Below the pieces are notes generated by a model. That model worked only from the letters and a program-made list of their open reading frames with translations. It was not told the DNA's origin and did not search any database. The position numbers and the translations under genes were made by a program. This document shows, in pieces, positions 1-64,000 of a stretch of DNA of 64,000 bases. How positions within the stretch are numbered: position 1 is the first letter of the stretch; each line of letters starts with the position of its first letter. Source of the DNA: Candidatus Moraniibacteriota bacterium (lineage in GTDB: Bacteria > Patescibacteriota > Minisyncoccia > Moranbacterales > UBA2206); assembly GCA_049303795.1 (NCBI GenBank), contig JBAQNM010000005.1, forward strand, positions 286,381 to 350,380, in the 5' to 3' direction.

Positions 1-330
1 GCTTTTACGCGAACCATCATACATCACAGAAGTAAAGCCAATCTCTATTACACGTTGAATAATTTCAAGACTATGACCATGATCAAGATGAATACCGATT
101 GGAATCTCTGGTGCATAAAATTCCGCTTCATTTTTAATAATATTAAAGATTCCTCTTCCTCCGGCATATTCCAAAGTTCTTTCAGACACCTGGATAATGA
201 CAGGAGCGCGCAATTCCTTAGCGGCCATCACAATTGCTTGGGTTGTTTCCAAATTAACAGTATTAAAGGCTCCCACAGCATAACCGCCTTCTTTAGCTTT
301 GATTAGAATTTCTTTGACGCTAGTAATCAT
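1..330 (-). CDS. fba: Class II fructose-bisphosphate aldolase, N-terminal part (3' end runs off the window)
   Basis: Reverse-strand translation from ATG at 328-330 gives MITSVKEILIKAKEGGYAVGAFNTVNLE...IGIHLDHGHS, matching class II FBA/tagatose-bisphosphate aldolase motifs (AVGAFN, HLDHG). Not in the ORF track because there is no in-window stop. Confidence 0.7.
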   Translation of the reverse strand, partial: MITSVKEILIKAKEGGYAVGAFNTVNLETTQAIVMAAKELRAPVIIQVSERTLEYAGGRGIFNIIKNEAEFYAPEIPIGIHLDHGHSLEIIQRVIEIGFTSVMYDGSRKS

Positions 331-350
331 ACATGCAAATTATTAATTAA

Positions 351-1118
351 TTAGTTCCTTTCAATAATATCAACGATTTTCATAAAATCACTTGGAATCA
401 AGCTTTCTTTCCCAACTAAAACTCCGTCCATCCCCGGTCTCAAACAAACCTCTTCAAAATTTTCAGCCGATACTGATCCACCATAAATTATCCTCATTTT
501 TTCAAAAGTTTTAACTCCATATTTTCCAACTATAAATTTCCTAACAAGAAGCTTCGCGCTCATTATTTCATTAGCTGTAGGCAAATGATCCGGATTATTT
601 GAACTTATCGCCCAAACTGGTTCATAGCAAATAACAACATCTTTGATTTTTTCTTTATTAATATCTTTAAGACAATTTTCAAGTTGTTCCGTCACAACCC
701 CAGCCCCTTCTCTTTTCTGTTTCCCATCCTCACCAACACAAAGAATTGGTTTCAATCCATTTTTAAGCGCAGCAATTATTTTTAAATTAACGTCGCTATT
801 TTGTTCATGAGCAAATCTTCTTCTTTCACTATGACCCAAAATAACATACTCGCAACCAAAATTTTTTAGCATCAAATTTGATATCTCTCCAGTATATGAA
901 CCACGATCCTCCCAGAAAGTGTTTTGTGCTCCAAGTTTAATTTCTTTCAATACTGCTTTTTGAAAACCTTCCAGTTGAACTACAGGCGGACAAAGAATTA
1001 TTTCTGTTTGTAATAAATTTTTTCTTGCCAAAGCCTTCTTGAATGATTTCAAATAGCTTTCACGCTCCAAAGCGGAAAGCAAATTCATTTTAAGATTCGC
1101 AACAATTAATTTATTCAT
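351..1118 (-). CDS. tpiA: Triosephosphate isomerase
   Basis: Contains NLKMN, GHSERR and YEPVWAIS TIM signature motifs; 255 aa. Confidence 0.9.
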   Translation of the reverse strand: MNKLIVANLKMNLLSALERESYLKSFKKALARKNLLQTEIILCPPVVQLEGFQKAVLKEIKLGAQNTFWEDRGSYTGEISNLMLKNFGCEYVILGHSERRRFAHEQNSDVNLKIIAALKNGLKPILCVGEDGKQKREGAGVVTEQLENCLKDINKEKIKDVVICYEPVWAISSNNPDHLPTANEIMSAKLLVRKFIVGKYGVKTFEKMRIIYGGSVSAENFEEVCLRPGMDGVLVGKESLIPSDFMKIVDIIERN

Positions 1119-1122
1119 AATT

Positions 1123-1602
1123 TCAAAAATATAATGTTAGTGCCAAAACAATAAAACCCGAAACCATTGTTCCAAAAAGAAGAAGTGGGAGAGATTTTTT
1201 TGCAGGGATCCCAAAAACAAAAGCCGCTAATGCACCTGTCAAACCACCTATAAGCGGGATAGGAGTAGCCGCTAAAATAAAAATGGCCCACTCTCCATAT
1301 TTTTCCATCTTTTTATTAGCTTTTTTCCTTGTATGCTCAAAAAGCCAGTGAAAAAACTTTTCAAAAAAATAAAAATGTTTTGATAAAAATTTTGCTACCG
1401 GATCAAGAAGAAAAATAATAACTACCATAGCAAAAAAAGTTCCAGCCACTGAATAAAACCAGGCCCAAAAAGCTGAAAGTTTATACACTTTATAAGCTAA
1501 TGGTAAGGCCGCTCTAAGTTCTGTTACCGGAATTACCGCAATCAAGAAAGTAGCCAACTCCTTGGGAAAATTGCTAAATAGACTTACTATATACTCATGC
1601 AT
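1123..1602 (-). CDS. Small polytopic membrane protein, possibly COG2426 small multidrug-export-like
   Basis: 159 aa with 4 predicted TM segments and a conserved-looking PIPLIGGLTGAL motif; family assignment is tentative. Confidence 0.3.
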   Translation of the reverse strand: MHEYIVSLFSNFPKELATFLIAVIPVTELRAALPLAYKVYKLSAFWAWFYSVAGTFFAMVVIIFLLDPVAKFLSKHFYFFEKFFHWLFEHTRKKANKKMEKYGEWAIFILAATPIPLIGGLTGALAAFVFGIPAKKSLPLLLFGTMVSGFIVLALTLYF

Positions 1603-1614
1603 AAATTATTTATA

Positions 1615-2631
1615 TTATTTATCTCTTAAATATTCCGCGGCATCTTCTGGCGAAATAGTAATTATTTCAACTCCAGTTGAAATTTCAAATCCCGCCCAAA
1701 TAATTATCTTTGGCAATATTTCAATGTGCCAATGAAAATGCGGGTAATCCTTTCCATCGCAAGGCGAGGTGTGAATATAAAAATTAAAATCAGGATTATT
1801 AAGTTTTTCACTCAACCTTTTGACTGCCTCATGAAGTGCCTCTCCTGCTGAAATTTTTTCCTGCTCGCTAATTCTTTCAAAATAAGGCTTGTGTTTTTTT
1901 GGCAATAGCCACATTTCAAAATTTTCTCTTGCTGCAAAAGGACAGAAAAGCAAAAAATCATCATTTTCGAAAACTATTCTTTTCTTTTGCTCCAACTCCC
2001 ATTCAATCATTGAGCAATAAACACAATGTTTATTTTGTTTGTGATACTCTTCTGCACCGTCCAATTCACTTTTAACATAAGGCGAGATCACTGGAATAGC
2101 AACTAACTGTGAGTGTGGGTGAATTATGTGCGCTCCAGCTGTTTTTCCATGATTATGAAATATGTCAATGTAATTTACCGACTTTTTATTCATCAAATCA
2201 ATGTAGCGCGACTGATAGGCATCTATGATTTCAGCAACTGCCAATGGCTCCATTTTACCAATATGATTATAATGATCTTTTGTTACTACAACTTCATGAT
2301 AACCAACGCTATCCATCCAAAAATATGGCCCTTCCTCTTTATGGGTTATCCTTCCACCGCTTGGCCTTGAAAAAGCTGGGAATTTATTAGGAAAAACACG
2401 AAGAGACCAATCGCCATCAGCCGTATTATAGATCAAAACATCTTTTTCTTGTCCTGAGTTTTCAGGATCGCAAAACAGACACCCATCTAGATCATCTATA
2501 ATTAAATCTTCCTCTTTTTTAATAAACTCATCTGGGCGACGCGAACGGATCCTAGAAACAACCACCCAATCTCCGGTCACGAGATCTTGTCTTAATTCGC
2601 TAATTTTTTTATTTATTTTTTCTTCTTCCAC
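1615..2631 (-). CDS. galT: Galactose-1-phosphate uridylyltransferase-like HIT-family nucleotidyltransferase
   Basis: HPHSQ (HxHxQ) active-site motif, CxxC/CxxC zinc-site pairs and GalT-like two-half architecture; 338 aa. Confidence 0.55.
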   Translation of the reverse strand: MEEEKINKKISELRQDLVTGDWVVVSRIRSRRPDEFIKKEEDLIIDDLDGCLFCDPENSGQEKDVLIYNTADGDWSLRVFPNKFPAFSRPSGGRITHKEEGPYFWMDSVGYHEVVVTKDHYNHIGKMEPLAVAEIIDAYQSRYIDLMNKKSVNYIDIFHNHGKTAGAHIIHPHSQLVAIPVISPYVKSELDGAEEYHKQNKHCVYCSMIEWELEQKKRIVFENDDFLLFCPFAARENFEMWLLPKKHKPYFERISEQEKISAGEALHEAVKRLSEKLNNPDFNFYIHTSPCDGKDYPHFHWHIEILPKIIIWAGFEISTGVEIITISPEDAAEYLRDK

Positions 2632-2655
2632 TTTTTTATTTTATTTTATAAAATT

Positions 2656-3429
2656 TTATTTTTCGTTTTCAATTTCACTCATCTTCTTTTTTAGTTTATA
2701 TACACCTTTAATATTGTTCCACCAAACCTTAAATAATTCCCGAAGAGTTATAAGATAACCCTTAAACCCAACGAGGCTATATCCCATATCAATCCAAACC
2801 ACTGGAACTTCTACTATTTTATAGTTCAATTTTTTAGCTATCATTAAAATTTCGAAATCAATCCCCCAGCGGCAAACCTTAGTTCGAGGAAAAACTTCAT
2901 TAACTACGTCTTCTTTAAAAGCCTTGAAACCACACTGGGTGTCATAAATCCCTCGAAGCCCCATCATGAACTGAATCAAGAAGTTCCCAGCATCCCCCAA
3001 CAACTCTTTCCATCTCGGCTGATGCTTTTTTACATTAGAATTTTTTAAATCTCTTGAGCCAATTACGATATCCGCTTCACTGAACTTTGGAATAAAATTA
3101 TCTAGATTACTAATCGGGGTTGCCCCGTCCATATCGGTCCAAAGGCGCCACTCGCCATGTGCAGCCAAGAAACCCTTTCGAATACCATAGCCCTTACCTT
3201 TGTTTTCCTTTTCTTCTATTATCCAAAAATTTTTCTTATCTTTTATTTTTTCCTTAACCAACTCTGGCGTATTGTCAGTTGGTCCATCTAAATATATCAC
3301 CACCTCGTAACTCTTACCTATCTTCTCAAAATAGGCCTCAATAGAGTTTAAATGAGCCTCCATTTCTTTTTCCTTCACAGCCTCATTATAAGTTGGAATA
3401 ATCACTGATATAAAAGGTTTTTGCTCCAT
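2656..3429 (-). CDS. Family 2 glycosyltransferase (dolichol-phosphate mannose/glucose synthase-like)
   Basis: N-terminal ISVIIPTYNE GT2 motif with DxD-type region TDMDG. Confidence 0.6.
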   Translation of the reverse strand: MEQKPFISVIIPTYNEAVKEKEMEAHLNSIEAYFEKIGKSYEVVIYLDGPTDNTPELVKEKIKDKKNFWIIEEKENKGKGYGIRKGFLAAHGEWRLWTDMDGATPISNLDNFIPKFSEADIVIGSRDLKNSNVKKHQPRWKELLGDAGNFLIQFMMGLRGIYDTQCGFKAFKEDVVNEVFPRTKVCRWGIDFEILMIAKKLNYKIVEVPVVWIDMGYSLVGFKGYLITLRELFKVWWNNIKGVYKLKKKMSEIENEK

Positions 3430-3506
3430 CGCTTTATTAAAATTAATATTTATTTACTTCCCTAATATTGTAGCATAAAAACCATAAAACCAAAATACTG
3501 CAGAAA

Positions 3507-4211
3507 TTATCCCAACCAACTCTTACGCTCTCTTTCTTCAAACTTTTCAATTGCATAACGCAAAGTTGTTCGTGGCATTTGTTTTGAATATTTCTTTAGA
3601 AAAACAATTTCTTTTTCCTTATCACGTTTACCAATTTCTCTTAGCATCCAACCAACTGCTTTATGAATCAAATCATGTCTATCAAAAAGTAAAATTTCAG
3701 CAATCTTTAGGGTATCAACAAATTCGTTTTTTCTGATAAAGCCGAAAGTAGAAAGTATTGCAATTCGTTTTTTCCATAAATTTTTAGAATAGGCCAATTC
3801 ATAGAGAACTTCCTTATTTTTATCAAAAAAATAATCACCTAGAATCTGCGGCGCGGAAAGATCCACTAGATCCCAATTGTTGATACCTTTTAAATTTTTT
3901 AGATAAAATTTGGCGATAACTTCTTTATCAGGCTCTGTTTTAGCTTTTTGATATTTCAAAACCAAAATAGCAATAGCTGAAAAACGCAATTCATGTGTCG
4001 GTTGAGATAATAAATATTTCAAATCAGAAAAACTAATTTCTGAAAAATATTTACGTGCAACAGATCTAATGTCTGGAACGACAATACCCCAAAAAATATC
4101 ACCCTCTCCATATTCACCTTTTCCCGTCTTAAAAAAACGCTCCAAAACACTTGCCTTTGCAGGATTTTTCAAACTCCCCAAGTCAGTTAGGAGATTTTTT
4201 AATGCAGCCAT
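3507..4211 (-). CDS. DNA alkylation repair protein (AlkD/AlkC-like HEAT-repeat glycosylase)
   Basis: HEAT-like repeats with W/D-rich motifs (NNWDLVD, VGWMLREIG) typical of the AlkD family; 234 aa. Confidence 0.5.
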   Translation of the reverse strand: MAALKNLLTDLGSLKNPAKASVLERFFKTGKGEYGEGDIFWGIVVPDIRSVARKYFSEISFSDLKYLLSQPTHELRFSAIAILVLKYQKAKTEPDKEVIAKFYLKNLKGINNWDLVDLSAPQILGDYFFDKNKEVLYELAYSKNLWKKRIAILSTFGFIRKNEFVDTLKIAEILLFDRHDLIHKAVGWMLREIGKRDKEKEIVFLKKYSKQMPRTTLRYAIEKFEERERKSWLG

Positions 4212-4283
4212 TTTTTTATTTCATTTTCATAAAAAGTTCAGAAATAACTGGTTGGAATTATAAAATATAACCAGAAACAAGAA

Positions 4284-5864
4284 TTACATTTTATCTGGCG
4301 CTTCGACGCCTAAGAGCCTCAAGCTTTCTGCTAGAACAATTTTGGTTGCGCCAATCAATTCTCGACGAGCTGCTGCCAGAGATCCTTCCTCATCTAGAAT
4401 TCGACAAGCATGATAAAAACTATGAAATCTATCTGCTAGTTTAATCGTATAATGCGTAAGTTTGTGCACCTCATAGTCTTTGGCAATCTCAGCAATTAAA
4501 TCTGGAAAGCGCATTAAATGACGCATTAATTCAATCTCTTTTTCATGGATAATTTTCTCAAAATCAGCTTTTCCTTGGCCCTCTTTTTCTGTTTTGGCTA
4601 ATATTCCACAAATTCGTGCATGAGCATATTTAATATAAAAAATTGGATTTTTATTAGATTTTTCTTTAGCCAAATCAATATCAAAAATCATTGGGGAATC
4701 AGCGCTATAGGCTAAAAAAATAAACCTCACGGCATCACGGCCAACTTCATCAATCAAATCTTCTAAACAAATATATTGACCTCTACGTTTAGACATTTTA
4801 AACTCCTCGCCATTCTTAATCACAGTCAAATTTTGAGTAATAAGCATTTGAACTTTATTAGAAAATCCTAAAGCTTCCATCGCACCTTTAACGCGACTAA
4901 CATCACCATGATGATCAGCTCCCCAAATGTCAACGGATAAATCAAACTTTCTTGTTTCTAGTTTATTAAAATGATATGTAATATCACCACCAAAATAAGT
5001 AACTTCTCCAGTTGTTTTTCTAATTACGCGATCCTTATCATCGCCAAATTGTGAAGCACGAAACCAAATAGCACCATCTTTTTCATAGGATAAGTCCTTT
5101 TCTTTTAGTAAAGCAAAGATTTTTTCAACTTCACCATTTTCATGCAAAGAACTCTCAAGAAAATATTGATCAAAACTAATACCAAGACTTTCCATCGCTG
5201 GAGTTATCATTGTTTTAACAATTATTTTTGTCGCTTCCCTGCCAACTAAGAATGGATCGGTTTGGGTATTTTTCCTAGCCAATTCATCAATATATTCACC
5301 CTTATATTGAGCCTCTGAATCTTTCAAAATTGAATGTCCTAAAACCTTAACTTGGTTGCCAAAATCATTAACATAAAATTCACGCCATACGGAAAAACCG
5401 CTTTTTTGGAATATATTCGCTAGCGTGTCTCCGAGCGGACCACCACGTCCATTGCCCAAATGAATTGGTCCGGTTGGATTGGCACTCACAAAATCCAAAT
5501 GGATTTTACGGTTCTTCCCTAAATCCAAATCCCCATAATGCGCTCCGGTTAATTTTATTTTTTGAATTTCATTACCAAAAGATTTCCAAGAAAGATAAAA
5601 ATTTAAAAAGCCGGCCCCAGCAACTTCGATTTTAGCAAAAATATTCTCCGATGTGTTGTCTTTATCTAATTCGTCTTTCAATTTTTGTGCGATTTCGTGT
5701 GGATTTTTTTGAACATTTTTTGCCATTTTTAGAGCAAGATTGGTTGAATAATCACCAAACTCTTCTGGTGGATAAATAATTTCAAGTTCTTCTTCGGTAA
5801 GAGAAGTATCCGGATAAAGCCGATTAAAAACCTCTGTTAATTTTCTGGTAATTATTTCTTTCAT
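4284..5864 (-). CDS. argS: Arginine--tRNA ligase
   Basis: Class I aaRS with PIHLGNGRG (HIGH-like), KMSKRRG-like motif and C-terminal DALR anticodon-binding region. Confidence 0.85.
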   Translation of the reverse strand: MKEIITRKLTEVFNRLYPDTSLTEEELEIIYPPEEFGDYSTNLALKMAKNVQKNPHEIAQKLKDELDKDNTSENIFAKIEVAGAGFLNFYLSWKSFGNEIQKIKLTGAHYGDLDLGKNRKIHLDFVSANPTGPIHLGNGRGGPLGDTLANIFQKSGFSVWREFYVNDFGNQVKVLGHSILKDSEAQYKGEYIDELARKNTQTDPFLVGREATKIIVKTMITPAMESLGISFDQYFLESSLHENGEVEKIFALLKEKDLSYEKDGAIWFRASQFGDDKDRVIRKTTGEVTYFGGDITYHFNKLETRKFDLSVDIWGADHHGDVSRVKGAMEALGFSNKVQMLITQNLTVIKNGEEFKMSKRRGQYICLEDLIDEVGRDAVRFIFLAYSADSPMIFDIDLAKEKSNKNPIFYIKYAHARICGILAKTEKEGQGKADFEKIIHEKEIELMRHLMRFPDLIAEIAKDYEVHKLTHYTIKLADRFHSFYHACRILDEEGSLAAARRELIGATKIVLAESLRLLGVEAPDKM

Positions 5865-5880
5865 ATGTAAATATTGTATT

Positions 5881-6300
5881 CTATAAAGCTTTTTTTTGCA
5901 AAAAACTATCTAAAATTATCCTAGCAGATTCTTCATGATCAAACTGACTAATATTTTTCATCCCTTTTTCCTTTAAATTTTCACGAGCAATTTTTGTTGA
6001 ATATATTTCGTCTTGATATTCCACTAAAGCTTTTCCGGATTTAATAATCTCATCGCCCAATTCTTGACTGACATATTCGTTTTTTTTGTCTTTTAATCTT
6101 TTTGGGATGCCAATCACTACAGTTTTAATTTTTTCCTTCTTAATGATATCTAAAATGTCATGCAATAAATCTTTATCGTTCGAGAGTGTGCCATAAGAAA
6201 AAGCCATACGCGTTTCGCTATCCGCAATCGCTAGGCCAATTTTCGCATCGCCATAATCAATACCTAGGATATATTCTGTTTTATTTATATTGTCTTGCAT
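5881..6300 (-). CDS. ruvX: Pre-16S rRNA nuclease / Holliday-junction resolvase-like YqgF
   Basis: N-terminal ILGIDYGDAKIGLAIAD RNase H-fold motif; 139 aa. Confidence 0.7.
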   Translation of the reverse strand: MQDNINKTEYILGIDYGDAKIGLAIADSETRMAFSYGTLSNDKDLLHDILDIIKKEKIKTVVIGIPKRLKDKKNEYVSQELGDEIIKSGKALVEYQDEIYSTKIARENLKEKGMKNISQFDHEESARIILDSFLQKKAL

Positions 6301-6308
6301 TAATAAAA

Positions 6309-7070
6309 TTATAGCCTGGTTAAAATTTTCACTCCGTCTTTTGTTATTGCAACTGTATCCTCAAAATGTGCGCTTAATTTTCCATCTTTTGTTGCATATG
6401 TCCATCCATCTTTAAGTAATTTTATATAGTGCGTTCCAGCATTAATCATTGGCTCAAGTGCCAGCGTCATACCTTCTTTGAAAATGATATCACGTGTTTT
6501 TGCATAGTAATTTGGAATATAAGGATCCTCATGCAATTTTTTTCCCACACCATGTCCAACTAAATCGCGCACGATAGAAAAACCTTGTGATTTAACATAT
6601 TTTTCTACTGCCTTGCTATAATCACTTAATTTTGCTCCGATTTTAATAGCATCAATCCCTTCATCAAGACACATTCGAGTTGTATCCATTAATTTTTGCG
6701 CTTCATCAGAAATACTTCCTGCTGAAAAAGTTCGGGCCATATCAGTAATCATACCTTTATATGACATACCAATATCTAGTTTTACTAAATCGCCTTCTCG
6801 AATGATTCGATCTTTTCGTGGAACACCATGCACAATTTCATTATTAATTGAGGTGCAAACTGCAGCTGGAAAAGGATTTATTTTATCACCATAGCCCTCA
6901 AAAATTGGTGTACCGCCACTTGCCAATATAAGCTTCTTGGCTAATTCATTTATTTCAAAAGTATTATTTCCAGGCAAAACAATCTCGCCCATTTGCCTCA
7001 TAACTTCAGCAAGGATTCTGCCCCCTTCTTGCATTGTTTCTATTTCCTCTTGTGTTTTAATGATAATCAT
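6309..7070 (-). CDS. map: Methionine aminopeptidase type I
   Basis: Pita-bread fold metal ligands (D..D, HGVG, E..E); 253 aa. Confidence 0.9.
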   Translation of the reverse strand: MIIIKTQEEIETMQEGGRILAEVMRQMGEIVLPGNNTFEINELAKKLILASGGTPIFEGYGDKINPFPAAVCTSINNEIVHGVPRKDRIIREGDLVKLDIGMSYKGMITDMARTFSAGSISDEAQKLMDTTRMCLDEGIDAIKIGAKLSDYSKAVEKYVKSQGFSIVRDLVGHGVGKKLHEDPYIPNYYAKTRDIIFKEGMTLALEPMINAGTHYIKLLKDGWTYATKDGKLSAHFEDTVAITKDGVKILTRL

Positions 7071-7075
7071 AAAAA

Positions 7076-7714
7076 CTAAAGTGTTATTTTTTCTAAAATT
7101 TCTGCAAATACTTTTTCAACTTTTTGTTCACCATTTATTTTCAAGACTAAACCTTCTTTCTCAAAAAATTCAATTACCGGCAACGTCTCGCCCCTAAAAA
7201 CTTGTAATCTTTTTTCGACACCCGTTCTTGTATCATCAGCTCTTTGGGTCAATTTACCTGAACATTTAGGACAAATAGGTGCTTCTCTTTCTTTCAAAGC
7301 AACAGCTTCCTTGCAATCTTCGCAAGCAAAACGCCTACTAATTCTTTCAATAGATTCTTCTCTAGAGATATCAACAAAAATCACCTTATCTATCTTTCTA
7401 CCAAATTCTCTAAGCGCCTCTCTGAAATAGAGTGCTTGCTCAAGATTTCTCGGAATGCCATCAAAAACTATTCCTTGCTCTCTTGGCAAATCATTTAATC
7501 TGAATTGCAAAACTTCTTTGAGAATCCTGCTCGGAACCAACTCCTTTTTTACGATAACGATATCATAAACTTCTTTTCCAAGCGGAGTATCAAGAAGAGA
7601 AACTTGACGCAAAGCCTTTCCCGTATCGAAATGGTCTAAATTATATTTTTCTGCCAAAAGCTTGGCTTGAGTTCCTTTGCCTGATCCTTGCGGACCCAAT
7701 ACGATTAAATTCAT
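7076..7714 (-). CDS. adk: Adenylate kinase (zinc-lid type)
   Basis: GPQGSGKGTQA P-loop and CxxC...CxxC lid; 212 aa. Confidence 0.9.
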   Translation of the reverse strand: MNLIVLGPQGSGKGTQAKLLAEKYNLDHFDTGKALRQVSLLDTPLGKEVYDIVIVKKELVPSRILKEVLQFRLNDLPREQGIVFDGIPRNLEQALYFREALREFGRKIDKVIFVDISREESIERISRRFACEDCKEAVALKEREAPICPKCSGKLTQRADDTRTGVEKRLQVFRGETLPVIEFFEKEGLVLKINGEQKVEKVFAEILEKITL

Positions 7715-7736
7715 AATTACATTTTTTATTTAATAA

Positions 7737-7761
7737 AAGCCTGAGTTAATTTCAGGCCATT
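7737..7761 (-). terminator. Possible attenuator/terminator hairpin between secY and adk
   Basis: gcctga-gttaatt-tcaggc stem; on the minus strand it is followed by ttttatt. Confidence 0.3.
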
Positions 7762-7809
7762 GATATCATTAGTAAATTTTTAAAGTTATGAGCAGATACG
7801 AAATCAACC

Positions 7810-9084
7810 TTAAAATCCTTCATAATCTCGCATTGCAAGTTGTCCCTGAATCTGTTTGATCGTCTCGATTACAACAGAAACAACGATAAGCAACCCGGTC
7901 CCACCAATTGAAATTGATGCTATATTCGTGAAACTTTGAACAAAGAAAGGTAAGATTGCAATTAATCCTAAAAACATAGCCCCGGAAAGAGTAATCCTGT
8001 TCATGATGCGATACAAATAATCAGCTGTATTTTTACCAGGACGAATGCCTAAAATATATCCCCCCTGTTTTTGTAAACTTTCAGAAATTTTATTCGGATC
8101 AAAAACAACAGCTGTATAAAAATAAGTAAAAGCCACCACTAAAACAAAATACATAAACCAATAAAACCAATTATCAGGAGAAAAAATTATACTGGCTTTG
8201 GTAGCGATGCTAGCAACCATCCCGTGAGAGCTTTTGGTCAGAAAATTAGCAATCATTCCAGGAAATAGCATAATAGAAAGTGCAAATATAATTGGGATGA
8301 CTCCGGCTTGATTTATGCGCAATGGTAAGTGAGTAGAACTTCCTCCGTACATCTTATTACCCTTAATTCTTTTTGCATATGAAACTGGAATATTACGTTG
8401 GCCTTCCGTCATAAACACAACTGCCGAAATTGCCAAAACCAGCACGATACCCAAAATTATATAAGTAAAAGTTTGTGATGAATCCGCTGTAGCATACAAC
8501 TTTGCAATCGAGGAAGGAAGTCCGGAAACAATACCAGCGAAAATAATTAGCGAAACACCATTTCCTATACCTTTCTCTGTAATCATCTCGCCAAGCCACA
8601 TTAAAAAAATTGTACCAGCCGTAGCAATCACCATCATAGAAAAAATACTAGTAGCATCGCTTGCGGCGATAATGCCTTGAGAGCGAAAAAGAGCGATCAT
8701 GCCAAAAGTTTGCATCGCTGCGAGAGGCACGGTAGCAAAACGTGTCCATTGATTAAATTTTTGTCTGCCAACTTCACCCTCCTCCTTATAAATCTGTTCC
8801 AATTTTGGTACGATCATGGTTAAAAGCTGCATAATAATCGATGCAGTAATATATGGACCGACTCCAAGCATTACCAATGAAATGCTAGAAAGTCCATTGC
8901 CAGAAAACAAATCAAGAAGACCAAAAAGTTGATTATTTTCAAAAAAAGCTTTCAATCTATCTTGATCGACACCCGGGATAGGAATATTCGCAGCCAAACG
9001 AAAAACAATCAAAAGAGCCAAGATAAAAAATATTTTATTTCGGAGCTCTTTGATACGAAAAATTTGTGTAATTTTTTCTAGCAT
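7810..9084 (-). CDS. secY: Preprotein translocase subunit SecY
   Basis: 10-TM protein with conserved SecY plug and hinge regions; sits at the usual position after rplO. Confidence 0.9.
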   Translation of the reverse strand: MLEKITQIFRIKELRNKIFFILALLIVFRLAANIPIPGVDQDRLKAFFENNQLFGLLDLFSGNGLSSISLVMLGVGPYITASIIMQLLTMIVPKLEQIYKEEGEVGRQKFNQWTRFATVPLAAMQTFGMIALFRSQGIIAASDATSIFSMMVIATAGTIFLMWLGEMITEKGIGNGVSLIIFAGIVSGLPSSIAKLYATADSSQTFTYIILGIVLVLAISAVVFMTEGQRNIPVSYAKRIKGNKMYGGSSTHLPLRINQAGVIPIIFALSIMLFPGMIANFLTKSSHGMVASIATKASIIFSPDNWFYWFMYFVLVVAFTYFYTAVVFDPNKISESLQKQGGYILGIRPGKNTADYLYRIMNRITLSGAMFLGLIAILPFFVQSFTNIASISIGGTGLLIVVSVVIETIKQIQGQLAMRDYEGF

Positions 9085-9162
9085 AGTTTATCTAGAATAT
9101 AAAGAATGAACTTATTTTTAACAAAAAATGAAAATAGTTAAAAAAGAAAACGACTAAAAAAA

Positions 9163-9615
9163 TTATTTCTTTTCAACTTCTTTCACTTCTCCACCTGCTG
9201 CAATAATAGCCTTTTTTACTGATTCACTCAAGAAAATTTCTTTTTCTATTACAAATTTTTTAGTAACTTTAGAATTTCCCAGAACCTTAATTCCTAAAAC
9301 CAAATTTTTTCTTGCCACTAATTTTGCCTTAATTAAAGTTTCCGGACTAATAATATCACCATTTTTAAAAGTTTTTTCCAACACTTCCAATTGAATAACA
9401 TTTCTTTTTGGTTTAAAAGAAGTAAACCCACGTTTTTTCTTCATGTGATCAATCAGGGTAGATCTTCCACCTTCAAATAATGGATCAACATGGGCGCCAC
9501 TTCTTGCTTTCTGTCCCTTGTTACCTTTTCCGGAATAAGTACCTTTCTTTCCACCACGACCAATTATTTTTTTCTTCTTTCTTTTTTGGCTTAATTGTAT
9601 ATCATTTATCTGCAT
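9163..9615 (-). CDS. rplO: 50S ribosomal protein L15
   Basis: Gly/Lys-rich N-terminus GRGGKKGTYSGKGNKG typical of uL15. Confidence 0.85.
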   Translation of the reverse strand: MQINDIQLSQKRKKKKIIGRGGKKGTYSGKGNKGQKARSGAHVDPLFEGGRSTLIDHMKKKRGFTSFKPKRNVIQLEVLEKTFKNGDIISPETLIKAKLVARKNLVLGIKVLGNSKVTKKFVIEKEIFLSESVKKAIIAAGGEVKEVEKK

Positions 9616-9645
9616 AAAATTTGCGAAATTAATTACATAAAAAAT

Positions 9646-10146
9646 TTAGTTCACTTTAGCCAAGCGCTCTTTTCTCGTCTTTGAAAGACTAAGCGTGCCA
9701 AGTGCCTCTACTGTTGCCCTTGCTACATTTAGCTTATTAGCTGTTCCTAATGATTTAGAAACAATATCTCTAATTCCAGCAAAATCAACCACGGCTCTCA
9801 CAGCTCCTCCCGCCACAATACTGCGTCCCTCCTGAGCTGGTTTTAATATTATTTTTGCACTTCCCTTTTTATATTCAATTGCATGTGCGATTGTATTATT
9901 TTTAATTGGAACGACAATCATGTTTTTCTTGGCATCATCAAAAGCTTTTTTAATTGCATCGGTCACGTCTGATCCTTTTCCAACTCCAACACCAACCTTT
10001 CCTTTGCGATTCCCAATCACCAAGGTTGCTCTAAATCTAAAGCGTCTGCCACCCTTAACCACACGGGTAACCCGCGCTAAATCTAGAAGTTTTTGTTCAA
10101 ACTCAGGCTTTTCTTTTTTTGCTCGAAATCTTTTGTCTTTTCCCAT
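9646..10146 (-). CDS. rpsE: 30S ribosomal protein S5
   Basis: uS5 dsRBD and C-terminal domain; followed directly by L15 with no L30 gene between. Confidence 0.9.
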   Translation of the reverse strand: MGKDKRFRAKKEKPEFEQKLLDLARVTRVVKGGRRFRFRATLVIGNRKGKVGVGVGKGSDVTDAIKKAFDDAKKNMIVVPIKNNTIAHAIEYKKGSAKIILKPAQEGRSIVAGGAVRAVVDFAGIRDIVSKSLGTANKLNVARATVEALGTLSLSKTRKERLAKVN

Positions 10147-10160
10147 AACGCTTACTTAAT

Positions 10161-10508
10161 TTAAAATTTAAGGCCTCCCTCTCTGGCGCCTTCCGCCAAA
10201 GCTTTCACTTTTCCATGATAACGATAACCGGATCTATCAAAAACAACGCTGTTTATTTTTTTCTCTATACATAAATTTGCAATCATTTTTCCAATTTCTT
10301 TAGCTCCAGCAACATCATTTTTTACACCAGCCATTTTAGTATCGACAAAAACCAATGTCATCCCAACAGTGTCATCAATAACTTGAGCTCTTACAGTTTT
10401 CAAACTACGAAAGACACAAAGTCTTGGCGACGTTGCCGTTCCAGAAACTTTTGCTCTAACTCTTCTTTTTCGATGTAATCTTAAATTGTTCCTTCTAATT
10501 TTATTCAT
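10161..10508 (-). CDS. rplR: 50S ribosomal protein L18
   Basis: uL18 signature and conserved position between L6 and S5. Confidence 0.85.
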   Translation of the reverse strand: MNKIRRNNLRLHRKRRVRAKVSGTATSPRLCVFRSLKTVRAQVIDDTVGMTLVFVDTKMAGVKNDVAGAKEIGKMIANLCIEKKINSVVFDRSGYRYHGKVKALAEGAREGGLKF

Positions 10509-10527
10509 CTTCTTTAAATATATTTAC

Positions 10528-11073
10528 TTATTTGGTTGAACTAGCTTTCTTGCCCGCTTTTCTTCTGACTTTTTCACCAACATAACGGAATCCCTTTCCT
10601 TTATATGGCTCCACTTTTTTCAAAACTTTAATATTTGCAGCAAATTGTCCAACTAACTGCTTATCGATTCCACTAATTGATAGAACGTTATTTTCTTCTA
10701 ATTTAGCTGTTATCCCGTCTACAATTTCCACTTCGACTGGATGAGAAAAACCCAGGGCCATTGCTATCTTCTTTCCCTGAATTGACATACGGAAACCAAC
10801 TCCTTGCAGTTCTAACTTTTTCTCATAACCAACACTTACTCCAGTGATAATATTATTCACTAAAGATCTCGTTAGACCCCAAATAGCATTCGCACCAGGG
10901 ATATCGGCCGCCTTAGAAATAATAATTTCGTTGTTATTAATTTCTACTTTAGCATCTTTATGCAAAGTCATACTCAGCTCCCCTTTTGAACCTGTTGCTT
11001 TTAATACATTCTTATCCAAAGTAACGGTTACTCCGTTTGGGATATCAATTGGTTTTTTTCCTATTTTACTCAT
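10528..11073 (-). CDS. rplF: 50S ribosomal protein L6
   Basis: Two-domain uL6 sequence. Confidence 0.9.
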   Translation of the reverse strand: MSKIGKKPIDIPNGVTVTLDKNVLKATGSKGELSMTLHKDAKVEINNNEIIISKAADIPGANAIWGLTRSLVNNIITGVSVGYEKKLELQGVGFRMSIQGKKIAMALGFSHPVEVEIVDGITAKLEENNVLSISGIDKQLVGQFAANIKVLKKVEPYKGKGFRYVGEKVRRKAGKKASSTK

Positions 11074-11098
11074 AAAATTTTCTGCTCTTTAAAATAAA

Positions 11099-11503
11099 TT
11101 ACCAAACTTCACAAACATATTCACCACCTAATCCGGCTTTTTTTGAATCATAATCAGTCATAACACCTTTTGAAGTCGAAATTATCGCAATACCATAATT
11201 ATTTTTAACACCCTTAACTTCCTTGCTTTTAACATAAATTCTCTGACCTTCCTTACTGATTCTACGGATACCTTTGATCGCTGGTATTTTTTGCGTATTA
11301 GAAATAACATAGTATTTCAAAACAATCCTAATTGCATCAAAATTATCCTGTTTTTCTTTTGTTACAGCTTCAACGAAACCTTCTTTCTCCAAGATTTTAG
11401 CTAAAGCAAATTTTAATTTAGAAGCACCAAAAACAACATGGCCGAGACCAGCTGTCTGAGCATTTCTAATTCTAGTTAACATTTCTGATATTGGATCCAA
11501 CAT
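11099..11503 (-). CDS. rpsH: 30S ribosomal protein S8
   Basis: MLDPISEMLTRIRNAQ N-terminus typical of uS8. Confidence 0.9.
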   Translation of the reverse strand: MLDPISEMLTRIRNAQTAGLGHVVFGASKLKFALAKILEKEGFVEAVTKEKQDNFDAIRIVLKYYVISNTQKIPAIKGIRRISKEGQRIYVKSKEVKGVKNNYGIAIISTSKGVMTDYDSKKAGLGGEYVCEVW

Positions 11504-11562
11504 ACGCTTTAAAATTCAAAAAAATTTATAATCAAAAACAAAAAAACTCCAAATAATTAATT

Positions 11563-11748
11563 CTACCAGCTAGATCTCTTTACCCCCGGAATCTGACCTG
11601 TGCTAGCTAGCTCGCGGAAACAAATTCGACATATATCAAATTTCCGCATATAACCATGCTTTCTTCCGCATTTCCAACAACGTCTTACAATCCTAGAAGA
11701 AAACTTTGGTTTCTTTTTTGCTCTAACCTCAACAGATAATTTCGCCAT
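11563..11748 (-). CDS. rpsN: 30S ribosomal protein S14 type Z (zinc-binding)
   Basis: 61 aa with CxxC...CxxC; sits between L5 and S8. Confidence 0.85.
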
Positions 11749-11776
11749 TTTAATCTAATTAATACTTATTAAAAAT

Positions 11777-12328
11777 TTATTTAACCTCTTTTTTTTCGAT
11801 TGGAAATCCTAATAATCTAAACAATGCTAGACCTTCGGCCTGATTCTTAGCTGTAGTCACAACGGTTACTTGAAGTCCAAAAGATGTCTTAACTTGTTCT
11901 GGAGAAATTTCAGGAAAAATCAGATGTTCTTTTATACCAATATTTAAATTTCCACCCTCATCAACTGCAGATATTTTAATCCCATGAAAATCACGAATAC
12001 GAGGAATAGCTGCACCAATTAACTTCTCCAAAAAATCCCACTTTCTTTTTCCACGGAGAGTCATCTTAATACCAATTTCTAGTCCCTCCCTAGTTTTAAA
12101 TCCAGCAATTGATTTCTTAGATTTGGTCATTACTGGCTTTTGTCCACCAATCATTTTCAAGGAATTAAATATATCGGTCACTAAAGCAGAGTCTTTAATA
12201 AACTTTCCAATTCCAACATTCAAAATAATTTTTTCAATTTTCGGCACTTCCAAATCATTCTTCATGTTGAACTGCTTTTTCATCTCAATCACCGCCTCTT
12301 TATTATATTTTTCTCTAATTGATCCCAT
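11777..12328 (-). CDS. rplE: 50S ribosomal protein L5
   Basis: uL5 sequence. Start moved to the internal MGSIREKY Met to remove overlap with rplX (track ORF extends to 12358). Confidence 0.88.
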   Translation of the reverse strand: MGSIREKYNKEAVIEMKKQFNMKNDLEVPKIEKIILNVGIGKFIKDSALVTDIFNSLKMIGGQKPVMTKSKKSIAGFKTREGLEIGIKMTLRGKRKWDFLEKLIGAAIPRIRDFHGIKISAVDEGGNLNIGIKEHLIFPEISPEQVKTSFGLQVTVVTTAKNQAEGLALFRLLGFPIEKKEVK

Positions 12329-12339
12329 ATTTTTTGTAA

Positions 12340-12645
12340 TTAAATTTCTGCTTTGCATTTTTTACACACTCTAACCTTCTTTTCTCCTTCTGCTTTGAAT
12401 CCAACCCTAGTTGCAATTGAACATTTTGGACAAACAATCATCGCGTTAGAAACATCAATTTTTCTTGGCATTTCAATTCTTTGTCCCTTTTCTCCCTCTT
12501 TTCTTGGTTTATTATGTTTTTTGAGCATATTCAAACCTTCAACAACAATTTTTTTCTCATCAGGCAAAACACGTAAAACTTTCCCTGTTTTTCCAGAATC
12601 TTTCCCTGCTAGCATTTTCACCAAATCGTTTTTCTTAATTCGCAT
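12340..12645 (-). CDS. rplX: 50S ribosomal protein L24 with C-terminal CxxC...CxxC extension
   Basis: KOW motif KKNDLVKMLAGKDSGKTGKVLRV, plus a C-terminal CPKC...CKKC zinc-ribbon-like tail. Confidence 0.8.
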   Translation of the reverse strand: MRIKKNDLVKMLAGKDSGKTGKVLRVLPDEKKIVVEGLNMLKKHNKPRKEGEKGQRIEMPRKIDVSNAMIVCPKCSIATRVGFKAEGEKKVRVCKKCKAEI

Positions 12646-12660
12646 ATATTTATCAAAAAT

Positions 12661-13026
12661 TTATAAAACCTCCGGGGCAAGAGAAGCTATTTTATTAAAT
12701 CCCTTATCTCGAATCTCTCTCGCAATCGGACCAAAAATTCTAGTTCCTTTTGGCTCCTTAGCTTCAACTATCACTGCTGCATTTTCATCGAAACGAATAT
12801 AAGATCCGTCTTTTCTTCTAAACTCTTTTCTCTGTCTCACAATAACAGCTCGCACCTTATCGCCTTTTTTAACCATCCCTCGTGGTTCAGCTGATTTAAC
12901 AGAGGCTACGATGATGTCTCCCAATTGAGCAAAGTGTTTTCTTGTTCCACCAAGCACCTTAAAGCACTTGATCATTTTTGCTCCAGTGTTATCCGCTACT
13001 ACTAATTTTGTTTCTGCCTGTATCAT
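12661..13026 (-). CDS. rplN: 50S ribosomal protein L14
   Basis: [18 protein letters not shown]-terminus of uL14. Confidence 0.9.
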
Positions 13027-13030
13027 ATAT

Positions 13031-13264
13031 TTATACTACAATATAACTTTTATCCTTACTAAGTGGTTTGCAGGGAATAATTTCTACCACATCCCCAGTT
13101 TTAAATTTATTTTCAGCATCATGCGCCTTGTATTTTTTAGTTGAGCGATACTTCTTTTTGTATTTAGAATGAGTCTTTAAAGTATCAACCGCAACAACTA
13201 TGGTTTTATCCATTTTATCGCTAACAACAATTCCCTTTTTTCTGGTAATAATTTTATCTTTCAT
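13031..13264 (-). CDS. rpsQ: 30S ribosomal protein S17
   Basis: uS17 OB-fold sequence in its usual position. Confidence 0.85.
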
Positions 13265-13284
13265 ACTTTCAATAAAAAATTATA

Positions 13285-13479
13285 TTATACTTGCTTATTT
13301 TTTTCACGAATTAGCGTAATTATTCTTGCTACAGCTCTCTTTTCTGTTCTGATCCGCCTAACTCCTTTTACTTGCTTGGCCGCCAATTCAAACCTGAATT
13401 TTCTGATATTTTCAGCTTTTTCAGCTAAAAGTTTCGTTAATTCGGCAACATTTTTATCTCTTAATTCTTTAATCTTCAT
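13285..13479 (-). CDS. rpmC: 50S ribosomal protein L29
   Basis: MKIKELRDK...helical uL29; start set at the internal Met to avoid overlap with rplP. Confidence 0.8.
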   Translation of the reverse strand: MKIKELRDKNVAELTKLLAEKAENIRKFRFELAAKQVKGVRRIRTEKRAVARIITLIREKNKQV

Positions 13480-13483
13480 ATAA

Positions 13484-13897
13484 TTAATCTTCTTTAGCAA
13501 TAAATCTGGTTTTTAAATTCAACTTGTGCGAAGCGAGACGCATAGCCTCCTTAGCAACCTCTCTTTTCACACCATCCATTTCAAACATAATTGTTCCAGG
13601 TTTCACAACAGCCACAAAATGATCAACAGCACCTTTTCCTTTACCCATCGGTGTTTCATCGCCTTTTTTAGTCATTGGCTTGTTGGGAAAAATTCTAATC
13701 CAAATTTTACCTCCTCTTTGAACAGATCTTGTCATCGCACGTCTGGCTGCTTCAATTTGTCTAGCTGAAACCAAACTTGAACCAATAGCCTTGAGACCAA
13801 AGCTACCAAAACTAATTGCGTTGCCACGCATCGCATTTCCGCGAATTGCTCCACCGCGTTGGACTTTTCTGTGTTTTACTTTTTTAGGCATCAACAT
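13484..13897 (-). CDS. rplP: 50S ribosomal protein L16
   Basis: [16 protein letters not shown]-terminus of uL16. Confidence 0.9.
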
Positions 13898-13923
13898 AGC
13901 TTTGTTCGATCTAGTTTAATATA

Positions 13924-14577
13924 TTATTTCTTTTCATCAAAAACCTCTCCTTTATATAACCAAGCCTTTACTCCAATAGCACCATAAGTTGTAAAAGCTG
14001 TTGCTTTAGCAAAATCAATATTAGCACGTAATGTATGAAGTGGCAGTGTTCCCTTTGATAACCATTCTCTGCGTGACATTTCTGCTCCACCTAAACGCCC
14101 TGACATTTCGATTTTTATTCCTTTAATTGAGCTATTTTTCATTCCTTGTTCTAGCATCATTTTCATTGCTCTTCTAAAAGGAATTCTTTTTTCCAATTGC
14201 TCTGCAACATTCTGAGCTACAATCATGGCACTTTCCTCAAAATTCTTAATTTCCTGAATTTCTATCCTTAGATCAGCCTTACGATTTTGTTTGAAATAAA
14301 CGTCTTGAATATATTTTTTAATATCCTCCACTCCACTACCACCTCTTCCAATAAGCACTCCGGGACGAGCAGTTTTAATAATAATTTTTATAGCAGCTTG
14401 TGATCTTTCAATTTCCACTTCTGAAATAAAAGCCGCTTTCCATTTTTTAAAAACATCCAATCTAATCTCAATATCTTGTTTGAGATTTGCGTTGTAATTT
14501 TTTTTACTAAACCATTTTGATCTCCAGTTTTGTGTAATACCTAGTCGCAGACCAATTGGATTTACTTTATGTCCCAT
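13924..14577 (-). CDS. rpsC: 30S ribosomal protein S3
   Basis: MGHKVNPIGLRLGI N-terminus and KH domain. Confidence 0.9.
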   Translation of the reverse strand: MGHKVNPIGLRLGITQNWRSKWFSKKNYNANLKQDIEIRLDVFKKWKAAFISEVEIERSQAAIKIIIKTARPGVLIGRGGSGVEDIKKYIQDVYFKQNRKADLRIEIQEIKNFEESAMIVAQNVAEQLEKRIPFRRAMKMMLEQGMKNSSIKGIKIEMSGRLGGAEMSRREWLSKGTLPLHTLRANIDFAKATAFTTYGAIGVKAWLYKGEVFDEKK

Positions 14578-14598
14578 AATATCTTAAATTCAAATTAA

Positions 14599-15183
14599 TT
14601 ACATTGACTTTCTTCTAAAAATTCGATTTGTCCAGGTTTTAGAATCACTTTTACTCTTATTAGCTTTATCCTCTGATTTCACTGTCTTATCTATAACTTT
14701 TTCACTTTTTGCCTCTTTTAATTCTTTTGCAGCAGCACTTTCCTTTTCTGCAGCTTCTTTCTCTCGTTGCTTCGACTCAGCCATTGCCTGTTTCAACTTC
14801 TCTTTTTTCTCTTTATCCATCTGCTCTTTGGTTTTTCTTCCCTTTCCTTCAATTCTTTCTTCTAAAATTATTCTGATTTTTGATGTTCTTTTTAAAATTT
14901 GTCCGGCGCGTCCATAGGCTTTAGGCATCCATCTTTTCATCGTTGGTCCAGCTCCGACATTGACATCCAACACGTAAAGATTATCTTTTGCTAGACCAAA
15001 ATTATTTTCCGCATTAGCAATCGCGCTCAAAAGCAATTTTTGCATGTATCCACTGGTTTTTTTAATAGCCACGTCTAACTGACTAACAGCTTCCAATGCA
15101 TCCATTCCCTTGATCAAATCTGCTACCAACTTAACTTTTCTGGGTGAAACTCTTAAATTGTTTAATTCCGCTGTTACTTTCAT
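14599..15183 (-). CDS. rplV: 50S ribosomal protein L22 with about 75-aa K/E/A-rich C-terminal extension
   Basis: uL22 core (aa 1-115) followed by a low-complexity tail KEQMDKEKKEKLKQAMAESKQREKEAAEK... Confidence 0.8.
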   Translation of the reverse strand: MKVTAELNNLRVSPRKVKLVADLIKGMDALEAVSQLDVAIKKTSGYMQKLLLSAIANAENNFGLAKDNLYVLDVNVGAGPTMKRWMPKAYGRAGQILKRTSKIRIILEERIEGKGRKTKEQMDKEKKEKLKQAMAESKQREKEAAEKESAAAKELKEAKSEKVIDKTVKSEDKANKSKSDSKTWTNRIFRRKSM

Positions 15184-15194
15184 ATGCTAATATA

Positions 15195-15539
15195 TTATTT
15201 TTTCTTAGTAGACTCGGAAGCTTTAGCCGCCTTGGCAGAATCTGCTTCTTTTTGCTTAGCAGCTGTCTCCATCTCTTTCTGCATCTTTCCTCCATGTCTT
15301 GTAAATTTCCTAGTTGGAGAAAACTCCCCTAAACGATGCCCCACTTTTTCTTCAGTAATTGAAACTGGTATAAATGTCTTTCCATTATAAACACCAAAAG
15401 TGAAACCAACCATTTCAGGAGAAATAACTGAAGCACGAATCCATGTCTTAATCACAGATCTATCGCCAGGTTTTTTATTCAAAACCTTCTTTAATAATCT
15501 CTCGTCCACATAAGGACCTTTTTTAATACTTCGTGTCAT
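15195..15539 (-). CDS. rpsS: 30S ribosomal protein S19 with K/A-rich C-terminal tail
   Basis: [20 protein letters not shown]-terminus of uS19 plus a tail of about 25 aa. Confidence 0.85.
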
Positions 15540-15542
15540 ATT

Positions 15543-16376
15543 TTATTTCCGCTTTGTTCTTCTCTTAATTATATACTTATCACTATACTTAGTCTTTTTT
15601 CTAGTTTTCTTTCCGAGCGCCGGCTTTCCCCAAGGTGTTTTTGGATGTTTAAGCCCAATTCCTTGACGACCCTCGCCTCCACCGTGTGGATGATCAACTG
15701 GATTCATAGCAGAACCACGAACTGTTGGGCGTTTATTTAACCATCTACTCTTTCCCGCTTTTCCTATATTAATTGAATTGCTTTCAAAATTACTAACTTG
15801 ACCAACTGTAGCATAACATTCATTACTTACCAAGCGAATTTCCCCTGATGCTAATTTTATCTGGGCATTCTTTTCATCTACTGCTGTAAGAGTTGCTGAA
15901 GATCCAGCGCTACGCACAACTTGCCCGCCACGTCCAGAGAATAATTCTATGTTACAAATAGTTGTTCCAATAGGAATATTTTTTACTTTTGCTCGATTAC
16001 CAATTTTTACTGGAGCATTTTCAGCTGTGATAACTTCTTGACCAGCACGCATACCTTCTGTTGCTAAAATATATCGCTTTTCTCCATCTGCATAATTAAC
16101 CAAAGCGATAAAAGCATTCCGATTAGGATCTTTTTCAATCGCAGCTACCTTACAAGGGATTCCAAATTTGTCTTGTAAAAAATCAACTATGCGATACCTC
16201 TGCTTGTGTCCACCTCCTTGATGTCTTACTGAAATTTTTCCACCAGAACGTCCCGCTTTTTTACTTTGAATAGCAAGTAGGGATTTTTCTGGCTTTTTCT
16301 TCGCCACAAAATCAACTCGGACAACCGACATATTTCTTCTTCCTGCTGTATTTTTTTTGTAAATCTTAATTGCCAT
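15543..16376 (-). CDS. rplB: 50S ribosomal protein L2
   Basis: uL2 sequence including the conserved HPHGGGEG motif. Confidence 0.9.
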
Positions 16377-16393
16377 ATAATAATCAAACTAAA

Positions 16394-16708
16394 TTATTTT
16401 CCTTCAAAAACATCAATTTTACTACCCTCTTTCAATGTTACTATTGCTTTTCGATAAGCTGATTTCCAACCAGGTATTCTTCCTCTGCTTCTAGCTTTTT
16501 TTGGCAGACTAACTGTATTAATTTTATCCACTTTAACTTTATATATTTTTTCAATTGCAGCCTTAATTTGAACCTTATTAGCTCTTGATGAGATTTTAAA
16601 AATATACTTATTATTTTCAATACTAGCAGTTGCCGCTTCAGTAATAATCGGCTCGATAAGAACGCTAGATAAAATATTTTCTTGATTTGGATTGTCTAGT
16701 TTTTTCAT
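16394..16708 (-). CDS. rplW: 50S ribosomal protein L23
   Basis: uL23-like sequence between L4 and L2. Confidence 0.8.
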   Translation of the reverse strand: MKKLDNPNQENILSSVLIEPIITEAATASIENNKYIFKISSRANKVQIKAAIEKIYKVKVDKINTVSLPKKARSRGRIPGWKSAYRKAIVTLKEGSKIDVFEGK

Positions 16709-17349
16709 TATTTTGCTTCTACCTGCTTATACTTTTCCTCTAAATAACGCACTGATTCCTTACTCATAACTAAATTTTTATTCTTTAACATATCAAGTAC
16801 ATTCAATTGTTCGGTCGAAATATTTTCCACTGTCTTTATGTTACGACTAATCATACAATTATCTTTTTCCCCATCCTTGTAGGCTAAAAGTGTTCGTCCT
16901 TTTATTTTTAGACTGTCTAGCATTGCCACTGCTTGTTTAGTCTTTTTTTCTGTAAAATTAAAACTATCTAAAATAAATATTTGATTGTCTCTCAATTTTC
17001 CGCTAAGAACAACGGTAATTGCTTTCTGATTCATCTTTTTATTTATTTTCTGCTTGTAATTTCGATCACTGCTTGGTCCAAAAACTACACCTCCTTTTTT
17101 CCAAAGTGGAGTTCTTCTTGAGCCAACACGAGCGCGTCCGGTACCTTTTTGCTTCCATGGCTTGATTCCACTACCAGCTCTTTCTCCCCTATTTTTAGTA
17201 TCTGCTAAAACCTGTCGTTTATTTGCATCTAAGGAAACTATAACCTGGTTAATAAGATCATCATTTTTTGGTAAGCCAAAAACAAAATCAGATATTTCTA
17301 TTTCTTCTGTTTCTTTTCCTTCTAGATTGTAGACTTTTACTTTTGCCAT
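16708..17349 (-). CDS. rplD: 50S ribosomal protein L4
   Basis: uL4 sequence. Start set at MAKVKVYNLEGK to remove the 23-nt overlap with rplC (track ORF extends to 17385). Confidence 0.85.
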   Translation of the reverse strand: MAKVKVYNLEGKETEEIEISDFVFGLPKNDDLINQVIVSLDANKRQVLADTKNRGERAGSGIKPWKQKGTGRARVGSRRTPLWKKGGVVFGPSSDRNYKQKINKKMNQKAITVVLSGKLRDNQIFILDSFNFTEKKTKQAVAMLDSLKIKGRTLLAYKDGEKDNCMISRNIKTVENISTEQLNVLDMLKNKNLVMSKESVRYLEEKYKQVEAK

Positions 17350-17362
17350 ATAACTAATATAT

Positions 17363-17920
17363 TTAAACTGTTCTAATTTCCACAATTCCTCCTGGAATAC
17401 CCGGTATTGCGCCCTTAATGCCTAATAACATTTTTTCTTTATCAATAAAAACCACCTTTAAATTTTTAGTTGTTACTCGATCCCCGCCCATTCTTCCTGC
17501 CATTCTTTTTCCTTTAACAACATGCTCTGGAAAACCAGAACCGATTGCACCAGGTGCGCGTAAGTCATGCTTATGACCATGTGATGCTGGTGACCCTCTG
17601 AAACCATGTCGCTTAACTCCTCCTTGAAATCCTTTGGCTTTTGAAATTCCCGTTACGCGAACTTTTTCTCCAATTTCAAACATTGACACCTCACACATAT
17701 CTTCTTTTTTTAAATCAGTCTCTTCTACGCGAAACTCTTTTTTAGCTATTTTTCTTCTTGATTTAGAGATTTCCAATTGAACAGCTGAATAGCCATCTTT
17801 TGCTTTTTCTTTAACAAGCGACACTTTTGAAGAACATTCCAGAAGTGTAATATTCAAAGCACCCTTATCTTCATAAAGCGTTGTCATTCCTATTTTTTTT
17901 CCTAAAATAAACTTATCCAT
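17363..17920 (-). CDS. rplC: 50S ribosomal protein L3
   Basis: uL3 sequence with a Gly/His-rich loop. Confidence 0.9.
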   Translation of the reverse strand: MDKFILGKKIGMTTLYEDKGALNITLLECSSKVSLVKEKAKDGYSAVQLEISKSRRKIAKKEFRVEETDLKKEDMCEVSMFEIGEKVRVTGISKAKGFQGGVKRHGFRGSPASHGHKHDLRAPGAIGSGFPEHVVKGKRMAGRMGGDRVTTKNLKVVFIDKEKMLLGIKGAIPGIPGGIVEIRTV

Positions 17921-18033
17921 AATTTTCTTTAAATAAAAAACGGCTACATGCTAGCCGGAAACCTTTTTAGGGTTTAAGAAATTTCTTTCTTGGCTAGTTG
18001 AGTATCCCGAAATATTGGGACTTTAACTAGTGA

Positions 18034-18363
18034 TTACATTTTAATTTCAATATCCACTCCAGCTGGTAAATCTAAGTTAGTTAAACTATCGATTGTTTTT
18101 GGCGTTGGACTTACTATATCAATCAGTCTTTTATGAATTCTCATCTCATACTGATCACGAGCATCTTTGTGTACAAAGGTTGATTTATTTACCGTAAATT
18201 TGCGAATTTCCGTCGGCAAAGGTACGGGACCAACAACGCTTGCACCTGAGCGCTCCGCTGTCTCCACGATCTGATGAGCAGATTGATCAATAATCTTATG
18301 ATCATATGCCTTGATCTTAATCCTGATTCTTGTTTTAACTTCTTCTTCTTTCTTTAACATCAA
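18034..18363 (-). CDS. rpsJ: 30S ribosomal protein S10
   Basis: [17 protein letters not shown] motif of uS10; first gene of the S10 operon. Confidence 0.9.
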
Positions 18364-18518
18364 TTTTAAACGAATTTTTAAACTTTATATTTCAAACTTT
18401 CTCTATCATCCAGCCCTCAACCCTACAGTTAAACACTTTAGCATACAAACTTCTTTTTAGTCAAATTTTCTTGAACTTTATAGAAATTTAGAGCTGGATA
18501 AAGAAAAAACTATCTAAT

Positions 18519-19712
18519 TTATTTGGTAATTTTTGTAACCATTCCGGCACCAACAGTACGTCCACCTTCACGAATGGCGAAGCGCATTCCTTCTTCCATA
18601 GCAACTGGAGCGCCCAATACAACCTTAAAACTTACATTATCTCCTGGCATTACCATCTCTGTTCCTTCTGGAAGCATAACCTCGCCAGTCACATCTGTAG
18701 TTCTAACATAGAACTGTGGCTTGTAGCCCTTGAAAAATGGAGTATGACGTCCACCTTCTTCTTTTGTTAAAATATATACTTCACATTCAAATTCTGTGTG
18801 TGGATTGATTGAGCCAGTCTTTGCTAAAACCTGACCTCTTTCAACATCTTCCTTCTTGATTCCGCGAATAAGTACGCCTGCATTATCTCCAGCTTGACCT
18901 CTATCCAATGTCTTATTAAACATTTCAATTCCAGTTACAACTGTTTTTTGAGTTGCGCGAAGACCAACAATTTCAACTTCTTCATTAACATTGATAACAC
19001 CTCTTTCGATTCTTCCTGTTACAACAGTTCCACGTCCATCAATTGTAAAAATATCTTCGATTGGCATTAAGAATGGTTTTTCCGTTTCTCTAATAGGTTC
19101 AGGAATCTTAGCATCAAGTGCATCCATCAACTCAAAGATTGGCTTAGCGTCAGCATCTTCAGCTGATTTAGCTTCTAAAGCTTTCAAGGCAGATCCACGG
19201 ATAACCTTAGCATTATCTCCATCAAATTCATATTTAGTCAAAAGCTCTCTGACTTCAGCTTCAACCAAATCAATCAGCTCTGGATCATCAACCATATCGA
19301 CTTTATTCAAAAATACTACAATCTCTGGAACACCAACTTGTTTTGCTAAAAGAATGTGCTCTCGAGTTTGAGGCATAGGACCGTCAGTTGCAGCAACAAC
19401 AATTATCGCTCCGTCCATTTGAGCAGCTCCGGTAATCATGTTCTTAATATAATCAGCATGTCCTGGACAGTCAACGTGAGCGTAATGACGTTTATCTGTT
19501 TCGTATTCACAATGAGCTGTTGCAATTGTAATTCCACGCTCTCTTTCCTCAGGAGCTTTGTCAATCTCATCAATTCCTTTTTCCTTAGCCTTTCCTACAA
19601 AGCTAAGCACGTGAAGAATAGCTGCTGTCAATGTAGTTTTACCATGGTCAACATGACCGATAGTTCCAACATTAACATGGGGCTTGGTTCTTTCAAATTT
19701 TTCTGCTGCCAT
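18519..19712 (-). CDS. tuf: Elongation factor Tu
   Basis: [11 protein letters not shown]-loop, DCPGH and NKVD motifs; 397 aa. Confidence 0.95.
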
Positions 19713-19822
19713 ATTTTTTTTGACAACCCTAGCTGCTAAGTGCTGGAGAAAAAAAATAATCTCGCAACGACTTTGCGGTTGTTCTTTATTAAATTTAATT
19801 ATTTAACTTTCGCACAAAAACT

Positions 19823-19851
19823 ATTTTACTAAAAATAAACACTTTTGACAA
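19823..19851 (-). promoter_or_regulatory. Putative sigma70-type promoter for tuf (TTGTCA-17-TAAAAT)
   Basis: Minus strand ttgtcaaaagtgtttatttttagtaaaat about 110 nt upstream of the tuf ATG. Confidence 0.4.
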
Positions 19852-19856
19852 CTTTT

Positions 19857-20135
19857 TTATAAAACATTTTCATAGTGCACTTCGTTTTCTTTTATCTCAC
19901 CCAGTGCTTCTAATTCAATGTCTGCCAGCTCTCTTTCTTCTTGAGAAAACTTCCAACTAGCAATATCATTATTTATCTTATCAACCAATTCTTGCTTTGT
20001 CAACCCCGTTACATTTTCTTGTCTAATTCGCTTGAATTCTTTGAGTGTCAAGATGACATAATATTGATCTTGATCCTGAATTACCCCTCTACCACCCAAT
20101 AATTCCAATGCCTCTTTTAATTTTGTATCCAACAT
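19857..20135 (-). CDS. Hypothetical 92-aa protein inserted between fusA and tuf (weak Phd/YefM-antitoxin-like N-terminal pattern)
   Basis: Clean ORF with its own putative terminator and the tuf promoter downstream. The segment DQYYVILTLKEFKRI resembles the beta-strand/helix of Phd/YefM antitoxins, but this is pattern-level only. Confidence 0.4.
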   Translation of the reverse strand: MLDTKLKEALELLGGRGVIQDQDQYYVILTLKEFKRIRQENVTGLTKQELVDKINNDIASWKFSQEERELADIELEALGEIKENEVHYENVL

Positions 20136-20267
20136 AGAAAAGTAAACTATTTTATTACCTCTTCCATAAAATATTACCGTAGTAATTGTTTTATGTCAAA
20201 TTTATAGAATTAATAGTCAAAAAATATGAAACTCCTTTCTTATTTTTTATTATTTATTTGAAAAATG

Positions 20268-20301
20268 CAATAAAAAAAACAACCTCGACTAATCGAAGCT
20301 G
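20268..20301 (-). terminator. Rho-independent terminator immediately after fusA
   Basis: Minus strand agcttcga-ttag-tcgaggtt (8-bp stem, two G-U pairs) followed by gttttttttatt. Confidence 0.45.
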
Positions 20302-20328
20302 TTTTAATAAAGTCTATAAAATATCCTA

Positions 20329-22416
20329 CTATTTCTTCCCTCCTGCAATTTCTTCTGCAACATTCTTTGGAACTTCAGCATAATGACCAAACTCCATAGA
20401 ATAGTTGGCGCGACCTTGAGTCATTGAACGAAGTTGAGTGGCATAACCAAACATAGCTGATAATGGCACTTCAGCATCAATCACTTTCACGCGTGCATTA
20501 CCTTCTCCACGATCACCCATCTCTCTGATGATTCCTCGCTTGGAATTCAAATCTCCCACAACATCACCCATAAAATTTTCTGGCGTAATAGTTTGCACTT
20601 TCATAATCGGTTCAAGAAGCATTGGCTGTGCGCGACGTGATGCTTCCTTGAAAGCCATTGATCCGGCGATTTTAAATGCTGCTTCTGAAGAGTCAACTTC
20701 ATGGAAAGATCCATCATATACTGTCGCTTTGATATCCACCATTGGATACCCAGCCACAACTCCATTATCCATAGCTTCTTTAATTCCTTTTTCAATTGGG
20801 GTGATATATTCTTGTGGGATAATCCCTCCTTTGATTTCATTTGCAAATTCAAAGCCCTTACCTGGTTCTTGTGGTTCAACACGAACCCAGCAATGCCCAT
20901 ATTGTCCACGACCACCAGATTGCTTAATATATTTTCCTTCTGCTTCAGCCTTAACTCGAATAGTTTCACGATAAGCAACCTGCGGTTGACCAATATTAGC
21001 TTCGACTTTAAACTCTCTTTTCATGCGATCAACAAGGATGTCTAGATGTAATTCGCCCATACCTTCAATGATAGTTTGCCCGGTCTCTTCATCAGTATGC
21101 ACACGAAAAGTTGGATCCTCTTCCGATAACTTTCGAAGAGCCATGCCCATTTTTTCCTGGTCTGCTTTAGTTTTTGGCTCAATAGCAATCGAAATAACTG
21201 GTTCTGGAAATGTAATTGTCTCCAAAAGTACTGGACTATCAATATCACAAAGTGTATCTCCAGTAGTTGTATTTTTCATTCCCACAAGAGCACCAATTCC
21301 TCCAGCATAAATCTCTGGGACTTCTTCTCTATGATTTGCATGCATTTGAAGAATTCTTCCAATACGTTCCTTTTCATTTTTTGAAGTATTTAAAACATAG
21401 GATCCGGCTTTGAGCATTCCTGAATAAACCCGAAAAAAGGTCAATTGGCCTACGTAAGGATCTGTTGCAACTTTAAAAGCCAAGGCAGAAAAAGGTGCAT
21501 CGTCTTGTTGCTTAATTTCAAGTGACTTAGTTTCGTCATTAACATCAGTAGCTTTGATTGCAGGAACATCAACTGGGGATGGCAAATAATCAACAACGGC
21601 GTCAAGTATTAATTGCACACCTTTATTTCTTAAAGCTGTTCCTGTGAATACTGGAACAAGCTTAGTGGCAATTGTAGCACGACGGATTGCCGCCTTCAGC
21701 TCCTCTTGCGAAATCTCCTCACCATTTAAATATTTTTCTGTCAAGGCCTCATCTGTTTCAGAAACTTTTTCCACCATTTTTTCTCTCCATTCTTTAGCCT
21801 TATCTAAAAGGTCAGCTGGAATTTCACATTCATCAACATTAACACCCATTTCACCGGAAAAGGTATAGCCCTTCATCTTAATCAAATCAACCACTCCTGC
21901 AAAATCTCCACGCTCACCAATTGGTATTTGCAAAGCAACCGCATTTGGCGTTAGGCGATCCCAAATAGTTTTTAGCGCGTAATAAAAATCAGCACCTTCT
22001 TTATCAATTTTATTTATAAAGCAAACTCTTGGCACATTATATTTATCAGCTTGTCTCCAAACTGTTTCTGATTGTGGCTCCACACCTTCTTTTCCATCAA
22101 AAACAACTACACCTCCATCCAAAACACGCAAAGATCTTTCCACTTCAACAGTGAAATCCACATGTCCGGGAGTGTCAATGATATTAATCTGGCAATCTTT
22201 CCAAAAACAAGTAGTTGCAGCGCTAGTGATTGTGATACCACGTTCTTTCTCTTGCTCCATCCAGTCCATTGTGGCAGCGCCCTCATGCACCTCACCAATC
22301 TTATGAGTTATTCCAGTGTAAAACAAAACACGCTCTGTTGTCGTAGTTTTCCCTGCGTCAATGTGAGCGATAATTCCAATATTTCTATAATTTTCAATCG
22401 AATATTTTCGTGCCAT
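20329..22416 (-). CDS. fusA: Elongation factor G
   Basis: [10 protein letters not shown]-loop and five-domain EF-G architecture; 695 aa. Confidence 0.95.
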
Positions 22417-22453
22417 ATTTTTTTAATTTTTTGTATAATTTGTAAAATCTACC

Positions 22454-22921
22454 CTAAGCAAAATGAGCAAAAGCCTTGTTAGCATCAGCCATTCTGTGTA
22501 CATCATCTCTTTTTTTCATTGCACTACCAGCTTTATTTGAAGCTTCGATAAGTTCATCAGCTAATTTCTCAGCCATTTTCTTGCCTTTTTTAGAGCTAAC
22601 TGCTGCTTTTATCCAACGAATTGCCAAGGTTGTTCGTCTTTCACCTAGAACCGGCACTGGGACTTGATAGTTAGCACCTCCAACGCGACGCGACTTCAAT
22701 TCAACCAAAGGAGCGACATTTTTCAAAGCTTGTTCAAAAATGTTTAGTCCACCTTTTTTGGTTTTTTCATGAATAATATCAAATGATTCATACATGATTT
22801 TTTCAGCAATTGATCTCTTACCATCTTCCAAGATACTATTGATAAATTTACCTACTAGCAAATTATCATATCTAGCATCAGGTTTAACGTGTTTCTTGAA
22901 TATTCTTTTTCTTCTTGTCAT
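22454..22921 (-). CDS. rpsG: 30S ribosomal protein S7
   Basis: uS7 sequence in the canonical str-operon position. Confidence 0.9.
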   Translation of the reverse strand: MTRRKRIFKKHVKPDARYDNLLVGKFINSILEDGKRSIAEKIMYESFDIIHEKTKKGGLNIFEQALKNVAPLVELKSRRVGGANYQVPVPVLGERRTTLAIRWIKAAVSSKKGKKMAEKLADELIEASNKAGSAMKKRDDVHRMADANKAFAHFA

Positions 22922-22960
22922 ATTATTTACTCCAGGTTTTTAAAGCCTAGCTTTAGAATT

Positions 22961-23380
22961 TTATTGTTTAGCTTTTTCTACTTTTGCACCATACTTACTG
23001 CGACCTTGTTTTCTATTTGCAACTCCTGCACTATCCAAAACTCCACGGACAATATGATAACGCACACCAGGAAGATCTTTCACACGACCGCCACGAAGCA
23101 TCACAATTGAATGTTCTTGCAGGTTATGTCCAATTCCTGGAATATAAGCTGTTACTTCCATGCCGTTCGTCAGTCTAACTCTAGCAATTTTTCGCAAAGC
23201 TGAGTTCGGTTTCTTCGGAGTTGTCGTACTAACCTTCAAACAAACTCCTCTTTTGAATGAGCTGTTAGTCAGAACTGGCTTGTTTTTTAATGTATTAAAA
23301 ACATGCTTGAAAGCAGGTGTTTTTGATTTACTCTTAACTGTTTTTCGTGACTTTCTTTTTAATTGATTGATCGTTGGCAT
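22961..23380 (-). CDS. rpsL: 30S ribosomal protein S12
   Basis: [11 protein letters not shown]-terminus and the [10 protein letters not shown] region of uS12. Confidence 0.9.
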
Positions 23381-23466
23381 GGGAATTTATAAAATATTAA
23401 TAATTGCTAATAAAAAAACTGCTAGCTTTCCTAGCAAAATAAGCATAACTGAATGATGTAAATATG

Positions 23467-24156
23467 TCAAATCGCAATACGCAAAAAACCATTAAGAGCC
23501 TTGCCTAAGAATAACATCAGTGGACTAGAAAAAAATAAAATAAAGAAAAGCAAAACAACAAAGCCAAATTGTTCAAGAATTGCTTGTGTTTCAAGCTTAA
23601 TTGGTAGTATAGAAAATAGTAATTTAGAACCATCCAAAGGTGGAATAGGGATTAGGTTGAAAAAGGCCAAGAAAACATTGATGATAACGACGATTATCAA
23701 AAGTTCATAAAATATTGACCCCAACGATCCAGCTATTATAGCCGAAACTGCTGACCATTCATTGAAGTTATTAATGATATCTTTCTCTAGACTCAGAGGA
23801 AGCGATATCGACCTCGCAATTATTGCAGCAATAAAGGCCACAACTAAATTTGATGCCGGTCCAGCTAACGCGACCAAAGCTGGTCCCCATTTTTGATTTT
23901 TGAGATTATAGGGATTATATGGCACAGGCTTTGCCCAGCCAAAAGCAAACCCAAAAGAAGTATACATAAATAGAGGTGCCAGAAAAGAACCAACAAAATC
24001 CAAATGACTGAATGGGTTGGCAGTTAGTCTTCCTGCATATTTTGCCGTAGTATCTCCTAGCCATAAAGCTGCTACCCCATGAGCAACTTCGTGGATAATT
24101 ACGGAGTAAAGCAGTATAACAATATAAAAACCAATAAGCACTATTTCATTAGACAT
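23467..24156 (-). CDS. Site-2 protease family (peptidase M50-like) zinc metalloprotease
   Basis: HEVAHG (HExxH) within a TM helix and the downstream LDG motif ([11 protein letters not shown]); polytopic, 229 aa. Confidence 0.6.
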
Positions 24157-24231
24157 ATAGCCTCCTTGCTAAAATTATATTCTTATGTTACCTTATATCT
24201 TGTAATAAATCAACTACTAACGTTTAATTTT

Positions 24232-24405
24232 ATGAGTCGAGTTTGTGAAGTTTGTGGCCGCGGTTCTCAATCTGGTAATTCCGTTAGTCACTCTCAAGTT
24301 AAGTCACGCAGAAAATTTCAAATCAATTTGCAAAGCAAAAAAATTGATGGAGCAAAAACTAAAGTTTGCACTAGATGCATTAAAACATCTAACAAAGAAA
24401 AATAA
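24232..24405 (+). CDS. rpmB: 50S ribosomal protein L28
   Basis: [34 protein letters not shown] matches the bL28 consensus. Start at ATG 24232; the track ORF 24079-24405 is an upstream in-frame extension. Confidence 0.8.
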
Positions 24406-24417
24406 TTTTTTCTGGAA

Positions 24418-24452
24418 ATAAAAAAATCCTCTTAAGAGGATTTTTTTATTTT
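24418..24452. terminator. Bidirectional rho-independent terminator between rpmB (+) and ndk (-)
   Basis: A-run, then TCCTCTTAAGAGGA palindrome, then T-run (aaaaaaatcctcttaagaggattttttta). Confidence 0.55.
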
Positions 24453-24484
24453 TCCTTCCCGCCTTCGCAGGGATTGCACAATTT

Positions 24485-25096
24485 CTATTCTAAGATTCCA
24501 TCTAAATTAACATCGTAAAGAATTTCGTCTTGAATTAATCGATAATTCACTATTTCATTTTCAGAAAACCAAATTGGAATTTCTTTTTCTGCCTCTTCTG
24601 TGAGTCCGGAAGCGTGGATTAAATTTCGAATACTTCTTTGATCCAAATCCGCCATTTGATATGTGTCCAAAGTAAAATCTCCTCGAATTGTTCCCATGTC
24701 AGATGATAATGGTTCTGTTCCTCCTGTGATCTTTCGTACTAATGCCACTGCTTGATTTCCTTCCCAAATCATAGCAATTACTGGGCCAGAGCTCATATAT
24801 TTAGCATTGGCATTCATGATAGCAACTCCATTTTCTTTGAATGTTGCAAAGGGTGATTTCATTCCTTTTTTTTCATAAGAAGCTGCCGCCTTTCTTCCTA
24901 CCTCTTCAAGCCAAGCATCGCCCCCTACTTCATAATAATGCTTGATAGCCATTTCTTCAGTAGGAATTAGCATTTTCAATCCCATCAATTTCAAGCCCAC
25001 TCGTTCATATCTTTTGACAATTTCTCCGATCAAAGATCTTTGAATTCCATCTGGTTTTATAATAACTAACGTTCTTTCTTTTTTTGGATGATCCAT
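24485..25096 (-). CDS. ndk: Nucleoside diphosphate kinase (with internal insertion)
   Basis: ERTLVIIKPDG...NLIHASG...EIPIWF NDK motifs. Start placed at MDHPKKERTL to avoid overlap with recA. There is an insert of about 30 aa relative to the canonical 140-aa NDKs. Confidence 0.8.
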   Translation of the reverse strand: MDHPKKERTLVIIKPDGIQRSLIGEIVKRYERVGLKLMGLKMLIPTEEMAIKHYYEVGGDAWLEEVGRKAAASYEKKGMKSPFATFKENGVAIMNANAKYMSSGPVIAMIWEGNQAVALVRKITGGTEPLSSDMGTIRGDFTLDTYQMADLDQRSIRNLIHASGLTEEAEKEIPIWFSENEIVNYRLIQDEILYDVNLDGILE

Positions 25097-25124
25097 AGTT
25101 TTAAATAAAATAAAAATAGTTAAC

Positions 25125-26159
25125 TTATTCCTTACTTGCAATTAGCTCTAACTCTTCGACTTTTTTGTATATTTGCTTTGAAATTTCATTTTGCATTTTC
25201 TTATCACTTTTCAATAAAGTTTTAGCCTGTTCCCGACCAACTCCCAATTTAATCTCTCCAAAAGAATAAGAATTACCTTTTTTAGTGATTATTTCGTATT
25301 TCACCCCAGTATCAAGGATATCCCCAGCAGCTGAAATACCTTCGTTATACATAATATCAAATTCTGCTGTACGAAATGGCGGCGCAACTTTATTCTTCAC
25401 AATTTTAACCTTCGTCCTGTTTCCGACAATATCTTCACCCTTCTTGATCTGTGCCGACCTGCGAACTTCCACTCTAACAGAAGAATAAAATTTAAGCGCA
25501 TTTCCTCCGGTTGTTGTTTCAGGATTACCGAATACTACGCCAATTTTCATTCTAATTTGATTGATAAAAATCACCGTGCAATTAGAACGTGAAATTATAG
25601 CAGTTAATTTTCGTAAGGCTTGCGACATTAATCGTGCTTGCCTACCCATATGAGAGTCTCCCATATCACCTTCGATTTCCGCCTTCGGCACAAGTGCCGC
25701 TACACTATCCACTACAACTATATTAATTGCTCCGGAATTAACCAAAGCATCAACAACATCAAGTGCTTGCTCTCCATTGTCTGGCTGAGAAATTAACAGA
25801 TCATTTATATTAACACCAATTCTTTTGGCATATTCCGGATCGAGTGCATGCTCTGCGTCAATAAACGCTGCCACGCCACCCGCTTTTTGTGTATTGGCAA
25901 TAATGTGCAAAGTTAGAGTTGTTTTTCCTGAAGATTCCGGTCCATAAATTTCCACCACACGACCACGAGGAATTCCACCAATCCCAAGAGCGAGATCAAG
26001 AGAAATTGATCCGGTTGGGACCGATGCTACATCAACATGTTTAACATCACCTAGCTTCATAATCACACCATCCCCAAATTTTTCTTTTATCTCTGAAACA
26101 ACATTGTCCACCCCTTTGTTTTTTTCGTCCTTCTTGTCTCCTTTTCCATCTTCTTTCAT
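25125..26159 (-). CDS. recA: Recombinase RecA
   Basis: [10 protein letters not shown] Walker A and the RecA L1/L2 loop regions; 344 aa. Confidence 0.9.
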
Positions 26160-26210
26160 ATGTTTATTTTCCTGTTTAAATTAATTAAAATTAACACTTA
26201 AATCAGTATA

Positions 26211-27227
26211 CTAATTTTTTTCTTCTTTGGCAAAAACAACACCCTTAATTACTCCTTTTTCTGGTCCAAGCGCTCCAATATCTTTTCCGTTGAATTTGAT
26301 ATGCGTTGCATTAGCCTGTCCTGAACCAATTATAATTTTATCATGAGCTGTAAAGGTTTGCATCGCTCCAGCCAACATTTCCCCGCTATAAACAAGGTTT
26401 CCGTCAGCTTCGACACTAACCCAAACTGGACCGGGATCAACGCTAATTTCAATCTGAACAGCTTGAGCCTCAGAATCGCTTATCCCTGAGGAATTAGACA
26501 GATCAACTGCTTGACTATTCACCTCTTCAGCTTTTTCATCTTCATAGTTCACCTGAACTGTAATATTCTCTGCTGCTTCTTTCTGGAATTTATTTATTGC
26601 TTTGACATGAATAATATTAATTCCTTGCTGCACAGAAAGTTTCTCATGAAATCTTCCTTCATCATCAACTAATATTATTTGATCATTTACAACTACTCGC
26701 GCATCTTTATCTGTTTTCCCTTCTAGCACAACCTCCCTTTCAATTGTTTCTGAATTATTAATAGGCGAAAAAATAATTAAACGTGGAACATCAGTAAGAG
26801 AACCAACTTCGCGATAAAAATATAAAATAATTAGAAGAATTAGGATAGGGAAAAGCGATAAAGCAATCTTTTTGGGCGTGAAAATAAAAGTAGAAATATT
26901 AATTGTTTTTATTTTTGAGTCACTCTTGGAAATATTTTTACCTTTTTCCAAGTTCAGCTTAATGCCTTTTTCTTTTTCATACAATCTTATTAAAAATCCC
27001 TCGTCCACTAACAAAAAATCTCCGTAACTTTTTAAAAAGCCCCGAACATAAACATCGACTGGAAGATCTTGGTATCGACCATCTTCCAAGCACTCTAAAT
27101 ATTCCAGCTTAATTTTTGTCACACGAGAAACTTCATTTAGTGATATCCGTTTATCACTGCGAAGCTTTTTTAACCTCTCCCCCAGAGTCAAAGTGCTTAC
27201 CTTTTTTTTAGTAAATCCATTCACCAT
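26211..27227 (-). CDS. RodZ-like protein (N-terminal XRE HTH, single TM, C-terminal DUF4115-like domain)
   Basis: HTH region LTLGERLKKLRSDKRISLNEVSRVTKIKLEYLECLE, then a TM segment and an extracytoplasmic C-terminal domain. Confidence 0.45.
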   Translation of the reverse strand: MVNGFTKKKVSTLTLGERLKKLRSDKRISLNEVSRVTKIKLEYLECLEDGRYQDLPVDVYVRGFLKSYGDFLLVDEGFLIRLYEKEKGIKLNLEKGKNISKSDSKIKTINISTFIFTPKKIALSLFPILILLIILYFYREVGSLTDVPRLIIFSPINNSETIEREVVLEGKTDKDARVVVNDQIILVDDEGRFHEKLSVQQGINIIHVKAINKFQKEAAENITVQVNYEDEKAEEVNSQAVDLSNSSGISDSEAQAVQIEISVDPGPVWVSVEADGNLVYSGEMLAGAMQTFTAHDKIIIGSGQANATHIKFNGKDIGALGPEKGVIKGVVFAKEEKN

Positions 27228-27319
27228 AATTTAAAAACAAAATCAAAGATTATCTTAGTTTTTTATATTTATTTTTATTTTTTGTTTTTAAAATATCTTT
27301 CTAATTTATATTAAAAGAT

Positions 27320-29725
27320 CTACAAATCCCATTTGTCACGCTTCGCTTGATCAACCTCAGCATCATTATAGACCGTTTCTTCTTGTTCTGGCAACCCATA
27401 AATTTCACGCGGCTTTGCTCCATCAGCTGGGCCAACAACTCCCTTATCTTCCAATATATCCAAAAGTCTCGCTGCTCTAGCATAGCCAACTCGCAAACGC
27501 CTTTGCAAGAATGAAGCGGAAGCCTTTCTTGACTGCATGATTTCTTTTTTAGCCACTTCATATAACTCATCGCCTTGATCATCTCCAGAAAAGCTAGAGT
27601 TAACCACTTCTTGCATTCCAACGGAAACACTATTTGAAACCTCCTCTTTCATTTCATCTTCCGATTCATCCTCCTTAGGATTTTCAGTTTTAATAAATTT
27701 AACAATATCTTTAACTTCTTTTTCTGACACATAAACACCTTGGATTCTTTTTGGTTTCGGCGATTTAGTTGAAGAGTAAAGCAAATCGCCTTTACCTAAT
27801 AATTTTTCCGCTCCTGCCATATCCAAGATAGTACGAGAATCAATTTGAGTTGCCACTTGGAGAGCAATTCTTGTTGTAATATTCGCTTTAATCAAGCCTG
27901 TTATAACCTTAACTTCTGGGCGCTGAGTGGAAAGAATCAAATGAATTCCCACCGCACGAGCCATTTGTGCAATACGAACAATCACACCCTCAACTTCTTT
28001 GCCATGACTTCCCATTAAGTCTGCCAACTCGTCAATTATAATAACCACGTAGGGAAGTTTTTTTAGATCTTCCTCACTAATCTCCCCCGTTTCCGCATCG
28101 GTTAATTTTCTTTTCTCGCCATTTCTTAATTTATCATTATACGAAGAAATATCACGAACACCAATTTCTTGAAATAATCTATAGCGTTTATCCATTTCGC
28201 TAAGTGCCCACTTTAGAGCATTAACCACTTTAGCGTTGTCTACAATCACATCCGTTAGAAGATGAGGGATGCCATTATACAAAGAAAGTTCAACGCGCTT
28301 TGGATCAACCATTATAAATTTCAAGTCTTCTGGAGAATTTTGATAAAGCAATGAAGTAATAATTGAATTAACGCAAACAGATTTTCCAGTGTTAGTTGCT
28401 CCAGCTACTAATAGATGCGGCATTCTATCTAAACTATCAAAGATATAATTGCCACTCACATCTTCTCCAATCGCTATTGTTAGATTTGATTTTCTGGCTT
28501 TAAAGTCTACACTTTCTAATATATTTCGTAAACAAACCAAAGATGAGTCTCTGTTTGGAACCTCAATTCCTAAAAGCGATTTTCCTTGAATTGGAGCTTC
28601 AATTCTAATCGTATTGGCCAATGCCAGAGATAGATCGTTTTGCAAGGAAAGAATTTTGGCAATTTTTACACCAACTGCAGGACGAAAACTATATTGTGTA
28701 ACTGCTGGACCAGTTTTAATTTCCCCTCTTTCAACTTCAATTCCAAAATTACGTAAAGTTTTCTCGATAATTTCAGCGTTTTTCTCCACATCCCCACCTC
28801 TTGCTATGCCAGTATATCTATCCAAAATATCCAATGGTGGAAATTTCCATTGCACCCCTCTTCTTTTTCTATGAAGAGTAGTTTTTTTATTAGGTAATTC
28901 TTTTCTAGGAAAAATATCTTCCTCAAATTCTGCATCATCTTCAAGCGCTGGATCAACAAATTGATCACGCCCTTCCACAAATTTAATTTTTCCAATATTC
29001 TCTTCGGCCAAAGCGTCCTCTTTGCTATCACTAGCAGTCTCTTCATGCGTTATTTCTTGCTCTAATCCTAATGAATTTGCTTTATTTTCATTGTCCAATT
29101 GAGAAGTCTCATTATTATTAGCTTCTAAATCATTTTCTTTTTTTATAACTAAATTCTTAATTCGTCTAAAGAAGTGTGCAAAAGAAAATTCAAAAGCCAC
29201 AATAATTCCCACGAAAAATAAAGCTAAAATAACCACTAGACCACCAGCACTGCCCAAATACTTCGTCAATAGATAGGCTACGCCATATCCGAGATATCCT
29301 CCGCCACGGCCAAGTTTTGCCATTTTTTGCATGTTTGCTTCTTCAAAAAACCAGTGCATCAAACCAACTATACTAATAAAAGTAAAAACGAGCCCAATAA
29401 TTTTTGTTACATAAAAAAGTGTTTTTTTCTTGAAAAGCAAAACAATTCCAGAAGCAGCCAAAAAAAGTGGAAAAATTAACTTCGCCCAACCAATTGCCCT
29501 ACCAGACATATCATTCAGGAAATCTCCAACTGATCCAGCATAACCAAAAAAACCCAAAATAAAAAGAACTGCCAGTGCTAATAAAATTACACCGGCTGTA
29601 TTTCTTTTTGCATCGGCGGAAAGTGAAAAATCAAATTTAGATTCCACGCTATCCTGCTCATTTCCTTTTTTTGTCTTTTTTTCACGAGGCATATTTTCTT
29701 TTTGAATATCTTTTTTTCTTCCCAT
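27320..29725 (-). CDS. ftsK: DNA translocase FtsK/SpoIIIE
   Basis: N-terminal 4-TM region, linker, and motor domain with VAGATNTGKSV Walker A and a C-terminal gamma (winged-helix) domain. Confidence 0.85.
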   Translation of the reverse strand: MGRKKDIQKENMPREKKTKKGNEQDSVESKFDFSLSADAKRNTAGVILLALAVLFILGFFGYAGSVGDFLNDMSGRAIGWAKLIFPLFLAASGIVLLFKKKTLFYVTKIIGLVFTFISIVGLMHWFFEEANMQKMAKLGRGGGYLGYGVAYLLTKYLGSAGGLVVILALFFVGIIVAFEFSFAHFFRRIKNLVIKKENDLEANNNETSQLDNENKANSLGLEQEITHEETASDSKEDALAEENIGKIKFVEGRDQFVDPALEDDAEFEEDIFPRKELPNKKTTLHRKRRGVQWKFPPLDILDRYTGIARGGDVEKNAEIIEKTLRNFGIEVERGEIKTGPAVTQYSFRPAVGVKIAKILSLQNDLSLALANTIRIEAPIQGKSLLGIEVPNRDSSLVCLRNILESVDFKARKSNLTIAIGEDVSGNYIFDSLDRMPHLLVAGATNTGKSVCVNSIITSLLYQNSPEDLKFIMVDPKRVELSLYNGIPHLLTDVIVDNAKVVNALKWALSEMDKRYRLFQEIGVRDISSYNDKLRNGEKRKLTDAETGEISEEDLKKLPYVVIIIDELADLMGSHGKEVEGVIVRIAQMARAVGIHLILSTQRPEVKVITGLIKANITTRIALQVATQIDSRTILDMAGAEKLLGKGDLLYSSTKSPKPKRIQGVYVSEKEVKDIVKFIKTENPKEDESEDEMKEEVSNSVSVGMQEVVNSSFSGDDQGDELYEVAKKEIMQSRKASASFLQRRLRVGYARAARLLDILEDKGVVGPADGAKPREIYGLPEQEETVYNDAEVDQAKRDKWDL

Positions 29726-29791
29726 AGGATTATTTTACCACAGATTCGGAAAATACAAAAAACCCCATTACATTATTCCTGTATTATTTGA

Positions 29792-30355
29792 TTATTGGCA
29801 GCTGCCTTTAAACTCACAGCCAAAAGAATTACAAATTGCATTTTGCGGTCCATTGCAATCAGTCATGCCTTTGCACTCAAGAACAACATCCCAATTAGAT
29901 TCAGCCCCATTTTTTACAATCCATTCTGTATCAGTAACATTTGGTCCACAAGCAGCTATTACCGGCCAAGTGTAATCTTGTGCCGTGCAGACCTTATCTC
30001 CCCCATTACCAGAAAGAATCGTACCATTTTCATCCTCACACATAATTGCCATAGGACTGGTAGACGCCATCGAAGATTTAATGCTAGCTTTCTGAGCTTT
30101 TATTTTTGATTGCATGATTCCTGATAACATTGAACCGGATTCGTTAGGCAAACTATTTGCCCACTCATCTCCTTTTTTCAAATCAGAGATTTGTTTTTGC
30201 ATTTCAACCTTATCTTTTTCTATTTGATTATTTTTTTCTATAAGTAAATTAGCTTGTTTTTGAGCTTCGTTTTTAGCTTTTGCAAAATATATCGCCGCTC
30301 CAGCAAATAACACGATTAGAGAAATAATAACCACTGTTATTATTTTTTGATTCAT
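29792..30355 (-). CDS. Hypothetical N-terminally anchored protein with cysteine-rich C-terminal domain
   Basis: N-terminal TM, a coiled-coil segment, and a C-terminal domain of about 80 aa containing 10 Cys. Confidence 0.4.
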   Translation of the reverse strand: MNQKIITVVIISLIVLFAGAAIYFAKAKNEAQKQANLLIEKNNQIEKDKVEMQKQISDLKKGDEWANSLPNESGSMLSGIMQSKIKAQKASIKSSMASTSPMAIMCEDENGTILSGNGGDKVCTAQDYTWPVIAACGPNVTDTEWIVKNGAESNWDVVLECKGMTDCNGPQNAICNSFGCEFKGSCQ

Positions 30356-30478
30356 AATTATTTTATTAAGTTTATATTTGATTTTAAGACTGCCATTGAC
30401 GCATTATATTTTACTTCCATACTCTCCCTGGATTTTTGCATTTATTTTCAACAAAATTTTTTATATCCAGAATGATTA

Positions 30479-31000
30479 CTAATTCAAAACTATCTCCTTG
30501 CCATCTAGAACCAATGCTTTTAGCACAGCATTACCGAATTTATCAATCATTACTTTAGAATACATTTCTTTGCGATTTCTTTCAATTTCCCGACCCTTAC
30601 CTTCTGGCACAAAATAACTTTCAATTCCATATTCAACAGTCAAACTATTACTATGAATATCTTTAACAGTGCCCTTTATAAAAGTACCTTTTTTAGGTTT
30701 TTCTTTTTGAGTGTCCAATAGATATCCAATCTTTTCCGCATTAACACTCAAGGAAACATAGATCTCATCCCCCACCTTGAAATCAGAAACAGAAACAGAA
30801 AAACCATCTTCTTTAATTGTACTGATTTCATAACTCAAAATAACATAATCACCTCTAAACAAATCTCGCGGATCGACTGGAACGATCTTTAGCAAAACTT
30901 CATCTCCAGTTTTTAGAGTAAACTCCTTAAATCCAATAAAACCACCTATCAATATCAGCCAAAAAATACCTATTGCAATAAATGCTTTCTTTTTAATCAT
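30479..31000 (-). CDS. GDYXXLXY-domain protein
   Basis: N-terminal TM plus the motif GDYVILSYEIS matching the GDYXXLXY family signature; overlaps the upstream DUF2157-like gene by 4 nt. Confidence 0.5.
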   Translation of the reverse strand: MIKKKAFIAIGIFWLILIGGFIGFKEFTLKTGDEVLLKIVPVDPRDLFRGDYVILSYEISTIKEDGFSVSVSDFKVGDEIYVSLSVNAEKIGYLLDTQKEKPKKGTFIKGTVKDIHSNSLTVEYGIESYFVPEGKGREIERNRKEMYSKVMIDKFGNAVLKALVLDGKEIVLN

Positions 31001-32214
31001 ATAGTTGATTGGTTAATTTGAATAAAATTTTCCTTAAGTTGCTTTCTTTTTCTTTCTAAAGCTATTCCACCCAATACCAGAATCAACCCTCCAACAATAA
31101 AGAATAATGATCTATCCATTAAATCCCAGAAAAAATCAAAATATCTTGCAAGAACAAATATGGCCAGCCAAAATATTCCCATATTCACCAAATTGATATC
31201 TGATTTTTGGTATCCAATAAAAATAAGAAGCAGCGTTAATGAGGCAAAAATTAAATTATAAATCACAGTATAGATAGCAAGCTCGGAAGGAAAAAAGAAA
31301 AATAATAAAGTGAACCCGATTAAGCCAAGAGGTACTCCGTTTTCCAATAAATTATTTTTTGTTTGAGAAGGATTGAAAAAAAGATTTATTACAAGACCGA
31401 TAATTGCTAAAACGGAGAATAAAACAACACCCATAGTTATTTGATCTATCATTCCCTGCATTTCGTTAGCATAATAATCTGAGTAATAGCTATGTTTTTT
31501 CATATACTGGGTAGAAAAAAATTCAAATGTAAGAAGAAAAAGAGATAACATTGAAACTTTCATTCCTGCTAAACGAAATATTCTAGCAACCTTTTGCATT
31601 TCCGGTTTAAAAAAATGCAAACCGCCAAGACTGAAAAGCAAGGCACCAGATGATAAATAAATTACCGGCAATGAAAAAAATACATACTCCCCAAAATCTT
31701 CATTCCTAAAAATAAATAAGCCAATCCAAAGATAAAAAAGTAAGGCCACCAGTGCTGCAATGGATTCTGAGTTAAAGACGTAAATGAGAGGAAGAACACC
31801 AATTAACCAAATAAGTACCAAAGAATGACTATTCGCATTAATATTATATATTTGAGCAACTAAAAAAATGCTAGCGCCGAATAGAAGCGCTCCAAGAAAA
31901 AATAATGCTGCTCCAACTTTTGGTAAATTCTGCTTATCATATTTAAATAAATAACCAAGATAATATGCTCCGAAGGTACTTCCAACCAAAATCAGAACTT
32001 TCATTAAATCTGGAATCTCATCCCAATTTGAGGCAACGAAAAGAATCGCACCGATACCTAACAATGCAGCTCCGATTGTGGATATTGCAATGATAAATTT
32101 ATTTGACCTTTCCTCTTTTCCTTTCTGAGAAACATCAGAAAGCATTATCTGCGCTTGCTCTTGGCTTATTGTTCCAGAGTCAAGCCACTCCTGAATTTGT
32201 TTTTCAATATTCAT
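30997..32214 (-). CDS. DUF2157/DUF4401-like polytopic membrane protein
   Basis: N-terminal MNIEKQIQEWLDSGTISQEQAQIML segment typical of DUF2157, followed by about 11 TM helices. An operon partner of GDYXXLXY proteins in many genomes (established association of these Pfam families). Confidence 0.5.
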   Translation of the reverse strand: MNIEKQIQEWLDSGTISQEQAQIMLSDVSQKGKEERSNKFIIAISTIGAALLGIGAILFVASNWDEIPDLMKVLILVGSTFGAYYLGYLFKYDKQNLPKVGAALFFLGALLFGASIFLVAQIYNINANSHSLVLIWLIGVLPLIYVFNSESIAALVALLFYLWIGLFIFRNEDFGEYVFFSLPVIYLSSGALLFSLGGLHFFKPEMQKVARIFRLAGMKVSMLSLFLLTFEFFSTQYMKKHSYYSDYYANEMQGMIDQITMGVVLFSVLAIIGLVINLFFNPSQTKNNLLENGVPLGLIGFTLLFFFFPSELAIYTVIYNLIFASLTLLLIFIGYQKSDINLVNMGIFWLAIFVLARYFDFFWDLMDRSLFFIVGGLILVLGGIALERKRKQLKENFIQINQSTI

Positions 32215-32276
32215 TTTTTTATTAATATTTATTTAAATCAATTTATCGTTAAATTTCCATATTCCTCATGTCTAAA

Positions 32277-32285
32277 ATTATATCA
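32277..32285 (-). promoter_or_regulatory. Extended -10 element (TGATATAAT) upstream of the DUF2157 gene
   Basis: Minus-strand tgatataat about 65 nt upstream of the start codon at 32214. Confidence 0.3.
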
Positions 32286-32425
32286 CATTTTCTTAAAACT
32301 TTCCTTGACACTAAGCGTAACTATTTCAGTTAATTTTTGCATCAAACCATTATCCAGTGAAGTGTCCGACAGAAGATCTCGATATAATTGTTCTCCCAGG
32401 AATCCGGTTCCAATTATTGCTGATT

Positions 32426-32920
32426 TCATAATAAATTATTTACTAGAGCTTTTTTAATTATTGCCTCAATATCTTCCATATCTACTAGCCTTCCAATCAT
32501 CTTTTTATATTCAATAAGTTCTTGCCTCCTAATAACAGGAGCGACCAAATCAAAAATTTCATATTGTTCGCAGTCAGCATAATTCGTTTTGCAATCTTGC
32601 CATTGCTTTGTAATTGAATTATATATTTTTGCGTTTTCATCACTGCTCAAATCTATTTTCTGACCGTGATATTCTAAAGTTAAAAGCTTGATATCAAATG
32701 ATTCATCGCGATATCGCTCAGGTCCAAATACGATATAGCCTTTCACAAATGGCAAAAGTCTATCAAGGTCACTTCCCTTCATATCGATATCAATATCAAA
32801 TAATTCCCTACCTGAGCCATAAAGCTTAGCGGCGAAGCCTCCAGAGATTTGGAAAGGAATGTTATTTTGCATTAAAATATTAATTATCCACTTAAAAGCC
32901 TCTTCGGTGTTTTTTTCCAT
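32426..32920 (-). CDS. Minimal nucleotidyltransferase, Lnu(A)/ANT(2'')-like (Pol-beta NTase fold)
   Basis: ISGGFAAKLYGSGRELFDIDIDM matches the GG...G..R..DIDID catalytic motif of lincosamide/aminoglycoside nucleotidyltransferases of similar size (about 160 aa). Confidence 0.45.
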   Translation of the reverse strand: MEKNTEEAFKWIINILMQNNIPFQISGGFAAKLYGSGRELFDIDIDMKGSDLDRLLPFVKGYIVFGPERYRDESFDIKLLTLEYHGQKIDLSSDENAKIYNSITKQWQDCKTNYADCEQYEIFDLVAPVIRRQELIEYKKMIGRLVDMEDIEAIIKKALVNNLL

Positions 32921-33183
32921 TGAATTTAAGGTTTATTTAAAAAATATTTCGGCTAACGTTTAAGAATATCTGATGTTTTTGCCTCGCTTCCTTATTATAA
33001 TATAAATAGAGAAAGAGGTAAAAATATGGGAGAGGAAATTTTTCTTTCATTATTGTAAAAAGTCTAAAAGTGAAAAATTTTGGAACCAGATATTCTTTGT
33101 TAAACGATGTAAATTTTTCATTTCCTAAAATTACATCAAAACTTTATTGATTGTTAAAATAAAATTTTGCTTTTTCTGTTTTT

Positions 33184-33222
33184 GATTTTGGGCAGAGGGG
33201 CTAGGGGTGAATGCCCAAAATC
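33184..33222. promoter_or_regulatory. Perfect 11-bp inverted repeat (gattttgggca / tgcccaaaatc) with a 17-nt G-rich loop
   Basis: Seen directly in sequence. It lies immediately 3' of the acidic protein gene stop but lacks a clean T-tract. Confidence 0.3.
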
Positions 33223-33237
33223 CAAAACTCCTTATTA

Positions 33238-34368
33238 TTAATCTCCAGAATCACCACCATCTCCGCCGTCAAATCCGCCAGAATCGTAATCCATGTTATC
33301 ACTATCCATATCAAAACCAGTGCTATCTTGGTCAAGAGCTCCAAAAAGATCCAATTCGCCGTCTTCCAATATGTCCATAGCTATTAATAACATCAGCATA
33401 TCCCCAGTATCCATTCCGTTATCAAAATTTTTATTTTCAATACTTGCTTTGTAATAATCTGAATTATCGTATAACTCTTTGAGGCGATGTATGTTAGATT
33501 TTTTTATTCCCAGTATAAGTCTGTGAGAAATACTGTTAAAATCTGCATCTCGAGAATATTCATATCCTTTTACTTCACTAAGCTTGGTTCTAGCTTGGAG
33601 GTAGTGTTGCAGCATTTTATTTTCCGGAATTGCCTCTTTGCCATTCTCGGATAGTTGCACCCATCTTCCTCCAATTGAACGACTACTGTTCAATATTTCA
33701 TCGACTTCCTTTTTGCGAGTGACTGATTCTTCCAATTGCTTGACCGCTAATTTCAACTCGTCCTCCAAAGCAATTTGCTTGCCATCAGTAATTGCAATTC
33801 CCTGAGACTCAAGTGAGGATTGCTCTTTGTGTAGTTTATTTTTCTTTATAATATTCAACCAGTTAAGAGTTTGTAGCTCAGCTTGAATTTCATTGTATCT
33901 TTTGTAATTTTCAAGATATGTTCCTTTTTTATTTTTATCTTCTTGAAGTTTCTCTATTTTTTCAACCAATTGAAGCCTTTCTATCTCCAACTGACTTTTT
34001 TCTATAGCTGGAATTTCTTGTATTAATTTTGATTTTAACAAATCTTCTATATCTTCAATTGCCAGCTTATCAACTTCACCGCTTTCAATAGATCTAAGTA
34101 AGTTTTGGTTTTTTTCAATTTTATCTAAAACAATTTCTAATGCCTTGTCTTTGTCAACGGCAGATTCTTGATTCGAATCTTTTTCTTTTATGCTTTGTCC
34201 TGGCAAACCTGCTTCCAATAATTGATTCTCAGATGATTCAGTTGTCTCTAGTTGTTGACCTAAGACCAGTTCGCCTTGTTTTTCTCCTACTCCATTTTTA
34301 GTAAATGGCTTTTTTACACTAGATTTATTTTCGCCATCATCAGATGACATCGTTTCAAATTTAGACAT
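33238..34368 (-). CDS. Hypothetical acidic coiled-coil protein with D/G-rich C-terminal tail
   Basis: 376 aa, long coiled-coil-like E/K/L-rich middle, and a C-terminal tail GFDMDSDNMDYDSGGFDGGDGGDSGD. Confidence 0.45.
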   Translation of the reverse strand: MSKFETMSSDDGENKSSVKKPFTKNGVGEKQGELVLGQQLETTESSENQLLEAGLPGQSIKEKDSNQESAVDKDKALEIVLDKIEKNQNLLRSIESGEVDKLAIEDIEDLLKSKLIQEIPAIEKSQLEIERLQLVEKIEKLQEDKNKKGTYLENYKRYNEIQAELQTLNWLNIIKKNKLHKEQSSLESQGIAITDGKQIALEDELKLAVKQLEESVTRKKEVDEILNSSRSIGGRWVQLSENGKEAIPENKMLQHYLQARTKLSEVKGYEYSRDADFNSISHRLILGIKKSNIHRLKELYDNSDYYKASIENKNFDNGMDTGDMLMLLIAMDILEDGELDLFGALDQDSTGFDMDSDNMDYDSGGFDGGDGGDSGD

Positions 34369-34600
34369 AATTTTAAAATTAAAATTTAATCGTCTTTTTT
34401 GTGATTCCAGGAGTATCTTATACCCCTTTATAAATAAATAAGAAAAAGCAAAATTTTATTACGTAGATTACGCACCAACTTTATTTAATGCGCAAAATGA
34501 AAAATTTATTTCGTTTATCTCGTTTATATGCGAACTTTTAGTATAATTTAAATTTTCACCAATTTATAAGATAAATATAACACGTTTTTTTATAAGCCAC

Positions 34601-34636
34601 AAAAAAACGACCCTTCAAAAAAGGATCGTTTTTTAT
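34601..34636. terminator. Rho-independent terminator downstream of rpoC (bidirectional geometry)
   Basis: aaaaaaacgacccttcaaaaaaggatcgtttttt: 8-bp stem with one mismatch, flanked by A-run and T-run. Confidence 0.5.
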
Positions 34637-34654
34637 TTAAAACCAACTCTTAGC

Positions 34655-37600
34655 CTAAAGTGATTGTTGATAACCCGTTCCAGCTGGAATTAGTTTTCCG
34701 ATAATCACATTCTCTTTAAGACCTCTAAGTTTATCTTCTTTGCCTTGAACAGCAGCATTAATCAAAACGCGAGCTGTCTCTTGGAAAGAAGCGGCAGATA
34801 AGAAGCTTTCTGTTGAAAGAGCCACCTTAGTGATTCCCAAAAGAATTCTTTCACCAGTTGCTTCTTCACCTTTTCTCGCCAATACTCTCTGATTTTCTTC
34901 CTTAAATTCGTCAATTTCGAATACGTCTCCAGCAAGAAAAATTGAATCTCCTTCAGTAAGGATTGAAACGCGACTAAACATTTGTCTAACAATAACTTCA
35001 ATATGCTTATCATTAATTCCTTCACCTTGTGAAGCGTACACTTCTTGAATTTCACGTGTAATATAACGATGCACCTCTTCTTGTCCCATCGTGGCATATA
35101 ATTTTTTAAGATCTATATGTCCATCACTAAGTGGTGTTCCCTTGGCTACTAAATCGCCCTGAGCTACTTTCAAAGTACTGCCAGCTAAAATTGGATATTC
35201 TTTAACAACCTTAACTTCATCTGTTGATTCAATTTTAACAATTGTCGCTTTATCTGTATTTTCAATTTCAACCACTTTTCCATCGATTTCAGAAATAATT
35301 GATTCTCCTTTTGGCGGACGTGCTTCAAAAATTTCTTCCACACGAGGAAGACCTTGAGTGATGTCAGATCCAGCGATACCTCCAATATGGAAAGTACGCA
35401 TGGTTAGCTGTGTTCCTGGCTCACCAATCGCTTGAGCAGCCACAATTCCAACCGCCTGACCAATTTCCACCAAATGTCCTCGTCCCAAGTCGGTACCATA
35501 ACATTTCTGACAAACTCCACGTGGGGTTTTGCAAGTTGCCACGGTTCTGATTTTAATTTTTTCAACCCCCACCTTCTCAATCAATTCACCCTCCTGTTTG
35601 GTTACAAGATGATCTTTAGCTATAAGCACCTTGCCTGTTTTTGGATCAACAATATCCTCAGAAAGTACACGTCCAATTGCACGTGATGCAAAATTCAAGC
35701 CGAAGCGATCAGAATCTTCTTTATAGATATAGGCACCTTCGCTATCATGACAATCTGCTTCTCTCACAATCACGTCTTGTGCCACATCAACCAATCTTCG
35801 AGTTAGATAACCAGCGGTTGCAGTTCGAAGCGCAATGTCAGCCATACCTTTTCTTGCTCCATGGGTAGAAATGAAATATTCCAAAACATTCAAACCTTCT
35901 TTAAAACAACTCTTAACTGGAAGTTCGATTGTTTCTCCAGTTGGTCCGGCCATAAGACCTTTCATTCCGGCCATCTGAACGACCACTGATTCACTACCAC
36001 GAGCCTTGGAATATACCATAGAATAAACTGAACCTTCTTTGTCCATTGATTCTCGCACGCGATCAGTAATTTGATTTTTTGTATCATTCCAAATCTCAAT
36101 CACCTTGCTTTTTCTTTCCTCTTCAGTAAGCAGACCAAGATTATATTGCTTTTTGATTATATCAACCTTGTCTTCAGCTGCGGCCATTATTTCTTTCTTT
36201 TCCTTTGGCACTTTCAAGTCGTCCATTCCCCAACTAATTCCTGAACGAGTAACAGATGCAAATCCCAAGTTTTTAATCTCATCAGCAAAGATAGCAGTTG
36301 CTTCCTGTCCGCAAACTTCCAGCACTCTTGCCACCAAAGATTTCAATTCCTTTTTAGTCATCTCGTAATTTTGATAACCAAGCTCTTTAGGAATAATAAA
36401 ATTCAAACGAATCCTTCCTGCAGATGTTTCTAGCAATTCTCCATTTCTGAGTACTTTGATTTTAGCCCGAGTATCAATTTGACCTAACTCCTCAGCCATA
36501 ATCACCTCATCTTCAAAAGCAAACACTCTACCCTCGCCTTTAGCACCAGCCACTATATGCGTAATATAATAACAACCTAAAACCATATCCAAGGTTGGAG
36601 AAATAATCGGCTCACCACTGGCTGGCTTCAAAAGATTTTTTGCTGAAAGCATTAAATTAGCACTTTCATAACGAGCCTTATCGGTCAGTGGAACATGTAC
36701 CGCCATTTGGTCTCCATCAAAGTCAGCATTAAAAGCAGAACAAACCATCGGATGAACTTGAATCGCCTTTCCTTCAATTAGAACTGGTTGAAAAGCTTGA
36801 ATTGACAAACGATGCAAAGTTGGAGCACGATTTAGCAATACATAATGATGTGAAATAATCTCATCAATAATATCATAAGCCTCTTCCGATTCCGCCTCCA
36901 CCATTTTTCCAGCGCTACGAACATTATAGGCTAATTCTCTTTCAATTAACTTATTGATAATAAATGGCTTGAAAAGTTCCAGGGCCATTTTCTTTGGCAA
37001 TCCACATTGATGCAGTTTCAATTTTGGTCCAACAACGATAACGCTTCGTCCAGAATAATCAACACGCTTTCCTAACAAATTTTGACGGAAGCGACCTTGC
37101 TTTCCTTTTAATGTATCGGCTAATGATTTCAACGGTCGACGTTGTCCGGTGGATGCAGCAACACTTACCTGTGATTTTCTAGCACTATTGTCAAACAAGG
37201 CATCAACTGCTTCTTGCAGCATACGCTTTTCATTTCTCGTGATAACTTCTGGCGCACCAATTTCCATTAATTTCGCCAAACGATTATTTCGGTTGATGAT
37301 ACGACGATAAAGATCATTAACATCTGAAGTTGCAAAACGTCCCCCATCCAATGCTACCATTGGACGAAGATCTGGTGGAATAACAGGAATAACGACTGGA
37401 AGCATCCACTCAGGTTTTAAATTAGCTCCAACAAGACCATTCAAAAGTTTTACTCTTTTCATCACCTTCTTTCGATCAGGAACTTCTTCATCACCTTCCA
37501 GTAGCTCTTTATAAGTTTTAATTTCTTCTTCCATATTCAAATCTGCCAACAATTTTCTGATTGCTTCAGCTCCAATTCCAGCTGTAAAAACTTGACCGTA

Positions 37601-38248
37601 ACGAGAAGATAGATTGAAATATTCTACCTCTGAAATAATCTGCAATTTACGAAGATTCTTTAATTCTTCCTTGGTTGAGCGATAGATATTTTTTAACTCC
37701 TCTAATTTATCCTGACGCTTTTTATCGTCATCTCCAAAATTCTTTTCTAGCTCCTTCTGTTTGGCTTTCATTTCTTGCTCCACTTGAGCAAGCGCTTTTT
37801 CTTTTTCATTTTCATCGACACTAAGCACAATATAACTTGAGAAATAAATTATGCGCTCCAAGTCTTGCACGCCCATTCCAAGCGCAAGACCAATTTTTGA
37901 AGGCACTCCACGTAAAAACCAAATATGCGAAACAGGCACAGCTAATTTGATGTGCCCCATTCGCTCACGTCTAACAATACTTCTCGTTACTTCGACTCCG
38001 CATTTATCGCAAACTATTCCTTTATAACGAATCCGTTTATATTTTCCGCAATAACATTCCCAGTCACGTGATGGACCAAAAATTTTCTCGCAAAATAAAC
38101 CGTCTTTTTCATAACGCTGCGTACGATAGTTAATCGTTTCCGGCTTGGAAACTTCTCCGTTTGACCAAGCTAGAATTTCATCAGGACTGGCAATTTTCAG
38201 TCGGACGCTACTGAAATTGCTAGTTTTAGTGTTAGTAATTGAATCCAT
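34655..38248 (-). CDS. rpoC: DNA-directed RNA polymerase subunit beta'
   Basis: Zn-finger CxxC...CxxC N-terminus, the NADFDGD catalytic motif and trigger loop region; 1197 aa. Confidence 0.95.
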   Translation of the reverse strand: MDSITNTKTSNFSSVRLKIASPDEILAWSNGEVSKPETINYRTQRYEKDGLFCEKIFGPSRDWECYCGKYKRIRYKGIVCDKCGVEVTRSIVRRERMGHIKLAVPVSHIWFLRGVPSKIGLALGMGVQDLERIIYFSSYIVLSVDENEKEKALAQVEQEMKAKQKELEKNFGDDDKKRQDKLEELKNIYRSTKEELKNLRKLQIISEVEYFNLSSRYGQVFTAGIGAEAIRKLLADLNMEEEIKTYKELLEGDEEVPDRKKVMKRVKLLNGLVGANLKPEWMLPVVIPVIPPDLRPMVALDGGRFATSDVNDLYRRIINRNNRLAKLMEIGAPEVITRNEKRMLQEAVDALFDNSARKSQVSVAASTGQRRPLKSLADTLKGKQGRFRQNLLGKRVDYSGRSVIVVGPKLKLHQCGLPKKMALELFKPFIINKLIERELAYNVRSAGKMVEAESEEAYDIIDEIISHHYVLLNRAPTLHRLSIQAFQPVLIEGKAIQVHPMVCSAFNADFDGDQMAVHVPLTDKARYESANLMLSAKNLLKPASGEPIISPTLDMVLGCYYITHIVAGAKGEGRVFAFEDEVIMAEELGQIDTRAKIKVLRNGELLETSAGRIRLNFIIPKELGYQNYEMTKKELKSLVARVLEVCGQEATAIFADEIKNLGFASVTRSGISWGMDDLKVPKEKKEIMAAAEDKVDIIKKQYNLGLLTEEERKSKVIEIWNDTKNQITDRVRESMDKEGSVYSMVYSKARGSESVVVQMAGMKGLMAGPTGETIELPVKSCFKEGLNVLEYFISTHGARKGMADIALRTATAGYLTRRLVDVAQDVIVREADCHDSEGAYIYKEDSDRFGLNFASRAIGRVLSEDIVDPKTGKVLIAKDHLVTKQEGELIEKVGVEKIKIRTVATCKTPRGVCQKCYGTDLGRGHLVEIGQAVGIVAAQAIGEPGTQLTMRTFHIGGIAGSDITQGLPRVEEIFEARPPKGESIISEIDGKVVEIENTDKATIVKIESTDEVKVVKEYPILAGSTLKVAQGDLVAKGTPLSDGHIDLKKLYATMGQEEVHRYITREIQEVYASQGEGINDKHIEVIVRQMFSRVSILTEGDSIFLAGDVFEIDEFKEENQRVLARKGEEATGERILLGITKVALSTESFLSAASFQETARVLINAAVQGKEDKLRGLKENVIIGKLIPAGTGYQQSL

Positions 38249-38279
38249 AATTAGTAAGATAAATTATTTAAGACTTATT

Positions 38280-41200
38280 TTAAGCAATATTTTCGTCATT
38301 CTGATTAGCCTGCCCCTCAAAATTATCTTCATCATCAGAAGCTTCCTCTTCATTCAATTCAACACTTAATCCTAATCCCTTAAGTTCGCTAACAAGCACA
38401 TGGAAAGAAGCTGGAACATTAGGACTCTTAATCGGCTCTCCTTTGATGATTGCCTCATAAGCCTTAGATCTTCCCATTTGGTCATCAGATTTAATCGTAA
38501 GCATTTCTTGCAAAGTATAAGCAGCACCATAACCTTCCAAAGCCCAAACTTCCATCTCTCCAAAACGCTGTCCTCCAAATTGCGCTTTTCCACCTAATGG
38601 TTGTTGTGTAATCAAGGAATATGGTCCGATCGAACGCATATGAATTTTGTCGTCCACTAAATGATGTAATTTCAAGACATACATGACACCAACTGTTGAT
38701 TCGTTATCAAATAAATCACCTGTTCGTCCATTAGTTAGCCTTACTTTTCCGCTTTCTGGCAAATTTGCTTTTCTAAGTTCTATTTTAATTTGTTCTTCTG
38801 TTACTCCTTCAAGTGCCGGCGTTGCCGCTTTATAACTTAATTTCAAAGCTGCCCAACCTAGATGAGTTTCCATAATTTGTCCGATGTTCATACGACTAGC
38901 CACGCCCAATGGATTAAGAATCATATCGACAGGAGTTCCATCTGGTAGATATGGCATATCTTCAACAGGAGCAATGCGAGAAATAACACCCTTATTTCCA
39001 TGCCTTCCAGCCAATTTATCTCCCACAGAAATCTTCTTTAATTGTGCCACTGAAACCTGAATTTGTTGGATAACTCCAGTTGAAAGCTTATCACCTTGTT
39101 CACGGGAGAAAACTTTAATATCAACTACTTTTCCATATTCACCATGAGGAAGATAGAGTGAGCTGTCCTTAACATCACGAGATTTTTCTCCAAAAATCGC
39201 TCGAAGTAATCTCTCTTCACTTGTCAGGTCGCCTTCACCCTTTGGAGAAATTTTTCCGACAAGAATATCACCACTAGCCACTTCTGCTCCAATCACAATC
39301 ACTCCGGTTTCATCCAAGTTTTTCAAACGCTCTTCTCCGATATTTGGAATATCACGGGTAATCACCTCAGGCCCAAGCTTAGTGTCTCGCACGTCGATTG
39401 AAAAGTCTTCAATATGAATCGAACTATAGCGGTCGTCTTGAACTAATTTTTCTGAAATAATAATCGCGTCTTCAAAGTTTGAACCTTCCCATGGAATAAA
39501 CGCTACAACGATATTTTGACCTAGAGATAGCTCGCCGTGATCTGTTGAAGCGCCATCAGCTAGAAGCTGTCCTTTTTTTACAATATCCCCTTTCGCTACA
39601 CGCGGTACCTGGTTCATGGAAGTAAAGGCATTTGATTTAACAAAACTTTGCAAATGATATTCTCTTTTTAAATAAGGTTTCTTTGAGGCAATCGGAGCTT
39701 CTTCTTTGATAATGATATGATCAGCGTCCACTTCCACAACTTCTCCCGCCATTCGAGCAACAACAACTTGTCCTGAATCAACCGCTGCTTTATCTTCAAT
39801 ACCTGTTCCAACAAGTGGTGCTTCCGGTTTCACACAAGACACTGCTTGACGTTGCATATTCGAACCCATGAGGGCACGGTTGGCATCATCGTGTTCCAAG
39901 AAAGGAATCATTGAGGTTGCAACTGAGATACATTGCTTGGCACTAACGTCGATATAATCAAGCTTTGAAGCTTCAATTTCTGTTGCACGACCGTTCACTC
40001 TCGCACCAACTTTTTTATCTAGAATATTGCCAAATTCATCAATTTGAATTCCAGCATGAGCAATATTTTTGCGATCCTCAACTGTGGCATTAATATATTC
40101 TATATTCTCATTGCTTTTGTGTGCTTTAACTCTAATGGTTTTTTTATCTTTGAATTTAGAAGCAATTTTTTTAGCCATTTCTTCGTCAATCAAAGCACCA
40201 AGAGTAAGGCCAGACAATTCTTCATCAAGAATTCTATTGACCAATTTTTCTGCGGTATTATCAACTTCTTTGAAAATTTTGATATAAGGAGTTTCAAGAA
40301 AACCATATTCATTTATTTTGGTATATGTAGCCAAATGTCCCACTAGACCAATATTTGGACCTTCCGGAGTTTCCACAGGGCAGATTCTACCATAATGTGA
40401 ATGATGCACATCTCGCACTTCAAAACCAGCACGCTCTCTTGTCAAGCCACCTGGTCCCATAGCACTGATTCTACGTTTATGCTCAAGTTCAGCTAAAGGA
40501 TTGACCTGGTCCATGAATTGTGAAAGTTGTGAGCTGGCAAAAAATTCTTTAATCGAAGCAGCAATTGGTCTTGAATTAACTAGTTGTCCAGGCACGACTG
40601 TTTCCAAATCACAAGTACTCATTCTATCTTTAATATTTCTCACTGTTCTCGCAAAACCAACGCGCAATTTATTTTGCACAAGCTCGCCAACACTACGCAC
40701 ACGACGATTACCTAAATGATCAATATCATCAGCCATGGCTTGTGGATCATTGTTCAGACGAATAATTTCACTGATAATTAAAATTAAATCCTCACGTGTA
40801 AGCACGCGATGCTCTTCATCATTAGCTGTTTCCACTTCCAATCTTTGATTTAAGCGATAGCGTCCCACAGCACCGAAGTCATACTTTTCAAAATCGAAAA
40901 ACATTGAATCAATTACTTGCTTGGCGTTTGATTCGGTCGCTAAATCACCTGGACGAATTCTTTTATAGACTTCCTTATACCCTTCACCTTGATTCTTCGC
41001 AACATCTTTAGCAATAGTTTGTTCAATGAAAGAAACTTCGCCATTATCAACCTTTTTGAAAATTTCTAATAATTTTTCATCGGCAGAATAACCAAAAGCA
41101 CGCAAAAGAGCAGTTATAGCAACTTTTCTTTTACGATCGATTTTCACATAGATAGCACCTTCAGTGTCAGTTTCAATTTCGAGCCAAGCTCCACGGTTAG

Positions 41201-41729
41201 GAATGATTTTTGCTCCAAATAATTTCTTTCCTTTTTGATAGTCCATGGAAAAAAACACACCGGGACTTCTGATAATCTGACTGACAACAACTCTCTCTAC
41301 TCCATTTATAATAAAGGTTCCACGGTCAGTCATTAAAGGAAAGTCTCCTAAATAGATTTCTTGCTCTTTTACCTCACCAGTCTTCTTAATCAAAAGTTGC
41401 ACCTTGCAACGCAATGGGGCTTCATAGGAAATATTTTTATTCTTCGCCGTTACCTCATCGTACTTATAATCATCCAAGTAGTACTCTTTGAAAGATAGTT
41501 CCAGATCCTTTTCTGAAAAATCAGTAATCGGATTAACTTCATCCAAAAGCTCCTTCAAGCCTTTTTCCAAGAGCCAGTTATAGGAATTCATCTGCACTTC
41601 AATCAAGTTTGGCAGTGATACCATTGACATTGATTTGAAAAATTTTCTCTTTGCTAGAGAAGACTGCGCACTGAAGGTATCTTTAACCTTCAAACTTTTT
41701 GGGGCTTTAAGCATACAAATAATGCTCAT
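38280..41729 (-). CDS. rpoB: DNA-directed RNA polymerase subunit beta
   Basis: Conserved beta-subunit blocks throughout; 31-nt gap to rpoC. Confidence 0.95.
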   Translation of the reverse strand: MSIICMLKAPKSLKVKDTFSAQSSLAKRKFFKSMSMVSLPNLIEVQMNSYNWLLEKGLKELLDEVNPITDFSEKDLELSFKEYYLDDYKYDEVTAKNKNISYEAPLRCKVQLLIKKTGEVKEQEIYLGDFPLMTDRGTFIINGVERVVVSQIIRSPGVFFSMDYQKGKKLFGAKIIPNRGAWLEIETDTEGAIYVKIDRKRKVAITALLRAFGYSADEKLLEIFKKVDNGEVSFIEQTIAKDVAKNQGEGYKEVYKRIRPGDLATESNAKQVIDSMFFDFEKYDFGAVGRYRLNQRLEVETANDEEHRVLTREDLILIISEIIRLNNDPQAMADDIDHLGNRRVRSVGELVQNKLRVGFARTVRNIKDRMSTCDLETVVPGQLVNSRPIAASIKEFFASSQLSQFMDQVNPLAELEHKRRISAMGPGGLTRERAGFEVRDVHHSHYGRICPVETPEGPNIGLVGHLATYTKINEYGFLETPYIKIFKEVDNTAEKLVNRILDEELSGLTLGALIDEEMAKKIASKFKDKKTIRVKAHKSNENIEYINATVEDRKNIAHAGIQIDEFGNILDKKVGARVNGRATEIEASKLDYIDVSAKQCISVATSMIPFLEHDDANRALMGSNMQRQAVSCVKPEAPLVGTGIEDKAAVDSGQVVVARMAGEVVEVDADHIIIKEEAPIASKKPYLKREYHLQSFVKSNAFTSMNQVPRVAKGDIVKKGQLLADGASTDHGELSLGQNIVVAFIPWEGSNFEDAIIISEKLVQDDRYSSIHIEDFSIDVRDTKLGPEVITRDIPNIGEERLKNLDETGVIVIGAEVASGDILVGKISPKGEGDLTSEERLLRAIFGEKSRDVKDSSLYLPHGEYGKVVDIKVFSREQGDKLSTGVIQQIQVSVAQLKKISVGDKLAGRHGNKGVISRIAPVEDMPYLPDGTPVDMILNPLGVASRMNIGQIMETHLGWAALKLSYKAATPALEGVTEEQIKIELRKANLPESGKVRLTNGRTGDLFDNESTVGVMYVLKLHHLVDDKIHMRSIGPYSLITQQPLGGKAQFGGQRFGEMEVWALEGYGAAYTLQEMLTIKSDDQMGRSKAYEAIIKGEPIKSPNVPASFHVLVSELKGLGLSVELNEEEASDDEDNFEGQANQNDENIA

Positions 41730-41880
41730 ATTCGCTTTATTATTGATGATTCAATAAGGAAAAGTGAATTAAATGAGTTCTATATTAAAGTATTTAGTTT
41801 ACGCGCTGGTGATTTTATTCAAAAATTTGGAACGTATATATAAAAACATTATACACAACTAAAAAAATAAAGCAAGCCTT

Positions 41881-41897
41881 CCGCTATTTTTTAGCGG
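41881..41897 (-). promoter_or_regulatory. Leader hairpin (ccgcta-ttttt-tagcgg) in the rpoB 5' region, possible attenuator or terminator of the upstream gene
   Basis: 6-bp perfect stem; on the minus strand a T-tract follows after a 5-nt spacer. Confidence 0.3.
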
Positions 41898-41947
41898 ACT
41901 TCAAAACTTTACTAGAAAATATAAGCTATTTTTTTCATCACAAGGTC

Positions 41948-41977
41948 ATTATACACTTTTAGTGTATTTACTGTCAA
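41948..41977 (-). promoter_or_regulatory. Near-consensus sigma70-type promoter for rpoBC (TTGACA-18-TATAAT)
   Basis: Minus strand reads ttgacagtaaatacactaaaagtgtataat; -35 at 41972-41977 and -10 at 41948-41953, about 210 nt upstream of the rpoB start. Confidence 0.5.
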
Positions 41978-42017
41978 ATTTTTGAGATTTTTTGCTTGTT
42001 AAAAATCTTTTTGGAAA

Positions 42018-44327
42018 TCACAATTTCTCCAAAATACGCTCTGCCCTATCCTTTTCATCCTTAGGAATCTCGACAATATTTAAAAACCAAGATGTTTTTA
42101 CCGCCTCTCCCGCTAAAGCACTATAAACGCCTGTAAGTTTTAAAGTTCGAGCAATAGACACAAAAGCAAACATACCATCCTCTTGTTCTTGCTTCATCTC
42201 TACTATGCTATCTTGTTGTTTTTGACATTCATCTTTATCGACTTCATCGCAAAACTGAGACTGATTCGAATATAGGCCATCAAAAAATTTATGATAATAA
42301 TACTCCATTGAATTACAAATTCCTTGTGTATTAATGTATGAATCGGCATACATTTGCGGCGCATAATAACGAGACGCCGTTTTATAATCAGCACTATCTG
42401 CTAGCGCACCTTGCGCTCCACTTTTGAGACCAACCAAAAGAGATTGCAATGCAAAAAAATCAGTACTAAAAATAAACCTTCCATCCTCTAAGCTATAGTT
42501 CAATGTAACCTTAAAAGAAGGCACAAGAGAATCAATTTCAGGAGATTCAATGGCATACGAATATATTTTTCCTTCGGCAAGATCAGTTTCTGTGATTGAG
42601 GAATTCTCAACCCTCTTCAATGCTTCCTGATATTTTTTCTGCATAGCCTGTTTTTGCCTCACATAATCTTGATTAGTAACATCATAACTATCTTCCACGT
42701 TCATATCTGCATAGCTTGAATACATTTCGATTTGAAAATTTTTAATAACTTCAATAATTTTATGCATTGTGTCATTCATTTTTTGAGGATCAGAAATCTC
42801 AAAAATAGCTGCTCCTTCTGGAGAAAGATCTTTCTTGGTGAAAAGTACAAATGAACTATTTCCACTAATTAGATCAATAAAATTTGACTCTATATCAATA
42901 CCGATAGCATTTTTCATATCAGAAATAGCTTTATTCCATTCTTCCAATCCCTTGTCGGTTAAGTTATTTTTTTTGAAACCATAATATAATTCTTTCATAT
43001 TATTGTATTCAACGAAGACATCAGTCCAGCGACCATTTACTTGCTGTGGAATTTTTTTTGCCAAACTTTTTTCTACTGGAACATTTTGCATATCACCTAA
43101 TGAAACACTATTTGAATCCATCGTCAGAACGATCCCGTCCGGCTCAACACGGACCAAAAAGCCAGAAATAATGTTTTCCGGATATTTTATGTAGTCCGTT
43201 ACACTAGAACAATCGCTACCAACACAATCACGTTTACCAAAAAAATCACTGAAATTTATTTTATAATAAACTTCCACTAAACGCCTATCGCTTTTGTCAT
43301 TCAATTCTTTATCTACTTTTTGAAAATCCGTATCATTTTCTAATGAAGCGATTTTACCTTTAGAAAATAAACTGGAAAAAATTTGCTGCTTTTTTCTAAG
43401 TCCTATCACTTCCTTCATGTAATTTTCATTAGAAGTGAAAACCCAATTGCTTCCTAGCATTGCATGATAAGTCACAGCATAATTGATGTAGCTGGGACTA
43501 CTATTATCATCCTTTAGACTTAATTCATAATAAGAATAACCATCATTACTTTTTATTGTAACTTTATAGCGATCATCTTTTTGCAATTTTAATAAAACAT
43601 CCTTAGCTTTTTTTACATCTTTAATTTCAGAAGCAACTATAAAATCAAGCTGAGCTGGTCGCTTTTTATCATCCCTCTCCCCTAGCACAACTTTGTCTTT
43701 ATTATCTGAAAGTGCTGCGAGAGATTCCGCTTTTTTTTGCTCAAAAGAAAGCAGTAAATCATTTTGAATATTTTTTCCCAAAGGACTAGCATTAGGAATA
43801 ACCACATAGGCTTCATCACTGATAACTGGTTTTATATCTGATTGAAAGTCCAGCCCTCTTTCTTTAAATTTGTCTTGAATTACCTGAGAAACAGTTTTTC
43901 CATCGCCCGCATCATCTAATTCTTTTTTGAGCAAATCATAGCCAGGAAATTTCTTTAAATTTGATTCTAGCAATGTAAATTGTTCTCCATCTGGATTGAT
44001 TGTTATTTTTGCCACAATATTGGCATTGGATGGCAAAACGCTTTCAACAGAAAGCACGCGAAGATACTTGTCATAAAAGCCCAGGCCAAAAAAAACACCA
44101 CCCGAAAAAACAGCCACCAATATTATTATAATGAGGCTGATTTTATGATTTCCAAAAAAACTAAAAAAGCCTCCGAATCTCGATGGCTTTTCGATCATAT
44201 TCACAACTTGACTATCTTGATTATTTATAGAATTCTGATCGGCCTGATTTTCTGCATTATTAAAAATTTGAACCTCGGGCATTGCCTCGTTCAAATCACT
44301 CCCCATTTCTATATTTCTGTTGTCCAT
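42018..44327 (-). CDS. Hypothetical 769-aa N-terminally anchored extracytoplasmic protein
   Basis: Low-complexity N/Q-rich N-terminus, a single TM (ISLIIIILVAVFSGGVFFGLGF), and a large C-terminal domain; no recognisable motifs. Confidence 0.5.
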   Translation of the reverse strand: MDNRNIEMGSDLNEAMPEVQIFNNAENQADQNSINNQDSQVVNMIEKPSRFGGFFSFFGNHKISLIIIILVAVFSGGVFFGLGFYDKYLRVLSVESVLPSNANIVAKITINPDGEQFTLLESNLKKFPGYDLLKKELDDAGDGKTVSQVIQDKFKERGLDFQSDIKPVISDEAYVVIPNASPLGKNIQNDLLLSFEQKKAESLAALSDNKDKVVLGERDDKKRPAQLDFIVASEIKDVKKAKDVLLKLQKDDRYKVTIKSNDGYSYYELSLKDDNSSPSYINYAVTYHAMLGSNWVFTSNENYMKEVIGLRKKQQIFSSLFSKGKIASLENDTDFQKVDKELNDKSDRRLVEVYYKINFSDFFGKRDCVGSDCSSVTDYIKYPENIISGFLVRVEPDGIVLTMDSNSVSLGDMQNVPVEKSLAKKIPQQVNGRWTDVFVEYNNMKELYYGFKKNNLTDKGLEEWNKAISDMKNAIGIDIESNFIDLISGNSSFVLFTKKDLSPEGAAIFEISDPQKMNDTMHKIIEVIKNFQIEMYSSYADMNVEDSYDVTNQDYVRQKQAMQKKYQEALKRVENSSITETDLAEGKIYSYAIESPEIDSLVPSFKVTLNYSLEDGRFIFSTDFFALQSLLVGLKSGAQGALADSADYKTASRYYAPQMYADSYINTQGICNSMEYYYHKFFDGLYSNQSQFCDEVDKDECQKQQDSIVEMKQEQEDGMFAFVSIARTLKLTGVYSALAGEAVKTSWFLNIVEIPKDEKDRAERILEKL

Positions 44328-44388
44328 TTTTTTATTTATTTTATTTTTATACTCTCAATATATCACAAAAATTCATAAAAAACAATTT

Positions 44389-44432
44389 CAAAAAAATAAA
44401 AAACGACTAGCACCCCAATTGGAATGCTAGCC
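44389..44432 (-). terminator. Rho-independent terminator after the GC-elevated two-gene cassette
   Basis: ctagca-ccccaattggaa-tgctag stem-loop with a nested ccaattgg palindrome, followed on the minus strand by a T-run. Confidence 0.45.
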
Positions 44433-44459
44433 GCACATCATTCAATGAAAGATCGAGAT

Positions 44460-44816
44460 TTAAGCAGAGACAGCCAACTTGGGCTGGCAATATTCTTCCA
44501 TCTGCTCAGAATCGACATCAAGCGCTGACAAAAATCCTTCTGTCGCCATCACAACCTCTTTCGTGACATAATTCAACGAAGTAATGTTGTCAAAAAAAAC
44601 TGATTTTGTCGACCGAAAGGCATTGACCACCCTTTTCACCCTTTTGCCTTTACACGCCACGAGAAAATTTTCACAGGCATTATAAAAACCAGCATCAGCC
44701 TCTCCCGTCATAGGAAGCTCCTTGGAAAAAAATTTGCCAGCGTTTAATGCTCTTGCAATGTGAGCAATTGCTCTTTTTCTCGGCACTAAAAATCCTTTTT
44801 TTGCTCTTAACGCCAT
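44460..44816 (-). CDS. Hypothetical basic 118-aa protein
   Basis: Start chosen at MALRAKKG, preceded by a perfect AAGGAG RBS. Local GC is clearly higher than surrounding genes. Confidence 0.4.
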   Translation of the reverse strand: MALRAKKGFLVPRKRAIAHIARALNAGKFFSKELPMTGEADAGFYNACENFLVACKGKRVKRVVNAFRSTKSVFFDNITSLNYVTKEVVMATEGFLSALDVDSEQMEEYCQPKLAVSA

Positions 44817-44909
44817 GACCCAACTCCTTGTTGTCAAGAAATTAATGAATAAAAAAACACTCCTACCGCGCACCAACAAATGTCAATTTTTTAATAAATC
44901 AAAAGCGAA

Positions 44910-45491
44910 TCATTTCAATTCAGGATGCTTACCAGGCTTTAACACGCCCTCTTCGCTTTCAATAATATTCAACGGAACAGGTGGAAAATTCGGATACATC
45001 ACAATCCCGATTTTTGAGTCATTGCGATTTATTGACCCGTCAGGATTGTCGCCGAAGTAGACCCACTGATTATCCTGATCGAATTCCAGACCGCTACCGT
45101 CAGAGAGAAATTTAATCCTGATATGCTCCACTGTTGGCAATTTAAATGGATTATCCACTTTTCCCAAATTCGGAAGCCGAAATTCGGCATTGCCGTCGAA
45201 AACCTCGGCGGTCTCAATCAGGTCTTTTTCGTTAGCGTTTGGACTCCTTTCACTTGAAAATAATCCCAGATTACTTGCATATGAACGATCAATGTTGGAT
45301 ATTTTTATCACGATATCCTTACCTTGATCAACAATTTTTATTGAACAACCTTCATAGCCCGATTCGGCCAGCACAATAATTGAACCAGCGGAATTTTCTA
45401 CGTTTTCAGCCCGCACAATATCAGACTGGGCAGGCAAAATCGTCGGGGTAAATAAGATAGCAACAACCAATAAACTCAGTATTTTTCTCAT
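44910..45491 (-). CDS. Hypothetical secreted protein (signal peptide)
   Basis: MRKILSLLVVAILFTPTILPAQS signal peptide; AAGGAG RBS 7 nt upstream; elevated GC. Confidence 0.45.
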   Translation of the reverse strand: MRKILSLLVVAILFTPTILPAQSDIVRAENVENSAGSIIVLAESGYEGCSIKIVDQGKDIVIKISNIDRSYASNLGLFSSERSPNANEKDLIETAEVFDGNAEFRLPNLGKVDNPFKLPTVEHIRIKFLSDGSGLEFDQDNQWVYFGDNPDGSINRNDSKIGIVMYPNFPPVPLNIIESEEGVLKPGKHPELK

Positions 45492-45529
45492 GGCAAACTC
45501 CTTCTTTTTTTGAAAATGGTTTAAATGAT

Positions 45530-45561
45530 ATTTTATACATATTTACAGATTGCCATTGCAA
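45530..45561 (-). promoter_or_regulatory. Putative sigma70-type promoter for the secreted-protein cassette (TTGCAA-18-TATAAAAT)
   Basis: Minus-strand ttgcaatggcaatctgtaaatatgtataaaat, 40-70 nt upstream of the start at 45491. Confidence 0.35.
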
Positions 45562-45729
45562 TCCGATTATTTTTCAAAGAACCTTTGTTTTAAGCAAATC
45601 TAGCATTTATATGAATTTGCATTCATAACAGAAGAATATAGCTCAATATTTCAATTTTGTAAAGGGCAAAATATTCTTGTCAAAATTATATAGAAATGCC
45701 ATGCCTTTGCGTTTTTTAAAATTATTAAA

Positions 45730-46134
45730 TTAATTACCCAAACACATTGACTCTTTTGAAACTGTACCCATAATTACTTGCTCAATGCAACCGGTAGCAA
45801 AATTATCTGCGGAACATGTTCCTGTCATATTTTTCAAAGATTCTTTTTCAATTGTTGCTCTTTGCTCGTCAGTTAATTTTAGCGGGGAGCAAATTCCACT
45901 CTCACACTGACCGCCATCGGTGCAAATTTCACCAATTTTCTTGCTTGATACTACGCAAGTTTTTCGATCTTCAATCCATTCTCCTCCTACACTTTCGCAA
46001 TTCGGCTTATTCTCTTGGGGATTATGCCCAGGCAATGATGCATAATATTGACCAGATACAATTCCCGCTAGTATTATAACTACCACTACTCCCAGTATAA
46101 TCATTAAGGTTTTTTGTGCAGATTGTTTTTGCAT
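45730..46134 (-). CDS. Hypothetical anchored cysteine-rich small protein
   Basis: N-terminal TM and 10 Cys in the C-terminal 100 aa; architecture parallels the gene at 29792-30355. Confidence 0.4.
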   Translation of the reverse strand: MQKQSAQKTLMIILGVVVVIILAGIVSGQYYASLPGHNPQENKPNCESVGGEWIEDRKTCVVSSKKIGEICTDGGQCESGICSPLKLTDEQRATIEKESLKNMTGTCSADNFATGCIEQVIMGTVSKESMCLGN

Positions 46135-46264
46135 ATTTTTATTTAATTTATTTGATTATAATTTTCAAATTTTATCTAAACTTTTAAGTACCTGATTGGT
46201 TTAATTTTAGCAAAAAATACCTAATAAATCAATTTAGCAATCCTTGATCTGAAAAATTAATTTT

Positions 46265-47524
46265 TTATTTTAACAACTCCACATATTGCGCTTTTAATTC
46301 CTTGAATATTTTCATTCTTTCTTCGTCTAATGGTTGGCCTTTTGGCAAATCGAGCTTTAAAGGATTGACCGGAGTACCATTTAATTTTATCCCGTAATCA
46401 AGATGTGGCCCAGTAGACCAGCCAGTAGAACCAACATAGCCAATCACTTGGCCCTGATCCACTCTCACTCCTGATTTAATCCCTTTAGCAAAACTACTCA
46501 GATGTCCATAGTGCGAAGTGTATCCATTGTCATGACTAAGTCGAACCATATTGCCCCAGCCACCTTCCCAGCCAGCGCTAACTAGCGTTCCGCGCGCAGA
46601 AGCAACCACTGGCGTGCCAGAAGGAGCAGCGTAATCAATTTGATAGTGGGCAGAGATTTTCTTGGTAATCGGATGCATTCTTGCGCCAGTGAAACCTGAT
46701 GAAATATGACGATAACTAAGCGGGGCCTTCAGAAATTGTCTTTCCAATACTCGCCCTTCATCATCATAGTACCCGCCAGACCCATCATTATCAAAATAAT
46801 AGGCGTAAACACTCCGTCCAACATTAACAAATTTTGCTGCTAAAATTTTTCCGTCCGGCGCTTTTTCGCCAGTTAAACTTCTTTTTTCATAAACCACAAC
46901 AAATTCATCATCCTTTTGAATTTCTGTTGTGAAATCAACATCGAAAGAAAAAATATCTCCGACTTCCAAAACGCTCACTTCGGAAAGGCCGGATTCCATA
47001 GCGTCAACGTAGAAAAAATTATCAATTTTACCTCGTGCGATTTCCTGCGAAACGGAATAAGCAATTTTTTCTTCACGAGCAATAAAACCGCCCCCTTGCC
47101 TTTCAACAACAATTTTATGTTCATTACTCCTGTCGTATTCCATTTTTTTCAAAGTCCCATCACCCTTTTCAAAATAGAAACGCAAGTTTTGTCCAATTTT
47201 TATATTAGTAAAATCGTACACATCCTTTGTTGCCAAAAGCAGTAAGACTATTTCATTAGCATCTAATTTTCCCTGCAAGCCAAAAATTTCTGCCGGGATA
47301 TCCCCATCGATGACTGTATAATCGACAACATCAAAATCGTCTTTTTTGATTTGAGTGGCTTCTGATTGATTTTGTTTAATTGGAATCTCTAAGATTTTCC
47401 GTTTCCCTATAGCACCTTTAATCAAAACAAAACATTTCCATACAATAAAAAAGGAAAGTGCTATTAAAAAAACGGTTAATACTTTTCTTCTAAGACTAAT
47501 TTTATTCTCTTTATTATTTAACAA
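46265..47524 (-). CDS. M23 family (LytM-type) metallopeptidase, membrane anchored
   Basis: HYGHLSSF...GSTGWSTGPHLDYG M23 catalytic motifs; N-terminal TM. Likely TTG start at 47522-47524. Confidence 0.75.
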   Translation of the reverse strand: MLNNKENKISLRRKVLTVFLIALSFFIVWKCFVLIKGAIGKRKILEIPIKQNQSEATQIKKDDFDVVDYTVIDGDIPAEIFGLQGKLDANEIVLLLLATKDVYDFTNIKIGQNLRFYFEKGDGTLKKMEYDRSNEHKIVVERQGGGFIAREEKIAYSVSQEIARGKIDNFFYVDAMESGLSEVSVLEVGDIFSFDVDFTTEIQKDDEFVVVYEKRSLTGEKAPDGKILAAKFVNVGRSVYAYYFDNDGSGGYYDDEGRVLERQFLKAPLSYRHISSGFTGARMHPITKKISAHYQIDYAAPSGTPVVASARGTLVSAGWEGGWGNMVRLSHDNGYTSHYGHLSSFAKGIKSGVRVDQGQVIGYVGSTGWSTGPHLDYGIKLNGTPVNPLKLDLPKGQPLDEERMKIFKELKAQYVELLK

Positions 47525-47620
47525 GTTTTTATAGTTATTTTAAAATTAAAAAACACTAATAGCTAATCTAAATTAGCATATTTATAGATTTCACACAATT
47601 CAATTAAAACCAAGATTTGG

Positions 47621-47650
47621 TTGACATATGTTCTCAATCAGCGCTAGAAT
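47621..47650 (+). promoter_or_regulatory. Sigma70-type promoter (TTGACA-18-TAGAAT) for the plus-strand K-rich protein gene
   Basis: ttgacatatgttctcaatcagcgctagaat, about 55 nt upstream of ATG 47708. Confidence 0.45.
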
Positions 47651-47707
47651 AGATTTATAGACAAACAAGAAATCCGCCTATTTTCCAAATAATTTAAGAT
47701 CAAGCTT

Positions 47708-48163
47708 ATGGCTTTTAGTCCAGAAAAAAAAGACCCCGTAATAACAAAGGCTATCTCAGAAGCTAAAGCAGATGTAGCAAAGTCGATGACTCCTGAGGAA
47801 AAACAAACTGAAAAAGATGAATTAACTAAACAGGAAGTGGCAGATAAAAAGAAAGCCAATATTGAAAAAGAAAAGGTTCTTTCTGAACTTAATGAAGACT
47901 TAGATAAGGCAGAAAAACAAGAAAATAACAAAGAAAAACCAAGGAGATCAACTAAGAAAAAAAAGGACAAAACAAAAATAGAAAATCCTGAATCGACAGA
48001 AAAAACGAAAACCCCGCTTTGGAAATCAATCAAGGATAAGGCCCTAAAACTCAAAGAGTTAATCAAAAAAAACATACTCAAACCATTATCTTTCATATTT
48101 TGGACTATACTTCTTTTAGCTGTTTGGATTGGAGAACAGCTAGATAAAAAGGGGAAGAAATAA
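47708..48163 (+). CDS. Hypothetical lysine/glutamate-rich tail-anchored protein
   Basis: Charged low-complexity N-terminal 110 aa followed by a C-terminal TM (FIFWTILLLAVWIG). Supported by the upstream promoter; the overlapping minus-strand ORF 47644-48096 is S/F-rich and looks like an antisense artefact. Confidence 0.35.
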   Translation: MAFSPEKKDPVITKAISEAKADVAKSMTPEEKQTEKDELTKQEVADKKKANIEKEKVLSELNEDLDKAEKQENNKEKPRRSTKKKKDKTKIENPESTEKTKTPLWKSIKDKALKLKELIKKNILKPLSFIFWTILLLAVWIGEQLDKKGKK

Positions 48164-48183
48164 AAAAAACCCTCTCTACTTTT

Positions 48184-49137
48184 CTACCGACAAGCTGCCA
48201 AAGAAAAATAGCTTGTCGTTTTGACTATATTTCCACCTAAAATATTAGCTGAATTGGAATGATCAATAACTTCAAACTTGGCCTTTCCATTTTTTTGTGT
48301 TGCCGAAAGAAAAGTTGCAATCGATGTCGGAGAATCAAGGTTATCATTGTTAAGCTGAAAAAGCTTATCATAATCAAAACTTTGCAAAACCTTCAGTGTT
48401 TCATTATCTTTACTTTCTGCCTCATTACTATTTAGATAATGAGAAAAATCAACAGAAACAACTAACATATTTTTTTCATTTTCGAGATATTTAGAAAGTT
48501 CGTCATTCAGTTTTTCAATTTCTGCCCGAGTATTTTTGGCACTAAGAATTATCGGAACAATTTTAACATTAGGGAGATAGTACGCAATCAATGGAAAGAG
48601 TCCTGTTGTTGAATGTTCTTTTTGCATAATATAATTTTCAATTTGCATCAAGCCTTTTTCTTTCAAATCAGAAATTATTTCTTCATTAGGCATAACATTT
48701 CCAAAGGGTGTTTCCCAAATAGCATTGCTTGTTAATATTTTTTCACCTTTTTCCCAATGATTTGGTCCAACAACAAAAACTGTTTCGATTTTTTGAGATG
48801 CTAATTTCGCAAATAATCCCGCTGGCATAAATCCTGCCAAAAGGTGATGTGGAACAACCGCTGTCACAATCTGGCAATCAGAAAAAGTTTTCGGATTATT
48901 TTTTAGCCAAATCAAGGAATCATAAAAAGTTTTCTCATCATAAAACTGCACTTTCAAAGGCTCATTTTTAACAACGTCCACTTGCCTATCATCAGCGAGA
49001 AAAAATTTTTGAGAAAAAATAAAAGAATCAAATTTTTTAATGGAAACCAACAAAATCAATAAACACAATAAAATGATTAAGCCTATAAAAAGTGATATTT
49101 TTATTTTTTTCTGAGAGTTATATTTTTTAATTACCAT
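48184..49137 (-). CDS. MEMO1-family (AmmeMemoRadiSam protein B-like) protein, N-terminally membrane anchored
   Basis: AVVPHH, VGPNH, ETPFG, QKEHSTTGLFPLIAYYL, KIVPI and VSVDFSHY align with the conserved MEMO1 blocks (VPHAGY, LGPSH, TPLG, EHSLEvqlPFL, kivPi, SsDlSHY). Overlaps the upstream A2M gene by 11 nt. Confidence 0.55.
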   Translation of the reverse strand: MVIKKYNSQKKIKISLFIGLIILLCLLILLVSIKKFDSFIFSQKFFLADDRQVDVVKNEPLKVQFYDEKTFYDSLIWLKNNPKTFSDCQIVTAVVPHHLLAGFMPAGLFAKLASQKIETVFVVGPNHWEKGEKILTSNAIWETPFGNVMPNEEIISDLKEKGLMQIENYIMQKEHSTTGLFPLIAYYLPNVKIVPIILSAKNTRAEIEKLNDELSKYLENEKNMLVVSVDFSHYLNSNEAESKDNETLKVLQSFDYDKLFQLNNDNLDSPTSIATFLSATQKNGKAKFEVIDHSNSANILGGNIVKTTSYFSLAACR

Positions 49138-52100
49138 TTTTCATTTTGAATTTTTTGAATGCAAAATATCCAAAAACTCCAATCGGAATTAACAGCAAAA
49201 ATATTATCAGCAAGACTTTTAAGGCGTCTCTTCTATCGCTTAACATATTTTGGACTGCTTTTGATAGTTGCCTGAACGAACCATTATCAATTGTAACGAC
49301 TTGCGCTGCTGATCTTCCATAAACTTCCGGTGAATACATCAGCTCTGCTCTGGCTGGTGGAACTGAAAAAGTTCCTTCACTGATAACCTTAGCCTCATAC
49401 GCATAAGTGTTCTCCCCTCCTTTAATATAATAAGTCGTCAAAATCATCCCATTTTTAGTAGTTTCTTGATTATAATGATAGTAGTTGAAATTAGAGTCCT
49501 TACCATCATCAAACTGCTGATTTTTCAAGTTCTTATTAATTGGCACCATTCCCGAAGGAAGCTCATCTTGAATAACAGCATACTCTCTTTCTCCTGTTAA
49601 TCCCGAAACGGTCAACACAACTCGTACGGTATCACCAACATGCAAATTCTGACCAGGATTGGTTAGATTTTCATATTCTCGTCTGATACTAAGTCCGGCA
49701 TTTACGGCTGGCGCTTTTTTATCTGTATGAAACTCCTCAATTACTAATGTAGAATAAACTTCACCATCTCCAACCTTCTTTACAGTGAGTACTGAACCAT
49801 TTGTTTGAATTTTTGAAACCGGAATTGAAATTTGATCTAACTGACTAAACTTTGAAATTATCCCTTTTTGAATTTCCGTCCCATCCAAGATCACTGAGTA
49901 ATTATATTGAGGATTGAGACTAGCATTTGATTTAGAATAATCAACCACCGCTCGAATAATATTAGCTGTCGCGAAAGTATTAGACCAATAATTACTCCTT
50001 CTGTGTTTTGTTAGAAACCTAATTCCTCTAACAGCCAAATCACGATTCTGATCAGCCATAACAATTGCTCGCACAGCTAAAGCAGTTGAAGCATCATCTG
50101 AACCAAAATAATATTTGACTCCGGTTGGCCAGAACAAACTATCCCCTTCGGATTTCGCCATTGCCAATAATTCACTGAGTCCATTGTTTTTTGGATCGGT
50201 GTAGCCATTGCGAATATTTGCCATCACTGTTAATGCCAGTATATCCGAAGTTATATTATTGAAATTATCAAGCTTAGTTTTTCCCTTTTCGCTATTTGAA
50301 TCCAGAATTGATAGAGCGTAAACTTTAGCAACTTTTTCATCACGCTCAGCCACTAAGCGATCGCGTCTTTTTTTGAAGCCATAATCATAATCATCAAAAT
50401 CCTTTTCCAAGAAATTTTTTGTTCTATCTAGCATCGCCTCGTCAATCACAAATCCTAAATTCTTAGCTTCAACCAGATATTCAACTACATAAGCGGTAAT
50501 AAATGGATCTGAGTTGCTTCCATACCAGCCCCAACCACCATCATCTCCTTGAAGGCTAACTAAGCGCTCAATGCCTTTATTGATAATGTCATCGATATTT
50601 TTATCAGCAATTGAGCTGCTAAATATGTCCGCGTTTTTCTTAGCGATAACTGCTGGCACAAAACGACTTGTTGTTTGCTCCACACAACCATAGGGATATT
50701 TAACCAAATATTTCATTGCTTCAGGCAATGTTCCGATTAATGTTGGTGCGATTGAGAAATTGACTGTTGTTTTTTCAATATCAATATCTTTTGATAGCTT
50801 CAGATTATAAATTTTATTCTCATCATCTCCAACATCAATAGTACTCTCCCAAAATCCAAATTTCTTAATTGGAATTTCTTTGGTTATGATATCAGAAAGA
50901 TTTTTATCATCGGATATGGCTGAAAAAGTTATTTTAGCAGCTTCATTCTCCGCTTGTGGATCAACTTTCCAAAAAACCTGTTTTTCAGCATTGGCCTCAA
51001 TTCCTATTTCTTGTTCTGGAGAATCTACTTTCGCTCCATCCATTTTCAAACTGGCAGTAAAATCCAATTTTTTATCCGTGAAATTATGCACAAGCGCTGA
51101 TAGGGTTATCGAGTCATCCACCCTTAAAATATTAGGTAATATTGGACGAACAATAACGTCTTTTGAAACTAGAATCTCATTCTGCCCTTCGCCAACTCGA
51201 GTATCTTTTGTAGCTGAAATGCCAGCGACAACCCATGTAGTTAGATTATCTGGTAACTTAAAAGTTAATTGTGCCGTGCCATTGGCATTAGTTTTCACAC
51301 TTGGATTCCAGTAGGCCGTATCTTTAAAAATTGATCTGCCACCTCCATCGCCTCCACCACCACCTTTTTCCGCTCCCTCAGAAATAACTCCCATCAAAGA
51401 ATGATTCTTATTGGTACCATCATATCTTTCAAACCAAAAACGTTTAAATATTCCCGTGGCTTTATTATCTGCCAATTCAAAAATAGCCTTATCAACAACC
51501 CAAACCGCTGTTTCGGCTGAAACGGGTTTACCTGACATAGTTGAAGTTTTCACAGTTACTGTTACTTCCTCACCTGGATTATATTTATTTTTATCCAAAG
51601 CAAAGGAAACATTTATCCTTTTTCCCTCCGCTGAAACTTTCAATTTAACACTATCCGCATCTAGATTTTCATCGGAAAAAGAAGAAACATCCGCAAAAAT
51701 ATTAGGAACATCAGTATCAACTAACGGCATGTCTATTTTTACTGAATTTCCCTTTAAGCGAACCACTTGATAACGGTTAACCCTACCTCTGTCAATAGAA
51801 AGCAACACATCTCGATCTGGTATATTAGAGGAAATTGTTAGTTTAGCTGTCTCACCTGGATCATATTGGCTTTTATCGCTTTGAATTTTCAACCCACTAT
51901 TTTCATTTCCACCCGACCAATAAAATCCACTCTTATCAGAAACCCAGGCATAGAAATTCTTCTTAATAATGTTTCCTTTATCATCCGTTCCCACAACTTC
52001 AATATCATATGAACCTTCTTTGGTCGCTTTAAATTGAATACTTGCTTTACCCTGGGCATCAGTTTTGACAGTAATAGGCTCCAAATCTTCATTTTCTTCA

Positions 52101-53911
52101 ACATATTTAGGATATTTTTTTCCAGGAACGATCACTTCTTTCCAAGTCGTTCGCTTAATCTTTCCCTTCAATTCAATATTGGAAATTTTTGACTGATTAT
52201 GAGGAATCAAAATCAGGCCAAGAGAAACTTGATCGCCAACGCTATAGCCATAATAATAATTAGCATCGTTGCGTAAAATTGAATATTTTCCGGCATTCAC
52301 CAAGACATTCTTGCTATCAAAAACAGGGATACCAGATTCATCGGAAAATTCCGTTTCAATTGTAAAAATACGTTCTCCAAATTTTTCTCCATCTTGAGAA
52401 GTTAAATCTCCTCCTATTTTAACCTCAACCAATCCATTTTCATCCAAAATCGCCTCTCCTTCGCTAATTGGATTTCCTCCATACCAATTCCTATAACGAT
52501 AATTATCAACATTTTTATAATTCTCATAATCAGAATAATAATCATAATAATAGAAATCTGAGGAATAAATTTTATAGGAAACTGATTTATTGGCTAGCGG
52601 CTGACCAGAAAAATAATTACCAGCAATTTTAAACGTCAGCTCATCACCAGAAATTATTTCATCCGTATTTGAATCTAAACTAACCTCATACTCCGGCTTT
52701 TGATAATATTCCACATTAAAACTGGTTGAATCGCTATACCAACTAAATTCCTCCTCTCCAGCCTCTTTATTAACAATTTTTACGCCCAAATAATACATCC
52801 CCGTTTTAGCATCGCTTGGCAAAATAAAATCTCCTGAAATAGTTCCATCGTCAGAAATTAAATACTTTTGAGAAAAAACTTTCTCTGCATTATCATCTCC
52901 TAGGTAATCACCATTTGAAACATCAATCTGGACTTCTCCTTTTGGAATACTATAACGGACATCGTCCTCATTGCGAATAATAGCTTTAAAGTTAATCTTA
53001 TCTCCTGGTTGATATATTGGCCGGTCAGTAAAAACAAAATAATAATGATTAATCGTTTTTGGAGCAAAAACAGCATAAGGATAATAATTAACATACCGCA
53101 TATTTATAGGAATAATTGCCAATTCGCCATCTTTTTCCAGAAAAGCCACATCGGCCTCTTCTGCAATTTTTGTTTTGGCAATTCCTTCATCATTTGTCAC
53201 TGCTGAATCCACAACACTCTTTTTATTCAAAAAACTAGCAACTTCAATTTGAACTCCGGAAAGCTTCTTCTTATTATTAAAATCCTGCGCCCAGAAGATC
53301 ATCTCATCATTTCCATTTTTGACAGTCGCCCCAAAACTAGATCTAACAACAAAAGCTTTTCGATCTGTTCCATCAGCCGCAACTCGTATCAGCCAAATTC
53401 CAGAGGATGCATCTGGAATAGTTATTCGAATACTTCCTCCATTCATATTTTGATCAAAAGAAGATGCTAAATACATATCTTTTGTATCAACGTCTGCATT
53501 TAACTGATTGCCGTCTTTGTTGTGCAAAAGATAATTAATCAAATCATCTTTGCTTGCTTTATAAATTTCAATTTTTGCAGTATCACTTTTATAATCAAAA
53601 ATACTAGCATTTACAATAGGATCTTCATTTGTAGTTTGAGAGATAATCCCCCCACTTCCATACCCACCTTTATCATTGGAAATGCTAATATTTGTTTCTC
53701 GTATTTTTTTTTCCACTCCTAAAACATTATTGTCTTCTTTGGCAATCTCTTTTTTCTGAGAAGTTTCCATAGACAAATGCCTCGAGGTTCTTGCATTCTT
53801 TCCAACATTCTTAATACTACTAAATTGGTTTTTATTTATAGAAATAAAAAAACCGCTAAAAATTAAAGCAGCCCCTAGAAAAAACCCGATCGCAATTTTC
53901 TTTTTGTCCAT
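49127..53911 (-). CDS. Alpha-2-macroglobulin-family thioester-containing giant protein (1594 aa) with N-terminal signal anchor and C-terminal TM
   Basis: YPYGCVEQTTSR thioester-type motif (C-x-E-Q; codons near 50677-50691), downstream LQGDDGGWGWYG alpha/alpha-toroid (TED-like) repeat, size and beta-rich repeat-domain composition typical of bacterial A2Ms. The C-terminal hydrophobic helix plus KKFKMKNGN tail suggests a second anchor. Confidence 0.6.
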   Translation of the reverse strand: MDKKKIAIGFFLGAALIFSGFFISINKNQFSSIKNVGKNARTSRHLSMETSQKKEIAKEDNNVLGVEKKIRETNISISNDKGGYGSGGIISQTTNEDPIVNASIFDYKSDTAKIEIYKASKDDLINYLLHNKDGNQLNADVDTKDMYLASSFDQNMNGGSIRITIPDASSGIWLIRVAADGTDRKAFVVRSSFGATVKNGNDEMIFWAQDFNNKKKLSGVQIEVASFLNKKSVVDSAVTNDEGIAKTKIAEEADVAFLEKDGELAIIPINMRYVNYYPYAVFAPKTINHYYFVFTDRPIYQPGDKINFKAIIRNEDDVRYSIPKGEVQIDVSNGDYLGDDNAEKVFSQKYLISDDGTISGDFILPSDAKTGMYYLGVKIVNKEAGEEEFSWYSDSTSFNVEYYQKPEYEVSLDSNTDEIISGDELTFKIAGNYFSGQPLANKSVSYKIYSSDFYYYDYYSDYENYKNVDNYRYRNWYGGNPISEGEAILDENGLVEVKIGGDLTSQDGEKFGERIFTIETEFSDESGIPVFDSKNVLVNAGKYSILRNDANYYYGYSVGDQVSLGLILIPHNQSKISNIELKGKIKRTTWKEVIVPGKKYPKYVEENEDLEPITVKTDAQGKASIQFKATKEGSYDIEVVGTDDKGNIIKKNFYAWVSDKSGFYWSGGNENSGLKIQSDKSQYDPGETAKLTISSNIPDRDVLLSIDRGRVNRYQVVRLKGNSVKIDMPLVDTDVPNIFADVSSFSDENLDADSVKLKVSAEGKRINVSFALDKNKYNPGEEVTVTVKTSTMSGKPVSAETAVWVVDKAIFELADNKATGIFKRFWFERYDGTNKNHSLMGVISEGAEKGGGGGDGGGRSIFKDTAYWNPSVKTNANGTAQLTFKLPDNLTTWVVAGISATKDTRVGEGQNEILVSKDVIVRPILPNILRVDDSITLSALVHNFTDKKLDFTASLKMDGAKVDSPEQEIGIEANAEKQVFWKVDPQAENEAAKITFSAISDDKNLSDIITKEIPIKKFGFWESTIDVGDDENKIYNLKLSKDIDIEKTTVNFSIAPTLIGTLPEAMKYLVKYPYGCVEQTTSRFVPAVIAKKNADIFSSSIADKNIDDIINKGIERLVSLQGDDGGWGWYGSNSDPFITAYVVEYLVEAKNLGFVIDEAMLDRTKNFLEKDFDDYDYGFKKRRDRLVAERDEKVAKVYALSILDSNSEKGKTKLDNFNNITSDILALTVMANIRNGYTDPKNNGLSELLAMAKSEGDSLFWPTGVKYYFGSDDASTALAVRAIVMADQNRDLAVRGIRFLTKHRRSNYWSNTFATANIIRAVVDYSKSNASLNPQYNYSVILDGTEIQKGIISKFSQLDQISIPVSKIQTNGSVLTVKKVGDGEVYSTLVIEEFHTDKKAPAVNAGLSIRREYENLTNPGQNLHVGDTVRVVLTVSGLTGEREYAVIQDELPSGMVPINKNLKNQQFDDGKDSNFNYYHYNQETTKNGMILTTYYIKGGENTYAYEAKVISEGTFSVPPARAELMYSPEVYGRSAAQVVTIDNGSFRQLSKAVQNMLSDRRDALKVLLIIFLLLIPIGVFGYFAFKKFKMKNGN

Positions 53912-54288
53912 AATTATTATTTATTTTTTTAATTTTTTCTCACTTATTTAACTTACTAAAATAATACCACATTTTTAGCAAATAACAACTCGCAAATAAA
54001 ATTCAATTCGATTTCAAAAATTACTTTTTTGGGAGTTTTTCTTTTTTTTATTTTCGTAGTAAAATGATGATGTGTAATTACTAACTAACAAAAATACTTT
54101 CAATTCTATGAAACTTTTCTTAAAATTTTTCTTAATAATATTCACCTTATTCATTGCTCTTTTCTATGCAATCCAAAATAATTATCTCGATAAGCTATTC
54201 TAATTCTTAATTAATAAAACAGTTTTGAAAAAGTAGAGAATAAAATAGGCCAGCTGAAGATAGCTGCTTTTTATTTAAACTGCGCTGC

Positions 54289-54298
54289 TTGTGTTATA
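54289..54298 (+). promoter_or_regulatory. Extended -10 promoter element (TGTTATAAT) for the GT-C operon
   Basis: gtgttataat about 38 nt upstream of ATG 54336; preceded by a small hairpin cagctgaagatagctg plus T-run (54251-54275). Confidence 0.35.
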
Positions 54299-54335
54299 AT
54301 AAAAAATACTAATAATCTGTTTTATAATGAAATAA

Positions 54336-56066
54336 ATGAGTACTATATTTTTATTTAGAGGAAAAAAATCGAACTTTCTTAAAAAATTAGTTCAAATCAG
54401 AAATTCAAAAGTACTCGCTCCTTATTTTAATTATATTGAAAAAAAATGGAACAGTCTCAATAATTTTAAAAAAGGCTCGCTGTTGATTATGCTAACCTGG
54501 GGTGGCTTCTTTGCCTTCATTTTTCCGAGAATGCTTTTTCGAAATGAATTGGGCATCTATGCAGGTTGGGTCAATGTTTGGGGTGATTGGTCAGCTCACT
54601 TCGCCTACGCTATGCCTTTCGCCTATCGCCCAATTGGAGAATGGTTTTCTTCCTTTCCCCTTTTGATCAATCATCCTTTTAGTTATTCCTTTTTAGCGGA
54701 TGGTATCACAGGGCTAATGATTCGTTTTGGTTTTTCAGAAATAACTGCTTTTTGGTTCTCCTCATTAATATTCACCCTTTTAATGCTCTGGATAATTTAT
54801 AAGTTTTTTTATTTCTATTTCAAATCAGTCAAATCTTCTTTTCTGGCAATCACACTATTTTTAATGGGTGGCGGCTGGGGTTTTGTTTTCTTCCTAGAAG
54901 ATCTTAAGAAAGGTCTGGCAAATTGGAGTTTTTTTCCCAGAGAATATACTCATATCGAAGTTGAAGGAATTCGCTGGATTAATGTCATTACCTCTGAAAT
55001 TATCCCGCAAAGAAGTTTCGCGCTAGGCTTAGCCCTGACCCTTTTTATTTTATTTCAATGGAGTCTTTGGAAAAAAATAAAATTCAAAAACGTCTCCCCT
55101 ATTAAAATTTTTGGCCTAGGCATAGTTTCTGGTTTCATGCCAATCGTTCATGCGCATTCTCTTTTTGCTCTTTTTATTTGCGGAGTCTCTTTCTTTTTAT
55201 ACGACTTACGCCATTGGAAAAAATGGATTCTGTTTGCACTTGGATCTGCCAGTTCATTCGCTCTGGTTTATTTCTTTTTTCGCTTTGGAAGTAACTCAGA
55301 AAGTTTTTTCAAATGGCATTTGGGCTGGCTCGCAAATGAAAAACCTTTTAATGGCAACATCTTAATGTTTTGGCTTTGGAATTGGGGACTTTTTATTCCT
55401 CTTTCTCTTTTGTCAATTTGGAAAACAAGATTCTATAAAGAGCCTTTATTTTTATCTGGTGTCACACTATTTATCCTATCAAACTTATTTCTTTTCCAGC
55501 CTTGGCCATGGGATAATTCTAAAATTCTAACCTATGCCTATCTTTTTTTCTGTCTACCAATTATCCTTTGGTTTAGTAAATTAATCAAAGAAAGAAAATC
55601 CGTTTCTGTTTTTATTTTTTCAATCCTATTTATTAGTCTAATTTTTTCAGGCGGATTAGATTTATATCGCCTAACTAAAACAGACAAGCTGCAATTTCAA
55701 ATGTGGAGCAATGATGATTTAAAATTAGTAGCTGATTTTAAAGCCATGTCTAAGCCCGGCGATATTGTTTTGACTTCCGACCGGCACAATCACCCCATAA
55801 CCACTCACACAGGCGCTCAAATTCTAATGGGATACCGCGGCTGGTTATGGACATATGGCATGGAATATGGAACAGTAGAAAAAGATGTTTTAGCAATGTA
55901 CCAAGGTGGCAAGCAAGCTCAAACACTCTTTGAAAAATACAACGTAAAATATGCTGTAATCGGTCTTTCTGAAAAGAAAAATTTTAACATAAATGAAAAA
56001 TTTTTTCTGGATAATTATCCGCTGATAATAAAATCAAGTGAATATAAAATTTTTAAACTTCAATAA
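54336..56066 (+). CDS. Polytopic GT-C-type membrane protein (possible short STT3/AglB-like or other GT-C glycosyltransferase)
   Basis: About 13 TM helices followed by a C-terminal soluble domain of about 130 aa containing ILMGYRGWLWTYGMEYG (WWDYG-like) near 55838-55862; assignment is speculative. Confidence 0.45.
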   Translation: MSTIFLFRGKKSNFLKKLVQIRNSKVLAPYFNYIEKKWNSLNNFKKGSLLIMLTWGGFFAFIFPRMLFRNELGIYAGWVNVWGDWSAHFAYAMPFAYRPIGEWFSSFPLLINHPFSYSFLADGITGLMIRFGFSEITAFWFSSLIFTLLMLWIIYKFFYFYFKSVKSSFLAITLFLMGGGWGFVFFLEDLKKGLANWSFFPREYTHIEVEGIRWINVITSEIIPQRSFALGLALTLFILFQWSLWKKIKFKNVSPIKIFGLGIVSGFMPIVHAHSLFALFICGVSFFLYDLRHWKKWILFALGSASSFALVYFFFRFGSNSESFFKWHLGWLANEKPFNGNILMFWLWNWGLFIPLSLLSIWKTRFYKEPLFLSGVTLFILSNLFLFQPWPWDNSKILTYAYLFFCLPIILWFSKLIKERKSVSVFIFSILFISLIFSGGLDLYRLTKTDKLQFQMWSNDDLKLVADFKAMSKPGDIVLTSDRHNHPITTHTGAQILMGYRGWLWTYGMEYGTVEKDVLAMYQGGKQAQTLFEKYNVKYAVIGLSEKKNFNINEKFFLDNYPLIIKSSEYKIFKLQ

Positions 56067-56083
56067 CTCTATTTTTAAAAAAT

Positions 56084-57466
56084 ATGAAAATTAAAAAAAC
56101 TTGGTATTTCCCACTAGTATTATTACTACTTGGACTAATTACTCACTTTTTTTTGTTAGGACAACCAAGAGAAGTAGTTTTTGATGAAGTTCATTTTGGC
56201 GGATTTGTCAGTAAATATTTCACAGGACAATACTTCTTTGACATTCATCCACCGCTGGGAAAATTAATAATCGCAACTGGAGCAAAAATAGGGGGCTATT
56301 CTGAATATATCGAAACAAATGGCCCGTTTGATTTTTCTAAAATCGGAAATCAATACAACAATCTGCCAGTTTTTTGGTTTCGCTTTTTTCCAGCCCTAGC
56401 TGGATCGCTTTTACCATTGATCGTTTTTCTTTTTCTCAGGGTAATTAAAATTAATGAGGGAGTCGCTTTTTTTGCCGGCATTCTAATTATCTTGGAAAAC
56501 TCTCTACTCACTCAATCTCGCTTTATTCTGCTTGATATTTTCATTTTATTTTTCGGATTTTTAGGGTTATACTTATTTTTTCTTGCCCGAGAAAAAAAAT
56601 ACCAACCACTGTTAGTTTTTCTAGCAGGAATTTCTCTTGCCGCCAGCTTCTCAGTCAAATGGACTGGCCTCACCTATCTAGCCATCGCATTAGGAATACT
56701 CGCCTGGGATTTTTTTGAAGAGCTCATAAGAAGAAAGACCCTACTTAGACTTTTCGGACTACTAAAAACAAAAGCGCATGAAACGTCAAATATATCTTTT
56801 GGAAAAATCTTTCTGTCTGTTTTTTCTTTGTTCTTTGCTGCAGCAATCGTATATATTAGCTGTTTCTACATTCACTTCGCACTTCTGGTAAAATTCACTC
56901 CCAACGATGTTCCAAATGGCAAACTACCTTTCACGGAAAAATTCATAGAATTGAATGAACAAATGTACTCTTCCAATTCTGGTCTTGTTGCTAAACATCC
57001 TGATGAATCCACTCCTGCTCAATGGATAACCCTCAAAAAACCAATACATTATTGGTTAGAATCAAAAAATAACCAAACATCTCAGGTAATTTTTTTTGGT
57101 AATCCTTTGGTTTGGCTTCTTGGAATTTTAGGCGTTTTATATTTCCCCGCTGTTTGGAAAAAAATAAAACTAAAAACAGAAATAAAATTATTTCTGCTCG
57201 TTGGTTTTTGGATTAATTTTATTCCTTTCCTATTTATTAAAAGACTGCTTTTTCTCTATCATTATCTAAGCGCATTAGTTTTTTCAATTATTCTTTTTTC
57301 TGTTCTGTTTTTCGTTTTGGAAGAAAAAAAGAGGATTTTCATTCCGCTTATATCTACACTAGCCTGTCTTATTTTGTTTAGCTTTCTGGTTTTTTCCAAC
57401 TTCACATATGGATTCCCCACCTCAAATAGTTGGCAAAACTCAATTACTCACTTTTTTATGTATTAA
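56084..57466 (+). CDS. PMT-family (GT39) dolichyl/polyprenyl-phosphate-mannose protein mannosyltransferase-like
   Basis: FDEVHFGGF and HPPLGK motifs in the first loop, as in the PMT/GT39 family; polytopic, 460 aa. Confidence 0.7.
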   Translation: MKIKKTWYFPLVLLLLGLITHFFLLGQPREVVFDEVHFGGFVSKYFTGQYFFDIHPPLGKLIIATGAKIGGYSEYIETNGPFDFSKIGNQYNNLPVFWFRFFPALAGSLLPLIVFLFLRVIKINEGVAFFAGILIILENSLLTQSRFILLDIFILFFGFLGLYLFFLAREKKYQPLLVFLAGISLAASFSVKWTGLTYLAIALGILAWDFFEELIRRKTLLRLFGLLKTKAHETSNISFGKIFLSVFSLFFAAAIVYISCFYIHFALLVKFTPNDVPNGKLPFTEKFIELNEQMYSSNSGLVAKHPDESTPAQWITLKKPIHYWLESKNNQTSQVIFFGNPLVWLLGILGVLYFPAVWKKIKLKTEIKLFLLVGFWINFIPFLFIKRLLFLYHYLSALVFSIILFSVLFFVLEEKKRIFIPLISTLACLILFSFLVFSNFTYGFPTSNSWQNSITHFFMY

Positions 57467-58164
57467 TATTCACGAATCTTAATTCCGCCATCATCTATCG
57501 TAATATATGTGCAAGGAATATCTGTCCAACAGCCGCTATTATAATATTTAATATTATGCTTTTTATCTTCTTTTTGCATATCCTTATGTGTGTGTCCACA
57601 AAAAACAAATTCAGCCTTGTGTTTTTTTCCATATACAATTGCAGCTTTCGTAATTTTCTCGGATAACCTGAGCCAACCTTTGCTTGTCTTTTTAACATAA
57701 TGACTGAATTTTTTATCATCCGTATCAATTTTTTGGATGATATTGTAAACAATAGTGGCCAGCCTACTAAGCACTACGTTATCTATTAGAAATCTATCAA
57801 ATTGATGCCCATGAATGGCAAGATATTTTTTTTGTTTATAGATCCAGGTATATGTTTTTTTATATACTCTCGCTCCGAGCAGTGCACTAAATATCTCAGA
57901 AAGCCCTTTATCATGATTACCTTCCACCCAACGCACCTTCCTCTCTTTGGAAATTTTTCCAATATAGGTCAAAAGCTCCCATGATTCTTTGGATAAATTT
58001 CTGAAATCAAGATCGTCAAAAATATCACCAAGAAGGATTAATTTTCTAAAAGAATATTCCTGAAGCATTTTCAAAACTTTCAGAGGCTGACTAACTGGAG
58101 ACCCCAAATGAAGATCGGATATAATAATAGTGTGTGTTTTTTTTGGTGTTTTTTTAGCTTTCAA
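57463..58164 (-). CDS. Calcineurin-like metallophosphoesterase
   Basis: ISDLHLG...GDIFD...GNHD...GH..GHTH motif series; its stop codon overlaps the stop of the convergent GT39 gene. Confidence 0.7.
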   Translation of the reverse strand: MKAKKTPKKTHTIIISDLHLGSPVSQPLKVLKMLQEYSFRKLILLGDIFDDLDFRNLSKESWELLTYIGKISKERKVRWVEGNHDKGLSEIFSALLGARVYKKTYTWIYKQKKYLAIHGHQFDRFLIDNVVLSRLATIVYNIIQKIDTDDKKFSHYVKKTSKGWLRLSEKITKAAIVYGKKHKAEFVFCGHTHKDMQKEDKKHNIKYYNSGCWTDIPCTYITIDDGGIKIREY

Positions 58165-58245
58165 AATCTTTAAAAGATTAATGATTTCAATTATGTTTTA
58201 AGTATATTATGAATAGGCTTTTTTTTCAATGATTTTGAGGAAAAT

Positions 58246-58282
58246 AAAAAATGGTTGGACAACTCAACTGAGTCATCCAACC
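58246..58282 (-). terminator. Rho-independent terminator after the secreted His/Arg-rich protein gene
   Basis: ggttgga...tccaacc 7-bp stem with a 16-nt loop, followed on the minus strand by attttttatttt. Confidence 0.45.
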
Positions 58283-58308
58283 ACTAAAAACAATCTCGAT
58301 GGAAAAAT

Positions 58309-58722
58309 TTAACGCTGCTCGTAATATCCTTCATGAGCGGCATCTCTTCCATCTCGATAACCCTCCTGCTGCTGACGATAAATTTCTTGGCGGCGGATTC
58401 TTTCCCGTTCTTCCTGATAGGCACGATTGTATGCATCGCTATAAGGAGAACAGGGAGGCGTGCAGCGATATGCCGGTTGCGATGGCGTAACATATATCAC
58501 TCTGGGCGGCGGATCGATAATTCTATCCACCACATCATAGAGCAATAAACCACCGGCAACACCAATGATGGTGTTTGCAACTCTGCTGCCGTGGTGACTA
58601 CTGTGATGACTTCTGCCACGATACTCATTGTGTCCACCACGATGCCCACGTTCAGCAAACGCACTGTTTGCCAACAAAATACCAACCACCAAAATGCAAA
58701 GAACAGTCAATAATCTCTTCAT
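58309..58722 (-). CDS. Hypothetical secreted His/Arg/Tyr-rich protein
   Basis: Start at MKRLLTVLCILVVG (signal peptide) preceded by a GGAGG RBS; the mature part is rich in H, R, Y, Q and P. GC is elevated. Confidence 0.5.
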   Translation of the reverse strand: MKRLLTVLCILVVGILLANSAFAERGHRGGHNEYRGRSHHSSHHGSRVANTIIGVAGGLLLYDVVDRIIDPPPRVIYVTPSQPAYRCTPPCSPYSDAYNRAYQEERERIRRQEIYRQQQEGYRDGRDAAHEGYYEQR

Positions 58723-58885
58723 TTCTACTCCTCCTGATTTATGTTTAAATTCATGTTTTACTTTCTTTACTGACTTTGTATTATACACCTAAACGCATAA
58801 AAAGTCAAATGTATTTGCCTTTTTTAGGCTCCAATAAAGCAAAATAATCACAGATAATACGCTATTTTGCCTAAACTAAACACAA

Positions 58886-58915
58886 TTGACACTTTTTGGC
58901 ATTTTACGCTATAAT
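58886..58915 (+). promoter_or_regulatory. Consensus-like sigma70 promoter (TTGACA-18-TATAAT) positioned for a leaderless transcript
   Basis: ttgacactttttggcattttacgctataat with ATG at 58922, which is 7 nt after the -10 element. Confidence 0.5.
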
Positions 58916-58921
58916 TACACT

Positions 58922-59209
58922 ATGAATAAAAAAGAATCTTTAGAAAAATTAATCGCAGAAAGTGAGCTGGGCCAAGAAGATAAAAAGTTTTGGAATTTTT
59001 TCATCTCTGCTGCTCCAGATGTTTTAATTGAAAATATTAATGAACTACTAGCAGAGTTTCCAGAAAAACTTTCCTGGTTGACTCAAATCTATCAACGAAA
59101 AAAAGAAGCTTTTTTGATTGCAAATACTGATAAAGAAAAAAGTAAAGAGCTTCTAGCGCAAATATATAAAGAAGAAAAGGAAATGCTGGTCAGTCTTATA
59201 AAAGAATAA
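58922..59209 (+). CDS. Hypothetical 95-aa helical protein (likely leaderless mRNA)
   Basis: ORF starting MNKKESLEK at the predicted TSS; the track ORF starts upstream at 58886 inside the promoter. Confidence 0.4.
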   Translation: MNKKESLEKLIAESELGQEDKKFWNFFISAAPDVLIENINELLAEFPEKLSWLTQIYQRKKEAFLIANTDKEKSKELLAQIYKEEKEMLVSLIKE

Positions 59210-59219
59210 CAACAAACTT

Positions 59220-59828
59220 ATGGTTTTTGAATTTAGTAACAACCTATCTGGAGAAACAAACAAGGCTATTCAAAGAGCCAGAGAAGAATTAAGCGTTCCA
59301 GGGAATGAAAAGGATAGACTGCTAAGAGAAAAAGAGGAAATGGTCATGGAACAGATAAAACAAGAAGCAGAAACACTTAATGGACCTAGTAATATTTTTT
59401 CAAAAATGACAGAAAAGGCGCAGAAAATATATAAAGCATTCTGCTTTACGGTTCTGTTATCAACCTCTTTTGCGGCTTTTACGGAAGATGCAGAAGCCGG
59501 CAGAAGACATCATGGAGGTAATTATAGTGATTTTCTCAAAGAGGCAGTTGGAGATGTAATTGGAAATATGCCCCGCGATATGCAAAGACAACAAAGAAGA
59601 ATGGAGAAACAAGAAGACCGACAACAAAGAAGAATGGAAAAGCAGGAAGATCGATGGCAAAAACAAGAAGCAGCAAAAAATTATCAATACGAACAACAAA
59701 GACAAGAAGCACTTTCAAAATATCGATCAGCCATCTCTCAAGCAAAAAGCGACGCAGAACTGCAAATTGCAAGAGAAAAATATGATCTAGAGGTTCAAGC
59801 GATAAATTCAGCTGAACGAGGAGAATAA
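59220..59828 (+). CDS. Hypothetical secreted/anchored protein with tandem QQRRMEKQEDR repeat
   Basis: Internal hydrophobic segment AFCFTVLLSTSFAAFT, then a charged region with a 2 x 33-bp tandem DNA repeat (59589-59654). Confidence 0.4.
   Translation: MVFEFSNNLSGETNKAIQRAREELSVPGNEKDRLLREKEEMVMEQIKQEAETLNGPSNIFSKMTEKAQKIYKAFCFTVLLSTSFAAFTEDAEAGRRHHGGNYSDFLKEAVGDVIGNMPRDMQRQQRRMEKQEDRQQRRMEKQEDRWQKQEAAKNYQYEQQRQEALSKYRSAISQAKSDAELQIAREKYDLEVQAINSAERGE
59589..59654 (+). repeat. Tandem direct repeat, 2 x 33 bp, in frame within a CDS
   Basis: caacaaagaagaatggagaaacaagaagaccga followed by caacaaagaagaatggaaaagcaggaagatcga. Confidence 0.5.
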
Positions 59829-59844
59829 CTTATCTGGAAATTTC

Positions 59845-59878
59845 AAAAAACATCTCAAATTATCGAGGTGTTTTTTTA
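59845..59878 (+). terminator. Rho-independent terminator
   Basis: acatctc-aaattatc-gaggtgt stem (one G-U pair) followed by ttttttt. Confidence 0.5.
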
Positions 59879-59980
59879 TGGAAAAATCAATAACCCCACT
59901 CAAACAGGTCGAATTATACAAATTTTAAAAAATATGATAATCTAAAATAACGAAAAATAAGTCCCTAGGTAATTGCCAAT

Positions 59981-61162
59981 ATGTTTGAAAGAACAAAAAA
60001 TCTAAGACTTTCAGTGATTAAGCAAATGGAATTGCGAGCTTCGAAATTTCCTGATGTGATTTCTTTGGCGCAAGGCGTGCCCAGTTTCGATACACCGGAA
60101 TGTATAAAAAGAAGGGTAGAGAAAGCACTCTATGATGGTGTTGTAGCAAAATATTCCCTCTCCCCTGGCCTACCGGAACTGCGCGAGTTAATTGAAATAA
60201 AATTGGCCGAGCAAAATATGTTCTATGATTGGAAAAATGAAATCATCATCACTGCCGGATCGATAGAAGGGATAACCGCAACCATTCTCGCCATCACTAA
60301 TCCAGGAGATGAAATAATTATTCCTGAGCCAACCTACACATCATATCGAGAAGTGATTATTTTGGCAGGTTGCCAGCCAGTTTTCGTTGCACTGGATGAG
60401 AATAAGGATTGGGCATTTGAAATTGAAAAATATGAAAAAGCCATCACACCAAAAACTAAAGCTATTTTTTATTGCAATCCCAATAATCCCACCGGAACAA
60501 TTTATTCCAAGGAGCAACTCATGGAACTCGCAGCTCTAGCTGAAAAGCACAATCTTTATCTAATTTCTGATGAAGTATATAAAGATTTCATTTTTGGAAC
60601 TAGTGAGCAAATCTTCAGTTTGGCGGAAATTCCTGAACTGCGAAAAAGAGTAATCAGACTTTTCAGCTTTTCCAAATCCTACGCCATGACCGGTTGGCGC
60701 ATCGGCTATCTTCATGGTGATGAAAACGTTGTTCGTGAAATTTTGAAAGTCCATGATTCACTCGTAACTTGCGCCCCGGTAATTTCCCAATATGCTGCCA
60801 TGGGAGCACTTGAAATGGGAGAAAAAGATGTGGAATTTTTCAATAAGGAATATCGGAAAAGACGCGATCTGACTTGCCGTCGCTTGGACAAACTGGGAAA
60901 TGTTTTCAGCTACGTCAAGCCAGTTAGCGCCTATTATGCTTTTCCAAAAATTATTAAAGGAGATATTGCTTTTGGAAATCAGAATTGCGAGGATAGCCTG
61001 TCTTGGAAATTCGCTCTATGGCTTTTGGAAAAAATTCAAGTCGCGGTTGTTCCCGGTGTCGCTTTTGGACCAAACGGGGAAGAGCATCTTCGTATTAGTT
61101 TTGGTCGCAGTGAAAATGATCTCAACCGAGCATTTGATCGAATGGAAAAATTATTCAAGTAA
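59981..61162 (+). CDS. Class I/II PLP-dependent aminotransferase (aspartate/aromatic aminotransferase-like)
   Basis: SFSKSYAMTGWRIGY PLP-lysine motif, with fold-type I layout and length of 393 aa. Confidence 0.8.
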   Translation: MFERTKNLRLSVIKQMELRASKFPDVISLAQGVPSFDTPECIKRRVEKALYDGVVAKYSLSPGLPELRELIEIKLAEQNMFYDWKNEIIITAGSIEGITATILAITNPGDEIIIPEPTYTSYREVIILAGCQPVFVALDENKDWAFEIEKYEKAITPKTKAIFYCNPNNPTGTIYSKEQLMELAALAEKHNLYLISDEVYKDFIFGTSEQIFSLAEIPELRKRVIRLFSFSKSYAMTGWRIGYLHGDENVVREILKVHDSLVTCAPVISQYAAMGALEMGEKDVEFFNKEYRKRRDLTCRRLDKLGNVFSYVKPVSAYYAFPKIIKGDIAFGNQNCEDSLSWKFALWLLEKIQVAVVPGVAFGPNGEEHLRISFGRSENDLNRAFDRMEKLFK

Positions 61163-61193
61163 TGTCATTCCCGTGAAGACGGGAATCCAGTGT
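61163..61193. repeat. Palindromic repeat copy 1 (tgtcattcccgt-gaag-acgggaatccagtg)
   Basis: Its inverted-repeat arms are identical to the arms of a second copy at 62685-62733. Confidence 0.4.
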
Positions 61194-61239
61194 TAAACTA
61201 TTTTAGCATTTAAAGCTTAATAGTAAATAGAGAAAATTT

Positions 61240-62001
61240 ATGAAATTTTTTTTCAAAACAATCCTAAAATATTATTTAAAATATATTACCAAATTGGTTT
61301 TAGCGATTCACCAACCAACTATTATTGCTATTTCCGGCAGTAGCAATAAAACGTTTATCCGAGAAGAAATAAAAAAAATTCTCACAGAGCAAGGCAAAAC
61401 TGTCAGGGCTAATCCGAAAAACTTCAACACCGAAATCGGCTTACCCTTGGCAATTCTTAATATCAAAAGTGGCTATAACTCCTACCGAGCTTGGCTTCCC
61501 GTTATTTTTTCCGCTTTTCTTTCTATTTTTCAAAAAAACTTTCCCCGCTATTTAGTTTTGGAACTAGGAGTTTCAAAGAAGAATGACATGCGCTACTTGC
61601 TTTCAATTGTTAGCCCAAAAATTTCTATTATTTCCGAAATCACCCAAAGATATTTGGAATCTTTTTCTGGGATGGACAGCATGGTGCGCGAGTATAAATA
61701 TTTAGTCAGTCACACGCATAAAAATGGTTTCGTGATTTTGAATTATGATAATGCACGAGTGAGAAATCTAGCCAAAAAAGCAACGGCGCGAGTTGAATAT
61801 TTTGGTTTGAGTAATAATCAAATAGGTTGGAAAATTGAAGATATAATTAAAACCGAAAAAGGTCAAAATTTTACCCTCATTCATAATGATAAAAAAGAAG
61901 CATTTTCCATAAATCGTTTCGGAGAACATCACTGCCATGCTTTCACTGTAGGCAAAATTTTGGAAAACCTTTTAATTCATACTAAAAATAAGAAGTATTA
62001 G
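61240..62001 (+). CDS. Truncated Mur-ligase-like protein (MurF N-terminal/central domain homolog with degenerate P-loop)
   Basis: IIAISGSSNKTFIRE and NFNTEIGLPLAILN parallel the MurF motifs IIAITGSNGKTTTKE and NFNNEIGVPLTLL. Only 253 aa with no C-terminal domain, and the Gly of GKT is replaced (SNKT). Confidence 0.45.
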   Translation: MKFFFKTILKYYLKYITKLVLAIHQPTIIAISGSSNKTFIREEIKKILTEQGKTVRANPKNFNTEIGLPLAILNIKSGYNSYRAWLPVIFSAFLSIFQKNFPRYLVLELGVSKKNDMRYLLSIVSPKISIISEITQRYLESFSGMDSMVREYKYLVSHTHKNGFVILNYDNARVRNLAKKATARVEYFGLSNNQIGWKIEDIIKTEKGQNFTLIHNDKKEAFSINRFGEHHCHAFTVGKILENLLIHTKNKKY

Positions 62002-62153
62002 CGAAAAATTCAAAGGCAATTCTAGCGATTTTGCTTTTTTTCCGTGTTTGACAGAAATGCTGTTCAGTGGTATGCTTATAAGTCTAGTTTTTTAACATAC
62101 AGCTTACTAGGTTCTAGCGAGCTTAACCCAAAACAATAAAAAGAAGGAAGAAA

Positions 62154-62582
62154 ATGATGATGAAAAAAATGGCGTTGGCAATGGTGATAATGGCAATCGG
62201 CATGTTTATATCCTCAACCAAAGCAACGGCAACAGAAGTCGAAATATTACGCTCCGAAGATACGGCTGAGTTCAATAGTTTCGTCGACATGCTTGATGAG
62301 GATAAAGATGGAACAACTGCGGAGGTCGATTTCGGAGATGAGAAGTATGTCATCTTCTACAAAACCATAGAAACGGGAGTCACCAAGGAAAAAATTGCCG
62401 AAATAAACGTGATGGCTGCCACTCCCAATAGCGGAGAGACCATGAGGGTCCTCTCTGATAAGACATACACATTAAGTGTTGACGGCAAGGTCACTTTTCC
62501 GATTGGTTTTACAGTTAACACGGAATTAAAAAAAGAGTTTTTTTATGGACCATGCAAGGTCTTCGTAAAACTCAAAAAGTAA
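62154..62582 (+). CDS. Hypothetical secreted protein
   Basis: MMMKKMALAMVIMAIGMFISSTKATA signal peptide; AAGGAAG RBS; elevated GC. Confidence 0.4.
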   Translation: MMMKKMALAMVIMAIGMFISSTKATATEVEILRSEDTAEFNSFVDMLDEDKDGTTAEVDFGDEKYVIFYKTIETGVTKEKIAEINVMAATPNSGETMRVLSDKTYTLSVDGKVTFPIGFTVNTELKKEFFYGPCKVFVKLKK

Positions 62583-62619
62583 ACACCCATTCACCTCCCC
62601 TGCCCCTTCTTTTTCAAAC

Positions 62620-62665
62620 CAAAAAACCGGCCTAGTCTATTGACGAAGTCGGCTTTTTATTTGAT
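62620..62665 (+). terminator. Rho-independent terminator
   Basis: aaaaaaccggcc...gtcggcttttta stem-loop with a T-tract. Confidence 0.45.
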
Positions 62666-62684
62666 ACAAAAAGATACCCTTTTT

Positions 62685-62733
62685 GTCATTCCCGTCCCCG
62701 TTTTCACGAGGATAAACTACGGCGGGAATCCAG
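62685..62733. repeat. Palindromic repeat copy 2 (tgtcattcccgt...cgggaatccagt with a longer internal loop)
   Basis: Same terminal arms as copy 1 but 29 nt of different internal sequence. Confidence 0.4.
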
Positions 62734-62782
62734 TCTCAAATCTCTTGACTCATAAACTAGATCTACTTTTCGACAGCAATGA

Positions 62783-62812
62783 CAGAAAAAATACCCCGCG
62801 AAGGGTATTTTT
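62783..62812. terminator. Bidirectional rho-independent terminator
   Basis: aaaaaataccc-cgcgaa-gggtattttttaaa: perfect 6-bp GC-rich stem flanked by an A-run and a T-run. Confidence 0.55.
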
Positions 62813-62838
62813 TAAATTGAAAGAAAAATATTTTAAAA

Positions 62839-63183
62839 TTATTTCTTCTTAGTTTTTACTTCTTTACTAATAGTTTTCCAATGTTTTTTCAAATCGCTGG
62901 CCAATTCTGCAATTTCCTCTTTGCCCGCTTTGGCTTTTTTTGTGTATTCTGCTGCGATAACGTCAATGGTCTTATGATAAATTGGCTCAGTCACTTCCTG
63001 CACCTTCTCAAGTTTTTCAATCACATCACCTTTCATCTTAATTGCCCAAGCCTTAACAATCTTCTGATGCTTTTTTCCTTTTGGACCAAAGAAAAAATAA
63101 GCTGTTGCGGCAATTCCAGCAAGACTGGCTCCGAGAACTGCCAACTTTGCTGCATTACCACTTTCGGTTTTCTTTTTTTGCAT
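62839..63183 (-). CDS. YtxH-like (DUF948-associated) small membrane-anchored protein
   Basis: N-terminal TM followed by GPKGKK...coiled region, resembling the YtxH consensus (APKSGKE). Confidence 0.4.
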   Translation of the reverse strand: MQKKKTESGNAAKLAVLGASLAGIAATAYFFFGPKGKKHQKIVKAWAIKMKGDVIEKLEKVQEVTEPIYHKTIDVIAAEYTKKAKAGKEEIAELASDLKKHWKTISKEVKTKKK

Positions 63184-63205
63184 AGTATTTTTTATTATAA
63201 ATTAT

Positions 63206-63478
63206 TTACTTTTTATTTCTCACTTTTTTCACCGTTTTCTTTTTTTTAATCAAGGGAAAGAAAAAATTTAGAATTGGATTATTTTCCAATCTTTCCTTTA
63301 ATTCCAAAATAAATTCCTCGGAATCGTTAAAACTTTCCTGCAACTTTTCAGAAAGAAGTGCGAGATTTTTTCCGGCTTTGATAAAATAAAATAAAGCAAT
63401 TGAAAATAAAATAGTTAGGACAATAAAGCCCACCGAAGAGATAAAAAAGAATATATTTGCTTGAATTAATGTTTCCAT
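63206..63478 (-). CDS. DUF948/YtxG-like small membrane protein
   Basis: N-terminal TM helix then a helical charged region; adjacent to the YtxH-like gene as in Firmicutes ytxG-ytxH pairs. Confidence 0.35.
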   Translation of the reverse strand: METLIQANIFFFISSVGFIVLTILFSIALFYFIKAGKNLALLSEKLQESFNDSEEFILELKERLENNPILNFFFPLIKKKKTVKKVRNKK

Positions 63479-63642
63479 ATCTTTAAGTATAGCATAAAAA
63501 TAGCGACTTGTAAATCACTGCTCTTTTTTATTTTTTCAAACACCCTTATTTTCCAAAAAATTCGGATAAAAAAACGGGGTCCTATTCTCCAATAGGCACC
63601 CCGGATGAGATTATATTTATAATCAACCGCTTTGTTTTTCAA

Positions 63643-63969
63643 TCAAGCCGGTTTTTTCTTTTTTCTGACTTTCTTTTTTGGCTTCGTTTTTCGCAGATCA
63701 CCGAGCTGCCTTTTTAGTCCGCCGATATAGCCTTCCAGTTCTTTTATTTTCTTCTTGGCATTATTTAACGCATCAGAAACTTCCGCCAAGTTCTGCCTAC
63801 AAAGCTCTGTCGCTTTATTTGCAGCCTTAATTTCTTCGTCTTTCCGAAGCAATGCTGCGCGAAGATCCTCATTTGCCTTGGCGTAAATATTCGCCTGACC
63901 GAGCTCATCAAGACAATTAATTAGGCTGGCCTTATCTCTTCCGTAATCCTCGATAATGCCCTTCATCAA
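63643..63969 (-). CDS. Hypothetical coiled-coil protein with basic C-terminal tail (5' end may extend beyond the window)
   Basis: 108-aa ORF; the reading frame stays open upstream to the window edge; elevated GC. Confidence 0.35.
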   Translation of the reverse strand: MMKGIIEDYGRDKASLINCLDELGQANIYAKANEDLRAALLRKDEEIKAANKATELCRQNLAEVSDALNNAKKKIKELEGYIGGLKRQLGDLRKTKPKKKVRKKKKPA

Positions 63970-64000
63970 TTTAACAGCGTTACCATATAACCCATCGCTG

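What the first reader, a model, noticed from the sequence alone, without database searches (positions are those of the whole stretch)
53912..57466. Protein-glycosylation-like locus: GT-C membrane protein with WWDYG-like LWTYG motif plus PMT/GT39 homolog
Two adjacent plus-strand polytopic membrane proteins sit downstream of a TGnTATAAT extended -10.
- The first (576 aa) has about 13 TMs and a C-terminal soluble domain containing GYRGWLWTYGMEYG, reminiscent of the WWDYG motif of STT3/AglB/PglB oligosaccharyltransferases. Its size is similar to short archaeal AglB.
- The second carries the DEVHFG/HPPLGK loop of protein O-mannosyltransferases (GT39).
- The window also encodes a GT2 Dpm-like synthase (2656-3429).
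A combined N-/O-type protein glycosylation toolkit in a CPR-like bacterium would be notable.
Basis: partly seen in the sequence, partly recalled or inferred. Interest (0 to 1): 0.6.

Follow-up and report, generated by a model that had tools for sequence, protein, structure and literature searches.

The report
Uncharacterised GT-C glycosyltransferase paired with PMT
Next to a bacterial protein O-mannosyltransferase gene sits a membrane enzyme from a large, unnamed glycosyltransferase family that is not an N-glycosylation enzyme by sequence but has a similar fold, and is repeatedly found beside the mannosyltransferase and a lipid-sugar donor synthase in many bacterial phyla.

Summary
Two co-directional membrane-protein genes lie at 54336-56066 (576 aa, ORF-A) and 56084-57466 (460 aa, ORF-B), and the quoted motifs are present. 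ORF-B is a clear MIR-less bacterial PMT/GT39. ORF-A matches no Pfam, NCBIfam or PDB sequence. Its AlphaFold model (pLDDT 94.9) is a GT-C class-A fold: 11 TM helices plus a 130-aa extracytoplasmic C-terminal "dome". The dome alone retrieves DPY19, short archaeal AglB C-terminal domains and STT3.

OST membership fails. None of 52 members hits Pfam STT3, and a PglB profile comparison gives nothing. The position of the WWDYG Asp is Thr or Ser in 231 of 247 relatives. No lipid-PP-oligosaccharide genes are nearby.

ORF-A belongs to a large unnamed family (6,503 cluster representatives; relatives in 407 species genomes) with its own invariant motifs: WGD84WxxH88, PQR226, H272xH274, WD393N394xK396 and GWLW[T/S][Y/H]G. 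A PMT gene is immediately adjacent in 29 of 80 loci, in four different arrangements. A GtrB/DPMS-like GT2 lies within three genes in 14.

Best reading: a new GT-C family that uses a polyprenyl-phosphate-hexose donor in the same surface-glycosylation pathway as PMT. The acceptor is unknown.

The parts
54292..54300 (+). Extended -10-like TGTTATAAT, 36 nt upstream of the ORF-A start codon
   Evidence: Read directly. Pattern search: 5 matches in the window against 3.67 expected. The position is plausible but not statistically distinctive.
54336..56066 (+). ORF-A, 576 aa: GT-C class-A fold membrane glycosyltransferase of an unnamed family (11 TM plus C-terminal dome)
   Evidence: ORF. No Pfam, NCBIfam or PDB sequence hit. 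AF2 pLDDT 94.9. Foldseek hits to DPY19, STT3, PglB, AftA and ArnT. Family size.
54534..54737 (+). First long external loop (residues 67-134): a beta-hairpin and two helices (79-97, 120-130). Carries the invariant WGD84WxxH88 (nt 54579-54599) and Y117
   Evidence: AF2 secondary structure. D84 and H88 kept in 246/246. Analogous to the catalytic D128/R132 on the first ECL helix of AftA (PMC10265970).
55005..55013 (+). P224-Q225-R226 motif at the external end of TM4; R226 is invariant and is a candidate lipid-phosphate ligand
   Evidence: R226 248/248, Q225 240/248. The role is inferred by analogy with R415 of AftA and R375 of PglB.
55149..55157 (+). H272-A-H274 (HxH) motif in the external turn between TM5 and TM6; candidate metal or phosphate site
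   Evidence: H272 244/249, H274 235/249. ArnT has an H265-E-H267 motif that contacts its divalent metal (PMC7801869). The analogy is inferred.
55500..55523 (+). PWxWD393N394xK396 motif in the external turn between TM9 and TM10
   Evidence: D393 245/249, N394 245/249, K396 249/249.
55674..56063 (+). C-terminal extracytoplasmic alpha/beta 'dome' domain (residues 447-576). Contains HNH (484-486, nt 55785-55793) and GWLWTYG (502-508, nt 55839-55859)
   Evidence: Domain-only AF2 pLDDT 91.5. Foldseek: DPY19 E 6e-4 with TMq 0.61-0.65; AglB-S2 C-terminal domain 3vu0 E 5e-3 with TMq 0.58; STT3 TMq 0.53-0.63. Pfam DUF6798 (a 61-aa model) matches about 45 aa in the C-terminal domain of some relatives. 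C-terminal PA14 fusions in relatives.
56084..57466 (+). ORF-B, 460 aa: bacterial-type (MIR-less) protein O-mannosyltransferase, GT39; D34-E35 catalytic motif at nt 56183-56188
   Evidence: Pfam PMT 9.7e-49 and PMT_4TMC 1.2e-31. PDB 6p25 Pmt1 1.1e-40. Motif positions.
2656..3429 (-). GT2, 257 aa: candidate polyprenyl-phosphate-hexose synthase (donor supply), about 51 kb from ORF-A in this genome
   Evidence: Pfam Glycos_transf_2. Best PDB hits are Pyrococcus DPMS 5mlz at 3.9e-12 and ArnC. Same family as the GT2 directly flanking ORF-A homologs elsewhere, E 1e-24 to 1e-14.

Best explanation
ORF-A is the catalytic glycosyltransferase of a large, so far unnamed family within the GT-C class-A superfamily. 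It has the minimal GT-C architecture: an 11-helix core, a long first external loop with two helices carrying an invariant Asp-x3-His, and a C-terminal dome that caps the active site. Proposed mechanism (inferred): a DPMS/GtrB-like GT2 loads a hexose, most simply mannose, onto polyprenyl phosphate at the cytoplasmic face. The lipid-linked sugar is flipped. ORF-A binds its phosphate through invariant R226 and/or K396, possibly helped by a metal held by H272/H274/D393. It then transfers the sugar to an extracytoplasmic acceptor, with D84 (paired with H88) as catalytic base and the dome (HNH and GWLW[T/S][Y/H]G motifs) shaping the acceptor site. It works in the same pathway as the adjacent PMT and probably draws on the same lipid-sugar pool, acting on secreted or surface proteins or their O-glycans. 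Shown: the fold, the family, motif conservation, topology logic and gene linkage. Inferred: donor identity, residue roles and the acceptor.
For: Fold: full-length model pLDDT 94.9; Foldseek probability 1.0 to DPY19, STT3, PglB, AglB, AftA (best TMq 0.56) and ArnT. Dome: specific hits to DPY19, AglB-S and STT3. Sequence: weak GT-C clan hits only (DUF6798 in 13 of 52 members; DUF6541, DUF2298, TMEM260-like, Dpy19, PMT_2); hhalign to the PMT profile 84%, E 7.7e-6. Active-site-like invariants all lie in predicted external loops: D84, H88, R226, H272, H274, D393, N394, K396. K/R-rich loops fall on the opposite face. PA14 carbohydrate-binding domains are fused after the dome in at least 5 cluster representatives. 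Linkage: PMT is immediately adjacent in 29 of 80 loci and within 3 genes in 35, in four orientation classes (19 divergent, 6 + 3 co-directional in both orders, 1 convergent), across Patescibacteria classes, Desulfobacterales, Bdellovibrionota, Acidobacteriota and gammaproteobacterial MAGs. A GT2 most similar to GtrB, ArnC and DPMS lies within 3 genes in 14 loci (12 directly downstream), together with PMT in 10. The window's own GT2 belongs to that family. Literature frame: synthase + flippase + GT-C three-component systems (PMC11127046); GT-C core definition (PMC10265970); dome conservation (PMC10154233).
Against: There is no experimental datum for any member. The donor sugar and the acceptor are not determined. 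No flippase was found next to the family. In this genome the GT2 is 51 kb away. About 55% of loci show no PMT within three genes. Many loci instead sit in a conserved CPR housekeeping block (Lon, PEGA protein, TIM, UvrD, FemAB), so part of the synteny reflects shared ancestry. Many MAG taxon labels are unreliable. Residue roles are assigned without coordinates, so no distances were measured. The one apparent A-PMT fusion protein is probably an artefact.
Confidence: 0.6

Rival explanations
1. ORF-A modifies a non-protein acceptor, such as a cell-wall glycopolymer, peptidoglycan-linked glycan or glycolipid, in the manner of GtrII, ArnT, AftA or YfhO-type GT-Cs. Its proximity to PMT would then only reflect sharing of the lipid-sugar donor.
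For: The highest full-length TM-score is to AftA, a glycan arabinosyltransferase. PA14 carbohydrate-binding domains are fused to several members, like the CBMs of Emb, AftD and GT136 (PMC11127046). FemAB (15 loci) and LytR-CpsA-Psr (10 loci) recur nearby.
Against: The best E-values, both for the full length and for the dome alone, go to protein-modifying GT-Cs (DPY19, STT3, AglB). The strongest and most rearrangement-resistant partner is PMT, a protein glycosyltransferase. FemAB and LCP lie 2-3 genes away inside a conserved CPR housekeeping block.
Confidence: 0.25
2. ORF-A is a highly divergent minimal oligosaccharyltransferase (STT3/AglB/PglB type) that transfers a glycan from a lipid-diphosphate carrier to Asn, with GWLWTYG as a degenerate WWDYG.
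For: STT3, PglB and AglB are among the top Foldseek hits. The dome matches the AglB-S and STT3 C-terminal domains. Its size is like that of AglB-S. A conserved W-rich motif is followed by G. Conserved His and Asp residues could bind the metal that OSTs need.
Against: No hit to Pfam STT3 in 52 members. hhalign to a PglB profile gives 5% for the full length and 0.3% for the dome. The position of the WWDYG Asp is T or S in 231 of 247. EL1 has a single invariant D, not DxD. The partner GT2 makes lipid-monophosphate sugars. No initiating phosphoglycosyltransferase, Wzx/PglK flippase or LLO glycosyltransferases were found in the window context or among recurrent neighbours. The dome is shared by non-OST GT-Cs (PMC10154233).
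Confidence: 0.07
3. ORF-A is a non-catalytic GT-C-fold partner of PMT, acting as a scaffold or substrate-presenting subunit comparable to the second protomer of eukaryotic PMT dimers.
For: Tight adjacency with PMT. Eukaryotic PMTs act as obligate dimers (PMC12705809 abstract).
Against: Near-absolute conservation of polar or charged residues typical of GT-C active sites (D84, H88, R226, K396 and others) across about 249 diverse members. More than half of the loci have no PMT nearby. The family is often adjacent to its own donor synthase.
Confidence: 0.05

Closest known systems
DPY19 tryptophan C-mannosyltransferase (GT98; CeDPY19, PDB 7zlh/7zli/7zlg)
   Same: Best Foldseek E-value both for the whole protein (1e-7) and for the C-terminal dome alone (6e-4, TMq 0.61-0.65). 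GT-C class-A core plus an alpha5beta5 dome covering the active site. A single catalytic carboxylate on EL1. Uses a lipid-monophosphate-mannose donor, the same pool as PMT (PMC10154233).
   Different: 10-12% identity. Pfam Dpy19 is hit by only 1 of 52 members, at E 0.01. 11 rather than 13 TMs. Asp/His pair instead of Glu71. ORF-A has conserved His residues that suggest a metal site, whereas DPY19 is metal-independent. Bacterial rather than eukaryotic. No evidence for a WxxW acceptor.
STT3 / AglB / PglB oligosaccharyltransferases (GT66), especially short archaeal AglB-S
   Same: GT-C class-A fold (E 1e-6 to 1e-4, TMq 0.44-0.51). The dome resembles the isolated AglB-S C-terminal globular domains (3vu0 TMq 0.58 / TMt 0.50; 3vgp) and the STT3 luminal domain. 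Similar overall size. An aromatic-rich conserved motif in the dome.
   Different: No STT3 Pfam match. No significant profile similarity. The WWDYG Asp is replaced by Thr or Ser. No DxD. No DK/MI motif recognisable by sequence. Genomic partners point to monosaccharide-phosphate donors, not lipid-PP-oligosaccharides.
AftA (GT85) and ArnT (GT83)
   Same: The highest TM-score is to AftA (0.56, rmsd 6.9 A). Same minimal plan: an 11-TM core, a catalytic Asp with an i+4 partner on the first external helix (D128/R132 against D84/H88), and a C-terminal alpha/beta domain. Extra N-terminal TMs in some members resemble AftA TM1-2 (PMC10265970). The HxH motif recalls ArnT H265-E-H267 at the metal site (PMC7801869).
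   Different: 8-10% identity. No Pfam or profile relationship detected. The acceptors of AftA (galactan) and ArnT (lipid A) have no counterpart shown here.
PMT / GT39 (the neighbouring ORF-B and its family)
   Same: The only family with a detectable profile-profile signal to ORF-A (hhalign 84%, E 7.7e-6, over TM2-TM6). Same superfamily. Adjacent and probably co-transcribed.
   Different: Foldseek similarity to Pmt1/Pmt2/Pmt4 is weak (E 0.5-2). ORF-A lacks the DE motif and PMT_4TMC and has a C-terminal dome that PMT lacks. It is not a PMT paralog in any practical sense.
Three-component extracytoplasmic glycosylation systems (GtrA/GtrB/Gtr*, ArnC/ArnEF/ArnT, Ppm1/Pmt, GT136 systems)
   Same: A GT2 polyprenyl-phosphate-sugar synthase encoded beside one or more GT-C transferases. 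This is the logic described in PMC11127046.
   Different: Two different GT-Cs (PMT and ORF-A) share the locus. No flippase gene was identified next to it. In this window the synthase is distant.

Membership tests
STT3/AglB/PglB oligosaccharyltransferase (GT66) | Sequence match to the STT3 family model (Pfam PF02516) | tested here: not met
   ORF-A has 0 Pfam families at E<=1. None of 52 family members hits PF02516 at E<=0.1. Genuine PglBs carry PF02516.
STT3/AglB/PglB oligosaccharyltransferase (GT66) | WWD[YWF]G motif with a conserved Asp that binds the +2 Ser/Thr of the sequon | tested here: not met
   The motif is G-[W/H]-[LIV]-W-[T/S]-[Y/H]-G. The position of the Asp is T in 116 and S in 115 of 247. 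Whether this motif or the HNH motif is positionally equivalent is unresolved.
STT3/AglB/PglB oligosaccharyltransferase (GT66) | Profile-level homology to PglB | tested here: not met
   hhalign of A1 against the Campylobacter PglB profile gives probability 5%, and 0.3% for the dome alone. Caveat: the PglB profile is narrow (Neff about 2).
STT3/AglB/PglB oligosaccharyltransferase (GT66) | C-terminal globular domain of the AglB/STT3 core type | tested here: met
   Domain model against PDB: 3vu0 E 5e-3, TMq 0.58; 3vgp; STT3 chains TMq 0.53-0.63, probability 0.94-1.0. This dome is also present in DPY19, Emb and AftD (PMC10154233), so it does not define OSTs.
STT3/AglB/PglB oligosaccharyltransferase (GT66) | Genomic association with lipid-PP-oligosaccharide assembly (initiating phosphoglycosyltransferase, flippase, cytoplasmic GTs) | tested here: not met
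   Recurrent neighbours are PMT, a DPMS/GtrB-like GT2, TIM, UvrD, Lon, a PEGA protein, FemAB and LCP. The window context has none.
GT-C class-A glycosyltransferase superfamily | Multi-TM GT-C core fold | tested here: met
   Foldseek probability 1.0 to 25 GT-C chains from 6 families. Model pLDDT 94.9, pTM 0.92.
GT-C class-A glycosyltransferase superfamily | Conserved acidic catalytic residue on the first long external loop, which is formed by two helices | tested here: met
   D84 is invariant in 246/246 and lies in helix 79-97 of EL1; a second helix spans 120-130. Its catalytic role is inferred, not shown.
GT-C class-A glycosyltransferase superfamily | Lipid-phosphate-linked sugar donor | not testable with these tools
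   Only indirect evidence: a GtrB/ArnC/DPMS-like GT2 lies next to the family in 14 of 80 loci.
PMT / GT39 (ORF-B) | PMT and PMT_4TMC domains above the curated thresholds | tested here: met
   166.6 bits (cut-off 22.7) and 110.2 bits (cut-off 32.4). PDB Pmt1 1.1e-40.
PMT / GT39 (ORF-B) | Asp-Glu catalytic motif in loop 1 | tested here: met
   F33-D34-E35-V-H-F-G lies directly after TM1. D77/E78 of Pmt1 is the reference (PMC7801869).
PMT / GT39 (ORF-B) | Luminal MIR domain (eukaryotic PMTs) | tested here: not met
   No MIR hit, and only 14 residues separate the two Pfam domains. This is the known MIR-less bacterial type. It scores below the cut-off of the NCBIfam actinobacterial Pmt equivalog (63.9 against 800).
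DPY19 C-mannosyltransferase (GT98) | Match to Pfam Dpy19 (PF10034) | tested here: not met
   1 of 52 members at E 0.0098; ORF-A itself has none. The similarity is structural only.
Three-component (synthase / flippase / GT-C) glycosylation system | Polyprenyl-phosphate-sugar synthase encoded with the GT-C | tested here: inconclusive
   Met in 14 of 80 related loci. In the window the GT2 of the same family is 51 kb away.
Three-component (synthase / flippase / GT-C) glycosylation system | Dedicated flippase (GtrA, SMR/ArnEF or MATE type) in the locus | tested here: not met
   No recurrent small hydrophobic neighbour. A PF06695 small membrane protein sits two genes from the window's GT2, but its role is unknown.

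The most novel reading that the evidence does not exclude
ORF-A founds a bacterial third branch of the DPY19/STT3 lineage of protein-modifying GT-C enzymes. In this reading it is a minimal (11-TM plus dome) protein glycosyltransferase that uses the same polyprenyl-phosphate-mannose pool as PMT but makes a different protein-sugar linkage, or extends O-mannose. Together with PMT it would form a two-enzyme surface-protein glycosylation module that is retained even in the reduced genomes of CPR bacteria.
Probability: 0.25. Interest if true: 0.8.

Novelty: new variant of a known kind. Interest (0 to 1): 0.55.

Why it matters
GT-C enzymes carry out the extracytoplasmic steps of protein and cell-envelope glycosylation, and each characterised family has defined a new CAZy family and a new chemistry (for example GT136 in 2024). 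This family is large: 6,503 clusters at 50% identity, with relatives found in 407 species genomes. It has no dedicated Pfam model, no name and no literature. It has a clear set of testable active-site residues and a reproducible genomic partnership with PMT and a lipid-sugar synthase. Its closest structural relatives are the enzymes that N- and C-glycosylate proteins in eukaryotes and archaea. That bears on how protein-glycosylating GT-Cs evolved, and on what CPR/Patescibacteria, which live attached to host cells, display on their surface. The locus offers a compact system (synthase, PMT, ORF-A) for heterologous reconstitution.

Tried and rejected
2. No model coordinates were accessible, so active-site distances and a WWDYG overlay could not be computed.
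3. Profile against a single sequence (PglB, ORF-B) had no power.
4. The PglB homolog search returned only close Campylobacter sequences, which gave a narrow profile. The negative hhalign result is therefore weaker than it looks.
5. The A1 profile against PDB sequences gave only a chance triosephosphate-isomerase hit on 'YVVIGxSE'.
6. The apparent A+PMT fusion protein P0214 was rejected as Rosetta-stone evidence. It is a singleton on one contig, its dome is truncated mid-domain, about 50 aa of low-complexity sequence follow, then a normal PMT-type N-terminus, and the topology is inconsistent. It is probably a frameshift or a merged gene call.
7. The permissive hhalign to PMT did not place D84 against the DE motif with any confidence.
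8. The extended -10 is not statistically enriched, and the sigma-70 scan is not above shuffles.
9. The search for a GtrA-like flippase beside the family was negative.
10. An origin-of-replication reading of the strand and skew switch at 54 kb has no support from DnaA boxes.
11. Literature searches for DUF6798, DUF2298, DUF6541, CPR O-mannosyltransferase and new GT-C families found no description of this family.

Full report
**Observation.** The two plus-strand ORFs are real: ORF-A at 54336-56066 (576 aa) and ORF-B at 56084-57466 (460 aa). The quoted peptides are present: GYRGWLWTYGMEYG at ORF-A residues 499-512, and FDEVHFG and HPPLGK at ORF-B residues 33-39 and 55-60. TGTTATAAT lies at 54292-54300, 36 nt before the ATG. 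The pattern occurs 5 times in the window against 3.7 expected, and the promoter scan of the region is not above shuffles, so it is plausible but not evidence. The genes are separated by 17 A/T-rich bases with no terminator, so co-transcription is likely. The organism is a Candidatus Moraniibacteriota (CPR/Patescibacteria) MAG: ORF-A is 100% identical to an NCBI 'hypothetical protein' from that phylum.

**ORF-B.** It is an unambiguous protein O-mannosyltransferase of the short bacterial type. Pfam PMT scores 9.7e-49 and PMT_4TMC 1.2e-31, both far above the curated cut-offs. The best solved relatives are yeast Pmt1 and Pmt2 and fungal Pmt4. The loop-1 Asp-Glu motif is present (D34-E35). There is no room for a MIR domain.

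**ORF-A, sequence level.** It matches nothing in Pfam or NCBIfam or in PDB sequences, either alone or as a 52-sequence profile. When 52 diverse relatives are scanned one by one, the only recurring hits are weak and all fall in the GT-C clan: DUF6798 in 13 members, which is a 61-aa model that covers about 45 residues of the C-terminal domain, then DUF6541, DUF2298, TMEM260-like, Dpy19 and PMT_2. STT3 is never hit. A profile-profile comparison with the PMT genes that neighbour the family gives 84% probability (E 7.7e-6) over TM2-TM6. A Campylobacter PglB profile gives 5%. The PglB sequence was recovered from the PDB alignment, and the profile built from it is narrow.

**ORF-A, structure.** With the family alignment, AlphaFold2 gives pLDDT 94.9 and pTM 0.92. 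Foldseek against the PDB returns only GT-C class-A enzymes at high probability:
- CeDPY19, E 1e-7.
- Yeast and human STT3 and PglB, E 1e-6 to 1e-5.
- AftA, with the best TM-score (0.56).
- AglB and ArnT.
- PMTs are weak.

All share 8-14% identity. Hydropathy, the positive-inside rule and the model's helices give N-in, 11 TM helices and C-out. The first external loop (67-134) has a hairpin and two helices. This is the 'GT-C core' defined for AftA: 11 TMs, a catalytic Asp on the first long external loop, and an alpha/beta C-terminal domain over the active site (PMC10265970). Some relatives add two N-terminal TMs, as AftA does.

**The C-terminal domain and the WWDYG question.** I modelled residues 447-576 alone (pLDDT 91.5) and searched the PDB. 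The specific hits (probability 0.94-1.0) were these:
- The DPY19 luminal domain (E 6e-4, TMq 0.61-0.65).
- The isolated C-terminal globular domains of short archaeal AglB (3vu0, E 5e-3, TMq 0.58 / TMt 0.50; 3vgp).
- Eukaryotic STT3 (TMq 0.53-0.63).
- PglB, more weakly.

Unrelated alpha/beta proteins follow only at probability below 0.3. However, the DPY19 paper describes this alpha5beta5 'luminal dome' as conserved also in Emb and AftD (PMC10154233), so it is a GT-C class-A feature, not an OST signature.

The motif itself fails the OST test. Across about 247 relatives it reads G-[W/H]-[LIV]-W-[T/S]-[Y/H]-G, and the position of the WWDYG Asp is Thr (116) or Ser (115). By secondary-structure order (helix, strand, motif, strand), the conserved HNH (484-486) could equally be the positional counterpart of WWDYG. 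A sequence-based dome-to-dome alignment is not significant (0.3%), so this stays unresolved without a superposition.

**The family.**
- An exhaustive profile search finds 6,503 cluster representatives at E<=1e-3 and 2,705 at E<=1e-30.
- A scan of one genome per species finds relatives in 407 genomes. These include many Patescibacteria classes, Desulfobacterales, Bdellovibrionota, Cyanobacteria, Armatimonadota, Dormibacterota, Acidobacteriota and gammaproteobacterial MAGs. Some taxon labels are doubtful.
- Nearly all members are unnamed.
- Invariant or near-invariant residues among 249 members: D84 and H88 (246/246), R226 (248/248), Q225, H272 (244/249), H274 (235/249), D393 and N394 (245/249), K396 (249/249) and E546.
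- All of these lie in predicted external loops or in the dome, while the K/R-rich loops lie on the other face.
- At least five cluster representatives carry a PA14 carbohydrate-binding domain after the dome. This independently supports an extracytoplasmic C-terminus and contact with glycans.

**Genomic linkage.** I called ORFs in 80 non-redundant loci and clustered the neighbours.
- A PMT gene is immediately adjacent in 29 loci and within three genes in 35. It occurs in four arrangements: 19 divergent, 6 upstream co-directional, 3 downstream co-directional and 1 convergent. These span several phyla, which argues for selection on proximity rather than inherited order.
- A roughly 240-aa GT2 whose best solved relatives are GtrB, ArnC and DPMS is within three genes in 14 loci (12 directly downstream). 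It occurs together with PMT in 10 loci, forming a recurring PMT-[A]-GT2 triad.
- The window's GT2 (2656-3429) is of the same family (E 1e-24 to 1e-14) and resembles DPMS and ArnC. Here the GT2-TIM block that flanks [A] in other CPR genomes lies 51 kb away.
- Other recurrent neighbours are TIM, UvrD, Lon, FemAB, LCP, a PEGA/SH3 protein and a Cys-rich, Pro/Thr/Ser-rich anchored protein. They largely belong to conserved CPR blocks. The two surface proteins have S/T-rich linkers and are conceivable substrates, which is speculative.
- No lipid-PP-oligosaccharide assembly genes and no flippase were found.
- An apparent A-PMT fusion (P0214) is most likely a frameshift or a merged gene call.

**Mechanism (inferred).** This follows the established logic of synthase/flippase/GT-C systems (PMC11127046) and GT-C catalysis (PMC10265970, PMC10154233, PMC7801869).
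1. The GT2 makes polyprenyl-P-hexose.
2. After flipping, ORF-A binds the phosphate with R226 and/or K396. H272/H274/D393 possibly hold a divalent metal, as H265-E-H267 does in ArnT.
3. D84, paired with H88 one helical turn away, acts as base, like D128/R132 in AftA.
4. The dome closes over the site and contributes acceptor contacts.

Sharing a donor with PMT explains the gene triad. The acceptor is unknown. Similarity to DPY19 and STT3 and the PMT partnership favour a protein or glycoprotein. The PA14 fusions and the AftA similarity keep a glycan acceptor open.

**Comparison and verdict.** ORF-A works like a GT-C class-A transferase and is a member of that superfamily by fold and by its catalytic-loop feature. 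It is not a member of GT66/STT3, because four defining features were tested and not met, and only the non-specific dome fold was met. It is also not a member of GT98, GT39, GT83 or GT85 by sequence. I found no publication describing the family.

I therefore rate it a new variant (a new family) of a known kind, with moderate-to-good interest (0.55). It has clear testable residues, a compact conserved gene module, and relevance to CPR surface biology and to the evolution of protein-glycosylating GT-Cs. There are no experimental data, and the substrate remains unresolved.

Noticed in passing
window 53912-54335: The 424-bp AT-rich divergent intergenic region holds a 31-aa hydrophobic small ORF (54110-54205, MKLFLKFFLIIFTLFIALFYAIQNNYLDKLF) and a hairpin plus T-run (54251-54266) just upstream of the -10-like element. 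This could be a small membrane peptide gene with its own terminator, or a regulatory leader.
   Followed up: no
window 1-64000, switch near 53.9-54.3 kb: Nearly all genes up to 53911 are on the minus strand and most after 54336 are on the plus strand. GC skew is -0.2 to -0.3 before the switch and about 0 after it. That pattern resembles an origin, but there is no DnaA-box cluster and no dnaA gene nearby.
   Followed up: partly
window 351-3429 (-): A block of TIM, a PF06695 'small multidrug export' membrane protein (159 aa), a GalT/HIT-like nucleotidyl-transferase (338 aa) and the DPMS-like GT2. This may be the sugar-activation and donor arm of the pathway. The small membrane protein is an untested flippase candidate.
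   Followed up: partly
window 49127-53911 (-): A 1594-aa bacterial alpha-2-macroglobulin-like protein (MG2, A2M, bait region, TED and bMG10 domains) with hydrophobic N- and C-terminal segments, divergently transcribed from ORF-A. Directly downstream of it on the minus strand, overlapping its stop, lies a Memo-like gene (48184-49137), with an M23 peptidase gene further on (46265-47524).
   Followed up: no
window 58309-58788 (-) and 59220-59828 (+): Two small divergent proteins share a hydrophobic segment followed by a His/Arg/Gly-rich stretch (ERGHRGGHNEYRGRSHHSSHHG; GRRHHGGNYSDF) and Q/R/E-rich repeats. Neither has a Pfam hit.
   Followed up: no
L003, L020, L022-L024, L040, L042, L045, L054 (gene upstream of PMT); L025, L027, L030 and others (gene upstream of [A]): Two families of secreted or anchored proteins recur next to the PMT/[A] pair. 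One is a roughly 289-aa Cys-repeat protein with a long Pro/Thr/Ser linker and a C-terminal TM (9 loci). The other is a roughly 307-aa PEGA + SH3_3 protein with a Ser/Thr-rich linker (23 loci). Both are possible glycosylation substrates.
   Followed up: partly
P0214 (ENA metagenome protein, 1135 aa): An apparent fusion of an ORF-A-family module and a PMT_2/PMT module. It looks like a frameshift or a merged gene call rather than a true fusion.
   Followed up: yes
L005/L076, L079: A 412-aa polytopic membrane protein with no Pfam hit is directly adjacent to the ORF-A homolog in 3 loci, overlapping its start in L005. It may be another unclassified GT-C-like partner.
   Followed up: no
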